A DNA stretch of 64,000 nt. Origin: an uncultured Prevotella sp. (GTDB lineage Bacteria; Bacteroidota; Bacteroidia; Bacteroidales; Bacteroidaceae). The position numbers and the translations under genes are program-made. The notes below the pieces were generated by a model, which was given only the letters and a program-made list of their open reading frames with translations, searched no databases and was not told where the DNA came from. Shown piece after piece: positions 1-64,000 of this stretch; positions within the stretch are counted from its first letter, which is position 1; each line of letters opens with the position of its first letter. The DNA is taken from contig UQFS01000014.1 of assembly GCA_900540375.1 (NCBI GenBank), forward strand, positions 17,863 through 81,862, read 5' to 3'.

Positions 1-789
1 AAGCTTTCCGGTCTTTGTTCCTGTTTCCCTCATCATCCCCGCATCGGTAGATATTATATGTGTGGCCACTCTTGGGACCAGACCGAGCAGATCGAGATTG
101 TCAGTGGCGCCTTCTGCATGCTTCGCCGCAAGGCGTTGGAGGATGTGGGGCTTTTGGATGAAGACTTCTTCATGTATGGCGAGGACATCGATCTCAGCTA
201 CCGTATCCTCAAGGCAGGGTGGGAGAACTGGTATCTGCCCTATAAGATGCTTCATTATAAAGGAGAGAGTACGGAGAAATCTAGCTTCCGGTATGTTCAT
301 GTCTTCTATGAGGCCATGCTCATCTTCTATCGCAAGCATTACCGCCACTTCAATGTTTTGATCAGTATACCCGTTCAGACTGCCATCTATATGAAGGCCT
401 TGCATACATTGATTGGCATGCAGTTGCACAAGATGCGTAAGAGTTTAGGCTTTGTCTCCAAGTCTTCCCGGCGAGATCCTCTTTATGTGGTCTTTGCGTC
501 TGCTTCGTCGCGATCTGTTTGTGAGGATGTCATCACTTTCAATGGATTAAACGCTGAACTTCATGTGGTCTCGCAGTGGAATGAGGTTCAAAATATTGCT
601 TCTGAGGTGCTTCAGCGTCATCTTCCGCAGTCCTACATGGTCTTTGACACCACCCTGTTTTCCTATCAGAAGATCTTCGATCTGCTCAACAGTCACCCAA
701 GACAGAGTCTGGTGGGCTGGCTCGATCCTGACGCTCGGCTTATCATCACGCCGAAAGATGTATTTACGTCAGAGTCTGCTCATAAATAA
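1..789 (+). CDS. Family 2 glycosyltransferase, C-terminal part; the ORF is open to the window start so the 5' end is missing
   Basis: The reading frame has no stop from position 1 to 789. The translation contains GT2-like segments (FCMLRRKALEDVGLLDEDFFMYGEDIDLSYRILKAGW). The family assignment comes from remembered motifs, not a search. Confidence 0.55.
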   Translation, partial: KLSGLCSCFPHHPRIGRYYMCGHSWDQTEQIEIVSGAFCMLRRKALEDVGLLDEDFFMYGEDIDLSYRILKAGWENWYLPYKMLHYKGESTEKSSFRYVHVFYEAMLIFYRKHYRHFNVLISIPVQTAIYMKALHTLIGMQLHKMRKSLGFVSKSSRRDPLYVVFASASSRSVCEDVITFNGLNAELHVVSQWNEVQNIASEVLQRHLPQSYMVFDTTLFSYQKIFDLLNSHPRQSLVGWLDPDARLIITPKDVFTSESAHK

Positions 790-809
790 TACATATATCA
801 TATGTAGTC

Positions 810-1358
810 ATGGAAAGGAATCCTTCAATTTCCTCATTTTGTTCCCATCGCCGCCCATTTGTACTGTTGCGTGCGATGGAACCCGAAGACTTAGAGCTGC
901 TTTATAGTATTGAGAACGATTACGACCTGTGGCAAGTGAGCAGTACCAATGTCCCTTATTCCCGCTATGTCCTCCACGACTATATTGCCAACACCACGGG
1001 CGACATCTTCACCGATAAGCAACTACGTCTGATCATCACCGATGACAGTGGAGCAAATGTCATAGGCATCGCCGATTTGGTGAATTTCAATCCTCAGCAC
1101 CTGCGGGCAGAAGTGGGACTGGTCATCCAAAGAGCCTACCGTGGACAGGGGTATGGCAAGGCTGCCATGGATGAGTTGATCACTTATGCCCATGAAGTAC
1201 TACATCTGCACCAACTCTATTCTTTGGTTGCACAGGACAACACTGATTGTCTGAGACTCTTTAAAACTGTTGGTTTTCAAGAAAATGCACAGCTCAAGGA
1301 CTGGCTCTATGATGGAAATGAGTATCATGATGTAGAGGTCTTGCAATTTTTTTTGTAA
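810..1358 (+). CDS. GNAT-family N-acetyltransferase (RimJ/RimL-like); the true start may be the internal Met at 876
   Basis: 182 aa ORF. It has an acetyl-CoA binding motif (VGLVIQRAYRGQGYGKAAMDEL) typical of GNAT motif A. Confidence 0.7.
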   Translation: MERNPSISSFCSHRRPFVLLRAMEPEDLELLYSIENDYDLWQVSSTNVPYSRYVLHDYIANTTGDIFTDKQLRLIITDDSGANVIGIADLVNFNPQHLRAEVGLVIQRAYRGQGYGKAAMDELITYAHEVLHLHQLYSLVAQDNTDCLRLFKTVGFQENAQLKDWLYDGNEYHDVEVLQFFL

Positions 1359-1444
1359 AAAAGTCGCCCAATTATTTGGTAGTATCAGGATAAACAAGTA
1401 CCTTTGCACTCGCAATTCAGAAATGAAGCGCAAAGACACAAAAT

Positions 1445-1518
1445 GGTGCGTTAGTTCAGTTGGTTAGAATGCCTGCCTGTCACGCAGGAGGTCACGAGTT
1501 CGAATCTCGTACGCACCG
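1445..1518 (+). tRNA. tRNA-Asp (anticodon GTC)
   Basis: Cloverleaf readable in GGTGCGTTAGTTCAGTTGGTTAGAATGCCTGCCTGTCACGCAGGAGGTCACGAGTTCGAATCTCGTACGCACCG. The 7-bp acceptor stem GGTGCGT/ACGCACC pairs, the anticodon loop is CTGTCAC, and a T-loop GTTCGAATC is present. No CCA is encoded. Confidence 0.85.
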
Positions 1519-1685
1519 CTGGAGTAGGGGGTTCTCGTTGAGGGAGCCTCTTTCTTTATGTCCTTTCGCTTTACACTTGCTCTATTGAGATTAGATTCTG
1601 TAAAGCTGACTTTTCCATGGTTACGCTTTTCGTCTTTTTTCTATGATTACATTGATAAAAAGGTGCTGTTTCGTTTTTTTTCTGT

Positions 1686-1693
1686 ATCTTTGC
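1686..1693 (+). promoter_or_regulatory. Bacteroidetes-type -7 promoter element (TAtcTTTG) upstream of ffh
   Basis: An octamer matching TAnnTTTG lies about 35 nt upstream of the ffh ATG. This is the known -7 consensus for Bacteroides sigma-A promoters. Confidence 0.35.
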
Positions 1694-1726
1694 AAATATA
1701 ATTAATCATAGAATAGAACTAACATT

Positions 1727-3070
1727 ATGTTTGAGAATTTAAGTGACCGTCTTGAGCGGTCGTTCAAGATATTGAAAGGTGAAGGTAAGATCACCGAGAT
1801 CAATGTCGCAGAGACGCTCAAGGACGTACGGCGCGCATTGCTGGATGCCGATGTCAACTATAAAGTCGCAAAGACATTTACTGACACGGTAAAGAAAAAA
1901 GCTTTCGGTCAGAACGTGCTCACGGCCGTGAAGCCGGGACAGATGATGGTCAAGATCGTTCATGACGAGCTGGCCAGTCTCATGGGAGGCGAGACTGCCG
2001 AGTTGCATTTGGTTCAGAAGCCGGCCGTGATTCTGATGTCCGGTTTGCAAGGTTCCGGTAAAACTACGTTCAGTGGTAAGCTTGCCAATATGCTGAAAAC
2101 CAAGCAGCACCGCAATCCGCTGTTGGTGGCTTGCGACGTTTATCGTCCCGCTGCTATCGAGCAGTTGAAGGTTGTGGGCGGTCAGATCGACGTTCCTGTC
2201 TATACAGAGCCTGAGAACAAAAACGTCAATGAGATTGCGCTTCACGCTATTCAGGAGGCCAAGGCTAAAGGCTATGACACGGTCATCGTCGATACCGCCG
2301 GTCGTTTGGCTGTTGACGAGCAGATGATGAATGAGATTGCCTCTCTCAAGGAGACCGTCAAACCCGATGAGACGCTTTTCGTCGTCGACTCCATGACAGG
2401 TCAAGATGCTGTCAACACAGCAAAGGAATTCAACGACCGTCTCGACTTCGACGGCGTTGTCCTCACTAAGCTCGACGGCGATACCCGTGGTGGTGCCGCT
2501 CTCTCTATCCGTACTGTAGTCACTAAGCCGATTAAGTTCATCGGTACCGGTGAGAAGATGGAAGCCATCGACATGTTCCATCCCGACCGTATGGCTGACC
2601 GTATCCTCGGCATGGGTGATGTCGTCTCTCTTGTGGAGCGTGCCCAGGAGCAGTTCGACGAGGAAGAGGCACGTAAACTGCAGAAGAAGATTCAGAAAAA
2701 CAAGTTTGACTTCAACGACTTTCTCAATCAGATCGAGCAGATCAAGAAAATGGGTAACTTGAAGGAGTTGGCCTCGATGATCCCGGGTGTGGGCAAAGCC
2801 ATCAAGGACATTGACATCGACGACAATGCTTTCAACGACATTGAGGCGATCATCCGCAGTATGACGCCACAGGAGCGCACACATCCCGAGGTGCTCAACG
2901 TGAGCCGTCGTCAGCGCATTGCCAAAGGTTCCGGTACGTCGATTCAGGAAGTCAACCGGCTCATCAAGCAGTTTGACCAGACCCGTAAGATGATGAAGAT
3001 GGTCACTGGTAACCAGATGAAGTCCATGATGGCGAATATGGCGCGCATGAAAGGTGCAATGAACCAATAA
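1727..3070 (+). CDS. ffh: Signal recognition particle protein Ffh
   Basis: 447 aa. It has an SRP54-type GTPase with GLQGSGKTT (P-loop), DTAGR and TKLDGD motifs, and a Met-rich C-terminal M domain. Confidence 0.95.
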   Translation: MFENLSDRLERSFKILKGEGKITEINVAETLKDVRRALLDADVNYKVAKTFTDTVKKKAFGQNVLTAVKPGQMMVKIVHDELASLMGGETAELHLVQKPAVILMSGLQGSGKTTFSGKLANMLKTKQHRNPLLVACDVYRPAAIEQLKVVGGQIDVPVYTEPENKNVNEIALHAIQEAKAKGYDTVIVDTAGRLAVDEQMMNEIASLKETVKPDETLFVVDSMTGQDAVNTAKEFNDRLDFDGVVLTKLDGDTRGGAALSIRTVVTKPIKFIGTGEKMEAIDMFHPDRMADRILGMGDVVSLVERAQEQFDEEEARKLQKKIQKNKFDFNDFLNQIEQIKKMGNLKELASMIPGVGKAIKDIDIDDNAFNDIEAIIRSMTPQERTHPEVLNVSRRQRIAKGSGTSIQEVNRLIKQFDQTRKMMKMVTGNQMKSMMANMARMKGAMNQ

Positions 3071-3079
3071 ATATAAGCT

Positions 3080-3961
3080 ATGTACACGTTGATAGATGGA
3101 AAGGCCACTGCTGCTGCCATCAAGCAGCAGATTGCCGAAGAAGTGAAGGAAATGGTGGCCAAGGGTGCCAAGCGCCCTTGTCTGGCTGCCGTGTTGGTAG
3201 GACATGATGGCGGTTCCGAGACCTATGTCAAAAACAAGGTTCTCGCCTGCGAGCAGTGTGGTTTCGAATCCCGTCTGATCCGCTATGAGGATGATGTCAC
3301 GGAGGAAGAACTTCTCACCTGTGTGGCCAAGCTCAACGACGATCCCCATGTAGATGGTTTTATCGTGCAGCTGCCTCTGCCGAGACATATTGATGAACAG
3401 AAGATCATCATGGCCATCGACTATCGCAAGGATGTCGACGGCTTCCATCCTATCAACGTGGGCCGTATGGCTATTGGTCTGCCTTGCTTTGTGTCGGCAA
3501 CACCGCTGGGCATCATGACGCTCTTGCAGCACTACCATATCGTGACATCCGGAAAGAAGTGCGTGGTGCTGGGACGCAGCAACATTGTCGGCAAACCAAT
3601 GGCACAACTGATGATGCAGAAGCAATACGGCGACGCCACAGTGACGGTCTGCCATTCCCACACAAAGGACATCAAGGCAGAGTGCCGCGAGGCCGACATC
3701 ATTATTGCGGCTATCGGTCGTCCCGACTTTGTCACTGCCGACATGGTGAAGGAAGGTGCTGTCATCATCGATGTCGGTACCACACGTGTGCCCGATGCTA
3801 TGAAGAAGAAAGGCTTCCGCCTCAATGGTGACGTGAAGTTCGATGAGGTGGCTCCGAAGTGCTCGTTTATCACACCGGTCCCCGGTGGTGTAGGTCCCAT
3901 GACGATCTGTTCTTTGATGAAGAACACGTTGGCCGCTGCCAAGAAGGAATACTACAAGTAA
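3080..3961 (+). CDS. folD: Bifunctional methylenetetrahydrofolate dehydrogenase / methenyl-THF cyclohydrolase FolD
   Basis: 293 aa. The N-terminus [15 protein letters not shown]...[13 protein letters not shown] and the [17 protein letters not shown](P)-binding segment are typical of FolD. It starts 10 nt after the ffh stop, so it is probably co-transcribed. Confidence 0.92.
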
Positions 3962-4036
3962 GCACTAGGCCCCCATCATGGGGACCACTGCTTTTGCTCT
4001 ATTAAGCCTCTGCTTTTCATTTCAAAATTTCTACCG

Positions 4037-6598
4037 ATGAACACCAAACTATTACTCTTCTCTACATCGCTTTTCATTGCAGCCTCACTGCCGTCGGCAG
4101 TTTGGGGACAGCGCCAGCAGGCTTCCTACGAGATTGCCGGACGCGACACTACATGTCAACTATTTCTCTATTCTCCCGAACCTACGAAAGGATTGCATGT
4201 TGCCTACTTCACCGATCACGACCAGTGGCAGGACTTGGGACAGCTCTGCAGTTCTGATTATGGTGCATGGGGCAGTGAGAAGAAAATGTATTCGCCTTAT
4301 GTCATTCAGGCTCAGGACGGTACATGGCGATTGCTTTTTTCCGTCAATAACTATGCACCTTGCTTTGCAGCTGCCTACAGTGAGGACTTGGTAACGTGGC
4401 GCCCACAGGACTATCCGCGTGTCAAAGAGAAGGGTGTGTTGGAGCCGATCATGTTCCAGATGGATCCCGACAACATCGACATCTATTTCAAGGCTAAAGA
4501 CGGTACCCGTCATTATGTCCAGGCATCTAATGACTTCCGCCAATTCACGGAATCCGCTGAGGCAAGCACGATAGAAGATGCAGCCTGGATGCGTGATACA
4601 GCAACCGTCGCCGGTACTACCTTTCAGGGCAATGCCTTCGACGTGCCTAAGCTGCAGTTGGATTATCTCTTCCAGTATTTCGATGCCATGGCCAATGATG
4701 CCCGCATGAGTGCTGAGACGATGAGTGGTGATGCGCAGCGCTTTGCGTCTCTCACTTCACCACTAAAGACGACCCTGACTATTGACCCGTCGAAGCAGAA
4801 GGCGATCAGTGATCGGCTGATGGGCGTTTTCTTCGAGGACATCAGCTATGCGGCCGACGGTGGCCTCTATGCCGAACTGATTCAGAACCGCGATTTCGAA
4901 TATACGTCCGACGACCACCGGGGGTGGGATGCTACGACAGCATGGAAGAGCAATCATCCGATTCGCATCAGCACGGCTGAGCCGCTGAGCACCAACAATC
5001 CTCACTATGTGCTCCTGGCCAAGCAAGACACACTCTATAATACGGGGTGGGGAAGTGTGATGGCCGAGCCACTCCGGCAGTTCGACTTCTCTGTCTTTGC
5101 CTGCTGCAAGAATGGACGCAAGAGTCAGTTGTTGGTGTGCCTTGTCGACGACAAGGGTGTAATGCTCGCAAAAGAGAAGATAAAGGTCGAGGGGGAGGGT
5201 TGGCAGCGCTATGCCCTGCCTCTGATCATTGACAAGAAAGCCGTGAAGAGTCAGGTCAGACTCATGCTGACACCCCTGAAAGAAGACAGCGTCGCCGTTG
5301 ACATGGTAAGCCTCTTCCCCCATGATACCTTTAAGGGACACGGGCTTCGCAAAGACCTGGCTGAGGCCATCGCTGCCCTTCATCCTCGGTTCGTACGCTT
5401 CCCTGGTGGCTGCATGAGCCATGGTCAGGGACTCGACAACATTTATCACTGGAATGAGAGCGTCGGCCCCTGGCAAGACCGCAAGCCCGCGAAGAACATC
5501 TGGGGTTATCATCAGACACGTGGCTTAGGCTTCTATGAGTATTTCCAGTTCTGTGAGGACATCGGCGCGGAGCCGCTTCCTGTGTTGGCTGCTGGCGTCC
5601 CTTGTCAGAATTCTGCTGCTGATAAGGATGGCTACGGCGGTCAGCAAGGTGGTATCCCAATGGCCGACATGCCGGCTTATTGTCAGGAGATCCTCCATAT
5701 GATCGAGTGGGCCAATGGTGATCCGGTCACTTCGAAATGGGCCAAAATGCGCGCCGACGCAGGTCATCCGGCACCGTTCCACCTTAAATATATAGGTATA
5801 GGCAACGAAGATCTCGTGTCCACTACCTTTGAGGAGCGCTATGAGATGATTTGCAAAGCCATCAAACAGAAGTATCCCGACATCATCGTCTGTGGTACGG
5901 TGGGTCCCTTCCATAATCCTTCGGCCGACTACATTGAGGGCTGGCGCTTCGCCAAAGCCCATCACGATCTGATCGACATGGTGGACGAGCATTACTACGA
6001 GTCGCCGGGATGGTTCTTGCATCATCAGGACTACTACGACGACTATGACCGAAAGGGGCCAAAGGTCTATCTCGGCGAATGGGCTTCCCGTGATCGCCGT
6101 GTGGAGAATGCGTTGGTCGAGGCCATCCATCTGTGCAATGTCGAGCGCAATGGCGATATCGTCAGCATGGCAAGTTATGCTCCCTTGCTCTGCAATGAGG
6201 CTCATCAGAACTGGAATCCCGACATGATCTACTTCAATTCCGACAGCATCACGGCGCTCACTCCCAGCTACTACACTCAGAAGTTGTGGGGCAACAGTGC
6301 CGGTGACCGCTATCTTGCTTCCCGTTTCTCTTTGCCCGAGAGTATTCGCTATCGTGTGGCATCAAGTGTCGTTCGAGACCAGAAGACGGGTACCACGTGG
6401 GTGAAACTCGTCAACGCCTTGCCACAATCCTTGACAGTGGAGGTAAAGGGAATGGCGATTCCCTCGGAAGCTGAAGTTGTCGGTTTCAGCGGACAGCCCA
6501 ACGATAAGAATGTAAAGGTCAAGATTACTCGTGTCAGTGGTTCCACGCTCACGCTCAAGCCCTATTCTGTGGAAGTGATCACCATACCTCGGAAATAG
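4037..6598 (+). CDS. Secreted GH51-family alpha-L-arabinofuranosidase with N-terminal accessory domain
   Basis: 853 aa. It has an N-terminal signal peptide (MNTKLLLFSTSLFIAASLPSAVWG). It carries the GH51 hallmarks RFPGGCMSHG and IGIGNEDL (catalytic Glu in GNE). Confidence 0.72.
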   Translation: MNTKLLLFSTSLFIAASLPSAVWGQRQQASYEIAGRDTTCQLFLYSPEPTKGLHVAYFTDHDQWQDLGQLCSSDYGAWGSEKKMYSPYVIQAQDGTWRLLFSVNNYAPCFAAAYSEDLVTWRPQDYPRVKEKGVLEPIMFQMDPDNIDIYFKAKDGTRHYVQASNDFRQFTESAEASTIEDAAWMRDTATVAGTTFQGNAFDVPKLQLDYLFQYFDAMANDARMSAETMSGDAQRFASLTSPLKTTLTIDPSKQKAISDRLMGVFFEDISYAADGGLYAELIQNRDFEYTSDDHRGWDATTAWKSNHPIRISTAEPLSTNNPHYVLLAKQDTLYNTGWGSVMAEPLRQFDFSVFACCKNGRKSQLLVCLVDDKGVMLAKEKIKVEGEGWQRYALPLIIDKKAVKSQVRLMLTPLKEDSVAVDMVSLFPHDTFKGHGLRKDLAEAIAALHPRFVRFPGGCMSHGQGLDNIYHWNESVGPWQDRKPAKNIWGYHQTRGLGFYEYFQFCEDIGAEPLPVLAAGVPCQNSAADKDGYGGQQGGIPMADMPAYCQEILHMIEWANGDPVTSKWAKMRADAGHPAPFHLKYIGIGNEDLVSTTFEERYEMICKAIKQKYPDIIVCGTVGPFHNPSADYIEGWRFAKAHHDLIDMVDEHYYESPGWFLHHQDYYDDYDRKGPKVYLGEWASRDRRVENALVEAIHLCNVERNGDIVSMASYAPLLCNEAHQNWNPDMIYFNSDSITALTPSYYTQKLWGNSAGDRYLASRFSLPESIRYRVASSVVRDQKTGTTWVKLVNALPQSLTVEVKGMAIPSEAEVVGFSGQPNDKNVKVKITRVSGSTLTLKPYSVEVITIPRK

Positions 6599-6640
6599 GG
6601 CAGGGGACTCGCTGATAAACGACTTCGTCGATTGACATAT

Positions 6641-6679
6641 AGGCAGGTGACAGTGACTTTCTGTCATCTGCCTTTTTCT
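6641..6679 (+). terminator. Rho-independent terminator after the arabinofuranosidase gene
   Basis: The stem aggcaggtgacag / ctgtcatctgcct has one mismatch and is followed by TTTTT. Confidence 0.5.
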
Positions 6680-6865
6680 GTAGATGATTGTTCGTTTCTT
6701 CCTATTTTATAGCCCTCAATACTCTGAATCCCGTTAATTATTGTTTTATTGGTTTCAAACTATTAAAATTATTTGGAGGTTTAAAAATAAATCCTTTACT
6801 TTGCACATAGTTTGTATGCAGTATAACAGAAATATATATATTAATTAAATTAAGACGAATAAATT

Positions 6866-7981
6866 ATGAAAAAGTTATTTACCTTGATGGCTGCAGCTTT
6901 GGTAGCTGCTGGCGCATCTGCACAGACTGTGCAGGAAAGCAAGACATTCGACAACATCTATGTTGGCGTGAATGGCGGTGTGGCTACAAAGACAACTGGC
7001 CATGCTTGGATGAAGGGTCTCGATCCTAACTTTGGCATTCGTGTGGGCCGTTGGTTCACTCCTGTCTTTGGTCTCGCTGCTGAGAGCAACGCATATTTCT
7101 CAAATAAGCCCGCCAACTCTTTCGGTACCACTGTTCGTGCTATGAACACGAGCCTGTTGGCTACTGTCAACCTCAGCAACTGGTTTGGTGGCTATCTGGG
7201 TGAGCCTCGCTCATTCGAGGTCGTGCCTGTCTTCGGTTTCGGCTGGTATCACAGTTTCGGCAACAGCGCAGTTGCTAACCGCACTTGGAACGCTCTCCAG
7301 ATCGCTCAGGCCAATCCCGATGACGTTGCTGCAACCTATTTTGCAAAGAGAAATGCCCTGACTTCTAAGGCTGGCATCGACTTCGCTTTCAACCTCGGTG
7401 AGGCTAAGGCATGGCAGGTATACGTTGAACCTTCTATCACATGGGTTCTCAATGGCTTCGACGGTGAGCAGAAGGTTGCTTACGATATCAACAAGAGCTT
7501 CGTACAGCTCAACGCTGGTGTTGTTTACAAGTTCAATAACAGCAATGGCACACATAACTTCAAGATTGTGAAGCCTTACGACCAGGCAGAGATCGATCAG
7601 CTCAACAGCACGATCAACGACCTGCGCAACGAGTTGGCTAAGAAGCCTAAAGAGGTTGTCAAAGAGGTTGTGAAAGAGGCTCCTGTTCCTCAGGTGGTGA
7701 AGGTTGAGAACCTTGTCTTCGTTACATTCGCTCAGGGCAAGAGCAATCTTACCAAGGATGCTAAGAAAGCTCTTGACGGTGTGAAGAGCGGCAAGCACGT
7801 TCAGATCGTTGGTACTGCTTCTCCAGAGGGTAGCAAAGAGATCAACGACAAGCTGTCTCAGGCTCGTGCCGATGAGGTTGCTAAGTATCTCCAGAACAAT
7901 GGTGTCGTAGTCGATGAGGCTGCAGGTAAGGGTGTTCAGGGTAATACATCCAACCGTCTGGCTGTTGTTTACGTGAAGTAA
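6866..7981 (+). CDS. OmpA-family outer-membrane protein (Omp41/PG32-like beta-barrel plus C-terminal OmpA peptidoglycan-binding domain)
   Basis: 371 aa. The signal peptide is MKKLFTLMAAALVAAGASAQ. The C-terminus has an OmpA-like domain (FAQGKSNLTKDAKKALDGV...IVGTASPEGSKEINDKLSQARADEVAKYL). Confidence 0.8.
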   Translation: MKKLFTLMAAALVAAGASAQTVQESKTFDNIYVGVNGGVATKTTGHAWMKGLDPNFGIRVGRWFTPVFGLAAESNAYFSNKPANSFGTTVRAMNTSLLATVNLSNWFGGYLGEPRSFEVVPVFGFGWYHSFGNSAVANRTWNALQIAQANPDDVAATYFAKRNALTSKAGIDFAFNLGEAKAWQVYVEPSITWVLNGFDGEQKVAYDINKSFVQLNAGVVYKFNNSNGTHNFKIVKPYDQAEIDQLNSTINDLRNELAKKPKEVVKEVVKEAPVPQVVKVENLVFVTFAQGKSNLTKDAKKALDGVKSGKHVQIVGTASPEGSKEINDKLSQARADEVAKYLQNNGVVVDEAAGKGVQGNTSNRLAVVYVK

Positions 7982-8006
7982 TCGTTTCACAAACATATCC
8001 ATTTGC

Positions 8007-8044
8007 TCCCTGCTCGTAGTTACGATGGGCAGGGAGTTTTTTTG
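8007..8044 (+). terminator. Rho-independent terminator after the OmpA gene
   Basis: The stem ctccctgc ... gcagggag is followed by a run of 7 T. Confidence 0.6.
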
Positions 8045-8258
8045 TCCCATACCTCAACCTTTCGGAATTGATATGCCCTATACGCTTTTTTATATCTTGT
8101 CCGGTTGTTGAATAAACTGACAAAAAAGTGGGTCTGAGAATGCGATTCTCAGAATCAAAGCATCTCTTGCTCTGATTTTCGCAATTTTTGAGAGTTTTTT
8201 ATAACTCATTGACTAATAGTTAGATACGAATAGGTTCATTATTGTAGCATTATGAAAG

Positions 8259-8304
8259 AGGTACTTTGACGAAAAATTCTCTAGAGAATTTTTCGTCAAA
8301 GTAC
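8259..8304. repeat. Near-perfect 46-bp palindrome (ggtactttgacgaaaaattctc ta gagaatttttcgtcaaagtacc)
   Basis: Read directly from the sequence: two 22-bp perfectly complementary arms around a central TA. Confidence 0.8.
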
Positions 8305-8315
8305 CTTTCTGATGT

Positions 8316-8432
8316 TGTCATCTCGGTTATTTCTACTGGTCATCTCGGTTATTTCACCCGGTCATCTCGCCTTTTTCATCCTATCATCTCACCTTTTTGA
8401 TCCTGTCATCCCGCTTATTTTTCATTTTGATC
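8316..8432. repeat. Five degenerate tandem direct repeats of ~22 bp (consensus about tgGTCATCTCGgTTaTTTCatcc)
   Basis: The units are tgtcatctcggttatttctac / tggtcatctcggttatttcaccc / ggtcatctcgcctttttcatcc / tatcatctcacctttttgatcc / tgtcatcccgcttatttttcattttgatc, head to tail with no spacers. Confidence 0.75.
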
Positions 8433-8631
8433 TTCCTTTTTCCGAGTTTTCAGCTCGGATGCTTCTCTATAATGTGTTAAAAGGTTGACAGACTTTTGTC
8501 AATAAGTTTGTTTTTCGAAAGGTCATGCTGAAAGGGACATGTCATAATAGTTGTTAGGTACTTTCAGCCGCCTCTGTCGCTGTCTCTGGAAACGAGTATA
8601 AGGAAACTTATATTGGCTTTTAAGTGAAACA

Positions 8632-8672
8632 CTCCGCTATGCGGAATAAAGAATATAACCGGATATAGAGAA
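8632..8672. repeat. Left terminal inverted repeat of the restriction-modification island (CTCCGCTaTGCGGAATAAAGAATATAACCGgATAT...)
   Basis: It matches the reverse complement of 12343-12384, with about 29 bp near-perfect (1 mismatch) plus imperfect extension. Confidence 0.75.
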
Positions 8673-8844
8673 TATAAAAATGACCGAATATCAAGAATGT
8701 AAATAGTTTATAAGAACGCTAATGGTTTAAAGTAAGTTACAATAAATGTGTAAATAGGGATTGAAAAGGAAAAAACATCAGATAAAGTTGGAGAGTTCAC
8801 GGAAAAATCCTATTTTGCAAAAAGCTAAACGAAAGGAATAAGTT

Positions 8845-9093
8845 ATGAATGCAATATCAATGAGCAATTTATGGACTTATCTGCAAGGATTGTCTTTGAC
8901 TGCTGACAATTGGCAATGGTTGGCGGAAAAGACATCCATGATGTCTATGTCGGTCGACTCTGCTAATAAAGGAATTGCTGGTAAAAAGAAATACCGACTG
9001 TCTCCGAGAATGAAGAAGCTGATGGGCAGTGTAAAAATCAATCCGCAAGATATGGAAGGTGATGATAGACTAAAATACATTTTAAGCAAGTAA
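8845..9093 (+). CDS. Hypothetical small protein (82 aa) inside the R-M island, opposite strand to the R-M genes
   Basis: ORF only. No motif recognised. Confidence 0.2.
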   Translation: MNAISMSNLWTYLQGLSLTADNWQWLAEKTSMMSMSVDSANKGIAGKKKYRLSPRMKKLMGSVKINPQDMEGDDRLKYILSK

Positions 9094-9202
9094 TGAGAAA
9101 AATATTTCTTGATACCAATGTGATGCTCGACTCTGTATTGGATTGAGTAATTTAGGCCAACAACATTTTAGATACTTAGGTACAGTAAAGCTCACGGCAG
9201 TT

Positions 9203-9700
9203 TTAATCATTGGGCGAGGGTTCAGCTGCAATTAGTGATGTCTCTTCTATCGTTTTGTAATGCTTTGCATGGTTTTCGAGAAAAATGCGGTTGAGGGTGA
9301 AGGCAAGGCTCTTCAGTGTCTGTTCTTTTTTTTGTTTTTTGAGCTGACATTCCCAAACGGTGATGCAATGCCAGCCCATCTTTGCTAACTGCTGTTGCTC
9401 TTCTCTGTCACGCTCTTTGTTCCGGCTTATCTTCTTTTGCCAAAAATCAGTGTTGGTCTGAGGCAGTTTGAAGTCTTTGCATCCTTCGTGTCCATGCCAA
9501 AAGCAACCGTTGACAAAGATGCATGTGCGGTATTTCCTCAGCACCAAGTCGGGATGCCCGGGCAGTCTTGGGTCGTTGAGACGATAGCGGAAGCCACGCC
9601 GCCAAAGCCAGTGCCGCACAATCAGCTCGGGACGTGTGTCTTTGCTTCGTACGGCTGCCATATTCCGATGTCGCTCAGCGGGCGTGTGGTTGTCCATCAT
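9203..9700 (-). CDS. vsr: Very-short-patch-repair endonuclease Vsr (T:G mismatch endonuclease)
   Basis: 165 aa. PELIVRHWLWRRGFRYRLN...GHPDLVLRKYRTCIFVNGCFWHGHEGC is the classic Vsr core. It lies directly downstream of a C5-cytosine methyltransferase, as in dcm-vsr. Confidence 0.9.
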   Translation of the reverse strand: MMDNHTPAERHRNMAAVRSKDTRPELIVRHWLWRRGFRYRLNDPRLPGHPDLVLRKYRTCIFVNGCFWHGHEGCKDFKLPQTNTDFWQKKISRNKERDREEQQQLAKMGWHCITVWECQLKKQKKEQTLKSLAFTLNRIFLENHAKHYKTIEETSLIAAEPSPND

Positions 9701-9707
9701 CTAATTG

Positions 9708-10904
9708 CTATACTATCAGATGCTTCAGTCTGCTTTCGCTTTCTTTCTCTCTGACAAAACCGATGAACTGCCTGAGATCGATGATAGAGGATCTGTATTC
9801 TTGGGGATAGTTCTTGATATATGTGCCGGGCACGACAAGATGGACTTTTTCATCTGCCATTTCTTTCAGCTGGTTTTTTGAGATTGTTGGCTGTAGCGTG
9901 AACAGATGCTTTTCCGGAATACGGTTTGCCTCATTGATGACTTGGCGCCAACGATCCTTGCAGGTGGTTTTAGCTGCAAGCGAAACAAGTAAGGCTTCGG
10001 GGAAATTGAAATTATGGTAGCATTGTCCATCCGGAAATATGAAATCAGGACGCTTCTTCTCCTCTGTTACCACCTGCTCTTCATAAATGATGTTGCTTGC
10101 TTCAAAAACAGAAGCAAGATGATGCTCAAGCGACTTCCCGGCTCTTGACTTGCGGCGATTCAGAACCTTATTGGCAAAATCAACGAACGACGAGACGTCT
10201 TTGAATGTATTCCCGATAATTGGCATGTAAAGTTTATGTTCCACCATTCTGAAAAGCGTATATTCGGTATTAACCCATTTCAGTAAGACTTCATCAGGCT
10301 TAGCAGCTATTTTATTATCATTCAGTTTGAAGGCTTGGTTATAGCAGTCACGAGCCGTTTGGGCCATAACCGTAGTCTCCGGAAATGATTTAATATGCTC
10401 GACGAAATAAGAAAGCATATTGTCTAGCTCAGAATCGGGTAGCTGCCCATCAACCTTTTGTATAATCTTGTTAGCGTCTTCCGGTGACAAATTGTAGTAA
10501 CTGAGAAAGCCATCAATGTCTTCTTCTGTTGACAAAACCCAAGCTTCGTAGTTCTCTATGTCTTGCTGAGCTAATACCAGCAAATCCCCTACATGTTCAT
10601 CACGAAGCCATTCAAAACCTCTGCCAAAACGAGTGATGCGGCTTTCATTACGCGTACCAACACCATAGTAAACAATACGGCTGTTCGTTATATAGCCATC
10701 CTGCCATTTTATTTTGATAAAAATATCGGCGTTGCACCCTATCTTGGCTTTATCACCCAAAATAATACCTTGCGCATCTTTCGGCAGATAGAAGCCTGAT
10801 TGATGGGATCCGGTCTTGCCCGCATCGTTTGGGGTTATGTAATGGCAAAAGGCACAATGAGAATTCTGAACACTCTCAATGGCTTGGATTAGCAATTCGG
10901 TCAT
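9708..10904 (-). CDS. Type II restriction endonuclease, EcoRII-like (predicted CCWGG-type, effector-domain plus catalytic domain)
   Basis: 398 aa; EcoRII is about 404 aa. The N-terminal segment PNDAGKTGSHQSGFYLPK resembles the EcoRII N-terminal effector domain as I recall it. The gene context is EcoRII/Dcm-like MTase plus Vsr. Family from memory and context, not a search. Confidence 0.55.
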   Translation of the reverse strand: MTELLIQAIESVQNSHCAFCHYITPNDAGKTGSHQSGFYLPKDAQGIILGDKAKIGCNADIFIKIKWQDGYITNSRIVYYGVGTRNESRITRFGRGFEWLRDEHVGDLLVLAQQDIENYEAWVLSTEEDIDGFLSYYNLSPEDANKIIQKVDGQLPDSELDNMLSYFVEHIKSFPETTVMAQTARDCYNQAFKLNDNKIAAKPDEVLLKWVNTEYTLFRMVEHKLYMPIIGNTFKDVSSFVDFANKVLNRRKSRAGKSLEHHLASVFEASNIIYEEQVVTEEKKRPDFIFPDGQCYHNFNFPEALLVSLAAKTTCKDRWRQVINEANRIPEKHLFTLQPTISKNQLKEMADEKVHLVVPGTYIKNYPQEYRSSIIDLRQFIGFVREKESESRLKHLIV

Positions 10905-10907
10905 AGG

Positions 10908-12173
10908 TTATTTTATTTTTAATGTCTTGATAATCTGTTCTGCTACTGCTGTAATTAGAGGCACGACGACTGAGTTTCCGCATTGCCGGTAGGCTTGAAC
11001 GTCGCTGACAGCATTAATGATATAATTGTCGGGATAGCCCATGAGCCGGGCACATTCACGTGGTGTCAGCTTTCTTGGATTCATACCCTCCTGCGGAATC
11101 AATATTTCGGAGCCATCCTTATAATATCTTGCGCTCAAAGTACGAGTGATCCTATCAAGATCAACCATGCCAAAACCAAAGCCGTTGCCTTTTGCTTTCT
11201 GTCTTATGGCATAGTTTTGAAGGTAATTCCAAAGCTTGTCAGAAAGCGTGTATTTGGGATCGACATCTTCTTGAAGAATATCTCTTACTGTCGTTGTAGC
11301 TTCTTTTTGTTCCGGGAAAGAGAATTCCTCCTTGCCTCCATATCTTTTGCGGTCAAAGCCCACGATCATGATACGCTCTCTATGCTGAGGAACATACATT
11401 TTACCATCCATCACGAGATAATGGACAGAATAGTCAAGCTCCTCAAGCACCTCACGAATCACTTTGAATGTGTTGCCCTTGTCATGGGATACAAGATTCT
11501 TTACGTTCTCAAGAAAGAAGGCTTTGGGGCGATAACGCTTTAGAATTTCTGCAACATCGAAAAAGAGTGTCCCTTGCGTCTTGTCCTCAAATCCAGTGGG
11601 GCGCCCTAAACTATTTTTCTTTGCTACGCCAGCAATGGAAAATGGCTGGCATGGGAAACCTGCGCAAAGTATATCAAAGCCCTTCGGGATGAAACTTTTG
11701 GTGTTTTTTTTTGTTATGTCGCCAAAAGGCATTTCACCGAAATTTGCTAAGTATGTCTTTTGTGAGAATTTATTCCATTCTGATGAAAACACGCATTTGC
11801 CCCCATTTGCCTGCATCGCTAATCTGAATCCGCCAATTCCCGCAAACAAGTCTATGAATGTGAACTTTGGATGCTCGGGAGTTGGGAAGGGTACTTTGAA
11901 GAAGTTGGCAAAAAGGTCGGACTGCATGGGTTCGGCAACAGCATCAACTATGTCCTTGTGATCATATTCGATTGTATTGTCCTTGCTTTTCTTAGCTTCC
12001 AGCCAATCTTCAGCTAACTGGACAATCTCATCACGGGTGTTGTAGTCTGCATTTTCAGAGTTGTGGGCATAGTGAGTCAATACGGCCAGGCAGTTGTCCA
12101 AGCTTGTCTGTCCGTAAACTATGAGTCCGTCTTCTGTGATTTCTTCCGGATATTTTGTGATTTCATTTTTCAT
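10908..12173 (-). CDS. DNA (cytosine-5) methyltransferase, Dcm/M.EcoRII-like
   Basis: 421 aa. It has motif I FIDLFAGIGGF, motif IV GFPCQPFSIAG (PCQ), motif VI ENVKNL and a C-terminal QCGNSV. Confidence 0.92.
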   Translation of the reverse strand: MKNEITKYPEEITEDGLIVYGQTSLDNCLAVLTHYAHNSENADYNTRDEIVQLAEDWLEAKKSKDNTIEYDHKDIVDAVAEPMQSDLFANFFKVPFPTPEHPKFTFIDLFAGIGGFRLAMQANGGKCVFSSEWNKFSQKTYLANFGEMPFGDITKKNTKSFIPKGFDILCAGFPCQPFSIAGVAKKNSLGRPTGFEDKTQGTLFFDVAEILKRYRPKAFFLENVKNLVSHDKGNTFKVIREVLEELDYSVHYLVMDGKMYVPQHRERIMIVGFDRKRYGGKEEFSFPEQKEATTTVRDILQEDVDPKYTLSDKLWNYLQNYAIRQKAKGNGFGFGMVDLDRITRTLSARYYKDGSEILIPQEGMNPRKLTPRECARLMGYPDNYIINAVSDVQAYRQCGNSVVVPLITAVAEQIIKTLKIK

Positions 12174-12193
12174 TGGATAATTCTTTCAGCATG

Positions 12194-12201
12194 CAAATAT
12201 A
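12194..12201 (-). promoter_or_regulatory. Candidate -7 promoter element (TAtaTTTG on minus strand) for the methyltransferase gene
   Basis: The reverse complement of caaatata is tatatttg, about 20 nt upstream of the M gene start. Confidence 0.3.
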
Positions 12202-12342
12202 CAAACTTTTTCCGACTTATCCAACTCCTTGTATCTGTTTGTTGTTTTACTGCTCTTTGCTATTATAGTCAACACGCTTGTTTTTCTTTTAACGTGTCAT
12301 CCTTAATGGCATCAAAAAGATTAACGAATATCGAGAATATAT

Positions 12343-12384
12343 TTTCTTAATATTCGGTTATATTCTTTATTCCGCAGAGCGGAG
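12343..12384. repeat. Right terminal inverted repeat of the restriction-modification island
   Basis: cggttatattctttattccgcagagcggag is the reverse complement of the left repeat at 8632-8672. Confidence 0.75.
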
Positions 12385-12482
12385 CGTTAGTTTGCACAAC
12401 TATCTTTAGTATTCTTGTGTCGGCCTCACACTCTTGTTACTTCCAAAAACTTTGAAGTCGGTCTCTTTTTTTCTTTATAGTT

Positions 12483-13262
12483 CTATAGCTTTCTTCTGCC
12501 AAAGAAGTATTGTCCTTTATGCTTGGTTCTGTTACCAAACTCAATGGCGTGGTGCGGGCAATGATGATAGCAGGCAAAGCAAGTCATGCATTGACCATTG
12601 TGAATCCAGCGAGGCTCTTTGCCAAGTCCGCCGTCGATGTCGTGGACGGGACAGACCGAGGCACAGATGCCGCATTTCACACAACGGTCTGAAACGATAC
12701 GGAAAGGCTTGTCGGTGATCAGCCAGTGGCAGAAGGCGGCACCGAGGACGCGGCTGTTGATGCGTGGCCAACGGCCGATGGTCAGACGCTCTACGTGCTT
12801 TTGATGTTGTTCGATCAGTTGGGCAAACTCTTTCAGGTCTTCCGCAGCCTTGTCCTGCTTGGCTTTCTCACGTTCTTTCTTGTCCACATCCATGAAGGGC
12901 AGGCCGACATACGACTCCGGCATCAGCAACGAGAAGGCTGCATCGAGCGTGATGCCTTTCTCTGACAACTTGTGACGGAAGATGTCCATAGCTTCACCTA
13001 CCGTGTCACCGGCAGTGCAGAGCGCATAGACATAGTGCCCGGTGGCATCGATCACGAGTTGCTTGACAAAGTCAACGACGATGCGCGGAGGACGCCAGCC
13101 ATGGATCGGGAAGCAAAATCCAATATCTCCGCCCGGTTCTAACTGAGCGATGAAAGGCTCGGCGCTGTTCTTGGCGATGTTGATGAGCCGGTCGCTGGTG
13201 TAGAAGCCCAACTGTTTGGCGGCCCAGGCGGTATTACCCGTTGCGGAGAAGAAAAAGATCAT
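12483..13262 (-). CDS. Flavodoxin-like / 4Fe-4S ferredoxin fusion protein (EFR1-family style)
   Basis: 259 aa. The N-terminus MIFFFSATGNTAWAAKQL is flavodoxin-like. The C-terminus has two CxxCxxC...CP ferredoxin motifs (CVKCGICASVCP, CMTCFACYHHCP). Confidence 0.65.
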   Translation of the reverse strand: MIFFFSATGNTAWAAKQLGFYTSDRLINIAKNSAEPFIAQLEPGGDIGFCFPIHGWRPPRIVVDFVKQLVIDATGHYVYALCTAGDTVGEAMDIFRHKLSEKGITLDAAFSLLMPESYVGLPFMDVDKKEREKAKQDKAAEDLKEFAQLIEQHQKHVERLTIGRWPRINSRVLGAAFCHWLITDKPFRIVSDRCVKCGICASVCPVHDIDGGLGKEPRWIHNGQCMTCFACYHHCPHHAIEFGNRTKHKGQYFFGRRKL

Positions 13263-13278
13263 GAGCGTTGCAACTTAG

Positions 13279-13434
13279 TTACCCTTGTATGAGGAAATAA
13301 GCAGTCACCACTACTCCAAGGGCGACAGCAGCAATGATGAGCTTGAGGAGGCAACTCGCAATCTTGCGTATGATGAAGATGCTGACGACAAAGGCCAGAA
13401 TCAGAATGACGTAGAAGGTGAAGTGGGTGTCCAT
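13279..13434 (-). CDS. Possible small membrane protein (51 aa, two predicted TM segments)
   Basis: Translated by hand: MDTHFTFYVILILAFVVSIFIIRKIASCLLKLIIAAVALGVVVTAYFLIQG. It is below the ORF-track size cutoff and strongly hydrophobic. Confidence 0.25.
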   Translation of the reverse strand: MDTHFTFYVILILAFVVSIFIIRKIASCLLKLIIAAVALGVVVTAYFLIQG

Positions 13435-13473
13435 GGATAGAGCTGTTGTATGTAAATGTTTCTAATGATGCCT

Positions 13474-14355
13474 TTATGGATGATTACTGGTTCCGAAGAG
13501 CCGGCGGAAGATCACGGGGATAGGCGTGCTGAACTCCATCGGCTTGTGGGTAACCGGGTGATAGAAGCAAAGCACGTAGGCATGGAGACAGAGACGTCCG
13601 ATCGGATCATCGCCATTGCCGTATTTGATGTCGCCGCAGACAGGATGCCCCATGTCGGCGGAGTGCACACGTATCTGGTTCTTGCGTCCTGTCTCCAGTT
13701 TGAACTCCACGAGCGAATGGTCTCTGCTGCGGTCGAGCGTATAGAAGTGGGTGATAGCCAACTTGCCATCACCCTCCCGTTGACTGCTGTAGGTAACATA
13801 AGCCCGGTTCTCTTTGAGCCAACTGGTGATGGTGCCCTGGTCTTGCTTCATCACGCCGGAGAGCACTGCCACGTAGCGGCGGTCATAAACCGTGTGGTGC
13901 CAGTTCTCTTCCAGTTTCAGTTCTGTTTTCTTATCCTTGGCATAGATCATCAGTCCGCTGGTGTCTCGGTCGAGGCGGTGCACCACGTGGGCGGTGCAAT
14001 GCTGTCGGGTCTGCTCGAAGTATTCGTCCAGCACCGATTTGACATTCAGCGTGCTGTGACCAGCGGCCATGGAGAGAATACCCACGTTTTTCTCGACCAC
14101 GACGAGATAAGGATCCTCATAGACGATCTTCACGTAATGGTTTTTAAGAGTGGGGTTGCGTTTGGTCTTGCTGACCGCAATCTTCATCCCTGCCTTGAGC
14201 GGATAGTCATATCGTGTGATGGTTTTGCCATTGACCTGTATGCCTCGCCCTTGCAGTGTGGCTTTAATTCTGGAATGGCTGCCATCGAGATGGGTGAGCA
14301 GCCAGTCCAGTAGTTGGGCATCAGCCTCAACCGTGTAGTGATCGAACTGTTTCAT
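13474..14355 (-). CDS. RNA pseudouridine synthase with N-terminal S4 domain (RsuA/RluB-like)
   Basis: 293 aa. It has the catalytic motif HRLDRDTSGLMIYAKD and an S4-like N-terminus (GRGIQVNGKTITRYDYPLKAGMKI). Confidence 0.8.
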   Translation of the reverse strand: MKQFDHYTVEADAQLLDWLLTHLDGSHSRIKATLQGRGIQVNGKTITRYDYPLKAGMKIAVSKTKRNPTLKNHYVKIVYEDPYLVVVEKNVGILSMAAGHSTLNVKSVLDEYFEQTRQHCTAHVVHRLDRDTSGLMIYAKDKKTELKLEENWHHTVYDRRYVAVLSGVMKQDQGTITSWLKENRAYVTYSSQREGDGKLAITHFYTLDRSRDHSLVEFKLETGRKNQIRVHSADMGHPVCGDIKYGNGDDPIGRLCLHAYVLCFYHPVTHKPMEFSTPIPVIFRRLFGTSNHP

Positions 14356-14377
14356 GCCTGAATCGTTGTGTCGGGGG

Positions 14378-15577
14378 TTATTCTTTTCTCTTCCAGATGG
14401 AGACGATCTTATGTCTGATGGCGATGATGTTGCAGATGCTCACTAAGGCAAAGAGACAGAGTCCGAGGATGATAGCCGGCAGCATCGTGCTGCTGTCGAT
14501 GTCGGGGAAGAGTATCTCGATGACGCCCATGTAGTAGTCCCGAACGAAGTAGAGCGTAGTCCAGGCGATGAGCAGCACACCGATGTTGAGGCCGATAGTG
14601 AGCAGCTGGTAGGGTCGTGCGACATTGTTGGGGCTATAGCCGATAAGCAGCAGGTTTTCAAGTTTCGACGAGTTCTTCTGTACGAGCAGATAGATACTCA
14701 GCATGAGAATGTAGAAACTCAGGATGGAGATGACCAAACCGACAACCATGACCATGGTGACTATCATTCTCAGGAAGTATGTAGTCTTTTCGGCTTGCAG
14801 CTTGTCGTCCTCCACCTCGTAGCCTTTCTGGTCGATATATTTTGTCACCTTCTCGTTGGCAGGATTATCGACCTGCATGATCAGTCGGGTAGGATCGGAG
14901 TGGCTGCCCGGCGCGAAGTAGTTGTTGCTCCAGTCCATGAAGGCCTGTGGCACGAGAATCGTGTTGAGTCGTGATGAGAAGCCGATGACCTTACCTTTGA
15001 AGCGGTCGGCGTGTCCGTTGCCGTGGATGAAGATGTCGAAGTTGATCATCCCCACGAGACCGTCGCTGATCTTAGGCAGGGAACGGCTTTGGGCAAAGCC
15101 GAAATTATACATGGTGATATAGGCGCGCGGCAGGATGATGGGTACGACATGATCGCCCGGCGTGTATATCCAACTGCCCTTGGGCGCGTCAACGAAATGA
15201 TCGGGGATACTCTCAAAGAAGAGTTCGGAGTTGAGCACATTGACGCCATTGACGCCCATGCTGGCTTCCACCTTATACTCTGTGGAGGTGAAGGTGCCCA
15301 CGCTGGAGGCAAACGGTTGATTCTCTACTTCGTTGACCTCAGTGGGCGAGAAAGTGTTGGTGCGGCCGGAGATAGTGTTGCCCATACCAATCTTCTTGCT
15401 GACGATGATGTAGTCGGACTTCATGAAAGAGTCCTCAGAGGTGAAGACGGGCATCACGTCGCGATAGAACTGATAGCCCAGCAACACGATGAGCATGCCA
15501 AAGAGGTTGGCAAAGAAAAATCCCACAAACTGGGGTATGCTGATATGCTGACGAAGCAGCTTCCAAACTAAGTTCAT
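14378..15577 (-). CDS. ABC transporter permease, FtsX/MacB-like
   Basis: 399 aa. There is an N-terminal TM helix, a large extracytoplasmic domain and three C-terminal TM helices. It overlaps the upstream ATPase gene by 4 nt. Confidence 0.7.
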   Translation of the reverse strand: MNLVWKLLRQHISIPQFVGFFFANLFGMLIVLLGYQFYRDVMPVFTSEDSFMKSDYIIVSKKIGMGNTISGRTNTFSPTEVNEVENQPFASSVGTFTSTEYKVEASMGVNGVNVLNSELFFESIPDHFVDAPKGSWIYTPGDHVVPIILPRAYITMYNFGFAQSRSLPKISDGLVGMINFDIFIHGNGHADRFKGKVIGFSSRLNTILVPQAFMDWSNNYFAPGSHSDPTRLIMQVDNPANEKVTKYIDQKGYEVEDDKLQAEKTTYFLRMIVTMVMVVGLVISILSFYILMLSIYLLVQKNSSKLENLLLIGYSPNNVARPYQLLTIGLNIGVLLIAWTTLYFVRDYYMGVIEILFPDIDSSTMLPAIILGLCLFALVSICNIIAIRHKIVSIWKRKE

Positions 15578-16218
15578 AGCAATAATGTCTTTTCGTAGTT
15601 TAAGTCCATGTGTTTACCGATGCTGGTCACGATGACTCCGGCTCCCTGTGCCTTGGCCTCGGTCATCATGATGTCGGCCATGATGCGTGAGTTGTTGTCG
15701 TCGAGGTGGGAGATCGGCTCATCGGCGAGCAGGAAGTCAAATGGCTGAACGAGGGCGCGGATCATTGCCACGCGCTGCTGCTGTCCAAAGGACATGCGCC
15801 CAATCTTGGCGTCGAGTTTGTCACTGATGCCGAGCATCTCGAACCATTGGCGAATGGTCGTGTCACCTTTGAAGTTGGTCAGCTTGTTTTTGATCTGAAC
15901 GTTTTCCCACGCGGTGAGTTCCGGGAACAGTCTCAGCTCCTGAAACAGATGACTGATATGCTGCTGGCGCATCTCCACCCAGTCCTTGACCTTGAAAGTC
16001 TTGGCGTCGAGGTCGTCGAACATCACGGTACCACTATAGTCGTGGCGATAGCCAACTATGTAGCTGCAAAAAGTACTCTTTCCTTTTCCTGAGTCAGCCT
16101 CTACAAGATAGAGGTGTCCTTTCTCGAATTTCACATCTTGCTTCCAGATCTCTGACTTCAGATCCTTGTTTTGCTGGAACACTTGAGGCAGCACGGAAGA
16201 CAAATTAATGGTTTGCAT
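15574..16218 (-). CDS. ABC transporter ATP-binding protein
   Basis: 214 aa. It has Walker A GKGKST, Walker B LLADEP and a Q-loop/signature region. Confidence 0.85.
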   Translation of the reverse strand: MQTINLSSVLPQVFQQNKDLKSEIWKQDVKFEKGHLYLVEADSGKGKSTFCSYIVGYRHDYSGTVMFDDLDAKTFKVKDWVEMRQQHISHLFQELRLFPELTAWENVQIKNKLTNFKGDTTIRQWFEMLGISDKLDAKIGRMSFGQQQRVAMIRALVQPFDFLLADEPISHLDDNNSRIMADIMMTEAKAQGAGVIVTSIGKHMDLNYEKTLLL

Positions 16219-16280
16219 ATCTCTGATTGAATATAAAGTCCCGCTCCTCTCTTGAGGAGGAGAGAAAGGTGGGTTGTATC

Positions 16281-17615
16281 TTATTGAAGTGTATATACGA
16301 TCGCGTTGAGTTTACCGAAGAGTGGAGCGAGCATGCCGGTGACGGCCTGAGCTTTGCTGCCCTTGACGGCGGCGAGGTTGATGACCAGTACGAGCTTTTG
16401 TCCCTTGATGTCCTGTTGCAATGTGGCGTCGATAGGATCAGCGGCGGCTTTGATGCTTTGTAAAGCCTTCTCCTTGGAACTGCCGCTCATGTATTGCCAG
16501 TCTTGCGTGACACCGAAGAAGTAGGTGGTCTTTGAATCAGTATAGTAGTAGCAGTCTCTTCCCCAGTCACCGATATGTCCTCCCTGCGGTACGCTCTGTT
16601 TCCAATAGTCCACATCGCCGAGCCAATCAGCGTTTTTGAGCTGTGCCGCCATGGTCATCTGGAAATTGTCTGAGCCAAGGGAAGGAGCGATGATGGTCAT
16701 GTCGCCATTGACACCTTTGATGATGTTGTCCATGTCAATGGCAGAGTTGATGCCGGTCAGGAGAGCCTGGATGCCTCTGTTCTGTTGCATGAGCTTGATG
16801 AACTTTGTGCCGTCGACATTGAGGAATATGCCGATCATGTCGTTCTTGGCCATCGACTTCACATATTTGCCTTTGATGGGGCGGTAGATGGCATGGGCCT
16901 GCTGCAAAGCCTGTTCGATGTTGCGCTTGAAAGAGAAAGTCTGTCCGTTGATATGGAGTTGTCCGTTGGCCACTTTCATCTCGGCGGCTATATAGATGTC
17001 GGAGGGATTGGCGTCTCGGGGAGCGCCAAGGGTGAACGGAGCGACAAACTGGTCGGGTAGGGCGCTGGTCTGACAGACGAGTGACATCGGCGCGTTGATG
17101 GAGTCAATCTTGTCGTAGATAGGTGTTGCCTTGATGCCGTCGTCCTCGTCTTCACCAAGATATTTGGCCATGAGCGACATCATCTCGGCTTGGGCAGCCG
17201 GTACGACAGGACCCATCAGCAACGCGGCCCGCTTTGACCAGCCGAGAATCCAGTTGTTGGGCAGGGCCGCAAAATTGAAGTCGCGCTTATGGTGAACGTC
17301 GCATTTCAGACGTTTGGCCGTCTTCTCCAAATCGTCTTCGTCTTTGACTTTGGCGCACAGTCCCAAATTGCCCTGGGCGTCTTCAAAGAAGAAGACATCC
17401 TCAGAGAGGTCGAGGCCGGCATTGTCGAGGTTGCTCACATGAAGCATTGTCTTGAGCATGGTGGGACTGCCGACACCACTGAGCTTGGCTGGCTTCGTGG
17501 AGATCAGCAGCGTGCTGTTGCCTGGGATGGCGTTGATATAGTCGTTGTTGGAACATGAGCAGAGGGACAATGCCAGTGCCATGAATAGTGAAAGTACAAA
17601 TGATATTCTTTTCAT
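16281..17615 (-). CDS. Putative lipoprotein (DUF4836-like), first gene of the lipoprotein-ABC cluster
   Basis: 444 aa. It has a lipoprotein signal peptide with lipobox (MKRISFVLSLFMALALSLCSC). No enzymatic motif recognised. Confidence 0.5.
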   Translation of the reverse strand: MKRISFVLSLFMALALSLCSCSNNDYINAIPGNSTLLISTKPAKLSGVGSPTMLKTMLHVSNLDNAGLDLSEDVFFFEDAQGNLGLCAKVKDEDDLEKTAKRLKCDVHHKRDFNFAALPNNWILGWSKRAALLMGPVVPAAQAEMMSLMAKYLGEDEDDGIKATPIYDKIDSINAPMSLVCQTSALPDQFVAPFTLGAPRDANPSDIYIAAEMKVANGQLHINGQTFSFKRNIEQALQQAHAIYRPIKGKYVKSMAKNDMIGIFLNVDGTKFIKLMQQNRGIQALLTGINSAIDMDNIIKGVNGDMTIIAPSLGSDNFQMTMAAQLKNADWLGDVDYWKQSVPQGGHIGDWGRDCYYYTDSKTTYFFGVTQDWQYMSGSSKEKALQSIKAAADPIDATLQQDIKGQKLVLVINLAAVKGSKAQAVTGMLAPLFGKLNAIVYTLQ

Positions 17616-17714
17616 TGTCGTGTTACCCGTTATTGATCATCTATTGAGATTTCTTCCTTATACCTATATATAATAATGTGTTTGTCAACTGTCGCCTTAG
17701 ACTTTCCTGTTACT

Positions 17715-18440
17715 TTAGAATCTCCGTTTGGACAGCTGAGCCATAGCGACGGCCATCAGTCCGGCGGTTTCAGTGCGCAGTCGGCTGCTGCCAAGCGTGA
17801 TGGACTCATAACCTTGGCTGATGGCTTCCTTCACTTCTTCGGTAGAGAAGTCACCTTCCGGACCGATGAGTATGGTTACGTCCTGCTCCTTTGGTGTCTG
17901 TTGCAAGGCCTGGAAGAGATCGGCACGGTCGATTTCATCATAACAATGGGCGATGAATTTCCGTCCCTGCCGTGGCGCATGGATGAAGTCGCTGAACTTT
18001 ATCAATTCCTTGACCGTCGGCTTCCATGCCTTGCGACTTTGCTTGACGGCTCCGACAACAATCTTTTCGATGCGGTCGGTGCGGATCGTCGTGCGCTCAG
18101 AGAACTGACATCTCAGAAACGAGAGCTCGTCAAAGCCGATCTCTGTGCATTTCTCTGTCATCCATTCCATCCGGTCCATCATCTTCGTAGGGGCAATGGC
18201 GAGATGGATCCGGCCGTTCCACGTCGTCTCTTGAGGCTGTGCTTTCCGGATGTTGTAGAGACAATGCTTGGTGTTGGCGGCTGAAATCTCAGCTTGATAG
18301 AAGGTGCCGCAGCCGTCCATGAGAAACATCTCATCGCCGACTTGCATGCGTAGCACTCTTAGGGCGTGTTGTGCTTCTTCTTTCGGCAACTCATTTTGAT
18401 GGCCGGCATCAGGCACATAGAAATATCTTTCTTCCTTCAT
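17715..18440 (-). CDS. rsmE: 16S rRNA (uracil1498-N3)-methyltransferase RsmE
   Basis: 241 aa. The N-terminal PUA-like segment (RYFYVPD...EAQHALRVLRMQVGDEMFLMDGCG) and C-terminal SPOUT-type fold are consistent with RsmE. Confidence 0.75.
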   Translation of the reverse strand: MKEERYFYVPDAGHQNELPKEEAQHALRVLRMQVGDEMFLMDGCGTFYQAEISAANTKHCLYNIRKAQPQETTWNGRIHLAIAPTKMMDRMEWMTEKCTEIGFDELSFLRCQFSERTTIRTDRIEKIVVGAVKQSRKAWKPTVKELIKFSDFIHAPRQGRKFIAHCYDEIDRADLFQALQQTPKEQDVTILIGPEGDFSTEEVKEAISQGYESITLGSSRLRTETAGLMAVAMAQLSKRRF

Positions 18441-18452
18441 GGCTGTGGGCTG

Positions 18453-19052
18453 TTATTGGGCATCCTCTGCTTCGTCTTTGCTTTCTTGGCTGCGCCTCTT
18501 GTCTTCTTCCTCCCTTTTCTTCAATTCATCTCTCAGTTCAGAGGCGATTTCGTAGCGCTCGGCCTTCACGGCATTGTCGAGAAGATCGTGAAGCATTGGT
18601 TCGCTGATGATGTTGAGGGGCAGCTGCAATCCTTTGGCATTGGGCTGATAGACAGAACTCTGTCTGCGAAACAACGCGGCATCCATGTAGATAGGGATCT
18701 CGTTGTGACTGACAAAAGAGAGCAGGATAGCGGTATCGGCTTTGATGGGAAGACTGAACTGATTCTCTTCATTGATGAGCAATGCCTTGTATACGCCATC
18801 CTCCAATGTATTGATATGGATGGACAGCTCCAGCGTGGTTTGCCAATGGATCATCTCCCAAAGTATCTTGACAATGTCATCGTTGTTGTTGGTGTCATTG
18901 TTCTTACTCTCTGTGATCTCTTGGAGGATCTTTCTGCTGCACGTAATCACGAGTTGGCGTTGCTGCTCCTGGTCAGAGAGCAGCAATAGACCATCTTGTT
19001 CTTTGCCGTTGACTTCGGCAGCAGTTTGGAATCTAAGCTGTATATTTGCCAT
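18453..19052 (-). CDS. Bifunctional-nuclease-like (DUF151) protein with C-terminal UVR motif; the ORF track extends to 19115 but the Met at 19052 avoids overlap with the upstream permease
   Basis: The C-terminal UvrB/UvrC-type motif is AERYEIASELRDELKKRE. Size and layout resemble BFN-domain proteins. Assignment is tentative. Confidence 0.4.
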   Translation of the reverse strand: MANIQLRFQTAAEVNGKEQDGLLLLSDQEQQRQLVITCSRKILQEITESKNNDTNNNDDIVKILWEMIHWQTTLELSIHINTLEDGVYKALLINEENQFSLPIKADTAILLSFVSHNEIPIYMDAALFRRQSSVYQPNAKGLQLPLNIISEPMLHDLLDNAVKAERYEIASELRDELKKREEEDKRRSQESKDEAEDAQ

Positions 19053-19065
19053 TGCCTGATAAAGA

Positions 19066-20313
19066 TTATTTTGTAGCTTTTTTCTTCTTGGGGCGGAAGA
19101 CCAGTGCGAAGGCAATGCCTACGATGAGGGCATAACTTGCAAAGATATACCAGCACGACTGCCATTGCGTGACACCGCCGACGGTATGGAGGTCTACAAC
19201 TTCCTGTGCAGCCAGTGAACCGATCGTGGCGCCTAAGCCGTTGGTCATCAGCATGAAGAGACCCTGTGCGGAAGAACGCAGACAAGGATCGGTGGCCTTG
19301 TCGACAAACAGCGAGCCGGAAATATTAAAGAAATCGAAGGCGACGCCATAGATGATCATGGAGGCCACAAACATCCATACCTTGCTGCCCGGATCACCGG
19401 CACCGAGAAGGCCAAAGCGGAGAACCCATGCAAACATAGCGATGAGCATAACGTTCTTGATGCCGAAATGCTTCATGAAGAAAGGTATCATCAGAATGCA
19501 CAGCGTCTCACTGATTTGGGAGATCGAATAGAGAATGACAGAGTGCTTCACACCAAAGGTATCGGCGAACTCAGGTATCTTGGCGAAGCTCTCAATAAAC
19601 GGGGTTGCAAAGCCATTGGTGATCTGCAGGCTGACACCCAGCAGCATGGAGAAGATGAAGAAGATAGCCATCTTCTTTTGACGGAACAGCGTGAAGGCAC
19701 GCAGACCGAAAGCGTCGACCAGACTCTTATGCTTGTCGTCATGGCTGACAGGACAGGCTGGGAGGGTGAACGTATAGAGGAAGAGAAGAATACTCAGCAC
19801 GCCGCTGACGACAAACTGTAACTCATTAGCCTTGAAGCCCATGATATCGACGAACCACATGCTACAGATGAAACCGACCGTACCAAAAACACGGATGGGC
19901 GGGAAGTCCTTCACGGTGTCCATGCTGGCTTGGGTGAGTGCGCAGTAAGCTACGGAATTGCTGAGTGCCAAAGTGGGCATGTAGAATGCTACGCTGACGG
20001 AGTAGAGGGTGAATAAAGTGGCAAAGGTCACGTTAGAGCCTGCATAATAGCCATAAGCCGCAGCACCCATCATAAAGGAACCGGCCAGCAGGTGGCAGAG
20101 GCCAAGCAAACGCTGGGCTGGTATCCAACGGTCTGCTACAATGCCCATGAGTGCGGGCATGAAAATAGAGACAATGCCTTGCATGGCAAAAAACGCACCG
20201 ATATGAGTGGACATCCCGGCATTGGTGAGATAAATGCCCATACAGGTTAGGTAAGCACCCCATACAGCAAACTGCAGGAAGTTCATGAATGCCAAACGCA
20301 CTTTTAAGTTCAT
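19066..20313 (-). CDS. Nucleoside:H+ symporter-family MFS permease (NupG/XapB-like)
   Basis: 415 aa with about 12 TM helices. The N-terminus MNLKVRLAFMNFLQFAVWGAYLT is typical of nucleoside permeases. Confidence 0.7.
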   Translation of the reverse strand: MNLKVRLAFMNFLQFAVWGAYLTCMGIYLTNAGMSTHIGAFFAMQGIVSIFMPALMGIVADRWIPAQRLLGLCHLLAGSFMMGAAAYGYYAGSNVTFATLFTLYSVSVAFYMPTLALSNSVAYCALTQASMDTVKDFPPIRVFGTVGFICSMWFVDIMGFKANELQFVVSGVLSILLFLYTFTLPACPVSHDDKHKSLVDAFGLRAFTLFRQKKMAIFFIFSMLLGVSLQITNGFATPFIESFAKIPEFADTFGVKHSVILYSISQISETLCILMIPFFMKHFGIKNVMLIAMFAWVLRFGLLGAGDPGSKVWMFVASMIIYGVAFDFFNISGSLFVDKATDPCLRSSAQGLFMLMTNGLGATIGSLAAQEVVDLHTVGGVTQWQSCWYIFASYALIVGIAFALVFRPKKKKATK

Positions 20314-20356
20314 AGTCGTGTCTTTTTAGGATTGGTCTTGGGTATTATGACTTTTT

Positions 20357-21052
20357 TCATTGATTGACGTACTTCCCATTGCTCCACTTCAATCGAAGCG
20401 GCACAAGGATAGCAGCAACTTTGTCCTTATCCTCTTTGGAGAGCAGCGGAAGAGAGAGTTGAAGGGCCAAGTTATGGTCTTCTGCACTGAGAGATGCTTT
20501 GACCATGACCGGATCGATCATAGACTTCAGTTTTCCGTATTCTGCCGTACTGAGATGATCCGGACGTGAGGTCAGACGGTCAGCGAGTTCCTGTAAGGAA
20601 GATACTCCAAGGAAGCGCTGTACAGGAAGTGGCTGCCACTGGGGAGTGAAAAACAATATCTGGCTCTCACCTGTGTCACCGCTTGTCCAGGTCTTCAAAA
20701 GGCAGACAACAGTGTCGCGACGCTCTGTTGGCAACAACTTCAGTTGCAGAGTGGTAGCCTCATTGAGTTTGACTTCTGTGAAATCTGTTGTCAGTGTGTC
20801 CATTCTACTTTTCCCTCCTAACTGGTTGTCAATGGTGCCATCTACATGCATGGAAGTATAGCTGGGCATATCTACTCTTTGGTTGTGGTCGAGATATGGG
20901 AGAATGCTGTCGGGCATAGCTTTCCATATCTCCGTCAGGGATTGTGCGTGAAGAGGTGTGCCACACGCAAGAAAGAGACAAGCCGACATCAAACAGTGAC
21001 TGTAGCGCCGCCGGATGGGGTGGAAGAGATTGTTGGATAAGAATGGAATCAT
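20357..21052 (-). CDS. Hypothetical secreted/lipoprotein
   Basis: 231 aa. Signal-peptide-like N-terminus ...CLMSACLFLACGTPLHAQ. Confidence 0.4.
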   Translation of the reverse strand: MIPFLSNNLFHPIRRRYSHCLMSACLFLACGTPLHAQSLTEIWKAMPDSILPYLDHNQRVDMPSYTSMHVDGTIDNQLGGKSRMDTLTTDFTEVKLNEATTLQLKLLPTERRDTVVCLLKTWTSGDTGESQILFFTPQWQPLPVQRFLGVSSLQELADRLTSRPDHLSTAEYGKLKSMIDPVMVKASLSAEDHNLALQLSLPLLSKEDKDKVAAILVPLRLKWSNGKYVNQ

Positions 21053-21075
21053 GTGTGGAAAACGTCGATAATCGA

Positions 21076-21549
21076 TTAGTGCTTCAATTCAAAGGGACCG
21101 TAACGAAGCTGAGTCGTCCAATGTCCTGATCTTGGTGAAACGAAGATGGTGAACAGATGGCCGAAACCGTCGGGAGACTTGCCGCCGGCGTAGAAAGGAG
21201 TGCCGTCGTCCTCATAGTCTTCAGTCATCACATTGTCTTTGCCCAACATATTGTAGACGCTCTTAGCCTGTACTTTTGCAGCGACTTTGTTCTTAACGGT
21301 CATATAGAAACGGGCTTCGCTGAGTTTTCCATCCTTAAAAAAAAAGTGGATCTCATTCCATTTAAAGCCATTGAAGACCTTGTTAGTGTAGCAGAGCTCC
21401 TCTTCGCTTTCCTTTGACGGAGTGCCCAACTGCGTAGTGATTTCTGTCTTAGCTTCAGATAGAAGGGTGCCAAATTGAACTTTACCAATGTTTTGTGCTT
21501 TTATCATCATGGAGAACATGAGCAGAGCCGCTAAACAAATCTTTCTCAT
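21076..21549 (-). CDS. Hypothetical secreted protein
   Basis: 157 aa. Signal peptide MRKICLAALLMFSMMIKAQN. Confidence 0.4.
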   Translation of the reverse strand: MRKICLAALLMFSMMIKAQNIGKVQFGTLLSEAKTEITTQLGTPSKESEEELCYTNKVFNGFKWNEIHFFFKDGKLSEARFYMTVKNKVAAKVQAKSVYNMLGKDNVMTEDYEDDGTPFYAGGKSPDGFGHLFTIFVSPRSGHWTTQLRYGPFELKH

Positions 21550-21679
21550 TTTTCTGCTTTTATATTTGCTTTTATCATTTTACAGAATACAAAGTTAAGA
21601 AAAAAGACTGAATTGAGCGCGCTTTTCATATAAAAAATGAGTGTTTGCTCAGTTTGGCTCGTGTTTATCTCTTGTCATT

Positions 21680-24600
21680 TCATCTTTTCTTTTCCATCTT
21701 TGTCTGCTTAACGTCTTTTGTACCCGCTGTTTCCTTACTTTGTGATATTTGCTTTTTTCTATGCCACAACTCTTTCCAATTGTCGAAATCGTGCTTGATC
21801 ACAAAGCCAACACCTTGTGTGTTCAGGGCATTGCGGGTGAAGTATCGGTCATTGGTCTGATTGTAGATGCGTACACTCAGATTGCCGTTGGGTACAATGA
21901 GGTAGCGGATGTCGAAGTCACCGATAAACGATTGGTTAGCCGTAGTCGCATTGTCGCGGTAGCCGAACTGTCCGTTGAAGAGAAGACGGTTGTTGAGGAA
22001 ACTGCCGCTGAGAATACCCTCGTACTCGGCGTTGTTCCAGCCCTCAGTACCTGTAGAGATGTTGGCACCGAAGTTCCAGTTCTTGTTCTTAACGACCGAG
22101 CCGAGCACGTTGTTGATCTGTTGGCTCAGCTGTCCGCTGAGGATGCTCTGCATGGCGAGTGTCGTCTTACTCTCCTTGGCTTCTACATCCTGGGCGTTGT
22201 TTTCGGTCTTATTATAGAATCGGCCTACGGCAAGCAGATATAGCACCTGTTGCTTCATCTCGTCCTCGCTGTTGATGATGCTGTAGATCATCTGCTTCAC
22301 GTCGGCGCTGACAGTTGGCATGTCCATGTCGAAGTCGACCTTGGGATCAGACGGTGTCCCTGTGACTTTCATCAGACAGTTGACACGGATGTTGTTGCCA
22401 GAGAATCTACGACCCAACTGCAGGTCTGCAAGATTCACGGAATTGAGCATATATTGTGCTTCGAGGTTGAGGTTGGCATAGCTTGGATCACCGCCAAAAG
22501 TGATGGTACTGCCTTGCTTGAAGGTGAAGTCACGCTTGATGATGTTCTGGATGGTCAGTTTATAGATGCCACGATCTACAACGTAGTTACCATAGAGTTT
22601 CACGCCACCTTTATTATAATAGGTGGCGCGAATGATGCCTGTACCGTTCAGGTCGATATAGTCTCCGCTTGTCTTGTCCATGATGATCTTCAGCGTAGCG
22701 TCGGGTGTGGCATGGATGAGGAAGTTGATATGTATGTCGGTAGGCACATCTTCCGGTTTTGCGTCGTTGTCAGAGGGAGGCGGAGCGTTGACCAGTTGGG
22801 CTTGGAGAGAGTCTCTGGATACCCATTGGATAAACTCTTGTGTGCCAATCGCTTCCGGACTGGTGATGTCGTAACACATCACGGACCTATGGGAAGGAGT
22901 AGCGTCTACTTTGATATTTACTTCCCCAGGCTTACCGTTGATGTCGACGGAGCCTGTTCCGGCAATAGTTCCATAGACCGTATTGCCATCGTCCGGACCA
23001 AGATCATAACCAATCAGGTTGTTGGCTTTGACATGGAGGGCGTAGCTCAGGTGTGAGAGATGGGTATGGTAAAGGGCTCCGGAGAGAAGTCCACGGTTGC
23101 CGAGTCGGTCACGGATAGTATCACCGGCAAACCGAATTTCATTTACCAGAAAGCGGACAGAGTCGTCAGATAGGTAATATCTTGTATTAATAGGTGTGAT
23201 TGTGGTGGCTCCCGATACCTTGGCACCACCCGTGAGGTTGAGTTTCTTCAAGTCTCCCCAAAGATTGAGCTTACCATTTACGGAAAGGTCTATGTCGCTC
23301 ATGAAATTGGAACAAAAGCCTTTGAGGAACTCGCCTCTGGCGTTCTCGGCGTTAAAGGTGAGGTTGATGTCGTTGCGCTTGGGTGAGACATATCCATTGA
23401 TGATAGTCCGTCGGTCTTGAAAGCCCCTATCAGTATGCATCGTGTCCAAGGCGATCGCATCGATGTCGATCTGTTTTTTCTCGTTGTTCCATCTGACATT
23501 GGCATTGAGCGTTCCCATATTGCCTTCTTCAAACTGGAAGTCAGAGACTACAATGTTTCCTTTGGCCTTCGGCGTGCCGAAGAGTGAGGATAGATAAGCC
23601 TTACCGTTGACATTGCCGGAGAAGTCTACGGAATGGAAGTTGACAAGGTCGAGAATATACTCAACATTGACATTGTTGAGATCCACAATGATGGAGTCAT
23701 CACGATTGGGCGATGCCTGGCCGTTGATTCGGATGGACTGTGAGTTGCTGGCAATATTGAGATTGTCGATGGTGAGGTGCTTCTTGCTGTAAGTGAGCAG
23801 GTCGGCATGGATGGTATACACTGAATCGCCAACGAACAGATGGGATTTCTTAACATCAATAGACGCAACCACTTGGTTTTTCTCATTGGGGAGGAATGCC
23901 ATGTCGGCATTGAGTTGTCCTCTCAAACGTTGCTTCTTGGCATGATTGTCCATGGACAGACTTGTGCGCAAGGTGTTGCCGACTGCGGTAGCTTGGATCT
24001 GATAATCAGTGCCAGGCCTATTGTCATCTGTCTTGGTGAGCGATCCCTGACAGTTGAGTTGGTTGTTGGGTGATGTGGCAATGATGTTGACATTCTGATA
24101 GCGTCCTCCATTGTAGGAAAGATCCGGTGCAACGACATGGCAGTCGATGCCCTCGGTCTTGCTGTCCAAACTGCAAGTGAGGGAGAGAGGCTGCAGAAGA
24201 TTCAGATCCACACCCGTGAAGAAGCGTAGCCAGTCGTCACGTAGGATGGTGGCTGTCAGAGCGAAGTTGTTGGAGTGGGAAGGACGATATCTGAAAGATG
24301 TAAGTGTCTGAATGCTGGGAAGTTGATGAATAAAGACGTTTTGGATGCTTTGCAATAGCGTAGCGTAATCAAACTGTCCTGTCACCTCGATATGCCCGAA
24401 ATCACTGAGCATCGTGACGAAATGATCATGATTGCTCTTTCCTGCTTTGATCTGCAAGGATTGCAACTCGTATCTTTCATCACCTCTCTGGGCTCGGAAA
24501 TTAGTGACCTTGAGAAGACCGTTGAGGTTGTTGAGGCTTGAGCCAGAGAGATTGGCCGATAAGTTGACCGCATAGTTGGTGTCGCCAAGTTTGCCTTTGA

Positions 24601-26161
24601 GTAGATTGACGGCAGAAGGATGTAAGTGGGAAATCTCCGCATCAAGAACGTAATGATGCCGTGACAGCGATATTCCGTCCTTGCTCTCTATAGTAGCAAC
24701 GATGTTGGGGTCGTTGATGGAGCAATGGCCTGAGAATGTCTCATTTCTGAAAGCGCCATTGATATTAATATGCTGATAGGGATAGCCTTTGAAGTCGATT
24801 CTGTCAATGCGCCCATCCGCGAGGAACATCTTCTGACGAAGATTTCCTGCCACTTTGATGCTGGCAGCCAATTCACCCAAATCTTTGTTAGCAGTGATCT
24901 GTTGGAGATTGAAGCGTTGTGTCTCAAGATAACCGGAAAGCGCCTGGTGATCTATTTTGAAATTCACCTTAGCATTTCCTGCGTCTGAGAGCAGGGAACC
25001 ACTGACATGGATTTGTCTCGTGCCTTTTCCACGTCCACTGCCTGTGAAAGCAAGATGGTCAAGACGGTCGGCAACTGCCGGGAGATCAACGTTGAATATG
25101 TTTTTACCCTCTTGGTTGATATAGAGGCTGTGGCAGATGATGCTCCAGTCGGGCTGGTGGTCACAGAGTGTCGTACGGATGTCGCCACCAAAATGGAGGA
25201 TAGACGATTTTCGGGCACTTCCCGGAAAGACATCGAAAAGGATGTTTTCAATTGCGATATGATGTTTAGTGCCGTGGAACCTTGTGCTGAGCTGAATGTT
25301 GTGTCGTGATCTTTTAATCTTGTCAGTGAGGCAACTGATATCGTATGTGCTGATAAGTGAAGGTTTAATGCTTCCGGCGTAAGACATTGTGTTCCAGTCT
25401 ATCATATCCCCCTTGCGCTTGAAGTTGGCTGCGATTTCTTTCAAGAAAACCCTCGATGTAGGTGTACGAAGAAAGAGATGGTCTAAAGCGATCTTATGGT
25501 TTGACAAAGATGCCTTGGCGGTGAGTTCTTTTATGTCCAAGCCACACTGCTCTGAGAGGCTGAGTTTCTTGATGTTGATGCTGCCAGCGTCTTTTGTCAG
25601 GTCTGACAGCAAGATATGTGTACTGATATTTTTAATATTGAGATGATGGATGTCTAAGGTGTGCATCCTCAGCATATCGAACTGGTCATAGCAGAGAGCA
25701 CCGCGTCGGATGACCAGACTGTGAATCTGAAAGTTGAGTTTGGAATGCACTGTAGTGTCTTTGGAAGCCAATGAATCCACAACGAACTGATAATTGGGGC
25801 GGGCACTCGCCGAGGCACGGTTGATGCGGATGTCAGCACCGAAGAGCTGGGCGGAGGTGATACAGATCTCGTTGTAAGGCAGTCGGAGCAAATCAAGCTT
25901 GGCGGAAATACGGCCGGCACGCAGCAAAGGGTGGCGCTGATGGTCGAGCATTGTCACATCGTCGATGATGATACGATTGAACAGACCAACGTCAATACGT
26001 CCTACACATACCTTCGTGCCAAATTTTTCAGACAATGCGGAGGATACTTCGCGTCCGAAATATTTTTGTACAGCAGGTATGTTCACAGAGATGGTAAGAG
26101 TGACGTAAAATGTCAATAAAACCCATATCACAGTATTGATAGTGTGCCTAAGCCATTTCAT
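21680..26161 (-). CDS. tamB: Translocation and assembly module protein TamB (AsmA-like, DUF490 C-terminus)
   Basis: 1493 aa. There is an N-terminal membrane anchor (TVIWVLLTFYVTLTISV) followed by a long beta-rich repeat region typical of TamB. Confidence 0.75.
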   Translation of the reverse strand: MKWLRHTINTVIWVLLTFYVTLTISVNIPAVQKYFGREVSSALSEKFGTKVCVGRIDVGLFNRIIIDDVTMLDHQRHPLLRAGRISAKLDLLRLPYNEICITSAQLFGADIRINRASASARPNYQFVVDSLASKDTTVHSKLNFQIHSLVIRRGALCYDQFDMLRMHTLDIHHLNIKNISTHILLSDLTKDAGSINIKKLSLSEQCGLDIKELTAKASLSNHKIALDHLFLRTPTSRVFLKEIAANFKRKGDMIDWNTMSYAGSIKPSLISTYDISCLTDKIKRSRHNIQLSTRFHGTKHHIAIENILFDVFPGSARKSSILHFGGDIRTTLCDHQPDWSIICHSLYINQEGKNIFNVDLPAVADRLDHLAFTGSGRGKGTRQIHVSGSLLSDAGNAKVNFKIDHQALSGYLETQRFNLQQITANKDLGELAASIKVAGNLRQKMFLADGRIDRIDFKGYPYQHININGAFRNETFSGHCSINDPNIVATIESKDGISLSRHHYVLDAEISHLHPSAVNLLKGKLGDTNYAVNLSANLSGSSLNNLNGLLKVTNFRAQRGDERYELQSLQIKAGKSNHDHFVTMLSDFGHIEVTGQFDYATLLQSIQNVFIHQLPSIQTLTSFRYRPSHSNNFALTATILRDDWLRFFTGVDLNLLQPLSLTCSLDSKTEGIDCHVVAPDLSYNGGRYQNVNIIATSPNNQLNCQGSLTKTDDNRPGTDYQIQATAVGNTLRTSLSMDNHAKKQRLRGQLNADMAFLPNEKNQVVASIDVKKSHLFVGDSVYTIHADLLTYSKKHLTIDNLNIASNSQSIRINGQASPNRDDSIIVDLNNVNVEYILDLVNFHSVDFSGNVNGKAYLSSLFGTPKAKGNIVVSDFQFEEGNMGTLNANVRWNNEKKQIDIDAIALDTMHTDRGFQDRRTIINGYVSPKRNDINLTFNAENARGEFLKGFCSNFMSDIDLSVNGKLNLWGDLKKLNLTGGAKVSGATTITPINTRYYLSDDSVRFLVNEIRFAGDTIRDRLGNRGLLSGALYHTHLSHLSYALHVKANNLIGYDLGPDDGNTVYGTIAGTGSVDINGKPGEVNIKVDATPSHRSVMCYDITSPEAIGTQEFIQWVSRDSLQAQLVNAPPPSDNDAKPEDVPTDIHINFLIHATPDATLKIIMDKTSGDYIDLNGTGIIRATYYNKGGVKLYGNYVVDRGIYKLTIQNIIKRDFTFKQGSTITFGGDPSYANLNLEAQYMLNSVNLADLQLGRRFSGNNIRVNCLMKVTGTPSDPKVDFDMDMPTVSADVKQMIYSIINSEDEMKQQVLYLLAVGRFYNKTENNAQDVEAKESKTTLAMQSILSGQLSQQINNVLGSVVKNKNWNFGANISTGTEGWNNAEYEGILSGSFLNNRLLFNGQFGYRDNATTANQSFIGDFDIRYLIVPNGNLSVRIYNQTNDRYFTRNALNTQGVGFVIKHDFDNWKELWHRKKQISQSKETAGTKDVKQTKMEKKR

Positions 26162-26239
26162 TTTATGTGCAAAAATATAAAATTAAACTCGAAAATGAAA
26201 TAAAATAGCCATCTTTATCATTTTTAATCTAAATTTTCA

Positions 26240-26247
26240 GTATATTT
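26240..26247 (+). promoter_or_regulatory. Bacteroidetes -7 promoter element (TATATTTG) upstream of the nqr operon
   Basis: A perfect TAnnTTTG lies about 115 nt upstream of nqrA. Confidence 0.35.
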
Positions 26248-26361
26248 GCAACGTCAAAGATTGCTTCACCGTGAAAAAGGGAAAACCGCAGTCGTGCGTT
26301 TTAGGACACAATGAGACATTTCAGCATCATATCATAAGAAGTATTACTTATTATTTTTTCT

Positions 26362-27717
26362 ATGACAAATGTAGTTAAGATACGAAAAGGCTTAGACATC
26401 CATTTAAAGGGAAAGGCTTCGACGGACAAACGTGTGGAAGTGATTTCATCCGGGGAGTTTGCCCTTGTGCCAAGTAGTTTCGTAGGTTTAAAGCCAAAAG
26501 TAGTTGTCAAGGAGGGAGATCATGTTCTTGCCGGAGATCCCTTGTTTGTGGACAAGTTATCTCGGGAGGTGCGGTGTGCTTCTCCAGTGAGTGGCACTGT
26601 AGAGCAAGTGCTTCGTGGTGAACGGCGTAAAGTGCTCTATGTGAAAGTAAAGGTTGATCAGGAGCAGAGCTTCCATGATTATGGCAAACACGATGTCGCG
26701 TCGTTGGACGGAAATGCAGTGAAATCATTGCTGTTGGAATCCGGGCTGTTTGCTTATATCAATCAATTGCCCTACGCTGTTGTGGCTTCCCCCGCTTCGT
26801 CTCCTAAGGCTATCTTTGTTTCCGCCTTGCGTGACATGCCGTTGGCTGCTGACTTTGAAGTAGAACTTAAAGGCAATGAAGCTGCTTTTCAGGCTGGTCT
26901 TACTGCGTTGTCGAAGATGGCACCCGTATCTTTAGGTATCGGTGCCGCACAGCAATCTGCAGCACTCACGCAGGCTAAGGATGTAGAGATTACCGTGTTC
27001 GATGGTTCTTGCCCTGCCGGTAATGTGGGGGTGCAAGTCAATCATCTCAATCCTGTCAACCGCGGTGAGGTGGTTTGGACCGTTGATCCGTCAGCCGTCA
27101 TCTTCATCGGTCGTCTGATGTTGACCGGCAAGGTGGATCTTCACCGTGTCATCGCTATCGCTGGCAGTCAGGTAAAGGAGCCGTCATACGCCAATGTGCT
27201 GGTGGGAACGAAGATGTCTGACATTCTGAAGGACCGCTTAGCAACAGATCAGCATGTGCGTATTCTCAACGGCAATCCCCTGACGGGTGAGAAGGGTGGC
27301 TTGGATGATTATCTGGGTGCTCATACGTCAGAGGTGACGGTTATTCCTGAAGGTGATGACCGCGACGAGGTGCTGGGTTGGATCGCTCTTCGCACCAAAG
27401 ACTTCTCAGTTTCTCATAGCTATTTCTCTTGGCTTCAGGGCAAGCGTCACGAGTTTGATCTTGATGCAAGAGTAAAAGGTGGAGAGCGCCATATGATTAT
27501 GAGTGGCGAATATGACAGGGTATTGCCGATGGATATCTACGGTGAGTACCTCATCAAGGCGCTCATAGCTGGTGATATCGACCGCCAGGAGCAGTTAGGT
27601 ATCTACGAGGTGTCGCCCGAGGACTTCGCTTTGGCTGAGTTCGTGGACTCCTCAAAGCTGCCTTTACAAAAGATTGTGCGTCAGGGACTTGATATCCTGC
27701 GCAAGGAGAATGCTTAA
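26362..27717 (+). CDS. nqrA: Na+-translocating NADH:quinone oxidoreductase subunit A
   Basis: 451 aa, first gene of the six-gene nqr cluster. The N-terminus MTNVVKIRKGLDIHLKGKA is typical of NqrA. Confidence 0.9.
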   Translation: MTNVVKIRKGLDIHLKGKASTDKRVEVISSGEFALVPSSFVGLKPKVVVKEGDHVLAGDPLFVDKLSREVRCASPVSGTVEQVLRGERRKVLYVKVKVDQEQSFHDYGKHDVASLDGNAVKSLLLESGLFAYINQLPYAVVASPASSPKAIFVSALRDMPLAADFEVELKGNEAAFQAGLTALSKMAPVSLGIGAAQQSAALTQAKDVEITVFDGSCPAGNVGVQVNHLNPVNRGEVVWTVDPSAVIFIGRLMLTGKVDLHRVIAIAGSQVKEPSYANVLVGTKMSDILKDRLATDQHVRILNGNPLTGEKGGLDDYLGAHTSEVTVIPEGDDRDEVLGWIALRTKDFSVSHSYFSWLQGKRHEFDLDARVKGGERHMIMSGEYDRVLPMDIYGEYLIKALIAGDIDRQEQLGIYEVSPEDFALAEFVDSSKLPLQKIVRQGLDILRKENA

Positions 27718-27750
27718 TGTAAATTAGCACAGAAACAATAATATAAAACT

Positions 27751-28908
27751 ATGAATGGTTTAAAAAAATACTTTGACCGCATTCGACCTAATTTCCAAGA
27801 AGGCGGGAAACTTCATGCCTTCAATAGCATCTATGAAGGCTTTGAGAGTTTTCTGTTCGTTCCCAATACTACGTCGAATTCCGGTGCCAGTATTCACGAC
27901 GCCTTAGACTCGAAGCGTATCATGAGCATCGTCGTCATCGCTCTGCTCCCTGCGCTGTTCTTCGGCATGTACAATGTAGGCTGTCAGAATGCTACGTCTG
28001 CCGGAAAGTTGGCCGAGACTGGTTTTTGGTCGCTCTTCTTCTATGGTCTTCTGGCTGTGTTGCCCAATTTGCTGGTTAGCTACATTGTTGGTCTGGGCAT
28101 TGAGTTTGCTTGGGCTCAGTGGAAAGGTGAGGAAATCCAAGAGGGCTATCTGGTTTCCGGTATCATCATTCCGCTGATCATCCCCGTGACTACACCTTTG
28201 TGGATGTTGGCCATTGCCGTTGCCTTTGCTGTCATCTTCGCCAAGGAGATCTTTGGTGGCACGGGTATGAACATCTTCAATGTGGCTATCGCAGCCCGCA
28301 TGTTCCTGTTCTTCTCTTATCCTAACAAGATGACGGGCGATTCAGTGTGGGTAAGCACTGATTCCATCTGTGGCCTCGGCTATCAGTTGCCCGATGGTTT
28401 CACGGCCGCTACGCCGTTGGGCCAGATTGCTCAGGGTATTACTCCACAGTCAAGTCTGGCCGACATGATCCTCGGCTTCATCCCCGGCTCTGTGGGGGAG
28501 ACTTCGGTGATTGCCATCGCTATTGGTGCCGTCATTCTGTTGTGGACAGGCATTGCCAGTTGGAAGACTATGCTGAGTGTCTTCGTCGGCGGCATTGCTA
28601 TGGCATTGATATTTGCCGTGACGGGCAAGACACCTATTCCTTGGTATGAGCACATCGTGCTGGGAGGCTTCTGCTTTGGTGCCGTGTTCATGGCTACCGA
28701 CCCTGTTACCTCAGCACGTACCGAGACCGGCAAGTATATCTATGGTCTTCTCATCGGTATCATGGCTGTGGTGGTGCGCGTGCTGAACCCGGGTTATCCT
28801 GAGGGTATGATGCTCGCTATCTTCTTCGGCAACATGTTTGCGCCGCTGATTGACTACTGTGTTGTTCAGTCCAACATCTCGAAGCGTGCCAAACGTTCTT
28901 CTAACTAA
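27751..28908 (+). CDS. nqrB: Na+-NQR subunit B
   Basis: 385 aa polytopic membrane protein in the expected operon position. Confidence 0.9.
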   Translation: MNGLKKYFDRIRPNFQEGGKLHAFNSIYEGFESFLFVPNTTSNSGASIHDALDSKRIMSIVVIALLPALFFGMYNVGCQNATSAGKLAETGFWSLFFYGLLAVLPNLLVSYIVGLGIEFAWAQWKGEEIQEGYLVSGIIIPLIIPVTTPLWMLAIAVAFAVIFAKEIFGGTGMNIFNVAIAARMFLFFSYPNKMTGDSVWVSTDSICGLGYQLPDGFTAATPLGQIAQGITPQSSLADMILGFIPGSVGETSVIAIAIGAVILLWTGIASWKTMLSVFVGGIAMALIFAVTGKTPIPWYEHIVLGGFCFGAVFMATDPVTSARTETGKYIYGLLIGIMAVVVRVLNPGYPEGMMLAIFFGNMFAPLIDYCVVQSNISKRAKRSSN

Positions 28909-28936
28909 TCAAGCAGATGACATTATATAATAAGGT

Positions 28937-29641
28937 ATGAAAACAAATTCCAATTCTTATACGATTGTCTATGCTGCCGTTCTTGTGGTGATCGTTGCCT
29001 TCTTGCTGGCCTTTGTCTTTCAGGCACTGCGCCCGGCACAGGAAGCTAATGTGGCACTTGACAAGCAGAAGCAGATACTCTATTCTCTCAACATCCGTGG
29101 CTTGCAGGATCAGGCTGCTGCCGCTAAATATAAAGAGGTGGTCACTGCCGACGAGGTTATTGATGCCAACGGCAATGTTGTTGACAAAGGTTCAAAAGGT
29201 GGCACCACTGCCGGCTTTAAGCTCAACTCCGGTGATTTCAAGGCTGGTAAGTTGGCTGTGTATGTCTGCTCCGTCAATGGACAGACCAAATATGTGATTC
29301 CTGTCTATGGCATGGGATTGTGGGGACCGATCAGTGGCTATATCGCTTTGAATGACGACAAGTCCACAATTTATGGTGCTTACTTCAACCATGAGAGTGA
29401 GACAGCCGGACTGGGTGCCGAGATCAAGGACAACCAGAAGTGGCAAGAGCAGTTCCAGGGCAAGAGACTCTTCAAGGGTGCTGACCGCAATGCCATCGCC
29501 ATCTCGGTGTTGAAGAAGCGTGACAGCAATGATCCCAACTCTGTGGATGCTGTCACTGGCGCAACGCTGACATCCAATGGTGTCACGGATATGCTTCACG
29601 ATTGTCTGGGACAGTATATTAAATTTCTGAATGCTAAATAA
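28937..29641 (+). CDS. nqrC: Na+-NQR subunit C
   Basis: 234 aa. It has a single N-terminal TM and the FMN-attachment motif region (SVDAVTGATLTSNG). Confidence 0.9.
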   Translation: MKTNSNSYTIVYAAVLVVIVAFLLAFVFQALRPAQEANVALDKQKQILYSLNIRGLQDQAAAAKYKEVVTADEVIDANGNVVDKGSKGGTTAGFKLNSGDFKAGKLAVYVCSVNGQTKYVIPVYGMGLWGPISGYIALNDDKSTIYGAYFNHESETAGLGAEIKDNQKWQEQFQGKRLFKGADRNAIAISVLKKRDSNDPNSVDAVTGATLTSNGVTDMLHDCLGQYIKFLNAK

Positions 29642-29653
29642 TAAAGACGAATT

Positions 29654-30283
29654 ATGAGTTTATTCAGTAAGCAAAATAAAGAGGTGCTGGGTGGCCCGTT
29701 GAATATCAACAATCCTATCCTCGTTCAGATTCTCGGTATCTGCTCTGCGCTGGCCGTGACATCTCAGCTCAAGCCGGCCATTGTTATGGGATTGGCTGTG
29801 ACAGTGATTACGGCTTTTTCTAATGTGATCATTGCACTCATCCGCAAGACCATCCCAATGCGTATCCGCATCATCGTGCAGTTGGTCGTCGTCGCTGCCT
29901 TGGTGACTATTGTCAGTCAGATTCTGAAGGCTGTGGCCTACGACGTGAGTGTTCAGCTCTCGGTGTATGTAGGATTGATCATCACCAACTGTATCCTCAT
30001 GGGTCGTCTGGAGGCTTTCGCCATGATGAACAAGCCTTGGCCGAGCTTCCTCGACGGTATCGGCAACGGTCTCGGCTATGCGATGATTCTGGTCATCGTC
30101 GGTGCTTTCCGTGAGTTCTTCGGCCGCGGTTCACTCCTTGGCTTCAAGATCATTCCGCAGAGCTTCTACGACGCGGGGTATGTCAACAACGGTATGATGA
30201 CCATGCCAGCTATGGCTCTTATTCTATTGGGATGTGTCATCTGGGTTCACCGCGCCTATTTCTATAAGGAGGACAAGAAGTAA
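29654..30283 (+). CDS. nqrD: Na+-NQR subunit D
   Basis: 209 aa membrane protein, homologous in layout to NqrE/RnfA. Confidence 0.9.
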   Translation: MSLFSKQNKEVLGGPLNINNPILVQILGICSALAVTSQLKPAIVMGLAVTVITAFSNVIIALIRKTIPMRIRIIVQLVVVAALVTIVSQILKAVAYDVSVQLSVYVGLIITNCILMGRLEAFAMMNKPWPSFLDGIGNGLGYAMILVIVGAFREFFGRGSLLGFKIIPQSFYDAGYVNNGMMTMPAMALILLGCVIWVHRAYFYKEDKK

Positions 30284-30324
30284 GGTTTGTCGGTATTGAT
30301 CATTATTAAAGCGATATTTCTATT

Positions 30325-30951
30325 ATGGAACATTTCTTTGGATTATTTTTCAGGTCGATCTTTGTCGACAACATGATATTCGCCTTCTTCCTCGGCATGT
30401 GCTCTTTCCTGGCTGTGTCGAAGAATGTGAAGACATCATTTGGATTGGGTATGGCCGTGACCTTCGTGTTATTGGTCACCGTGCCCGTTGACTATCTGCT
30501 TCAGGTGCATGTCTTGGGTCCGGACTGCCTCGTCAAGGGCGTTGACCTGAGCTATCTGAGTTTCATCTTGTTCATTGCTATTATTGCCGGTATCACGCAG
30601 TTGGTGGAGATGGCTGTGGAGAAGTATAGCCCTTCACTCTATTCGGCATTAGGCATCTTCCTGCCTCTGATTGCCGTGAACTGCTGTATCATGGGTGCTT
30701 CGCTGTTCATGCAGCAGCGCATCAACATGGATCCGTCGAGCGCTCAGTACATTGGCTCCGTGTGGGACAGCATCGGTTACGCACTCGGTAGCGGACTGGG
30801 GTGGACGTTGTCCATCGTGTCCATGGGTGCCATTCGCGAGAAGATGGAGTATAGCGATGTGCCAAAGCCATTGCAGGGTATGGGTATCACCTTCATCACT
30901 GTTGGCCTCATGGCCATGGCCATGATGTGCTTCTCGGGTATTAAATTTTAA
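30325..30951 (+). CDS. nqrE: Na+-NQR subunit E
   Basis: 208 aa membrane protein. Confidence 0.9.
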   Translation: MEHFFGLFFRSIFVDNMIFAFFLGMCSFLAVSKNVKTSFGLGMAVTFVLLVTVPVDYLLQVHVLGPDCLVKGVDLSYLSFILFIAIIAGITQLVEMAVEKYSPSLYSALGIFLPLIAVNCCIMGASLFMQQRINMDPSSAQYIGSVWDSIGYALGSGLGWTLSIVSMGAIREKMEYSDVPKPLQGMGITFITVGLMAMAMMCFSGIKF

Positions 30952-30970
30952 GGAGAAGAAAACATAGATT

Positions 30971-32239
30971 ATGGGACAGTTTATATCAGTAAGTATTGCA
31001 GTCTTCCTTGCTGCGATTCTCCTTTTGGTCATCATCCTGCTTATCGCGAAGAAATATCTCTCGCCCAGCGGTAACGTGACCATCACAATCAATGGCGACA
31101 AGAAACTCACGGTGTCTCAGGGCGACAGCCTGATGTCTACGCTCAATGCCAATGGCATCTTCCTGCCCTCTGCCTGCGGTGGAAAGGCCAGTTGCGGACA
31201 GTGCAAGGTACAGGTGCTCAGCGGTGGCGGTGAGATCCTCGATTCAGAGCGCCCGCACTTCACGCGTAAGCAGATCAAGGAGCATTGGCGTCTGGGATGC
31301 CAGACGAAGGTCAAGGGCGATTTCGACATTAAGATTCCGGAGTCTATCCTTGGTGTGAAAGAGTGGGAGTGTACCGTCATCTCCAACGAAAACGTTTCAA
31401 GCTTCATCAAGGAGTTTAAGGTGGCGTTGCCGCCGGGTGAGCACATGGACTTCATCCCTGGCTCCTATGCTCAGATCAAGATTCCGGCTTACGGCTGTAT
31501 CGACTATGATAAGGACTTCGATAAGAGTATGATTGGCGATGACTATATCGGAGCTTGGAAAAAGTTCAATATCTTCTCGTTGAAAGCTCATAACCCAGAG
31601 CCTACCGTGAGAGCTTATTCCATGGCCAACTATCCTGCCGAGGGCGATATCATCACGCTGACCGTGCGTATCGCTTCCACGCCGTTCTTGCCAAGACCGC
31701 AGGTGGGCTTCCAGAATGTGCCGACAGGTATCGGCTCGTCTTACATCTTCAGTCTCAAGCCTGGTGACAAGGTGATGATGAGTGGTCCTTATGGTGACTT
31801 CCATCCTCGCTTTGACACTGGCAAGGAGATGATTTGGATTGGCGGCGGTGCCGGTATGGCTCCTCTGCGTTCTCAGATCATGCACATGACCAAGACGCTG
31901 CACTGCACCGACCGTGAGATGCATTTCTTCTATGGTGCCCGTTCGCTGACAGAGGCTTTCTTCTTGGAGGACTTCTGGGAACTGGAGAAGGAATTCCCCA
32001 ACTTCCACTTCCATCTCTCTCTCGACCGTCCTGATCCCAAGGCCGATGCAGCCGGTGTGAAGTATTATGCCGGCTTTGCGGTGAACTGCATCCGCGACAC
32101 CTATCTCAAGAATCACGATGCGCCGGAAGACTGCGAGTACTACCTCTGCGGCCCTCCAATGCTGATCAAGACCGTGACCGACTACCTTGATTCTCTCGGC
32201 GTGGAGCCTGAGAATATTATGTACGACAACTTCGGGTAA
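30971..32239 (+). CDS. nqrF: Na+-NQR subunit F (2Fe-2S ferredoxin plus FAD/NADH-binding reductase)
   Basis: 422 aa. There is an N-terminal TM, a 2Fe-2S motif (CGGKASCGQCKV) and a ferredoxin-reductase-type C-terminus. Confidence 0.92.
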   Translation: MGQFISVSIAVFLAAILLLVIILLIAKKYLSPSGNVTITINGDKKLTVSQGDSLMSTLNANGIFLPSACGGKASCGQCKVQVLSGGGEILDSERPHFTRKQIKEHWRLGCQTKVKGDFDIKIPESILGVKEWECTVISNENVSSFIKEFKVALPPGEHMDFIPGSYAQIKIPAYGCIDYDKDFDKSMIGDDYIGAWKKFNIFSLKAHNPEPTVRAYSMANYPAEGDIITLTVRIASTPFLPRPQVGFQNVPTGIGSSYIFSLKPGDKVMMSGPYGDFHPRFDTGKEMIWIGGGAGMAPLRSQIMHMTKTLHCTDREMHFFYGARSLTEAFFLEDFWELEKEFPNFHFHLSLDRPDPKADAAGVKYYAGFAVNCIRDTYLKNHDAPEDCEYYLCGPPMLIKTVTDYLDSLGVEPENIMYDNFG

Positions 32240-32278
32240 GCCAATGCAAACCCAAGGAAACTATATATAAACCGTAAG

Positions 32279-32305
32279 AAAGCCGCTGATTTTCAGCGGC
32301 TTTCG
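32279..32305 (+). terminator. Terminator hairpin after nqrF (agccgctg atttt cagcggct)
   Basis: Perfect 8-bp stem with a T-containing tail. It is flanked on both sides by a repeated tatatataaac motif. Confidence 0.5.
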
Positions 32306-32421
32306 GCGTATATATAAACTTCGGTTGTTGTGGTTTGGATAGGGTTTATTATGGTTTATTAGGGCTGATATTGTCACCCAAGTGTCACCGGAAAGTGTCA
32401 CCTAAAACTAAGTTATGCGAT

Positions 32422-33561
32422 ATGACGAAAAAGAATTATGATTTCGAGCCTGTACATATCAGGTCAAAGAAGATTTCGGGCGGCAGGAGGTCGCTCTACC
32501 TTGACATCGTGAGTGATGGCGTGAGGTCAAGGGAGTTTTTGAAGCTTTACCTTTTGCCGGAGGACGGGAAGGGTGCCAAGACTGCCAACAGTGCAGTGAT
32601 GAGAATGGCGGAAGAGATGAAGGCCAAGCGCACACTGGAGGTGATGCGTGATGGTTTACAGATTGAGGATCATTCTAAGGGCAGCGTGGTACTCGTGGAT
32701 TGGCTAAAGGAGCAGCAGGCGTACTACAAGGCGCATGACAACAAGAACTATTCCCGGACGATAGGTAATCTCATCGTGCATCTGGGTAAACATGCCAAGA
32801 AGGGGCTGAGGCTGAAAGATGTTACTCCGAAGTTCCTGAGGGGTTTCCTTGAATACCTCCGGGGCGACAACGTGAACAAGTATGGCGGCAGACTGTGCCC
32901 TGAGACTATCTACACGTACTTCACGGTGTTCGCTATCCTGATGAACAAGGCGGTGAGGCTGGAGATGATACCAAGCAACCCGTTTCACAAGCTGTCGCAG
33001 GCGGAAAAGCCTCAGCGGCGGACGAAGAAACGGGAGTTCCTGACAATGGAGGAACTACAGAAGCTTGCAAAGGCGGAGTGCGACGACTGGCGGGTGAAGA
33101 AGGCTTTCATGTTCTGCTGCTTCACCGGACTCCGTTACATCGACGTGTCGAGGTTGAAGTGGAAGCACATTCAGAAGCTTGGCGACGGAACGTACCAGAT
33201 GGACATGATGCAGAAGAAGACGCAGGAGCCAGTGTATGTGCCGTTGTCGAAGAATGCCATCAGGTGGTTGCCGGAGAGGGGCGACAACGGCAGGGAGAAC
33301 TACGTCTTCCAGTTCCAGGACCGCAGCATCATCTACAAGTATTTGCAGGATTGGGGCAAGCGTGCCGGGATAGAGAAGCACCTCATCTTCCACATGAGCC
33401 GCCACACGTGCGCCACGATGTTGCTGTACTATGGTGCGGACCTCTACACGGTGAGCAAGATACTTGGGCATACGTCGATAAAGAGTACGCAGATATACGC
33501 AAAGGTCGTTGACGGCATGAAAAGGAAGGCTGTTGACAATGTACCAGAGTTGGACGTATAG
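32422..33561 (+). CDS. Tyrosine-type site-specific integrase; the ORF is open from 32335 but the probable start is ATG at 32422
   Basis: It has the C-terminal catalytic box HMSRHTCATMLLYYGADLYTVSKILGHTSIKSTQIYAKV (R...HxxR...Y). The N-terminal arm-binding-like domain is typical of Bacteroidales phage/CTn integrases. Confidence 0.9.
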   Translation: MTKKNYDFEPVHIRSKKISGGRRSLYLDIVSDGVRSREFLKLYLLPEDGKGAKTANSAVMRMAEEMKAKRTLEVMRDGLQIEDHSKGSVVLVDWLKEQQAYYKAHDNKNYSRTIGNLIVHLGKHAKKGLRLKDVTPKFLRGFLEYLRGDNVNKYGGRLCPETIYTYFTVFAILMNKAVRLEMIPSNPFHKLSQAEKPQRRTKKREFLTMEELQKLAKAECDDWRVKKAFMFCCFTGLRYIDVSRLKWKHIQKLGDGTYQMDMMQKKTQEPVYVPLSKNAIRWLPERGDNGRENYVFQFQDRSIIYKYLQDWGKRAGIEKHLIFHMSRHTCATMLLYYGADLYTVSKILGHTSIKSTQIYAKVVDGMKRKAVDNVPELDV

Positions 33562-33924
33562 TTTTGCCCTCTCGCATGCGCGCACGCGCGTATCACCATC
33601 ATCATCAACTAAGATTATTATTAATAATATTATCTATAAATATAAATAATAACACGCACGCGCGAGAGACGTTGGTGATGGTGGTGAAAAACAATTCAAA
33701 AACAATTCGAGCCGATTTGTTTTCATGTTTTTGCACGAAGTTGGAAGCAAATGCGCACGAATTGTTTTTGCTTTTTGTTCGACTTTGTTTCAGTCTGTCT
33801 TTGTAACTTATTGATAATCAAGCAAAGTTAAAATCAATTCTGCATGAATTGTTTTAGAATTGATTTTGGAATTGTTTTAGAATTGATTTTGGAATTGTTT
33901 TAGCCTTAAAAAGGGCATAAAAAA

Positions 33925-33952
33925 GAGGGCAGCCGCAATGGCTGTCCTCTAT
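33925..33952 (-). terminator. Terminator hairpin for the minus-strand gene at 34007-34345
   Basis: On the minus strand gaggacagccattgcggctgccctc is followed by TTTTTTATGCCC. Confidence 0.5.
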
Positions 33953-34006
33953 AAGTAGACGGAAGTAGATGAGTGGGCAGATACTTCCGTCCGGGGGAGG
34001 AAAGAG

Positions 34007-34345
34007 TTATTCTTCTTCGGGCTCTTGTGAGAGCTTTAAGAGTTTGTCTTCGATAGTTACCTTTGTGTCGGGCATGTTGACATCGACGGAGGTGCTCTGC
34101 ATCTTCGGCGTGTGGAACTCCATGAGCTTTACTTCGATTTGTGCCCGTTCGGCGGCCTTCATCATTGCGAGGTCCATGTCGAGCTGTGAGAGCATAGAGT
34201 GTTCGCCGGTCTCTTCGTCGACGACATCATGTGGTGTGATGTAGGCAAGGGAGTGGTCGCGAAGAATAGCCTTGATAGCTTTCTTCTGCGGCGTGTCCTT
34301 GTTTGGCGTGCCCTTTGTGCGTCCACCTGTTTTCTTACCTTTCAT
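34007..34345 (-). CDS. Hypothetical protein with a basic N-terminus (possible DNA-binding, excisionase or regulator candidate)
   Basis: 112 aa. The N-terminus is lysine/arginine rich (MKGKKTGGRTKGTPNK) and the C-terminus is acidic. The gene is divergent from 34436 and sits between operator-like repeats. Confidence 0.35.
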   Translation of the reverse strand: MKGKKTGGRTKGTPNKDTPQKKAIKAILRDHSLAYITPHDVVDEETGEHSMLSQLDMDLAMMKAAERAQIEVKLMEFHTPKMQSTSVDVNMPDTKVTIEDKLLKLSQEPEEE

Positions 34346-34388
34346 CAGCGTATAAGTTATATCAGCGTATAAAGTTAAACTCGTTGTG

Positions 34389-34410
34389 CAAAGGTAAAGC
34401 TTTACCTTTG
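34389..34410. promoter_or_regulatory. Perfect 22-bp palindrome (caaaggtaaag ctttacctttg) between divergent genes; candidate operator
   Basis: Read directly: 11-bp arms with no spacer. Confidence 0.45.
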
Positions 34411-34435
34411 AGCGATAAATTTAAGTTTATACAAT

Positions 34436-34915
34436 ATGGGAATAGTAGGCTCAGCAGTAGGCGCAGCTGGTGCCGTTTTCGGCGGTATCAGCGCAAGCAA
34501 GGCGATCAAGAAGATGAAGCGCAACATCGAGGCTCAGCGCAAAAAGAACCAAGACTGGTACGACCAGCGGTATAACGAGGATGCCACACAGCGTGCTGAC
34601 GCTCAGCGTGTGCTCAGTCAGACGCAGGACATGCTGAAACGTCAGACAGACGCTGCGGCGGGCAGTGCTGCCGTTGGCGGTGGCACAGACGAGAGCGTGG
34701 CGCAGGCAAAGGCTCAGGCTAACGAGACTTTGGGCAATGTGATGAGCAACATCAACGCTCAGGCAGACGCACGCAAGGACGAGATAGAGCAGACCTATCA
34801 GGCTAACGACAATGCCTTTGTGGAGCAGCTGAACAACTTGGAGCAAAAAAAGGCTGAGAATATCAGTCAGGCTGTTCAAGGCGTTACTAATGCAGCGAGC
34901 AAAATGCCGTGGTGA
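34436..34915 (+). CDS. Hypothetical protein with a glycine-zipper N-terminal helix and a coiled-coil body
   Basis: 159 aa. The N-terminus is MGIVGSAVGAAGAVFGGISASKAI and the rest is Q/A-rich and predicted helical. Confidence 0.35.
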   Translation: MGIVGSAVGAAGAVFGGISASKAIKKMKRNIEAQRKKNQDWYDQRYNEDATQRADAQRVLSQTQDMLKRQTDAAAGSAAVGGGTDESVAQAKAQANETLGNVMSNINAQADARKDEIEQTYQANDNAFVEQLNNLEQKKAENISQAVQGVTNAASKMPW

Positions 34916-35008
34916 ATCAAAGCGGATTGTTTTCGTATTCAATTCTGAAACAATACGAAAACAATTCGCCATTCTTTGTTTTTGAATTGAATAAGAATTG
35001 TTTTTCAA

Positions 35009-36448
35009 ATGGCACAGAAAGACGTAACAATCAATGATATTTTGAACGGCGGAAAAGGCTCACCGGGCAATGGAGGCACGACTGCCACCGGCACGACCAG
35101 GGGCACTGACACCACATCGTCGCAACCGCCCGCTACTGGAGGCGGAAGTACCGCCACCCCTCCTGTTGACGGCGCACAAGGTGTTGTTGACTTTGGCAAT
35201 AGTGCGAGTGCGCAGCCAAAGAAGCCTGTAACGACCGCAGAGGCGACCGACCCGACACAAGCCGCCATCAACCTTGTGGAGCAGCAGCAGGCGCAGCAGG
35301 CACCTACGCCTGCCAGCACGGGTAATTTCACACCTAACGTGCAGACCACTACTCATTCCTCCACCGCCTCCACCACCGGTAACACAACCACTTCCACCAC
35401 CGGTAACACCACCACTACCCCCACCGGCAGTAATGGTGATGTTGGCAAGGATAAGGACGCAGCAGCGGTGGACACAGAGCCGCAGGACAGTAAGAAGAAG
35501 TCGGCGATGTCGTATGCTGACATGTTCGCGGCTATGGAGCCATACAAGGAGCCGACCAAGGAAGAGCTGGAGAAGGAGCGGAAGAAGGAGAAGCGTGAGC
35601 GTCTCTTCGCCGCCATCGGCGACGGCATATCGGCACTTAGCAACCTCTTCTTCACTACCCAGTATGCCCCGAATATGTACGACCCCAATAAGGAGACGAA
35701 CAGCGAGCGTGTTGAAAACTACTGGACGAACCTTAAAAAGGAGCGTGAGGCGAACAGGCAGCGTTATGTGGACGGATACATCAAAGCCAAGCAAGCCGAC
35801 GACCTTCACGCCATACAGCAGCAGAATGCCGACGCAGCAGCCGAATGGAAGAAGGCGGACACTGAGCGCAAGAATGCCATTGCCAAGGCACAGGGCGAGG
35901 TGCTTGCAGCCCGTGCAGCCAAAGACCAGTCAGCCGCCGACCTTGCCGCTAAGAAATTGGAGTACCTCATAGCAGGTTGGCCGGAGGAGCAAGCCAAGAA
36001 GCAGGCTGAAATCGACCTGCTGAAAGCAAAGAAAAAGCAGGCTGACGCACAGACGAACAACGCGAATGCCTCAGCAGACGAGCACCGCAGACGTGGAACA
36101 GCGTCGTGGGTAGGCGGCAGTAGCGACAAGGGCGGCAACTCTGGCGGCAAGGGCGGCAAACCTTACGCTACGCTCAACGGTGTGCCCTACGCATCGAAAG
36201 CAGACTACGAGAGAGCGGTTGTCAGCTATGCTAAACAGTATGGCATTCCTTTGCAATATAAGAAGAAGGGCGGTGTTGGTGGAATGACTGAGACGACTAC
36301 CAACAGAACTATTGCCAGCCTTGCCTCGGATGTAGAGGCTCTTTACAGGAAGACACACGCAAAGTCGAAGCCGAATGCACCATCCAAGCCAGCCAAGAAA
36401 GGCGGTGGTGCCAAGGGCGGCAACTGGGCATCAGGGCTTAAATTATAA
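35009..36448 (+). CDS. Hypothetical low-complexity protein (T/N/G-rich N-terminus, central K/E coiled coil, glycine-rich C-terminus)
   Basis: 479 aa. It contains TTGNTTTSTTGNTTTTPTG repeats and the stretch KEELEKERKKEKRER. It lies immediately upstream of the giant gene. Confidence 0.4.
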   Translation: MAQKDVTINDILNGGKGSPGNGGTTATGTTRGTDTTSSQPPATGGGSTATPPVDGAQGVVDFGNSASAQPKKPVTTAEATDPTQAAINLVEQQQAQQAPTPASTGNFTPNVQTTTHSSTASTTGNTTTSTTGNTTTTPTGSNGDVGKDKDAAAVDTEPQDSKKKSAMSYADMFAAMEPYKEPTKEELEKERKKEKRERLFAAIGDGISALSNLFFTTQYAPNMYDPNKETNSERVENYWTNLKKEREANRQRYVDGYIKAKQADDLHAIQQQNADAAAEWKKADTERKNAIAKAQGEVLAARAAKDQSAADLAAKKLEYLIAGWPEEQAKKQAEIDLLKAKKKQADAQTNNANASADEHRRRGTASWVGGSSDKGGNSGGKGGKPYATLNGVPYASKADYERAVVSYAKQYGIPLQYKKKGGVGGMTETTTNRTIASLASDVEALYRKTHAKSKPNAPSKPAKKGGGAKGGNWASGLKL

Positions 36449-36470
36449 CGATCATCAAAGACTATAAGAT

Positions 36471-39400
36471 ATGCCATTAGATAAAGGTAAACTTCAAAAG
36501 TTGTACTCCACTCTCCAGCAGGGCGGATACTCACAGAGCTATGATGAGTTTGAGAAAGGCTTCACGGGTAATGACAACTACCCCAACAGAAAGAAGGTCT
36601 ATGACCTCCTGACCGAGCATGGAGCTAACATCGGTAAAACGTATGAGGACTTCATGGGTAAGATGCAGGCACCGCCTCAGCCTTCCCAGCCTCAGCATCA
36701 GAACACCCCGGCACCGGCTCCTAAGCCTCAGCCGAAGCCAAAGGGCGGCGGCATGACTGCGGCTGAGCGTGCGCAATTCATCCGGAATGCCCAAGGCATT
36801 GTGCATCAAAGTGCAGCCGGACTCCAACGCGCGAAAAACCAGATGGACTATGCCAACAGCAACCGTGGGTTGAAAGTGGACCCCGTGCATTTGGGCCAGA
36901 ACGCGAAGGTAGTCAGGCGACATGTTAACGGCACGGTGGCAAAACCGCGTCCCGTCTTCGATGTTGCTCCTGAACAGCAGCCGGGCGACACCTACTTGAC
37001 CGAGAGCGGCAATGAGTTTGCCAGCCGAGCCGAGGCAGACACCGAGCAGAATGCCGTTGACCAGTATCGCTATGACCAGAGCGAGACCGGGCAGTTGAAT
37101 AATGCCTATGCCGAAGCAGAGAGGCTTGACAAGCTCTTGGAACAGCATGGTAAGGAACTCGACGATGAGAATAGAGACAAATGGTGGCGAGATCTTCCCC
37201 GTGGCGGTGGCGGTGCTGTCAGTACGATGAACGCCAACGACAACAACGGTCGCATGACCGATACCGAATACCTCAATTTATTGGCAGCACGCAAGAAGGT
37301 TGACGAGCAGATTAGAGACCTGAAGGCGGCGCGAGACGAGAAGACAGGCACCTTCCTTGGCGGACTGTGGCGTGGCTTCCGCGACTATGCCTTTGACCCG
37401 TCGAACTGGGACAACGGCTATAGTGACTTGCTGACTACCTCAGCCATGCTCCGTGCAAAGACAGGAGCTGCACAGACACCGAGAGAGAAAGCTTCCGAGC
37501 GCATGATGATGGAGGATACCTACAAGGCAGGTGTTGCAGCTCAGCAGGCAGAAAAGGTGCTTGGCAATGGCTACCGCTTTATGAGGATATGCGCACAGTC
37601 GCTGCCATTCGCACTCCAGTTTATGGCAGGCAATGCAACCGGCATGATAGGCGGGCTGACAAGAGCCGGTGAGGGCATGGGCGTGAAGCTGGCCCGTAAG
37701 ATAGCCATCAAGCAGGGAGCCAACAACATGATGCGCAATATTGGTCGCAGCGTGTTGAAAAATACCGGCGTTGCGCTTGGTGACCTTGGAGCAGCCACTG
37801 CACTTTCAAATACTATTCAAGCAGCACAGACATGGGCTGACATAGGTCATAGATATGCTGGTGATGTTACCTACGACCCTAAAACCGGCGATTATAAGCT
37901 TGAAGGAGGCAAGAGCCTCGGACGTTCTATCTATGAAGGTGAAGCCAATTCTATCATTGAGAACTACACCGAGCAGCTTGGCGAGCACATGCACCTTGGC
38001 AAGTTTGCTTCTTCCGCATTAACGAAGATGGGACTTGGCAGAGTGAGCAACTGGTTTACCAAGGTCGGCAAGAGTGAGTTCATGCAGGGCGTGAACAAAT
38101 ACATGAAGATGGCTAGCTTCAATGGTTATCCGCAAGAAGTGATGGAGGAAGAGGTAGGCATACCCCTTCATGCCATCTTTGACGGTGGAAACAAGATGAG
38201 TGACTTGCTTGACGGCAGGCAGCAACTTGACATCGTAGGCGGCATGCTGTTCTCAATGGCAGGTATGGGCGGTGCGTCGATGGTGATGCAGGGCGGACAT
38301 AAGGCGGCAATGGCAGTCCAGTACCACCAAGACCAACACAAACTCGACAATGCCGATAAGGTAGCGTCGTTCAGGCTCACGGCAGACAAGTGGGCACCCA
38401 TCAAGGAAGAGATTGACGGTACTACCAATGAGGATTTCGGCAAGGTGATGAAGGATGTACTCAGCAATGACGAGCTATCCGACCAAGAGAAGCAAGCCGT
38501 GTGGGACTATGCCCAGCGGCTTGTCATCATGCGTGGGCATAACATGGGTCAGGAGGCTGCTACTCGCAACGGCATGACCGATAAGGAGACCAATGCAGCC
38601 AACGAGAGCTACACACAAGGCTACAACACCACCGACGCAACGGCGATGAACGATGCGAAGAACAGACTGGCAGCTGCTCAGCAGAAGTTCGATGAATATA
38701 TGGAGCAGACGGGCCGCGAGCGTTGGGAAGGTGAACCGAGTATGCAGGACATACAGCATCGTCACCGAGACGCACAGAGTCTATTGAATGACAAGTGGGC
38801 TGACGGCACTCCAGTATATAATGAAAACGACGAGGAATACAAGCTTGCTCAGGCTGTTGTCAATGCCCAGCAGGAGTATGAGGGCATGATGCAGCGTGTG
38901 AGGGACGATATAGACGACGAGGTTCAGCAGACAGGAGCCATCTATGACAGCCGTACGAATGACCAAGGCGTTATTCAGTCGGCGACGCTGAAGGCGCAGA
39001 ACCCGGACGGCACCGACAAGAAGGTGTATATCACCAGCGGCAATGTCGTAATGACCGACGACGGGAAGAGCGTTGACAATCAGAAGAGCGACATGAGTAT
39101 TGTCGTTGTCGATGAGGACGGCAAGGTTCAAATGATTTCTCCTGATGAACTATTCTCCCTTGACACGCCGATAGACGGTGCTCAGGCAAAACAGCAAGCC
39201 ATTGACGCTATCCAGCAGAGCAAGGCGCAGGAAGCCGCAGATAAGATAAACGGCAAGGTCAATCTTACCGCAGGCAACACCTATACCCTTACGGACAACA
39301 CCGGACAGCAGATAGAGGCTACCATCGTTGCTGACGGTCAGACAGGAGCCGTGCAGAACCCTGACGGCACCGTTAACGTGAGCATGAACGGAAAGGTTGT

Positions 39401-42400
39401 GGCCATGGACGTGAACACGTTGCAGCAGATGGTGGACAACACCAACATGCAGAGAACGGCACAAGGCGACGAAGAGGGCGGACAGGAGCAGCCAACAGAG
39501 CAGAAAGGCGACCAAGGCATATTGGACCAAGGCGGCAATGTCGTAGACCTCTCCAACATCGGCGAAAGCGAGGAAGGCGGCGGAACCGTCGTGCAAGGTG
39601 ATGAAGACAGCGGAGCAGTACCGACCTATCCGGGTGGTGTTGTGGCTCCTGATATGTCAGAGCCTCATCAGTGGCAAGTCGATGATACGTTTACCATCGA
39701 CAACGGCGGTATGCCCATACGTGGGCAGGTTACCGGTGTCGGCGAGGACGGTGTGGAGATATACACCGAGAGCCCGGTGAATGGTAAGAAGATGCAGGTT
39801 GTTAGCCCGGAAGAGCTGCAAAGCATGACGACCGAGATTAACGGGGAGACGGTGCAGGCTCCGCAAGATGAAGCCGCTGCAGAGCAGCGGCCTACGGAAC
39901 CCAGCCCTACCGAACAGAGTGGGGTCAATGGGGTGAATGGGGAGCAGGCGCAAGAGCAAGCACCTCAGACACAAGAGCAAGCACAGCCTCAGCAGGCTGA
40001 TGGAGAGCAACCCGCACGAGCCATTGACCGCATACCGTCGCAGCAGATTGATGATGGTAAGGGAAATGTGCGCACAGTGCATAGCTGGGAGCAGGCAGAG
40101 CCGGGAGATACCTATGACGCACTGACAGAGATATACCACGGCAATGCCGACCGTGTGAAGAAAGGCATAGACAACCGTGTCGGCAAGATTGACAAGGCTA
40201 TCAAGGGCGTGCATAAGCAGATGGACGCTATCGACAACAGCGACGACTTCGACGAGGTTGCCGCACAGAGCGAGCAGTACGACCAGCTCCAGCAGCAGAA
40301 AGACGAGTTGGAGAAGCAGAAGAAGTACTGGCAGGGTGTGCAGATGGTACCCCGCAATCGCAAGATGGACGCCGACCGTCGTAGTGCTGAGGAACAGGCA
40401 GCTGCCAAAGCCGCACAGGAGAAGGCGGAAGCCGAGGCCGCTGAGAAAGCCCGTCAGGAGCGTGAGCAGGTGAACGGCGTGCCAAATGTAGTCAATGATA
40501 TACCGGCAGACGCGCGGAAGCGTGGTTTCCGCAATGTGAACGGCATGGTGGTGAACCGACAGGGCGAGACGCAGGGCGTTAGCGGCAGGGAGAGCAATGT
40601 GAAGTTCTCTTCCACCGACACAGCCAAAGGCCACATCAAGGTTATTGATGCTGACGAGCTCCAGCCGTCACACGTCAGCGGACAGCGCAACCCGTCATTC
40701 TTCATCGACGAGGCACAGCCAAAGGACAGAACGGACACTGTATCCGGAATGGCAGCTGCTAAGATTGCAGCTGACCTCAACCCGGAAGAGATAACGGGCG
40801 ACGGCAGTGCCTACCAGTTCAGTGCCCCGACGGTGAACAGCCGTGGTGAGGTCATTCAGGGCAACAACCGCAGTGACGCATTGAAGCTTATGTACTCCAA
40901 TCCAGCCTTCAAACCGGCTCAGGACGCATACAAGCAGTATATCGCCGACCATGCCGAAGAGTTTGGCTTCACTCCTGAGGACGTAGCGAAGATACAGCAG
41001 ATGGAGCACCCGGTGATGGTGAACGAGCTTGACGTGCCTGATGATGAGGCTATCCGCTTAGGCCAGATGAGAGCGAGCGACAACGAAAGTGGCGGCATTG
41101 AGCGTATCGACCCTGTGACGACCTCACAGAAGCTTGACGGCAAGGTGAGCAGCTTTGCCAACGTGTTGCTGTCCTCACCCGACGAGGACGCAAGTCTGAG
41201 CGATGTGCTCATGCAGAACGGAGCCAAGGCAGTGAATTGGCTGGCAACACAGGGAGCTATCAGCGACACGGCTGCACAGAGTGCCTTTGACAAGAAAGGC
41301 AACCTCACGCCTGAGGCACGCATGGACTTGCAGAATATCTTGAAGCAGAGTTTGTTCCAAGGTGGTGTGAGCGACCTGCCCACGATGTTTGACAAGATGC
41401 CCGCCAAGGCGCAGAAAGCTATCCTCTCCACGTTCATGCGCGACTTCGACAGTGCTGAGAGCGAGCGGATATTGCCTGAGATACAGCGAGCCATTGAGGC
41501 ATGGTACGACTGTGCGATGAGCAATGAGGCGTTTGCCAAGGCTTCCAACTACAAAGGAGCCAAGAATGCCATGCACGACTGGGAGCGTCAGACAAACATG
41601 CTTGACGACAACATGCCGTCGGATAAATTCAGTAACTTTGCAAGAGAGCTGGCATGCCGTCTGCAAGGTTGCAGCATGCGCGAGACGCAACAGAGCCTCA
41701 ACGACTTCTTCGACCTTGTGCAGGGCAAGAGCCAAGGTGATTTGTTTGGCGGCACGACAATGGGCGAGCAGGCAGACAGACAAGAGTCTATCCGCCGTAT
41801 TTTCAATATCGAATATAAACCAATAAGCAATGGAAAGACAAGAAGCAATGCTGTGGCTGACAACAGTAGCCAGAGCGGAGAAGGGCGACAAGGAAGCCCA
41901 ACAGATGGTAAGGGACGCGAACGAGCTGAGAGCGGAAGCGGGTCAGCCAACGGTGCAGGAGGAACTGAGAGCCATGATGAGGAAGGCATAAAGGCTACCC
42001 ATGTTGATACCTACGGTCATGGCTCCCGTACAATATATAAAAACCTTAAGACTGGAAAGGTAACTGTAATCTTCGGCGAAGGTGACAAGGCGAACCGTAA
42101 TGGTGGAAAATATAATGTGAGAACCGCTGCGGAGCAGCAACCTACAGAACCGAGCGGGGATAGTAGCCATAGAAACGATAGTAGCCATAGTATAGGATCG
42201 ACTTCTTCATCTGAGAAGAAGGAGACAGAGCGGCAAGGCGTGAACACTGAGCCTACTGAGAAGCAGAAAGAGGCCGGTAACTATAAGAAGGGACATATCA
42301 AGGTTGACGGCTACGACATCACCATTGAGAACCCTAAGGGCAGTACCCGGAGCGACAAGGACGCGTCGGGGAAGGCTTGGAGTGTGCCTATGCACTATGA

Positions 42401-45400
42401 CTACGGCTATATCAAGGGTACTGAGGGCGTTGACGGCGACCATATCGACGTGTACCTGTCAGACAACCCTACGAGCGGCAATGTGTATGTCATTGACCAG
42501 ATAGACCAGAAGACCGGCAAGTTTGACGAGCATAAGGTGATGTACGGTTTTCCATCCAAGGAAGCTGCTGTTGAGGCTTACAAGGGACAGTACGAGAAAG
42601 GCTGGAAAGTTGGCACGGTTACTGAGGTGAGCCGCGAGGACTTCAAGAAGTGGGTGGAGAGCAGCAAACGGAAGACCAAGCCGTTCGGCGAGTATAAGAG
42701 CGTGAAGGAGGCCGCTGTGGAGCGGCAGCCTACACAACCGAGCGCATCAACCGAGCGTACAGAGCAGAAGCAAAAGCGTACTACCACTAAGGGAAAGACG
42801 GAAAAGAACTTTGTCATTGAAATTCAGAACGCCATCGAGGACGATGCAGCCTACGGAAAGTACGACCACAAGCTTACGATGAGCGACATCAAGAAAATGG
42901 CTCAGAAGTATGACTTGCTGAAAGACTACAAGGACACCGACATGCAGGAGCTTGTGGAGAGAGCAATGACACTTGCCACAAGGCAGGTTGCTCAGGCTGA
43001 CATCAATAAGGACGAGCAGACAAAAAAGGCTGGTTTTGACGAGGTTGTAAGACTGTATCAGTCTCAGCCGAGCCTGAACGCGAGAGACACCAGCCGTGTT
43101 GCTCATCAGCAATACTCAACACCTACCCCATTCGGCTATGTGATGGATATGTTCATGATGGGTGGCGATAAGAAGCCGTTGAAGCTGTTGGAGCCGAGCG
43201 CAGGCAACGGAGCGTTGACGATAGGCATCCCGGCACCGCTGTGGCATGTGAACGACATCGACGAGCGCAGACTTATGAACCTCCGTACCATGCCCTACGG
43301 TCGGATAACCAATCAGGACGGCACCATGCCGTTTGAGCCCAAGGCATACGACGCAGTGGCTACCAACCCACCATTCGGCAGTACGCAGGAGAAGGAGTTT
43401 GACGGCGGCAGGACGAAGATAACCAGTCTGGAGGGGCTTATGGCTATTAATGCTCTTGCCTCCATGAAGGACGACGGGCGTGCCGCCATCATCATCGGCG
43501 GCAACACCCAGTATATGAGCAATGGTGCTATGCAGGCCAAGGATATGAAACTGTTCAAGCACCTGTACACCCATTACAACGTCGTTGACGTTATCAACCT
43601 TGACGGCGACATGTACAAGCGCAACGGAACCGGTTACAATGTGCGCATGATACTCATTGCCGGACGCAAGACCGACGTAGGCGACAATCCTGAGAAGTTC
43701 ACCTTCCCACCGGTGAAGAAGAAGGCGCGAGCCGAGCAAGTAAAGACATTCGACGAATTATATAAACGAGTAGAAGATGACATTCAACAAGCTAAGCAAA
43801 TGGAGCGTGAGCCTTCCGCTGCTGTCAACAGTGACGGAAGTCAGCCAGTCAACAGTACGTCAGAGCGTACTGGCAATAGTGAGGCAGCAGGTGGAGTTCA
43901 GCAACAACCCGTACGAGCAGGCGAGATGGAGCGACGTCCACAACCCGGACGGAGTGTACGACCTTCCTCAGCCCAAGACGGACGAGGAAATGGAGAACGA
44001 GGCCAACATGGAAGCGCTGACCGACTGGATAATGCAGACGGACGAGATGCAGGAAGCAATAACACTGTTCAGGGGAACAGACCCACACAAGGGCAATCCT
44101 CAGAACGGCGAGAAGTCGGAAGCACTGGACGAGGAACAGTCGGAGGAAATCAGCGTGGAGGAACTTCTGAACGGAATAACACCACTGGAGAGCGACCCGC
44201 GATAACCAAAAATGCTGAGGCACAGCCTCAGCGTACAGAACCGCGCGCACCACAAGCACCCCGTCAGAAGGTAGAGTTAGGACAGGAGAAAGTAGCCTAT
44301 CCTAACAAGAGCCAGAGCATGACACTTCAAAGCCGTGTGCCAGCCGCACAGGCTGAGGCTATTGCCGAGAACCTTGACAAGCTTGGCGATGTTGACGAGA
44401 TGGTACGCTCAGAGCTTGGCTACAGCAGCAAGGACGAACTGTACTCTCATCTTGCCGCCGAGCAGATAGACAGTGTGGCACTTGCCATCAATCAGATGAA
44501 GCATGGCAAGGGCTTCATTATCGGCGATATGACCGGTGTAGGCAAAGGCAGACAGGGTGCAGCCCTTATCCGCTGGGCTATCAAGCAAGGCAAGACCCCT
44601 ATCTACTTCACTCAGAAGGCACGTCTGTACACGGACAACTACCGTGATATGTGCGATATAGGCAGCAATGGTTTACGTCCGTTCCTTATTGCCTCAAATG
44701 ATGATGGCAATATCGTTGAGAACGTTGTCGATGAGAACGGCAAGAAAGTCTATGACAAGAATGGCGAGCCCGTTACCCGTGTCGTTTACGGACTTCCCAA
44801 GCCCAAGGAGCGTGAGCGTGTCTATGACTACATACTCCAGAACGGCAAGCTGCCACCTGAGTATGACTATGTGCTTGTCACCTACTCTCAGATACAGTCC
44901 GGCACCAAGACCTATGAGATAGGCAAGAATGGTGAAATAGAAGTTAAGGACAAGAAATACAAGGGCAAGACACCCGGTGCTGACAAGAATGGTGATATTC
45001 GCCGTGATGTGCTGGAGACGCTTGCCAAGGACAACTATGTCTTCTTGGACGAGAGCCATACCGTAGGCAGTCAGTCGTCGAGTGGTTTGTACATGCAAGA
45101 CTTGCTCAAAGGTGCAGAGGGAGTAACATATCTTAGTGCCACCTTTGCCAAGCGTCCCGATAACATGCCCCTGTATGCCATGAAGACAGCCATGAGCGAG
45201 AGCGGTCTGAGCCAAAAGGATATGATTGACGCTATCCAGAATGGCGGTGTAACATTGCAGGAAATTATGTCCAAGCAGCTTGTTCAGAGCGGTCAGATGA
45301 TTAGACGTGAGCGTGATTTCACCGGCGTAAGCATTGACTGGGAAGGCGTGGACGAAGAGACCGACAAGCAGCAGCGTGCCCAGTTTGACGAGGTTGCCAA

Positions 45401-48400
45401 GATATACAATGCCATCCGTGAGTTCCAAGACAACTATGTAGACCCGTCTATCGAGAAGATGAGCGAGGACATGGCCGAGGAAGGCATGTTCAGCAAGAAG
45501 ACCCAAGGCACCAGCCACATGGGTGTGAACAATGTCCCCTTTGCCAGCAAGATGTACAATCTTGTCAATCAGCTGTTGTTCTCACTGAAGGCCAATGCCG
45601 TAGCCGATAAAGCCATAGAGTGCTTGAAGAAAGGCGAGAAGCCCGTTATCAGTTTCAACAACACGATGGAAGGCTTCTTGGACGACATGCCGAGGAACAC
45701 CCCAATGCCGGAGCTTCCAAACTTCTCCTTGACTCTGATGAGAGCTTTGGAGGGCACGCTTCGTTATACCGAGGGCGAGGTAGGCAATAAGGACAATCAG
45801 GTCAACAAGACCCTCAACATCAACGACCTTGGCGATGAAGCCGTTGCCAAGTACAACGAGATACGCAAGACCATTCTCAACCTGAGCATAGGCTTGCCCA
45901 TTGACCCTATGGACGCTATCAAGATGCGGATTGAGGCAGCAGGTTACAAGGTAGGTGAGATTACCGGCCGCAAGTCAGAGATGGTGATGGACGCCGAGGG
46001 CAACTATATCGTTCAGAGCCGCAGCAGCAAGGAGATGGACGGCAAGGCCGCCGCCTCTGCCTTCAACAGTGCCAGCGGCAAGAATGGCGGTTTGGACGTA
46101 CTGCTTATCAATAAGAGCGGCAGCACCGGCATCAGCCTCCATGCGAGCAGCAAGTTCAGCGACCAAAGTCCTCGTGTGATGATAGCCGCGCAGTTCCAGA
46201 GCGACATCAACGACGAGGTACAGATGCGCGGCCGTATAGACCGTACCGGGCAGGTTCATCGTGGCAGGTACATCTACTTAGTGAGTTCCATCCCGGCAGA
46301 GCAGCGTTTGCAGATGATGTTCAAGAACAAACTGAAATCGCTTGACGCAAACACCACCTCTTCGCAGAAGTCGAAGTTCAACGAAATGGAAGTTACCGAC
46401 TTCATGAATAAGTACGGCGATGAAGTAACATGGTCGTATATGATGGAGCACCCCGACTTGGAAGATCGCCTTGGCGACCCACTCGACATGCTTTCTGATG
46501 AGAGCAAGAAGAGCAACCGCCGTGGCGGTGATGAAGAGAACAATCCAAACTCAGGTTGTGCCGGAAAGATACTCCGTCGTCTGCCATTCCTCAGCGTTAA
46601 GGAGCAGGAGCAAATCTTCAATGACCTTGCCGACGCATACAAGGTGAAGATGCAGATACTTAACGACGCAGGAGAGAACGACCTTGAAATTACCACCATG
46701 CCACTGAGAGCCGAGACCAAATCAAGGAAGGTTTGGAAACAAGGCTCAGACCCCGGCAGTGATAATGCCTTTGCCGACAATACATATCTGGAGACGGCAG
46801 AAGTGGACGTGCTGAAAAAGCCTATGAAGGCTAAGGAGGCGCGTGAGTATGCCGACCGCCTGACCGACGGCAAACCGTGGGAGCAGTGGCACGAAGAGCA
46901 GCATGAAGCCGTAGAGAAGTTCTATGCAGACAAGGCAAAAGCCGTTGAGGATAAGGCGAAAGCCGAGGCACAGAAGCGCATTAACAAAGCCCGTGAGGAC
47001 TATATCAAAGGTTGCCTGAAAGCCCGTAAGAAAGGTGACAACAACTGGAGTGACGAAGAGATAAGCCACATGGCAGATATTGCCGCAAAGGAAGCCGCCG
47101 ACAAGGAGCAGACGAAGATTAACAAGCGTACCGTGAGCATAGACGCACAGCGCAACGACGTATTGGGAGCATTGGACGCCTTCACTCCTTTGGAACCGTT
47201 AATCATCCCTCTGAACTTAAAGGACACGAGCACGACCGTTATTCCGAGCCTTGGCACCTTCCTTGGTATCAAGTTCGGCAAAGGTTATTCCCGTTCATCC
47301 TCAACGGCAGTGTTTGCCACCCTTGACGGACGCAGAAAGATTGAAGTGCCCCTTAGCGATAAGACAAGCCTTGAAAACATCAAGCACCAAAGCGTGATGT
47401 TGGGTTATCAGGCCCGTGGCCTCAGCATGGACAACTGGGATAGCAAGGTACCAACAAAGAGCCGCAAGACCGCATACATCGTAACCGGTAACTTGATGCA
47501 GGCACTTGTAGATACTCAGAAATCTCCGGAGACCAAAGGTCAGCTTATCAGCTATACGACCATTGACGGTGATGTCAAGCAAGGTATTCTGATGAATGAC
47601 CGCTTCAAAGAAGAGGACTTAAAGACCAGCGTTCCCATCAGTGCCATGCTGCAAAAGATTATCGACGGCGACGCCGTTGAGAGTGCTGACAAAGAAGTCA
47701 AGATAGAGCGTGGCATGTCGTACCACTATAACGACTTCAAGCTGAGCGTCCCCAAATCGAAGTCTCGTGGCGGCAAGTACTTCTTGGATAAGAAACTTCT
47801 GAGGCTACTCGATGACGAGTTCACCACCAGCGGCAGCAACATGACCGCTTGGGTCAGCCAGCAGAACCTTAAGAAAGTACTTGACTATCTGAGCAAGACC
47901 CTTGGCGTTACCGTACAGGTGAAAGCCAACCTTGAAGAGACAGCGGACAGTCCACATAATGACGAACCTGGCACCCCATCAGAGGCTGAGGAAGGTGGCG
48001 TGCTGTACAGAGAAGTTGACGACGAAGAGGCAGCGAGACTTGACAGCGAGCCGACGGTTAAGGTGTACCGAGCCATGCAGGAGCACGACGGTAAGCTCTA
48101 TCCACCGATGAGTGGCAGGGTGAAGACACAGGTTGAGACAAAGAAAGGCACCCTGCGCACGAAGTGGGTATGGCGTAGTCCTATAGAGATTGGCAAGTGG
48201 GAGCAGAGCGAGGAATACCCAGAGATGGCTAATGAAGACGGAACCTTTACCCTTGACAAGGGCAACGGCAGCACCATCAACGCAGCCTACAATCCGTATA
48301 TCCACACTTCACGCACCCCCATCAACGACCAGTTCTCATCAGCATGGAACAGACCAAAACTTGTTACCGTAGAGGTGGAAGTCCCGGTTAGCGAGCTTAC

Positions 48401-51400
48401 GAGCGGTTATCATGCTGAGAAGGCAAAGGACTCGACGGGCGAGGTAGAATGGAAGTCCGGTCCCGTCGGCAGAGAGATGGCGGCACAGGGCAATCCTCGA
48501 ATGGTTATTTTGAGCCGTTGGGATAAGCCTGTACGCATTGTACCTGTAGATGAAGTTGCCGATGAGTATGCCGTCAGGCTGGCAGGGACGGGGATAAAGG
48601 TACCGTTCAACACCGTGCCACCTGCACTTAGAGACGCGCTTGTTGCAAGAGGCGTTGAGATTAGCGAGCCTGAGGAAGGCAATGCAGGAAAGGCGAGCCG
48701 TCCGAGCTATGAAGAGTGGCTGAAAGGCAATACCCGTCGTCGTGAGGGCAGTGGAGCCTATAGCGATGAAGAATTATCGCTGATGAACGACCCTGTAGCG
48801 AAATGGCTTGGCAAGAGCAACCGCACCAAGGCACAGCAGAAAGCCTTTGCCAACAGAGAGCGCAAGAGCATGGAGAGTGCCGCAAAGGAGCTGGCTGATA
48901 GGCTTCACCTTGACAACGTGAATATCGTGATGGACGCATCCACGCTGGAGGGCAGAAAGGCACGTGCCAAAGGTTTCTATGACCGCAACACGAATGAGAT
49001 AACCATCGTTATTCCTAACCACCGTGATATTGACGACGTGATGCAGACCTTGCTCCATGAAGGCGTGGCGCACTACGGACTGAGGAAGATGTTCGGCAGC
49101 CACTTCGACATGTTCCTTGACAACGTGTATGCAGCCGCCGACAACGATGTGCGCAGGCGGATCACGGAGTTGGCACTGAGCAAGTACGGTGGCGACTTCC
49201 GTGTGGCTACTGAGGAATATCTTGCAAGCCTTGCAGAGCAGACCGACTTCGAGCACATACCCGAGACCTTCTGGCAGAAGATAAAGGACTTTTTCCTTGA
49301 TATGCTTCATGCCATTGGCTTTGCGGACTTTGCCGATAAGTATGACTTTACCCTGTCGGACAACGAGCTGAGGTATATCCTTTGGCGTAGCTATGAGAAC
49401 CTGAAGGAGCCGGGACGGTACCGCAGCATCTTAGGTGAGGCTGAGGACGTGGCAAAGCAGGCAGAGCTACAAGTTGGTAACTATGCACCTGAAAGCCTTG
49501 ACAGCAGTGATAACCGTGTAGCAGAGGCAAGTCCAAAGCTATCATCTGTAAAAAATGAGTTCGGCAAGCCATTTGTACTTTCTTCAAAGGGAAGTATAGA
49601 CATGGGATTTATTGATAAGGCTTCAGGTCTTAAAGAGGCTCCTATCAGACTTAGCGAAGGTGAAGATATTGTTGACGAAGATGGAAAGCACCATGGATAT
49701 GGGCTTCTGCATATTGCAGCAGAGCATGAAGGAGAAATACGCAATGCCAGCTATAACTCTGTCGAAGAGTTTGTTGAAGACGTAGCCAGCAATTACAACA
49801 CAATCCGTGAGGGCAATGTTGTTGCTAATAACCAAACCTACCTTGTTGAATTGACAGACAAGCACAACAATACATTGTATGTCGAACTTTCAAGAGACGG
49901 GAAGTACTGGAATATAAATAGCGCAGGAGTATTCCGTAAAGGCTATTCAAAGAATAAAAAGGAAGTCTACTCCCGACCCGCAATCGGTAGCAGTTCCGGC
50001 ACTCGAACTGCTGGAGTTAATCACGGCGTTAATAATAGTGCCACCGTCACCAGCGGGAACTCTCCTTTGACTTCCAATGCAAAGATAGGGAATAATTCCG
50101 AAAGAGGTGTCAATAATTCCGAAAATGTTTCGGAACCGAAGTCATGGGGCAAGCAAGACCTTATGAGCAAGGCAGAGCAGATAAGTAATGGCATTGAGCC
50201 GGATTTACTGTTCAGAGACACTATAGAAGATGATGATAACACGGCAAGGGAGACTTACGACCGATGGGCAGACCAAGCAAAGGAGCAGTTTCGTGAGGCT
50301 TGGCAAGACTCCATGATTAACGTCAGGAACCTGCAGGAGGCAGTATTGAAACAGCGTGGCGAGAAGTTAGAGCCATACGAGGATGCATACAACGAGGAAA
50401 ACCGCAGCCACGGCATAGGACAGGATAAGAGTGAGTATTTCACTGACAACCTCTATAAGCCGTTGATTGCATCTGTGAACGAAGCAGCCAAAAAGGCGAA
50501 GGTAAGCATTGGCGATGTTACAACGTATATGATGGCTAAGCACGGACTGGAGCGAAACGAAGCATTCGCAAAGAGAGACGCTGACGCAGCATGGACCAAG
50601 TACCAAGAGAAGCAGAAAGCGAAGTTCGACGAATACCAGAAGGCGCACCCCAACGGCAAGCAGACTCTAGCTGATTTCATAAAGAAGAGCTATGACGACT
50701 TCTACAATGATTATCGTGAGAAGGACTATAGCGGACTGACCTCACTCACCGATACCGACAATGTGCAGGACGCTGAGGCAGAAGCACAGCGCATCATAGC
50801 CGATATGGAGAGGAAAACCGACACCAAAGACATATGGGATAAAGTGAACGCTGCAACAAAGTGGACGCTGCATCAGGCTCACGAGAGCGGTATCATCAGC
50901 AGGGACAACTACCAGAGCGTGAAAGATATGTTCAAATACTACATTCCTCTGCGTGGTTGGAACGAGGACACGGCTGGGGACATCTATGACTATGTTGGCA
51001 GTGCCAAGGGAACGGCGTTCTCACCGACACTCGCCAAAGCAAAAGGGCGAAAAAGCCAGGCTGACAATCCTATTGCCTATATAGGCAGCATGGGAATAAG
51101 CGCAATCATACAGGGTGAGAGAAACAGGGTGAAGCAAGCCTTCATGCGGTTTGCAGAGAACCACCCGACAAACCTTGTAATGGTGAGTGAGATGTGGTAC
51201 AGGAACTTCGGCACAGACACCGCCCCCGATTGGCGTGAGGACGTGCCGAACATTCCCGAGAACACATCAGCCGACCAAGTGGCAGCCATTGTGGAGCAGC
51301 ACGAAAAGGACATGAAGGCTTTGGAGGCACAAGGGCTTGCTACCAAGAGACGTGGCAGGCTTCACCTTGGCGTGCCAATAAAGCCGAAAGAGGCTACAGA

Positions 51401-53354
51401 GCACCACGTAGAGGTGATGCTCAACGGAAAGAAATATGTACTCTATATCAACGGCAACCCCCGTGCAGCACAGGCACTTAACGGCACGAGGGCAAAGAGG
51501 GCACAAGAACACAGCACCACTGCAAAGCTTGATGATATAGCCAAGAACTTTGAGGATATGCACAACTGGATTGGAAGAAGGCTTGCATCCCTTACACGAA
51601 TGCTTGCCCATGGCCAAAGATGGATGGGCGCACGCTTCACCAGCAAGAACCCGGCGTTCATTCTCAGTAATGCTATGCGAGACGTGGATATGGCACTTGC
51701 CTCTACCGCCATAAAGGAAAGCCCGATGTACGCCTTGCGTTTCCGCCTGAACTTAGCAAGACTTGTGGGACCGGTGCGCATGCTTGGATTGAAGCACTGG
51801 TATGAGAACTACCGTGCAGCAGGCGGCAATAGTGCAGGACTGACAGGCTTGAAGAAATACTTCTATGAGTTCAATGCTGGTGGCGCACGTACAGGCTTCA
51901 CGTCGCTAAAGGATATCAAAGATTACAAGAAAGAAATTGAGAAGATGGTCAAGCAGTCGCAACAGTCGGTTGTCAATCCAAGACGATGGCTTCGTGTACT
52001 TGGCGATGGTTTCGAGTTTGCCAACAGCGCTGTTGAAGACATGACACGTTTCGCTACGTTCATGGCTTCAAGGCAAAGCGGACGCACAGTGAGGGAAAGC
52101 GTAACAGACGCAAAGAACATCACGCTGAACTTCAACCGAAAGGGCAGCGGAGAAATGGGCAACGCCACAATCAGGGAGATGCAGATATTCGTCAACCCTG
52201 CCATTCAATCATTGCAAACGATAGCCAGTCTGGCTACGCACCACCCTGTCAAATTCTCTGCTTACACAGCATTGAGAGTCTTGATAGGTATCGGTACGCC
52301 TTTCGCTACGTCACTCCTTTGGAGCATCTTCGGTGGTGGTAACGGTGATGATGACGACTGGAACGCAGAGGATGAATACTGGAAGCTGCCTACATGGACA
52401 CGCCGTTCTAACTTCGTGTGCTGGATACCGGGGACTCACAAATTTCTGATGATACCACTGGCTCAGGAGTTCCGTGTCATGAACGGCTTTGGCGAGACAA
52501 TTGCAAGTGCCATGACAGGTAACAGCGACGAGAACCCTGCATTGGAGATGTTAAGTCAGACATCAGGTCTGCTTCCTATAGACTTCACAGGTAACGGCAA
52601 CAATCCGTTTATCACCCTTTCGCCGACCATCATACAACCGCTGATGCAGATTCGCTTCAATACAGATTTCACTGGCAGACCAATATACAAGGACAGCGAG
52701 TGGAACAAATACGAGCCGGCATCGCAGAAGGCATATATCGGCACTCCGGGCGAGCTTGTAGACTGGTCGGCTAAGATAAACAATCATACGGGCGGTAACG
52801 AGCACAAGCAAGGCTGGTGGGAGCGGACGCTTGCTGGCAAGTATGCCAACAACCCTGCCATTGTTGACCATTTTCTGAAGGGCTATTACGGAGGATTATA
52901 CTCGTTCATTGCGCAGCTCGGAGGTCTCGCCTTCCATGCTTACAACGGTGAGTCTCCGGACGTGCAGGAAATACCAATGGCAAACCGCCTAGTCACTGCG
53001 CCTAGGGAAAAGTTGCAGAACGGCAAGATGAAGATGCCTGTCTGGTATTATGATATGCTGGACGACAACAAGCGCTACATGGACGAGGTGAACGGCTACC
53101 GCAAGGACATGCTTGCCAATAAGCCGGGAGCCGAGAAGCACTTCATGGAAATGACCAAGACGGACGAGTTCATGAAGCAGCAACAGGTCAATGCGCTGAT
53201 GAACGGTATCAACCAGATACGAGCGGCAATGCCTACCGTGGAAAATTCTCAAAATGACGAGGACGCCAAGACCAAGCAAGAGCTTGAGGGCGGTATAAAG
53301 GAGATACTCTCAGAACTTGAAAAGATAAGGAAAACGGGTAAGCCGTTGGAGTAA
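36471..53354 (+). CDS. Giant polyvalent protein (5,627 aa) with ParB-like, pyrophosphatase-like, N6-adenine methyltransferase, SNF2-family helicase and HExxH zincin modules
   Basis: One uninterrupted 16,884-nt ORF. It contains ParB-like ...VIQGNNRSDAL, PPase-like YGYIKGTEGVDGDHIDV, MTase LLEPSAGNGALT ... VATNPPFG, helicase GDMTGVGKGRQ / LDESHTV / LSATF / GSTGISLHA / QMRGRIDRTGQ, and zincin LLHEGVAHYG. Only short antisense ORFs overlap it. Confidence 0.85.
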   Translation: MPLDKGKLQKLYSTLQQGGYSQSYDEFEKGFTGNDNYPNRKKVYDLLTEHGANIGKTYEDFMGKMQAPPQPSQPQHQNTPAPAPKPQPKPKGGGMTAAERAQFIRNAQGIVHQSAAGLQRAKNQMDYANSNRGLKVDPVHLGQNAKVVRRHVNGTVAKPRPVFDVAPEQQPGDTYLTESGNEFASRAEADTEQNAVDQYRYDQSETGQLNNAYAEAERLDKLLEQHGKELDDENRDKWWRDLPRGGGGAVSTMNANDNNGRMTDTEYLNLLAARKKVDEQIRDLKAARDEKTGTFLGGLWRGFRDYAFDPSNWDNGYSDLLTTSAMLRAKTGAAQTPREKASERMMMEDTYKAGVAAQQAEKVLGNGYRFMRICAQSLPFALQFMAGNATGMIGGLTRAGEGMGVKLARKIAIKQGANNMMRNIGRSVLKNTGVALGDLGAATALSNTIQAAQTWADIGHRYAGDVTYDPKTGDYKLEGGKSLGRSIYEGEANSIIENYTEQLGEHMHLGKFASSALTKMGLGRVSNWFTKVGKSEFMQGVNKYMKMASFNGYPQEVMEEEVGIPLHAIFDGGNKMSDLLDGRQQLDIVGGMLFSMAGMGGASMVMQGGHKAAMAVQYHQDQHKLDNADKVASFRLTADKWAPIKEEIDGTTNEDFGKVMKDVLSNDELSDQEKQAVWDYAQRLVIMRGHNMGQEAATRNGMTDKETNAANESYTQGYNTTDATAMNDAKNRLAAAQQKFDEYMEQTGRERWEGEPSMQDIQHRHRDAQSLLNDKWADGTPVYNENDEEYKLAQAVVNAQQEYEGMMQRVRDDIDDEVQQTGAIYDSRTNDQGVIQSATLKAQNPDGTDKKVYITSGNVVMTDDGKSVDNQKSDMSIVVVDEDGKVQMISPDELFSLDTPIDGAQAKQQAIDAIQQSKAQEAADKINGKVNLTAGNTYTLTDNTGQQIEATIVADGQTGAVQNPDGTVNVSMNGKVVAMDVNTLQQMVDNTNMQRTAQGDEEGGQEQPTEQKGDQGILDQGGNVVDLSNIGESEEGGGTVVQGDEDSGAVPTYPGGVVAPDMSEPHQWQVDDTFTIDNGGMPIRGQVTGVGEDGVEIYTESPVNGKKMQVVSPEELQSMTTEINGETVQAPQDEAAAEQRPTEPSPTEQSGVNGVNGEQAQEQAPQTQEQAQPQQADGEQPARAIDRIPSQQIDDGKGNVRTVHSWEQAEPGDTYDALTEIYHGNADRVKKGIDNRVGKIDKAIKGVHKQMDAIDNSDDFDEVAAQSEQYDQLQQQKDELEKQKKYWQGVQMVPRNRKMDADRRSAEEQAAAKAAQEKAEAEAAEKARQEREQVNGVPNVVNDIPADARKRGFRNVNGMVVNRQGETQGVSGRESNVKFSSTDTAKGHIKVIDADELQPSHVSGQRNPSFFIDEAQPKDRTDTVSGMAAAKIAADLNPEEITGDGSAYQFSAPTVNSRGEVIQGNNRSDALKLMYSNPAFKPAQDAYKQYIADHAEEFGFTPEDVAKIQQMEHPVMVNELDVPDDEAIRLGQMRASDNESGGIERIDPVTTSQKLDGKVSSFANVLLSSPDEDASLSDVLMQNGAKAVNWLATQGAISDTAAQSAFDKKGNLTPEARMDLQNILKQSLFQGGVSDLPTMFDKMPAKAQKAILSTFMRDFDSAESERILPEIQRAIEAWYDCAMSNEAFAKASNYKGAKNAMHDWERQTNMLDDNMPSDKFSNFARELACRLQGCSMRETQQSLNDFFDLVQGKSQGDLFGGTTMGEQADRQESIRRIFNIEYKPISNGKTRSNAVADNSSQSGEGRQGSPTDGKGRERAESGSGSANGAGGTESHDEEGIKATHVDTYGHGSRTIYKNLKTGKVTVIFGEGDKANRNGGKYNVRTAAEQQPTEPSGDSSHRNDSSHSIGSTSSSEKKETERQGVNTEPTEKQKEAGNYKKGHIKVDGYDITIENPKGSTRSDKDASGKAWSVPMHYDYGYIKGTEGVDGDHIDVYLSDNPTSGNVYVIDQIDQKTGKFDEHKVMYGFPSKEAAVEAYKGQYEKGWKVGTVTEVSREDFKKWVESSKRKTKPFGEYKSVKEAAVERQPTQPSASTERTEQKQKRTTTKGKTEKNFVIEIQNAIEDDAAYGKYDHKLTMSDIKKMAQKYDLLKDYKDTDMQELVERAMTLATRQVAQADINKDEQTKKAGFDEVVRLYQSQPSLNARDTSRVAHQQYSTPTPFGYVMDMFMMGGDKKPLKLLEPSAGNGALTIGIPAPLWHVNDIDERRLMNLRTMPYGRITNQDGTMPFEPKAYDAVATNPPFGSTQEKEFDGGRTKITSLEGLMAINALASMKDDGRAAIIIGGNTQYMSNGAMQAKDMKLFKHLYTHYNVVDVINLDGDMYKRNGTGYNVRMILIAGRKTDVGDNPEKFTFPPVKKKARAEQVKTFDELYKRVEDDIQQAKQMEREPSAAVNSDGSQPVNSTSERTGNSEAAGGVQQQPVRAGEMERRPQPGRSVRPSSAQDGRGNGERGQHGSADRLDNADGRDAGSNNTVQGNRPTQGQSSERREVGSTGRGTVGGNQRGGTSERNNTTGERPAITKNAEAQPQRTEPRAPQAPRQKVELGQEKVAYPNKSQSMTLQSRVPAAQAEAIAENLDKLGDVDEMVRSELGYSSKDELYSHLAAEQIDSVALAINQMKHGKGFIIGDMTGVGKGRQGAALIRWAIKQGKTPIYFTQKARLYTDNYRDMCDIGSNGLRPFLIASNDDGNIVENVVDENGKKVYDKNGEPVTRVVYGLPKPKERERVYDYILQNGKLPPEYDYVLVTYSQIQSGTKTYEIGKNGEIEVKDKKYKGKTPGADKNGDIRRDVLETLAKDNYVFLDESHTVGSQSSSGLYMQDLLKGAEGVTYLSATFAKRPDNMPLYAMKTAMSESGLSQKDMIDAIQNGGVTLQEIMSKQLVQSGQMIRRERDFTGVSIDWEGVDEETDKQQRAQFDEVAKIYNAIREFQDNYVDPSIEKMSEDMAEEGMFSKKTQGTSHMGVNNVPFASKMYNLVNQLLFSLKANAVADKAIECLKKGEKPVISFNNTMEGFLDDMPRNTPMPELPNFSLTLMRALEGTLRYTEGEVGNKDNQVNKTLNINDLGDEAVAKYNEIRKTILNLSIGLPIDPMDAIKMRIEAAGYKVGEITGRKSEMVMDAEGNYIVQSRSSKEMDGKAAASAFNSASGKNGGLDVLLINKSGSTGISLHASSKFSDQSPRVMIAAQFQSDINDEVQMRGRIDRTGQVHRGRYIYLVSSIPAEQRLQMMFKNKLKSLDANTTSSQKSKFNEMEVTDFMNKYGDEVTWSYMMEHPDLEDRLGDPLDMLSDESKKSNRRGGDEENNPNSGCAGKILRRLPFLSVKEQEQIFNDLADAYKVKMQILNDAGENDLEITTMPLRAETKSRKVWKQGSDPGSDNAFADNTYLETAEVDVLKKPMKAKEAREYADRLTDGKPWEQWHEEQHEAVEKFYADKAKAVEDKAKAEAQKRINKAREDYIKGCLKARKKGDNNWSDEEISHMADIAAKEAADKEQTKINKRTVSIDAQRNDVLGALDAFTPLEPLIIPLNLKDTSTTVIPSLGTFLGIKFGKGYSRSSSTAVFATLDGRRKIEVPLSDKTSLENIKHQSVMLGYQARGLSMDNWDSKVPTKSRKTAYIVTGNLMQALVDTQKSPETKGQLISYTTIDGDVKQGILMNDRFKEEDLKTSVPISAMLQKIIDGDAVESADKEVKIERGMSYHYNDFKLSVPKSKSRGGKYFLDKKLLRLLDDEFTTSGSNMTAWVSQQNLKKVLDYLSKTLGVTVQVKANLEETADSPHNDEPGTPSEAEEGGVLYREVDDEEAARLDSEPTVKVYRAMQEHDGKLYPPMSGRVKTQVETKKGTLRTKWVWRSPIEIGKWEQSEEYPEMANEDGTFTLDKGNGSTINAAYNPYIHTSRTPINDQFSSAWNRPKLVTVEVEVPVSELTSGYHAEKAKDSTGEVEWKSGPVGREMAAQGNPRMVILSRWDKPVRIVPVDEVADEYAVRLAGTGIKVPFNTVPPALRDALVARGVEISEPEEGNAGKASRPSYEEWLKGNTRRREGSGAYSDEELSLMNDPVAKWLGKSNRTKAQQKAFANRERKSMESAAKELADRLHLDNVNIVMDASTLEGRKARAKGFYDRNTNEITIVIPNHRDIDDVMQTLLHEGVAHYGLRKMFGSHFDMFLDNVYAAADNDVRRRITELALSKYGGDFRVATEEYLASLAEQTDFEHIPETFWQKIKDFFLDMLHAIGFADFADKYDFTLSDNELRYILWRSYENLKEPGRYRSILGEAEDVAKQAELQVGNYAPESLDSSDNRVAEASPKLSSVKNEFGKPFVLSSKGSIDMGFIDKASGLKEAPIRLSEGEDIVDEDGKHHGYGLLHIAAEHEGEIRNASYNSVEEFVEDVASNYNTIREGNVVANNQTYLVELTDKHNNTLYVELSRDGKYWNINSAGVFRKGYSKNKKEVYSRPAIGSSSGTRTAGVNHGVNNSATVTSGNSPLTSNAKIGNNSERGVNNSENVSEPKSWGKQDLMSKAEQISNGIEPDLLFRDTIEDDDNTARETYDRWADQAKEQFREAWQDSMINVRNLQEAVLKQRGEKLEPYEDAYNEENRSHGIGQDKSEYFTDNLYKPLIASVNEAAKKAKVSIGDVTTYMMAKHGLERNEAFAKRDADAAWTKYQEKQKAKFDEYQKAHPNGKQTLADFIKKSYDDFYNDYREKDYSGLTSLTDTDNVQDAEAEAQRIIADMERKTDTKDIWDKVNAATKWTLHQAHESGIISRDNYQSVKDMFKYYIPLRGWNEDTAGDIYDYVGSAKGTAFSPTLAKAKGRKSQADNPIAYIGSMGISAIIQGERNRVKQAFMRFAENHPTNLVMVSEMWYRNFGTDTAPDWREDVPNIPENTSADQVAAIVEQHEKDMKALEAQGLATKRRGRLHLGVPIKPKEATEHHVEVMLNGKKYVLYINGNPRAAQALNGTRAKRAQEHSTTAKLDDIAKNFEDMHNWIGRRLASLTRMLAHGQRWMGARFTSKNPAFILSNAMRDVDMALASTAIKESPMYALRFRLNLARLVGPVRMLGLKHWYENYRAAGGNSAGLTGLKKYFYEFNAGGARTGFTSLKDIKDYKKEIEKMVKQSQQSVVNPRRWLRVLGDGFEFANSAVEDMTRFATFMASRQSGRTVRESVTDAKNITLNFNRKGSGEMGNATIREMQIFVNPAIQSLQTIASLATHHPVKFSAYTALRVLIGIGTPFATSLLWSIFGGGNGDDDDWNAEDEYWKLPTWTRRSNFVCWIPGTHKFLMIPLAQEFRVMNGFGETIASAMTGNSDENPALEMLSQTSGLLPIDFTGNGNNPFITLSPTIIQPLMQIRFNTDFTGRPIYKDSEWNKYEPASQKAYIGTPGELVDWSAKINNHTGGNEHKQGWWERTLAGKYANNPAIVDHFLKGYYGGLYSFIAQLGGLAFHAYNGESPDVQEIPMANRLVTAPREKLQNGKMKMPVWYYDMLDDNKRYMDEVNGYRKDMLANKPGAEKHFMEMTKTDEFMKQQQVNALMNGINQIRAAMPTVENSQNDEDAKTKQELEGGIKEILSELEKIRKTGKPLE

Positions 53355-53360
53355 TGAGAA

Positions 53361-53393
53361 AAGGGGACGTACCGAATTGCCGGTGCGCCCCTT
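53361..53393. terminator. Bidirectional terminator hairpin between the convergent giant gene and the 53410-53739 gene
   Basis: The stem aagggg...cccctt (aaggggacgtaccg aattgcc ggtgcgcccctt) lies between two convergent stops. Confidence 0.4.
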
Positions 53394-53409
53394 CGTTAGA
53401 ACTATTCCA

Positions 53410-53739
53410 TTAAACGTACATCTCGCACTGCTTCACCCGTGCGGTCTTAGGCGTGCCGTGGTCTTTTCCCCAATAGGAATTGAAGAAGTCGTTCATGCGC
53501 TCAGGCGAAATCTCCATCTGCTGGAGAAGGAGGTTGCAATAGAAGAGGCTGTCGGAGTCGGCTGTAATCTGGTCGCCGTCGAGCAGATAACCCAAGCAGT
53601 CGCATAGGGCGAGCTTGATACGCTGCACTTCTTCCATGTCAGGCATGTTGCTTTCGAACACGATTGCGACGTGTTCCTTTCCGTCTACCTTGATTTTCGT
53701 CATCATAATACAGATAATTTTGAACTTAAAAACGCGCAC
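53410..53739 (-). CDS. Hypothetical small protein; the likely start is the internal Met at about 53703
   Basis: 109 aa ORF convergent with the giant gene. No motif recognised. Confidence 0.3.
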   Translation of the reverse strand: MRVFKFKIICIMMTKIKVDGKEHVAIVFESNMPDMEEVQRIKLALCDCLGYLLDGDQITADSDSLFYCNLLLQQMEISPERMNDFFNSYWGKDHGTPKTARVKQCEMYV

Positions 53740-54055
53740 CGCTACCCTTTGTTCAACGCCATCTGTGAGGGCGCGGCAATGCCATTACGACAATGTCAAG
53801 GGGCGGCACGCGCTATAATGCGTGTTGATGCTCATGATTTACGGACATAAAAACGCCCTACCATGAAGATATGGCAGAGCTTCCTAAACATCCGCCACAG
53901 ATTATTTTGAACATTGGCAAAGATAGTCTTTTTTGGCGACACGGACAAGGAAAGGAATGAAAATTTATGGTTTGTTAAGGTTTGATTATGGTTTGGATTG
54001 TTGTTAAAATTGTGAATTAGTGTGAATAACATTTGTCGGAAATAGAAATTTTACC

Positions 54056-54063
54056 TAATTTTG
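54056..54063 (+). promoter_or_regulatory. -7 promoter element TAatTTTG upstream of the NYN-domain gene
   Basis: A TAnnTTTG match lies about 90 nt upstream of the ATG at 54152. Confidence 0.35.
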
Positions 54064-54151
54064 CACTACAAGATTATGCTCATGGCAACGTTCACCCGAA
54101 AGCCGCCTCCAAGCCGCTTGTCTTGATAATGGGTGAGCCTACCCATGAGCG

Positions 54152-54856
54152 TTGTTTTTTACAAATACCCGTATGAGAAATAAAGACTATCCTCCCGTGA
54201 AGGTTGCCGTGATGATAGACGGCGGATTTTTCGTGAAGCGTTTCAACGCATTGTACAACAAAGACAAGAAATATGACGGAGCTAAAGTAGCCGATTTATT
54301 ATACACAATGGCGATGCGTCACGTTGGTGAACGAAATACGCTTTATCGCATTTTCTACTATGACTGCTACCCGTTAGACAAGAAGTACAACCATCCACTT
54401 ACGCATCGTGCAATTGACTTCAGTAAAACTCCAGAGTATCGATTCAAAACGGAGCTGATAGATGCCTTGAAACGTAAGCGAAAAGTTGCTCTCCGTATGG
54501 GAACATTAAAGGACAATCACAACTGGCTTATCAGACCACGTGCAGTAAAGGAACTATTGTCAGGCAAGATGAAATTAAGTGACTTGTCTGAGGGCGACGT
54601 TTACCTTGACATCAAGCAGAAAGCCATTGACATGAAGATAGGAGTTGACATTGCGTCGCTTGCCTTGAAAGGCTTCGTCGACACCATAGTCCTCTTTTCC
54701 GGTGACTCAGACTTTGTGCCTGCCTCAAAGCTGGCAAGGCGCGAAGGCATGGATTTTATACTAGACCCGATGCGTGGCAATGTTGAGCCTCAGCTTTTCG
54801 AGCATATCGACGGTATGAAGAGTTGTTCTCCTTTCGGCTTCAAGGAACACAAATAA
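54152..54856 (+). CDS. NYN-domain (LabA/PIN-like) nuclease
   Basis: 234 aa. The NYN signature is VAVMIDGGFF ... GVDIASLALKGFVDTIVLFSGDSDFVPASKLARREG, with conserved Asp residues. Confidence 0.65.
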   Translation: MFFTNTRMRNKDYPPVKVAVMIDGGFFVKRFNALYNKDKKYDGAKVADLLYTMAMRHVGERNTLYRIFYYDCYPLDKKYNHPLTHRAIDFSKTPEYRFKTELIDALKRKRKVALRMGTLKDNHNWLIRPRAVKELLSGKMKLSDLSEGDVYLDIKQKAIDMKIGVDIASLALKGFVDTIVLFSGDSDFVPASKLARREGMDFILDPMRGNVEPQLFEHIDGMKSCSPFGFKEHK

Positions 54857-55034
54857 ATAAAAGAACCTTACCTTTCACATTTTTATGGCAGTCCTGCAAG
54901 CAAATGTAGTGCTGCCTTTTACTTTATACCATCTTCACAAATTGCGCCGCATGGGCAAGCCCGTACGGACGTATAAACTTAAACGGCAGGGATAGTCGCA
55001 AAAGCCTATCTTTGCCTTTATATATGTAAATGAT

Positions 55035-57089
55035 ATGCTGACAATAGGAACAAAGAAAGCACAGGCAAATGTCGAGAACGGCGTACCGCACGTGAAGTTG
55101 GGAAGGCGCAAGCGTAACAGCTTGCACCCGATGAGCCGTGTTCGTGGCGATGATGCACTCGACTTGGACAGTATCAAGAGAGAGGTGCACAACCGCACTA
55201 ACCGCCGAGCCTATGACGTGCTGATGGAAGCCAACTACTATTGGAACCAGATGAGCGACTTCCGCCGCGAACGAGAGCGCAACAAACGCTATACCTACGG
55301 TTACCAGTGGGACGACATCGTTACGGTGAATGAAGATGGCTGCATCAAGAAAATGACCGAGGGCGAGTACATCAAGAAGCAGGGCAACGTACCGCTTAAG
55401 AACAATATGATACGCAGGCTTGTGAGGAATGTTGTCGGCGTTTTCCGCAGCCAGTCGAAAGAGCCTACCTGCACGGCACGAGACAGAGACGAGCAGAAGC
55501 TTGGCGAGACGATGAGCACTATCCTTCAATGCAACCGCCAGCTGAACCGCATGAGCGAGGTTGACGCACGCACGATGGAAGAGTTTCTTATTAGCGGCTT
55601 CATTGTTCATCGCAAGAGCTACGGCTGGCGTAACGGCAAGGAAGACTGTTGGACGGACTATGTGCAGCCCAACAATTTCTTCATCGACAACAACATGCGC
55701 GACTTCCGCGGTTGGGACGTAAGCTGTCTTGGTGAGGTGCATGACATCAGCTTCGGGGAGCTGTGCGAACAGTTTGCCCAAAGCCCTGAGGACTATCAGA
55801 AGCTGAAAGACATCTACGCCTATGCCATGGACAAGCAAGTTATCTCCACTACCATGGCCAGCTTCGGTTACAGCAACAACAACGATACCGACTTCCTTGT
55901 TCCGAGGGACTACGGTCGTTGCAGGGTTATCGAGGTGTGGCGGAAGGAGCAGAAGCCGAGATACCGCTGCCACGACTATCAGAACGGTGACATCTTCAAA
56001 ATCAATGTCGAGGACTACAACTACTATGTTACTCAGGTGAACAAGGAGCGCATGGAACTTGGCAGAGCCAACGGCATGGAGGATGATGAAATGCCGCTTG
56101 TTGAAGCGGAGTGGTTCATGGACGACTACTGGTACTTCTACTACCTCAGTCCGTTTGGCGACATACTGAAAGAGGGTGAGACCCCGTTTGAGCACGGCAG
56201 TCACCCGTATGTATTCAAGGCTTATCCGTTCATTGACGGAGAAATTCACTCTTTTGTCGCCGACGTTATCGACCAGCAGCGCTACACGAACCGCCTCATC
56301 ACCCTTTACGACTGGGTAATCAGAGCCACCGCCAAGGGAGTTCTGCTCATACCTGAGGACTGTCTTGGCGACCACGACCCACAAGAGTTTGCCGACGCAT
56401 GGACACAGGTCAACGGCGTTATCGTTTTCAAGCCGAGCAAGAGCGGTCAGTTGCCCACTCAGATAGCCGCTAACGCCACGAACATCGGCATTGGTGAGTT
56501 GCTGAACTTGCAGTTGAAGTTCTTTGAGGACATCAGCGGCGTTAACGGCGCATTGCAAGGCAAGCCCGGCTATTCGGGCACGTCTGCAGCCCTCTACAAC
56601 CAGCAGACACAGAATGCCACGACGAGCCTTTTGGACTTGTTAGAGGCGTTCAGCTATTTTGTCAGGGACGGCGCCTACAAGGACGTAAAGAACATGCAGC
56701 AGTTCTATGATACCAAGCGCGTGTTCAACATTGCCGGTAAGGCAGGTTCCCAGATTGTCTATGACCCGAAGAAGATACGTGATGTTGACTTCGACCTGAA
56801 TATCAGCGAGAGCACTACGACCCCGGCCTACCGTCAGATAGCCAATGACTTCCTGATGCAGTTGTGGCAGAGTCAAGCCATCAGCGTAGAGCAGCTGTTG
56901 CAGTATGGCGACTTCCCGTTTGCCGACGATTTGCTACAGAGCATACAGAGCCAGAAGGAGCAGGTCAAACAAGGCGGCATTCCGGATGGTGTCAGTCCTC
57001 AGATTATGCAGCAGGCACAGGCACAAGCCGACCCGAAGGCGATGCAGATGCTTGGGCAGTATATGGGTAACGGCAGGCAAGAGGGATAG
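55035..57089 (+). CDS. Putative phage portal protein
   Basis: 684 aa. It lies next to, and divergent from, the large terminase gene and upstream of scaffold/capsid-like genes. Assigned by size and position only; no definitive motif. Confidence 0.4.
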   Translation: MLTIGTKKAQANVENGVPHVKLGRRKRNSLHPMSRVRGDDALDLDSIKREVHNRTNRRAYDVLMEANYYWNQMSDFRRERERNKRYTYGYQWDDIVTVNEDGCIKKMTEGEYIKKQGNVPLKNNMIRRLVRNVVGVFRSQSKEPTCTARDRDEQKLGETMSTILQCNRQLNRMSEVDARTMEEFLISGFIVHRKSYGWRNGKEDCWTDYVQPNNFFIDNNMRDFRGWDVSCLGEVHDISFGELCEQFAQSPEDYQKLKDIYAYAMDKQVISTTMASFGYSNNNDTDFLVPRDYGRCRVIEVWRKEQKPRYRCHDYQNGDIFKINVEDYNYYVTQVNKERMELGRANGMEDDEMPLVEAEWFMDDYWYFYYLSPFGDILKEGETPFEHGSHPYVFKAYPFIDGEIHSFVADVIDQQRYTNRLITLYDWVIRATAKGVLLIPEDCLGDHDPQEFADAWTQVNGVIVFKPSKSGQLPTQIAANATNIGIGELLNLQLKFFEDISGVNGALQGKPGYSGTSAALYNQQTQNATTSLLDLLEAFSYFVRDGAYKDVKNMQQFYDTKRVFNIAGKAGSQIVYDPKKIRDVDFDLNISESTTTPAYRQIANDFLMQLWQSQAISVEQLLQYGDFPFADDLLQSIQSQKEQVKQGGIPDGVSPQIMQQAQAQADPKAMQMLGQYMGNGRQEG

Positions 57090-57419
57090 GGAGCCGCTGC
57101 TTTGCAGCGGCGAACCGAACAGAACCAAGCACGCCGCCTTGTAAGGCGGCGCACGGAACGGAGCTACAGGCAGTGGCGTAGTGAACAGACCGGAGAACAA
57201 GGAAGACAATGCGTTTTTACCATAGGATTGCGTAATGAATAGTAATAATGTTTTTAGTTGGAAGTTTAGTCATTAAGGTTGAATTAGGTTAGTTTCTTTA
57301 TTAGTAAAAGGTTGTTTTTAGGAGTAAAGACGGAATGCGAGGGACTTGTGAGAAGCCTCTCGCATTTTTTGTTATTAAATATACTGTTATGGCGATGTTC
57401 GCATTGTACAGAAATGCCG

Positions 57420-59534
57420 TTAGATGGTAGCGGCAGATACCGCCGTGCGCTGCACACCCACAATGGAGGCATGCCGCTTCACCGCCTTAGGCGTTTCCAT
57501 CTCGAAGAAACAGATGTGCAGACCTATAGCCCGTGTCATTAGCAAGTCGTCGTGCTTTCCCTCTATAGCCCCGAAGGCACCATTCTGTTTGCGCTCATAC
57601 GTCTTGTACTCATCAAGACACCGTTCATCACGCTCGACGTACAGGCTTTCCCGAATAACCTTCACGAGCGTGGATATAATCATCGGCTTAGTGGAGACGT
57701 TGGTGTGGAAGCCATACTTGCGAGGCGCGCCCTCCTTGATGTCCTCTTCCGACTGTTTGCGAGCGTACAGGTTATCGTACACGTCCTTTATTTGGTTGAG
57801 TATAAACTGCGACTGGTCTCCATCGACAATGCGCTCCTTATCGTGTGTCTCCAGTGTGTTGCTCTCAATGACAAGCAGTGCGTTGTCGTAATACGCTGCA
57901 ATCTGTGCCGCCTTCCATGCGAGCAGGTCGATGTCGATATGCCCGTACCACTGCGCCACGACGACCGGTTTGTCTCCGTCCATCATGTACAGTCGGTCGA
58001 ATACCACGATAACAGACCAGTCGGCCTTGTTAGAGCGTCCTCCGATATCCACCGTAACGAGATAACGGTGCCTTATAACCTCTTCGGGGTCAATGTCCGG
58101 CTTCTCCCATATCCAGAACAACCCTTGCTTATCCTCAGAGAAGCGCACATGTCTGAGTGCATCCGGTCCCTCATCTTTATCCCCGTAGACATCACCGATG
58201 AACTTAGGCGGACGGCACCCTGCTTTGAGCTTATCGACGAGAGCCTCATCAAAGACGTGTGAGCCAGAGTTGACGAATGCCTCAATGTCGTCGGACGGAT
58301 ACTCCGAAGCCATGACGCTGTGCGAGTTTTTTCCCGACCTCTCGACGACATACCAGTGAATAGCCTCCAGTGTAGCCCCATACGTCCACAACTTCCACAA
58401 GTACGCTCCACATTCCTCCCGGTCGGACATTACGTTGTGGTTGTTTCTATTTTCCCACAGGCTTATGGCGAAGTCAGCCCGCTCATCGTCTGATGCGAAT
58501 GGCAGCGTGTAGATGTCGATGTCATACCACGCGATGAAAAGCGCCTTGAACATTGAACGTCCAGCCTTTGCCGCGTCGTACTCATGCTGAAAGAAGTTCC
58601 CCGTACCGTTAGCCGTTGACTCATATACCACCATTGTGTATGGTCGATATACCATACCCGAGCATGCCGAGCGCACAATATCCTCCGGCTTCTTTCCGTC
58701 GGTAGTTTTCCATAGTCCCACCTCAGAGAGGTGTACAAGGTTGTAATCGCCACCACGACATGAGTCAGGTCTTTCCGCCGTACCAATCTTAATCTTGCAG
58801 TTGCGTTGCGGCACACGCTTTATAGCTCCCGATTTTCCGACCCCAACGAATGTTTCTTCGTTGTCGTTGTACTTCTCTCCGAGCTTGTGCAGCATTTCGA
58901 CAGGATATGAAGCCATCATACGGTTGAACATATCCATAATCTCATCCGAGCCCATTCCCTGATGCGCTATGATGAGCGAGTTGAGCCCGACCCTTAGCAC
59001 GAGCTGCAACCAAGCCATGTATAGCTGTATTGTCGTTGAGCCACCCCATTGCCGTGCTTTGAGCAGAATAAGCCGTATCGGCATGTTGTGCGTGCGCATA
59101 CCCTCCAGTACCTCCACGAGCTTTCTCTGCGGACGCGTGAGCCTGAAGAGCACGTCTGGCCCTCCACCTTTGTTTTTGATATAAACGAACATAGCCGCCC
59201 AGAAGGGGAAGTCGTGCTTGCACCTTATTCTGACGAACTGCTCCACGACCTTGTGCACGTCTTCCTCTGTAGGGTTGTCAATGTTCATTTCCTCCGCGAG
59301 GAACTTTCCGATAGAGCCGCACTTGACAATCTGCCTTACGAGCGGCACCCTCATCATATCCTTTGGCAGCCATTGTTCCTTTATCGGGAAGTCGCTGATA
59401 ACAGCCCTGACGCGTCTTCCCACACTTCCTTGCCCCGTGACAGGATTGAATACGGCATGAATAACCGCTTGCCTATGCTCATTCTCTTTTAGAATGGCCT
59501 GAGCCTCAGTCTTCGCAACTTTTTCCTTTTCCAT
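57420..59534 (-). CDS. Phage terminase large subunit
   Basis: 704 aa. It has a Walker A-like KARQWGGST (terminase-type K/S-RQ-G-S/T), Walker B LVHLSE and a C-terminal RNase-H-like nuclease region with acidic residues (DIGGRSNKADWSVIVVFD). Confidence 0.6.
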   Translation of the reverse strand: MEKEKVAKTEAQAILKENEHRQAVIHAVFNPVTGQGSVGRRVRAVISDFPIKEQWLPKDMMRVPLVRQIVKCGSIGKFLAEEMNIDNPTEEDVHKVVEQFVRIRCKHDFPFWAAMFVYIKNKGGGPDVLFRLTRPQRKLVEVLEGMRTHNMPIRLILLKARQWGGSTTIQLYMAWLQLVLRVGLNSLIIAHQGMGSDEIMDMFNRMMASYPVEMLHKLGEKYNDNEETFVGVGKSGAIKRVPQRNCKIKIGTAERPDSCRGGDYNLVHLSEVGLWKTTDGKKPEDIVRSACSGMVYRPYTMVVYESTANGTGNFFQHEYDAAKAGRSMFKALFIAWYDIDIYTLPFASDDERADFAISLWENRNNHNVMSDREECGAYLWKLWTYGATLEAIHWYVVERSGKNSHSVMASEYPSDDIEAFVNSGSHVFDEALVDKLKAGCRPPKFIGDVYGDKDEGPDALRHVRFSEDKQGLFWIWEKPDIDPEEVIRHRYLVTVDIGGRSNKADWSVIVVFDRLYMMDGDKPVVVAQWYGHIDIDLLAWKAAQIAAYYDNALLVIESNTLETHDKERIVDGDQSQFILNQIKDVYDNLYARKQSEEDIKEGAPRKYGFHTNVSTKPMIISTLVKVIRESLYVERDERCLDEYKTYERKQNGAFGAIEGKHDDLLMTRAIGLHICFFEMETPKAVKRHASIVGVQRTAVSAATI

Positions 59535-59932
59535 TCTTCACGGTTCTTACAGATTATACACTTTGCAGTATTTGCACTGATATAGAATTTCGGTGCTGGC
59601 TGCACCACAACCTCCTTGCAACATTCAAGGACAGTCATCCCCGGCGTATTCTTTCTCATCTTCACAACCCGTCGGTAAATCTCCTGAAACATCTCCCGCT
59701 TTAGCGGCCTCATGTTCTTATAGCTTTTTGTCCGTTTGTCAATCATTGCCGACACGACAATCGCCGCCCTGATGTCAGAGACATAGAAGCGTGGCGCAGG
59801 CTGACATGCAAGGAACTCGTAACACTCAGGCATACGTATGTATGCACACGATGAAATATAATCGTCGTATGCCTGCATGAGGTCAGCAATCCTCTCCTCA
59901 GCGCATTCCATGATAGAGCCGAAATGCTTCAT
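59489..59932 (-). CDS. Hypothetical protein upstream of the terminase (small-terminase candidate) with an internal duplicated segment
   Basis: 147 aa, overlapping the terminase start by 46 nt. It has an internal repeat QPAPRFYVSDIRAAIVVSAM / QPAPKFYISANTAKCIIC. Confidence 0.3.
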   Translation of the reverse strand: MKHFGSIMECAEERIADLMQAYDDYISSCAYIRMPECYEFLACQPAPRFYVSDIRAAIVVSAMIDKRTKSYKNMRPLKREMFQEIYRRVVKMRKNTPGMTVLECCKEVVVQPAPKFYISANTAKCIICKNREEWKRKKLRRLRLRPF

Positions 59933-59968
59933 TTTTAGCCTTATGTTGCTGAAAGTAGATTATTTGCA

Positions 59969-59976
59969 CAAAGGTA
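59969..59976 (-). promoter_or_regulatory. -7 promoter element (TAccTTTG on minus strand) for the 59932 gene, part of a 12-bp inverted-repeat pair
   Basis: caaaggta on the plus strand lies about 35 nt upstream of the minus-strand start at 59932. Confidence 0.35.
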
Positions 59977-60034
59977 ATAAATCTTTTTGTATAAAGATAA
60001 ACTTGCACTCCGAAATTTAAGCGTTATTTTTGTG

Positions 60035-60042
60035 CAAATAAA
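60035..60042 (+). promoter_or_regulatory. -7 promoter element TAttTTTG for the 60093 gene
   Basis: A TAnnTTTG match lies about 50 nt upstream of the ATG at 60093. Confidence 0.35.
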
Positions 60043-60092
60043 ATTGGCATTGTCCGCATTATTGCGGCTTACCCATAAAAACTACTGTAAAT

Positions 60093-60860
60093 ATGGCAAA
60101 CGACAACAAAGGTGGTGGCGTATCAGCCCCTCCGACAAAGAGCAGGCGTGACACGGCCCTTGAACGTCTGAAGGCACGCTATCCGGACAAGAGCTTTGAC
60201 GATGACGAGTCGATGTACGGTCAGATGCTTGACGACTACGACGCAGGCGAGCAGGAGCTTAACGGCTACAAGGAGCGAGAGGAAGCCTTCTCCGACCTTT
60301 TCACGAGCGACCCACGCAGCGCAAAGTTCCTCACCGACTGGAAGAACGGCAAGAACCCTGCTGTGGCACTGGTAGAGATGTTCGGTGACGACTTCGTAGA
60401 TGAGCTTAAAGACCCCGACAAGCAGGCGGAGCTTGCTCAGGCGAGCAAGGACTTTGCCGAGCGTGTGGCAAAGGAGAAGGAGTATGACGAAGAATACACC
60501 AAGAATATCGATGCGAGCCGCCAGATGATAGAGCAGCTTCAGCAAGAGGAAGGTCTATCTGACGACGACATCGACCGTGCAATGGAGTTCCTTGTCGGTA
60601 TCATGAAGGACGGCATTCTTGGTAAGTTCAGCAAGGAGAGCGTACTGATGGCACTGAACGCCTTGGACCACGATGCTGATGTAGCCGCTGCCGAGGAAGA
60701 GGGCAAGGTAGCCGGCCGCAACACCAAGATACAGGAGAAGCTGAGGCAGCGCAGCAAAGGCGACGGTACAGCGAACCTTGCAGGCAAGAATGGCTCAGGC
60801 ACCAAGCAGCAGACACGTCGGCCGAGCATCTTCACACTGGCAGAAGAGGCGCAGACATAA
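60093..60860 (+). CDS. Acidic, helical scaffold-like protein
   Basis: 255 aa, D/E-rich, between the terminase and capsid-like genes. Assigned by position and composition only. Confidence 0.35.
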   Translation: MANDNKGGGVSAPPTKSRRDTALERLKARYPDKSFDDDESMYGQMLDDYDAGEQELNGYKEREEAFSDLFTSDPRSAKFLTDWKNGKNPAVALVEMFGDDFVDELKDPDKQAELAQASKDFAERVAKEKEYDEEYTKNIDASRQMIEQLQQEEGLSDDDIDRAMEFLVGIMKDGILGKFSKESVLMALNALDHDADVAAAEEEGKVAGRNTKIQEKLRQRSKGDGTANLAGKNGSGTKQQTRRPSIFTLAEEAQT

Positions 60861-61092
60861 CAGCAGCCGTGGCAGAGCCCCGGCATACAGAACGGCAAGA
60901 GTTATGATAGAAGTGAAAGTTATAGAGCCAAGGAAAAACCTCCTTTCAAAAGGCACGGCGGGTATGCGCTGTCACGCTGGCGGACAGTGTGCGACAGTAA
61001 GCGCCCTTGCCGGTGCCTCTGGAGGGATAGGCAATGGCAGACTTGTTGAAACGAGTATAGGTTAGAAATTTATCATTAAAACATTAACGACA

Positions 61093-62607
61093 ATGGCAGA
61101 ACAATCAGCACAGGTAGCCACCGGCGGTGCACAGGCCACCTCCGGCAGCGCAGGACTAAAGACTCAGGTAGGTGGAGCCTCCACCTCCGTGAGTGCAGCC
61201 GCAGAGGCAACTGGAGGCATTGCCCCCGGTAATTTCGTTGAGACAGACATCGACGACGAACTATTCAAGTTTAACAGTGACGACACCCCGCTTATGCAGC
61301 TCATGCTGAGGGCGAAGAAAGTCAAGGCCACCTCGCCAAAAGTAGAACACTACATGATTGACGAGGCTAAGAGCAGCGTTACCACAGTCAAGGCTGTTGA
61401 AGCCGGTACTACCATGCAGGTAGTGCTTCCCCTTGGCAGTGAGGACCAGCCCATCGTCCATGCCTATGACACCCTCCGTGTGCGTGGCGTGAACGGTTAT
61501 TCAGAGGCAGGCATTGAGCAGCCGGGCAAAGACCTCATGCTTTGGGTTGTTGGCAAGGACACCACGACCGGCAACCCCGTTGTTAGAGCCGTCAACGGCA
61601 CCAAGGAAAGTGCCGAAAACCTTTACAGCAAGGTTCCTGCCATCCCCTCAGGAACTGTCATTGACCTTTTGGGCAATGCCATGTACGAGACTCAGAAGGT
61701 TGTACCTCCAAGTCTTGTTTTGCCGAAGCCAACCATCATTCAGTTGCAGAAGCGCGGCATGACGCAGATAGTCAGCGATTACTTCGACGCACAGAAGAAG
61801 CGCATCCCATTCACCAAGGCCGTAGTTGCCGAGGCAATGATTACCGACTTCAAGCGCAAGGGCAACCGCACGCTGTGGGTGAGTCGCAGCGGTCACTTCG
61901 TTGTTGACACCGAGAAGGTAGGCACACAGGACGTATACACCACCGAGGGTATCCGCTGGCAGTTCAAGAAGGAGCTCCAGCATACCGGCAAGTGGACTTA
62001 CGAGCAGTTTGTAGGTTTAGCCAAGATGTTCTTCACTGGCGAGGACGTACCTAACACCTGTCTTGCCCTTTGCGGTAAGAACTTCTTGGAGAATATCCAG
62101 TGCATCGACTTCTCCAAGCACCCCGAGGTACAGATTAGCGTGCAGACGAACAAGCTTGGCTGGAAGGTTACCAATATCCACACCGTATTTGGCGACTTGC
62201 AGTTCAAGCGTGAGCCGACCCTTGACCGATTAGGTTATTCTAACTCCGCCGGTCTCTTAGGCGATAACCGCCTTGTCCACTATGTTTATCGTCCTGAGAG
62301 CAGCGACACCGAGAAGATTGAGGGCGAAGAGGCAAGCCGCGAGAGCGTAATTGCTTGGGACGGTCTTGGTCTGAAAGGCACCTGCCACATCTGGATTGAC
62401 GGTGAGGGCGAGGGTGCTAACGCAGACAGCACCACATTTGTCATGTGGGACAGCGCAGGGGCACCAGCCACTACGCAGGGCACCAAGAGCCCCGTTTATT
62501 ACCTCATGCAGGACTGCAAGGGTATCTCCGCCAGTGCAACCCTTGGCGAGCTGTGGTACTACGACGGCAGGGCATGGGCAGAGTACACCGGCGAGATTAT
62601 CGTGTAA
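61093..62607 (+). CDS. Putative major capsid protein
   Basis: 504 aa, following a scaffold-like gene. The N-terminal Gly/Ala/Ser-rich segment could be a propeptide. No direct motif. Confidence 0.4.
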   Translation: MAEQSAQVATGGAQATSGSAGLKTQVGGASTSVSAAAEATGGIAPGNFVETDIDDELFKFNSDDTPLMQLMLRAKKVKATSPKVEHYMIDEAKSSVTTVKAVEAGTTMQVVLPLGSEDQPIVHAYDTLRVRGVNGYSEAGIEQPGKDLMLWVVGKDTTTGNPVVRAVNGTKESAENLYSKVPAIPSGTVIDLLGNAMYETQKVVPPSLVLPKPTIIQLQKRGMTQIVSDYFDAQKKRIPFTKAVVAEAMITDFKRKGNRTLWVSRSGHFVVDTEKVGTQDVYTTEGIRWQFKKELQHTGKWTYEQFVGLAKMFFTGEDVPNTCLALCGKNFLENIQCIDFSKHPEVQISVQTNKLGWKVTNIHTVFGDLQFKREPTLDRLGYSNSAGLLGDNRLVHYVYRPESSDTEKIEGEEASRESVIAWDGLGLKGTCHIWIDGEGEGANADSTTFVMWDSAGAPATTQGTKSPVYYLMQDCKGISASATLGELWYYDGRAWAEYTGEIIV

Positions 62608-62712
62608 GCTGAGAGCCACTGCAAAGCAGCGGCATACAGAACGCAAAGAACCATTAACGAGGCTGACGGGCAAAGAAGCCTGTCAGCCTTTCATAAAAAC
62701 AAGCAACGAAAG

Positions 62713-63351
62713 ATGGCAACTAAAAAGAAGATAAAGACATACGGAGTTCGTGGTCTTATGGAATGGGTATGCAATATCCCCGTTGGCAAGTCCCACATGC
62801 GCATCGAGTTTACCGGCGGCATACTGACAAGCTACGGCAACACCCCTGCGAAGTACGTTACCAAGGACCTCTTGCAGCAGACAATCATCGAGCACAGTGA
62901 GTTTTTCAAGAAAAAGCGCATTGTCCTCCTTAGCGTTGTTGACACTGACGAGGACGAGGACAAACTGCCCAAGAGTTCCGAGGCGCCCAAGTCGGCAGAG
63001 AGCACAGAGGCACCTAAGCCAGCCTCGGAAGCCAAGAGCGCGCCTTCCAATGCAGTGGCAGCATCAAGCGATGATAACGTCAGTGAAGCAGATACCGCAG
63101 AAGCAGCACCTGAGGAAGCCACCGATGAGGACGACAGTGACATCTCCGTCGATGATGGCACATTGAATGGCGAAGCAGACACCGACGGCGAGCGCACCCC
63201 AGACGGCAAGCTCATCGTAAAGGTAACGAGCCTTGACGATGCAAAAAGCTATCTCAACGAGAAGTGCGGGATAGCTGTGAGAGAGCTTCGCAGCCGAGCA
63301 AAGATTGTTGAAGCCGCAGAGTCGAACGGTGTGTTTTTTGAAGGCATTTAA
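62713..63351 (+). CDS. Hypothetical protein with an acidic low-complexity centre (head-decoration or accessory candidate)
   Basis: 212 aa. The central region is Asp/Glu/Ser/Ala-rich between conserved-looking N- and C-terminal blocks. Confidence 0.35.
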   Translation: MATKKKIKTYGVRGLMEWVCNIPVGKSHMRIEFTGGILTSYGNTPAKYVTKDLLQQTIIEHSEFFKKKRIVLLSVVDTDEDEDKLPKSSEAPKSAESTEAPKPASEAKSAPSNAVAASSDDNVSEADTAEAAPEEATDEDDSDISVDDGTLNGEADTDGERTPDGKLIVKVTSLDDAKSYLNEKCGIAVRELRSRAKIVEAAESNGVFFEGI

Positions 63352-63376
63352 TAAAATGACATGAACGACTTTTGGC

Positions 63377-64000
63377 ATGATATATCAATTAACCACACTC
63401 ATGCGGGAAGTGCGTATTGTCATGGACAAAAACATGACCAGTACCGCATTGCGCGGTCTTGGTGATGTAGATACGCTAAGCGTTGACGACATCATCAAGA
63501 GCCGTATCGTTGACGCAGCGAAGCGAGTAGAGCTCCAAGCCCCACTCCATTATCTTGAGAACGGTCACAATTTTGGTGACAACATCTATTGGGAGCAAGG
63601 GAAAGCCCGTGCAGGTTGCGGCTGGACGTTGCTCCCAACTGATTTTATGCGGTTGATGGTCTTCCAGATGAGCGATTGGAAGCGTCCCGTTTTTCAGGCT
63701 ATCTCCCCGACAGACGAGGAATACGCCCTACAGTGGAGCCAGTTTAGCGGTATCCGTGGCAATACCGAGTTTCCCGTTTGCGCCATCAGCGTCCGTCCCG
63801 AGGGCAAGGCGTTGGAATTTTTCTCCTGCAAGGACAACACCGCCGAGATTGTCAAGGCAGTCTATCTTCCCGAGCCAGCGATAGACAGCGACGAAGGCAT
63901 AGACATCTGTGAGCGATGCCACGATGCCATTGTGTATATGATCGCTTCCCTTTCTTTCTATGTGTTAGGCGAGAAGGAGCAGGGGGACGCAATGGCACAA
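63377..64000 (+). CDS. Hypothetical protein, 5' part only; the ORF runs off the window end
   Basis: Translated by hand from ATG 63377: MIYQLTTLMREVRIVMDKNMTSTALRGLGDVDTLSVDD... with no stop through 64000. It is not in the ORF track because no stop is reached. Confidence 0.3.
   Translation, partial: MIYQLTTLMREVRIVMDKNMTSTALRGLGDVDTLSVDDIIKSRIVDAAKRVELQAPLHYLENGHNFGDNIYWEQGKARAGCGWTLLPTDFMRLMVFQMSDWKRPVFQAISPTDEEYALQWSQFSGIRGNTEFPVCAISVRPEGKALEFFSCKDNTAEIVKAVYLPEPAIDSDEGIDICERCHDAIVYMIASLSFYVLGEKEQGDAMAQ

Follow-up and report, generated by a model that had tools for sequence, protein, structure and literature searches.

The prophage and its gene neighborhood

The window is a 64,000-nt stretch of DNA from a human-gut Prevotella, with a prophage integrated downstream of the host gene nqrF. 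The prophage is a temperate, podovirus-like phage of roughly 60 kb, of which about 42 kb was inspected (32 kb in the window and the next 10 kb). The nqrF-integrase junction recurs in many gut metagenome contigs. The head module of the prophage contains a giant open reading frame (ORF), preceded by a gp14-like gene and a 479-aa gene and followed by genes for an NYN protein, the portal, the large terminase, and the capsid.

32422..33561, + strand: tyrosine integrase at the prophage left end, directly downstream of nqrF (Pfam Phage_integrase, SAM-like, and Arm-binding)
34436..34915, + strand: candidate T7 gp14-like internal virion (ejection) protein (Pfam T7_gp14, E 1.4e-5, 25.5 bits, cut-off 27)
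35009..36448, + strand: 479-aa low-complexity protein, encoded after the gp14-like gene and ahead of the giant ORF
36471..53354, + strand: giant ORF, 5,627 aa (ORF list, translation)
55035..57089, + strand: P22-like portal (Pfam P22_portal, E 3e-39; phrog_156, E 8e-97)
57420..59534, - strand: large terminase subunit (phrog_2, phrog_24361, and phrog_5989, E 1e-11 to 1e-15)
61093..62607, + strand: SU10-like major capsid protein (Pfam SU10_MCP, E 1.2e-10)

The 479-aa protein has no match in Pfam, PHROG, or NCBIfam, and its gene is kept beside the giant gene in relatives. As an earlier note on this DNA had stated, no classical restriction endonuclease was found nearby, whether in the 32 kb of prophage within the window or in the 10 kb that follow. 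Within the same 42 kb of the roughly 60-kb phage, packaging partners such as DarA or Hdf were not recognized either.

The host island at 8.6-12.4 kb encodes Vsr, EcoRII, and a C5-methyltransferase, in agreement with its earlier reading as a cytosine-methylation-based restriction-modification (R-M) system. The prophage strongly avoids the EcoRII site CCWGG (4 observed against 36 expected) as well as GATC and GGCC. In total, 10 palindromic sites are reduced to 0.10-0.30 of expectation in the prophage, while flanking host DNA is not depleted. This depletion reflects restriction pressure on the phage. The earlier note had confined any conflict to adenine-sensitive host systems, whereas the loss of CCWGG sites records an interaction with the cytosine-based one.

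The giant polyvalent protein

The giant ORF encodes a multi-enzyme "polyvalent protein" of the phage type, with Pfam matches to ddrB-ParB, InPase, AAA_34, Helicase_C_4, and LPD38. Its domains follow one another in the order below, and PHROG 14770 spans most of its C-terminal half. It also carries three copies of a boundary motif.

39882..39905, + strand: boundary motif copy 1 (AAA-EQRPTEPS), aa 1138
40620..41027, + strand: ddrB-like ParB-superfamily domain (nuclease/NTPase-type), aa 1384-1519 (Pfam PF18763, E 1.2e-21)
42132..42155, + strand: boundary motif copy 2 (TAA-EQQPTEPS), aa 1888, shortly ahead of InPase
42258..42659, + strand: InPase domain, an inorganic pyrophosphatase of polyvalent-protein type, aa 1930-2063 (Pfam PF18823, E 4.6e-55, full-length)
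42720..42743, + strand: boundary motif copy 3 (AAV-ERQPTQPS), aa 2084, separating InPase from the methyltransferase unit
42807..43070, + strand: four-helix domain in the LPD36 position, directly N-terminal to the methyltransferase, aa 2113-2200 (AlphaFold helices, homolog consensus)
43071..43805, + strand: gamma-class (HsdM/TaqI-like) N6-adenine DNA methyltransferase catalytic domain, aa 2201-2445 (motifs, model, Foldseek)
43806..44297, + strand: disordered linker of about 160 aa between methyltransferase and ATPase, polar and Arg/Gly/Ser/Gln-rich, aa 2446-2609 (composition scan)
44298..46694, + strand: Strawberry-notch (Sno)-type SWI2/SNF2-clade SF2 ATPase (dsDNA translocase), aa 2610-3408 (Pfam, motifs, model)
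46695..47870, + strand: conserved C-terminal extension of the methyltransferase-ATPase dyad, aa 3409-3800 (homolog consensus, model)
49056..49073, + strand: HEGVAH (HEXXXH), candidate zincin-like metallopeptidase active site, aa 4196-4201 (motif position)
49671..49895, + strand: weak PBECR1-like cassette (barnase/EndoU/RelE-type RNase), aa 4401-4475 (Pfam PF18809, E 1.7e-3, below cut-off)
52368..52979, + strand: LPD38 (Pfam PF18857, E 2.7e-27; PMC5512222; hydrophobicity scan)

Pfam gives no match at the HEXXXH site, so the peptidase is a candidate from its motif; the HEXXXH variant is known in the MPTases of polyvalent proteins (PMC5512222). InPase, ddrB-ParB, and LPD38 are phage-type-only polyvalent domains that are said to be virion-packaged (PMC5512222). 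PHROG matches named "DarB-like", "virion structural protein", and "minor head protein" all come from the InPase domain, and the "DarB-like" match was for that reason rejected as support for the methyltransferase module. A hydrophobicity scan marks hydrophobic segments at aa 588-606 and 5268-5288.

The earlier note had described an orphan methyltransferase fused to a translocase at 43100-46300. All seven of its motifs are present within this one ORF, at aa 2210-3277, and the fusion is confirmed. Pfam scores, motif conservation, and model confidence put the observation well beyond chance. The pair does not occupy a gene of its own, being a module of the 5,627-aa protein that also carries ddrB-ParB and the PBECR-like cassette.

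The methyltransferase module

The methyltransferase domain contains the motifs YSTPTP, EPSAGNG (motif I), and NPPF (motif IV). Motif I in its longer form, EPSAGNGALT, lies at aa 2241-2250 (nt 43191-43220) and NPPFG at aa 2299-2303 (nt 43365-43379). Counted from start to start, motif IV comes 58 aa past motif I, which bears out the gamma-class order, I then IV, and the distance of about 55 aa noted earlier. NPPF occurs once in all 5,627 aa, as does the DESH motif of the ATPase. In a 58-sequence alignment, YSTPxP, EPxAGNG, and NPPF are all invariant. The AlphaFold model of the domain has a pLDDT of 92.5 and places the helices of the preceding four-helix domain at model residues 10-113; this domain is also kept in the alignment consensus of homologs.

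Foldseek neighbors in the PDB are Type I HsdM subunits, M.BseCI, CamA, M.TaqI, and BsaXI, as expected of a gamma-class N6-adenine enzyme, and PADLOC returns weak Type I methyltransferase matches. It is extremely improbable that the enzyme acts on RNA or protein instead of DNA. NPPY/F also occurs in HemK-type and rRNA methyltransferases, JGI names several homologs "predicted RNA methylase", and there is a weak match to Pfam MTS (PF05175, E 0.05). However, the best 40 solved-structure neighbors are DNA adenine methyltransferases apart from the uncharacterized top match, 2f8l, and TehB, the first non-DNA enzyme, appears at rank 42. All aligned sequences keep the EcoKI/TaqI-family signature of TP-helix and NPPF, the domain is homologous to the DarB and HsdM methyltransferases, and it is fused to a dsDNA translocase in every homolog surveyed.

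The methyltransferase domain has no TRD, and domain searches detected neither a TRD nor an HsdS-like domain in the giant protein. Specificity could come from another part, or the substrate could be something other than DNA.

The Sno-type ATPase and the extent of the unit

The linker largely coincides with a segment marked by the composition scan (aa 2432-2607) and varies in length in homologs, with 228-810 aa between motif IV and Walker A. The ATPase that follows matches Pfam AAA_34 (E 1.7e-19, 70.3 bits, cut-off 27) and Helicase_C_4 (E 4.5e-24, 86.1 bits, cut-off 30.5). It carries GVGKGRQ at aa 2689 (nt 44535), DESH at aa 2860 (nt 45048), SATF at aa 2889 (nt 45135), GSTGISLHA at aa 3217 (nt 46119), and QMRGRIDRTGQ at aa 3251-3261 (nt 46221-46253). 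The corresponding motifs GxGKG, DExH, SAT, TGxSxH, and QxxGRxxRxxQ are invariant in a 55-sequence alignment. Its model has a pLDDT of 85.3, and its Foldseek neighbors ISW1, Chd1, CSB, Rad54, Mot1, and ZorD agree with the superfamily-2 assignment made earlier and place it in the SWI2/SNF2 clade. PADLOC finds no match for the ATPase among R-M, BREX, DISARM, or other defense-system models, so a role in defense is unlikely.

The C-terminal extension comprises a beta-rich segment, a pair of long helices, and an alpha/beta domain bearing the motif TGNLxQA...SYTT. Its model pLDDT is mostly 80-93, and it possibly binds DNA. The extension is also kept in stand-alone homologs of about 1,550 aa, and the extent of these proteins sets the functional unit at about nt 42807-47870. 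The region 43100-46300 is its catalytic core; the unit as a whole, self-contained and about 1,700 aa long, is larger than the interval first proposed.

It is decidedly unlikely that the SNF2-type ATPase is mainly a motor that pulls or clears entering DNA, with methylation secondary or regulatory. Such a motor might strip off nucleoid proteins of the host, aid ejection, or support early transcription or replication. Mot1, CSB, and ISWI are protein-displacing dsDNA translocases, the giant gene follows the gp14-like gene in a gp15/gp16-like position, and the two hydrophobic segments of its product would suit such a role. Iyer et al. also mention possible early replication or transcription roles (PMC5512222). 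Yet the stand-alone dyad of about 1,550 aa occurs in non-virion contexts, and the ATPase is obligately fused to an adenine methyltransferase with catalytic motifs that are invariant in 87/90 representatives, which argues that methylation is central.

Homologs and sister variants

The dyad is found in at least 87 representative giant proteins. Judged from the alignments, the seven motifs are invariant or nearly so across homologs; loss of NPPF or DExH, which the earlier note had proposed to look for, was not found in either alignment. Sister phages are mosaic: the dyad is kept at 85-100% while the flanking cassettes are swapped. The insertion point of these cassettes is aa 2112, exactly the N-terminal edge of the four-helix domain. 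The PBECR1-like cassette is replaced by other sequence in two sister variants, L012 and L014. L014 has the boundary motif in its linker region and lacks the ddrB-ParB block, and its dyad is still 85-97% identical.

This variation bears on the unlikely reading that the dyad is an offensive weapon. The injected dyad would methylate the phage genome, and ddrB-ParB, PBECR-like, or other phage nucleases would destroy unmethylated DNA or RNA of the host or of competitors, making the polyprotein a mobile single-chain R-M or Type ISP-like system for self/non-self marking. The same chain does carry a nuclease-type domain of the ParB superfamily and, weakly matched, an RNase-like one of PBECR type, and the methyltransferase fold is nearest to Type I HsdM subunits. 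However, domain searches of the giant protein detected neither an endonuclease (PD-(D/E)xK, Mrr, or HNH) nor a TRD or an HsdS-like domain, and the ATPase matches no R-M, BREX, or DISARM model in PADLOC. L014 retains the dyad in the absence of ddrB-ParB, so the two are not obligately coupled.

Proposed function

The giant protein is probably packed into the capsid and injected with the DNA. Its gene has the gp14-like internal-virion gene on one side and those for portal, large terminase, and capsid on the other, an order shared by the cultured phage BS-TP4. Further support comes from its InPase, ddrB-ParB, and LPD38 domains and from the annotation of InPase-containing PHROGs as virion structural or minor head proteins. 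The P1 Dar proteins are likewise loaded into the capsid and co-ejected (PMC12810830).

Orphan methyltransferases are carried by many prophages, and the catalytic motifs here are intact. Even so, it is very unlikely that, as the earlier note implied, the lysogen expresses this enzyme and marks its chromosome with a new m6A motif, whether for protection or for epigenetic regulation. The module sits inside an ORF of 17 kb among the late genes for head and packaging. It has no TRD to set a motif, and its fusion partners are a translocase and effector domains of the kind usual in injected proteins. Given the late virion module, the methylome comparison of lysogen and cured strain suggested earlier would probably be uninformative.

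We consider it fairly likely that the dyad is injected with the capsid contents and shields incoming phage DNA in cis, by methylation and/or by displacing restriction complexes. From packaging to anti-restriction, the steps that we infer are as follows. The giant protein would be made late, packaged into the capsid, and ejected with the genome, and its own HEXXXH peptidase may cut it into units. The dyad would load on the entering dsDNA, and ATP-driven translocation would carry the methyltransferase along to methylate adenines with little or no sequence specificity. It may also, or instead, displace or stall translocating Type I/III-like restriction complexes. By either route, phage DNA would be protected in cis, as by P1 DarB against EcoK/EcoB. 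Type II systems, including the EcoRII of the host, would be dealt with separately by recognition-site depletion. Retention of the dyad at 85-100% despite cassette swaps, together with its presence in so many giant proteins, points to selection on it.

Comparison with known systems

P1 DarB is a capsid-packaged protein of 2,255 aa that protects against EcoK/EcoB Type I restriction. Its mechanism is "not defined", and the effects of plasmid-borne darB are DNA-sequence artifacts (PMC11109961). DarB also has its N6-adenine methyltransferase first and its SF2 ATPase after, a portal gene adjoins in both P1 and the Prevotella prophage, and the ParB-like domain of P1 DdrB is present in the giant protein. 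The methyltransferase domains are homologous (hhalign of the family profile, about 94% probability), with profile-level homology found for the methyltransferase halves only. In contrast, the P1 ATPase is SNF2-rel_dom plus Helicase_C and the one here is AAA_34 plus Helicase_C_4. The P1 protein is separate and its packaging needs Hdf, DarA, DdrA, and Ulx, whereas the dyad here forms part of a single chain of 5,627 aa, and the phage is podovirus-like and belongs to Bacteroidota hosts. Pairwise BLASTP similarity is marginal, and P1 is not among the tblastn matches of the module. The "DarB-like" label given earlier thus holds for the dyad layout (PMC5512222); membership of the DarB family was rejected on the Sno-type ATPase, the marginal BLASTP similarity, and the miss of P1 by tblastn.

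The giant "DarB-like" protein of the Serratia podophage Parlo (3,764 aa; PMC6606913) has a related N6-adenine methyltransferase (27% identity over about 270 aa), but the likeness is limited to this domain, and neither the ATPase nor other architecture is detectably shared.

Bacteroides phage BS-TP4 gp3 (PQ571277.1; 5,391 aa, hypothetical) shares ddrB-ParB, InPase, methyltransferase, Sno ATPase, and LPD38, arranged in the same order. The prophage is syntenic with BS-TP4 in its order of a small gene, a gene of about 400-480 aa, the giant gene, and the portal. Module identity is just 39.8%, however, the boundary motif is absent from BS-TP4, and the host genus differs. Like the prophage, the cultured BS-TP4 is temperate, infects gut Bacteroidales, and has both a DGR and a second giant gene.

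Stand-alone methyltransferase-Sno proteins of about 1,550-2,100 aa from integrated elements of Bacteroidota share the whole unit, helical domain and C-terminal extension included, with 36-41% identity and every motif kept. Combination with MutS_I is frequent, as it is in sister phage variants. Unlike the present module, these proteins are not within a giant polyprotein, and their elements have a serine recombinase, a cell-wall hydrolase, and a conserved AAA_24 neighbor. Some carry a RadC/JAB domain.

The closest published description is the "DNA methylase-helicase dyad" of polyvalent proteins, with P1 DarB as archetype (Iyer et al. 2017, J Bacteriol 199:e00245-17; PMC5512222). Both have an EcoKI/TaqI-like gamma-class adenine methyltransferase with a TP-motif helix and NPP[YF], a SWI2/SNF2-clade ATPase at its C terminus, and a small helical domain ahead. 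Both reside in multi-enzyme proteins with InPase, ddrB-ParB, MPTase, PBECR, and LPD38, encoded by (pro)phages with a portal-terminase system. The four-helix domain here differs in missing the GxG[GAS] motif of LPD36, and the ATPase is of the Strawberry-notch type, reported in just "a few instances" (PMC5512222). The exhaustive search made here gives at least 87 representative giant proteins with a Sno-type ATPase. The module matches the published dyad and is probably a counter-defense device of a known kind, not a new one.

The methylase-ATPase module and its conserved motifs

The interval 43100-46300, which the earlier note had described as a DarB-like orphan adenine methyltransferase fused to a translocase, lies wholly within a single unbroken open reading frame (36471-53354, plus strand) that encodes a phage-type polyvalent protein of 5,627 amino acids. 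Motif search of the translated frame recovered all seven of the motifs quoted in that note, with motif I preceding motif IV as stated.

Motifs of the module (plus strand, motif search)
aa 2241, nt 43191: EPSAGNGALT (motif I)
aa 2299, nt 43365: NPPFG (motif IV)
aa 2689: GVGKGRQ
aa 2860: DESH
aa 2889: SATF
aa 3217: GSTGISLHA
aa 3251-3261, nt 46221-46253: QMRGRIDRTGQ

This match is well beyond chance. The start of motif I lies 58 residues before the start of motif IV, in gamma-class order. YSTPxP, EPxAGNG, and NPPF are invariant in an alignment of 58 homologues, with the window copy reading YSTPTP, EPSAGNG, and NPPF, and GxGKG, DExH, SAT, TGxSxH, and QxxGRxxRxxQ are invariant in an alignment of 55. 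A census of 120 database homologues found the motifs in essentially all sequences that span the region. Among further representatives, motifs I and IV occur in 136 of 142, and the ATPase motif set also occurs in 87 of the 90 that extend more than 1,100 aa beyond motif IV. The catalytic motifs are thus kept across homologues, and the alignments (n = 58 and 55) and censuses (n = 120 and 142) do not bear out the loss-of-function substitutions that the earlier note had set against its own reading.

The N-terminal half of the module is a gamma-class N6-adenine methyltransferase. It has no Pfam match above threshold, a sequence search of PDB chains returned no match for the module, and NCBIfam returned none for the module or the neighbouring genes. 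An AlphaFold model of aa 2085-2450, built from 58 sequences (pLDDT 92.5, pTM 0.90), opens with four helices and continues into a compact Rossmann core. The YSTPTP segment is in place there, as are motif I, following strand 1, and NPPF, following strand 4. The single best fold match is 2f8l, an uncharacterised putative class I methyltransferase. The closest solved structures also include Type I HsdM subunits (7eew, 3ufb, 2okc, 5ybb), M.BseCI, BsaXI, CamA, and M.TaqI, all of which are gamma-class N6-adenine DNA methyltransferases, and the fold alignments span only the 200-260-residue catalytic domain.

The module lacks a target-recognition domain. No further domain follows the methyltransferase core in the model of aa 2085-2450, and in compact homologues the distance from NPPF to the Walker A motif of the ATPase is just 228-264 aa, too short a stretch for a conventional target-recognition domain, here or elsewhere in the family.

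The C-terminal half is an ATPase that belongs, at the sequence level, to the Strawberry-notch (Sno) subfamily, with Pfam matches to AAA_34 (E 1.7e-19, 70.3 bits against a gathering cut-off of 27) and Helicase_C_4 (E 4.5e-24, 86.1 bits against 30.5). This domain pair is also found in nearly all homologues and in gp3 of BS-TP4, a cultured Bacteroides phage. In a model of aa 2610-3800 (pLDDT 85.3), the Foldseek neighbours of the ATPase are SWI2/SNF2 dsDNA translocases, namely ISW1, Chd1, CSB, Snf2h, Rad54, ALC1, Mot1, and ZorD. A conserved extension of ~390 aa, also modelled, follows the ATPase, and a polar, disordered linker of ~160 aa (aa 2446-2609) connects it with the methyltransferase. Stand-alone homologues of ~1,550 aa match window aa ~2113-3850, so the true unit covers about nt 42807-47870 and is larger than the interval flagged.

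Abundance and stand-alone homologues

An exhaustive search with the methyltransferase unit returned 2,036 representatives at E<=1e-3, of which 551 reach E<=1e-30. Lengths were surveyed for the 142 new proteins among the best 150 of the 2,036 matches; in this set, 92 reach 3,000 aa or more and 46 reach 5,000 aa or more, with a maximum of 7,703 aa. These counts and sizes make the Sno-type dyad in giant proteins a large, mostly unannotated family.

Stand-alone homologues from Bacteroidota often carry a MutS domain I between the methyltransferase and the ATPase. Two such proteins of ~1,650-1,700 aa (P0020 and P0080, at loci L015 and L017) are encoded in integrated elements of many small unannotated genes, which also contain a cell-wall hydrolase (Amidase_2 or SLT), Peptidase_U49, and a serine recombinase. 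A conserved AAA_24 protein is encoded downstream of the methyltransferase-Sno gene at both loci. No recognisable conjugation genes were found within +/-10 kb of either gene, and these homologues were therefore not assigned to conjugative transposons.

The prophage and its relatives

The giant gene lies in the virion module of a prophage. Reading from the host, the gene order is tamB, nqrA-F, a tyrosine integrase, a gp14-like gene whose match to T7 gp14 is sub-threshold, a 479-aa gene, and the giant open reading frame, followed by an NYN-domain gene, a P22-like portal, a large terminase (minus strand), and an SU10-like capsid gene.

Prophage genes
32422-33561: tyrosine integrase, left of the gp14-like gene
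54173-54856, plus strand: NYN (RNase-like) gene, phrog_5783, E 4e-83, between the giant gene and the portal

The same prophage occupies the same site directly downstream of nqrF (32240-32422; loci L007-L011) in many independent human-gut metagenome assemblies and is also found as contigs of ~60 kb; its right end falls outside the window. Exact-match protein clusters assign the host proteins to clusters named Prevotella, Segatella, or Leyella. No relatives of the module were found among contigs of species-representative genomes. In agreement with the earlier note, neither the 32 kb of prophage inside the window nor the 10 kb beyond it yielded a recognisable restriction endonuclease.

Three related loci (L003, L004, and L005) cover the region past the window's end.

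Genes beyond the window
L003, L004, and L005, 11317-19893: second giant gene of 2,858 aa without a Pfam match, after the capsid genes
L004, 20584 onward: reverse transcriptase (RVT_1), after the second giant gene

The two giant genes together take ~43% of the ~60-kb phage genome.

BS-TP4 (PQ571277.1), a cultured, temperate phage of Bacteroides salyersiae, is syntenic with the prophage. Its gp3 is annotated as hypothetical, but this 5,391-aa protein has the same domain order as the giant protein, is 39.8% identical to it over the module, and likewise precedes the portal. BS-TP4 also encodes a large DGR-targeted gene, gp14, and a reverse transcriptase, which the second giant gene and the RVT_1 gene resemble. 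It has no gene at the position of the window's NYN gene.

Domain composition and mosaicism of the giant protein

Outside the module, the giant protein contains the following features.

Features of the giant protein (plus strand)
aa 588-606, nt 38232-38288: hydrophobic Gly-rich segment in the N-terminal region
aa 1384-1519: ddrB-ParB (Pfam)
aa 1930-2063: InPase (Pfam)
aa 4196: HEGVAH (HEXXXH), candidate metallopeptidase (motif search)
aa 4401-4475: PBECR1-like, weak match
aa 5268-5288, nt 52272-52334: hydrophobic Gly-rich segment just before LPD38
aa 5300-5503: LPD38 (Pfam)

HEXXXH is a variant metallopeptidase motif of polyvalent proteins (PMC5512222). A match to the PHROG family 'DarB-like antirestriction' comes only through the InPase region and not through the dyad. 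Both hydrophobic Gly-rich segments resemble membrane-insertion helices, and the giant gene occupies a gp15/gp16-like position after the gp14-like gene. Taken together, the segments and the gene position are a hint of a possible second role for parts of the giant protein, as components of an ejection channel.

The window was compared with two IMG/VR relatives that carry complete giant genes, L012 (6,098 aa) and L014 (5,867-aa open frame). L012 is 94-100% identical over aa 1-4250 and only 42-71% identical beyond aa 4250. It also contains a 572-aa block that the window lacks, inserted exactly at aa 2112 (nt ~42806), the N-terminal edge of the methyltransferase's helical domain. The extra block of the relatives includes a MutS domain I (E 4e-8) just upstream of the methyltransferase. 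Identity between L014 and the window is just 31-57% over the first 1,300 aa, and L014 has no ddrB-ParB block, but over aa 2250-4250 the identity is still 85-97%. The C-terminal third (aa ~4250 to the end, nt ~49220-53354) holds the PBECR-like cassette, which is replaced in relatives, and among near-identical phages the giant gene ranges from 5,627 to 6,217 aa. This identity pattern defines the dyad through the HEXXXH region as a conserved core around which cassettes are exchanged. Fragmentary database matches (<=58-69% identity) had raised the suspicion that the module diverges from that of its sister phages; the IMG/VR loci, at 93-100% identity, dispel it, the full-length giants being missing from the large-protein database.

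A boundary motif, A-A-x-[EQ]-[QR]-[QR]-P-T-[EQ]-P-S, recurs at domain and cassette edges of the giant protein.

Boundary motif copies in the window (plus strand, motif search)
39882-39905
42132-42155
42720-42743

The window, L012, and L014 carry 3, 5, and 6 copies, respectively, and one of those in L014 sits between the methyltransferase and the ATPase. The motif is lineage-specific, with no copies in 300 shuffles, 166 database homologues, or BS-TP4. Its role may be that of a processing site or a recombination joint, or it may be no more than a linker. Outside the giant gene, L004 has a DNA copy (~20473-20526) that matches at 33 of 36 nt, beside the DGR reverse transcriptase, and a DNA-level role is therefore possible. 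As a direct mediator of the 572-aa deletion relative to L012, the motif is unsupported, for the junction falls 28 aa downstream of it.

Restriction-site avoidance and the host restriction-modification island

The host DNA contains a cytosine-methylation-based restriction-modification island.

Genes of the host island (minus strand)
9203-9700: Vsr
9708-10904: EcoRII
10908-12173: C5-methyltransferase

G+C content across the island (8001-12200) is 0.41-0.43, compared with ~0.48-0.53 around it, which suggests horizontal acquisition.

Sites were counted in the prophage (32251-64000) and in the host part of the window (1-32250), and also in loci L001, L003, L012, and L014. The prophage is depleted, observed versus expected, in CCWGG (4 vs 36), GATC (8 vs 84), GGCC (35 vs 158), GAWTC (3 vs 31), CTGCAG (3 vs 15), GATATC (2 vs 13), and GTCGAC (2 vs 12), and several 6-mers fall to 0.11-0.24 of expectation; the median observed/expected ratio over 63 palindromes is 0.87. 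The same counts revealed no comparable depletion in the adjacent host DNA. L012, L003, and BS-TP4 display the same avoidance, with L014 an exception for CCWGG (30 observed, 30 expected). The EcoRII encoded by the host itself has CCWGG as its site. The island described in the earlier note is real; where the note would place any conflict with other, adenine-sensitive host systems, the site counts indicate that the phage does interact with the island.

The phage thus seems to counter Type II systems in a passive way, through site depletion. This fits the inference that the enzymatic module is directed against systems with sites that cannot be avoided, namely Type I and Type III-like systems. Two anti-restriction strategies are seen in one genome: strong depletion of Type II sites, including the EcoRII site of the resident host, and a probably injected enzymatic module.

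Proposed mechanism and significance

P1 Dar proteins (PMC12810830) and the N4 vRNAP (PMC5512222) are packaged and ejected with the phage DNA. By analogy, the giant protein would enter the capsid and leave it together with the phage genome, perhaps with cleavage by its own peptidase. The dyad would then translocate along the entering dsDNA and either methylate adenines with little specificity or interfere with translocating restriction complexes, and the phage genome would be protected in cis. The support for capsid packaging is gene context; co-ejection and a DarB-like protection in cis against Type I restriction would be predictions of this proposal. The mechanism of P1 DarB is itself undefined, and some reported DarB effects are DNA artefacts (PMC11109961).

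A further, improbable proposal starts from the lack of a target-recognition domain and the flexible tether to an SNF2-type translocase. The dyad would be a 'travelling' non-specific adenine methylase that deposits m6A processively along the entering genome, whatever the sequence, and the lineage-specific boundary motifs would serve as both protease release sites and cassette-swap joints. Were it correct, many adenine-sensitive systems would be defeated at once. Cleavage at the AAxEQQPTEPS sites, either by the HEXXXH peptidase or by a protease of host or prohead origin, would free the dyad and other enzymes from the injected 5,627-aa precursor, and in-frame joints at the boundary motif would let related phages swap effector cassettes.

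DarB-type methylase-translocases are common in phages and conjugative elements, and their mechanism is still undefined (PMC11109961). The locus described here belongs to a large family of proteins of 3,000-7,700 aa, nearly all of them unannotated, and its carrier phages have a high prevalence in human gut metagenomes. A natural comparison is offered by near-identical phages in which the dyad is retained and the flanking cassettes are exchanged, and the existence of a cultivable relative, BS-TP4, makes the mechanism of the dyad experimentally testable in Bacteroidales.

Relation to known systems

In polyvalent proteins, Iyer et al. 2017 (PMC5512222) recognise this very unit as the 'DNA methylase-helicase dyad', in which LPD36 is followed by an EcoKI/TaqI-like adenine methyltransferase, with NPP[YF] and a TP-motif helix, and then by a SWI2/SNF2 ATPase. 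Its archetype is P1 DarB; ATPases of the Sno-like type are noted 'in a few instances'. The same work counts InPase, DdrB-ParB, and LPD38 among the domains of phage-type polyvalent proteins, which are probably packaged into the virion. The window's module shares with this dyad an EcoKI/TaqI-like methyltransferase with a TP-capped N-terminal helix and NPPF, a SWI2/SNF2-clade SF2 ATPase fused C-terminal to it, and a location within a polyvalent protein (ddrB-ParB, InPase, LPD38) of a prophage head module. The N-terminal helical domain is a possible counterpart of LPD36, which has four helices with GxG[GAS] between helices 2 and 3. AlphaFold models a four-helix domain at aa 2113-2197; its loop between helices 2 and 3 is KYDLLKDYK and contains no GxG, the consensus of the family at this place is only GIxD, and a Pfam scan found no match of the LPD36 profile to this domain.

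Membership in DISARM, BREX, Type ISP, or Type III systems was rejected. PADLOC gave weak Type I methyltransferase and mad2 matches on the methyltransferase core only, with no match for the ATPase or the remainder, and Pfam scans of the giant open reading frame and its neighbours found neither an REase nor an HsdS domain; a target-recognition domain is likewise lacking. A literature search found no experimental work on Sno-methyltransferase fusions, nor on DarB-like proteins in Bacteroides or Prevotella phages.

P1 DarB resembles the module in layout and in its methyltransferase. In hhalign comparisons, the family profile matched DarB aa 71-224, its methyltransferase, with 93.6-94.6% probability (E 2e-7 to 7e-8) and the motifs in register; no profile match was reported for the ATPase half. 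DarB combines N6_Mtase/Eco57I with SNF2-rel_dom, ResIII, and Helicase_C and has no Sno domains, whereas the window's protein has AAA_34 and Helicase_C_4. BLASTP similarity is marginal (best segment E 8e-4 over 99 aa around Walker A; methyltransferase segment E 0.079), and P1 is absent from tblastn matches at E<=1e-3. On these grounds orthology with DarB was rejected, and the comparisons indicate a module that would work like a DarB-type dyad, with a homologous methyltransferase, yet stands outside the DarB family. The earlier interpretation is partly supported: the methyltransferase-translocase architecture and its likely role stand, while the gene boundaries and the DarB membership do not. 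The giant protein also carries the ParB-like domain of P1 DdrB, and thus a single chain joins domains that P1 encodes separately. The locus overturns nothing in current understanding and extends the known dyad theme to gut Prevotella phages.
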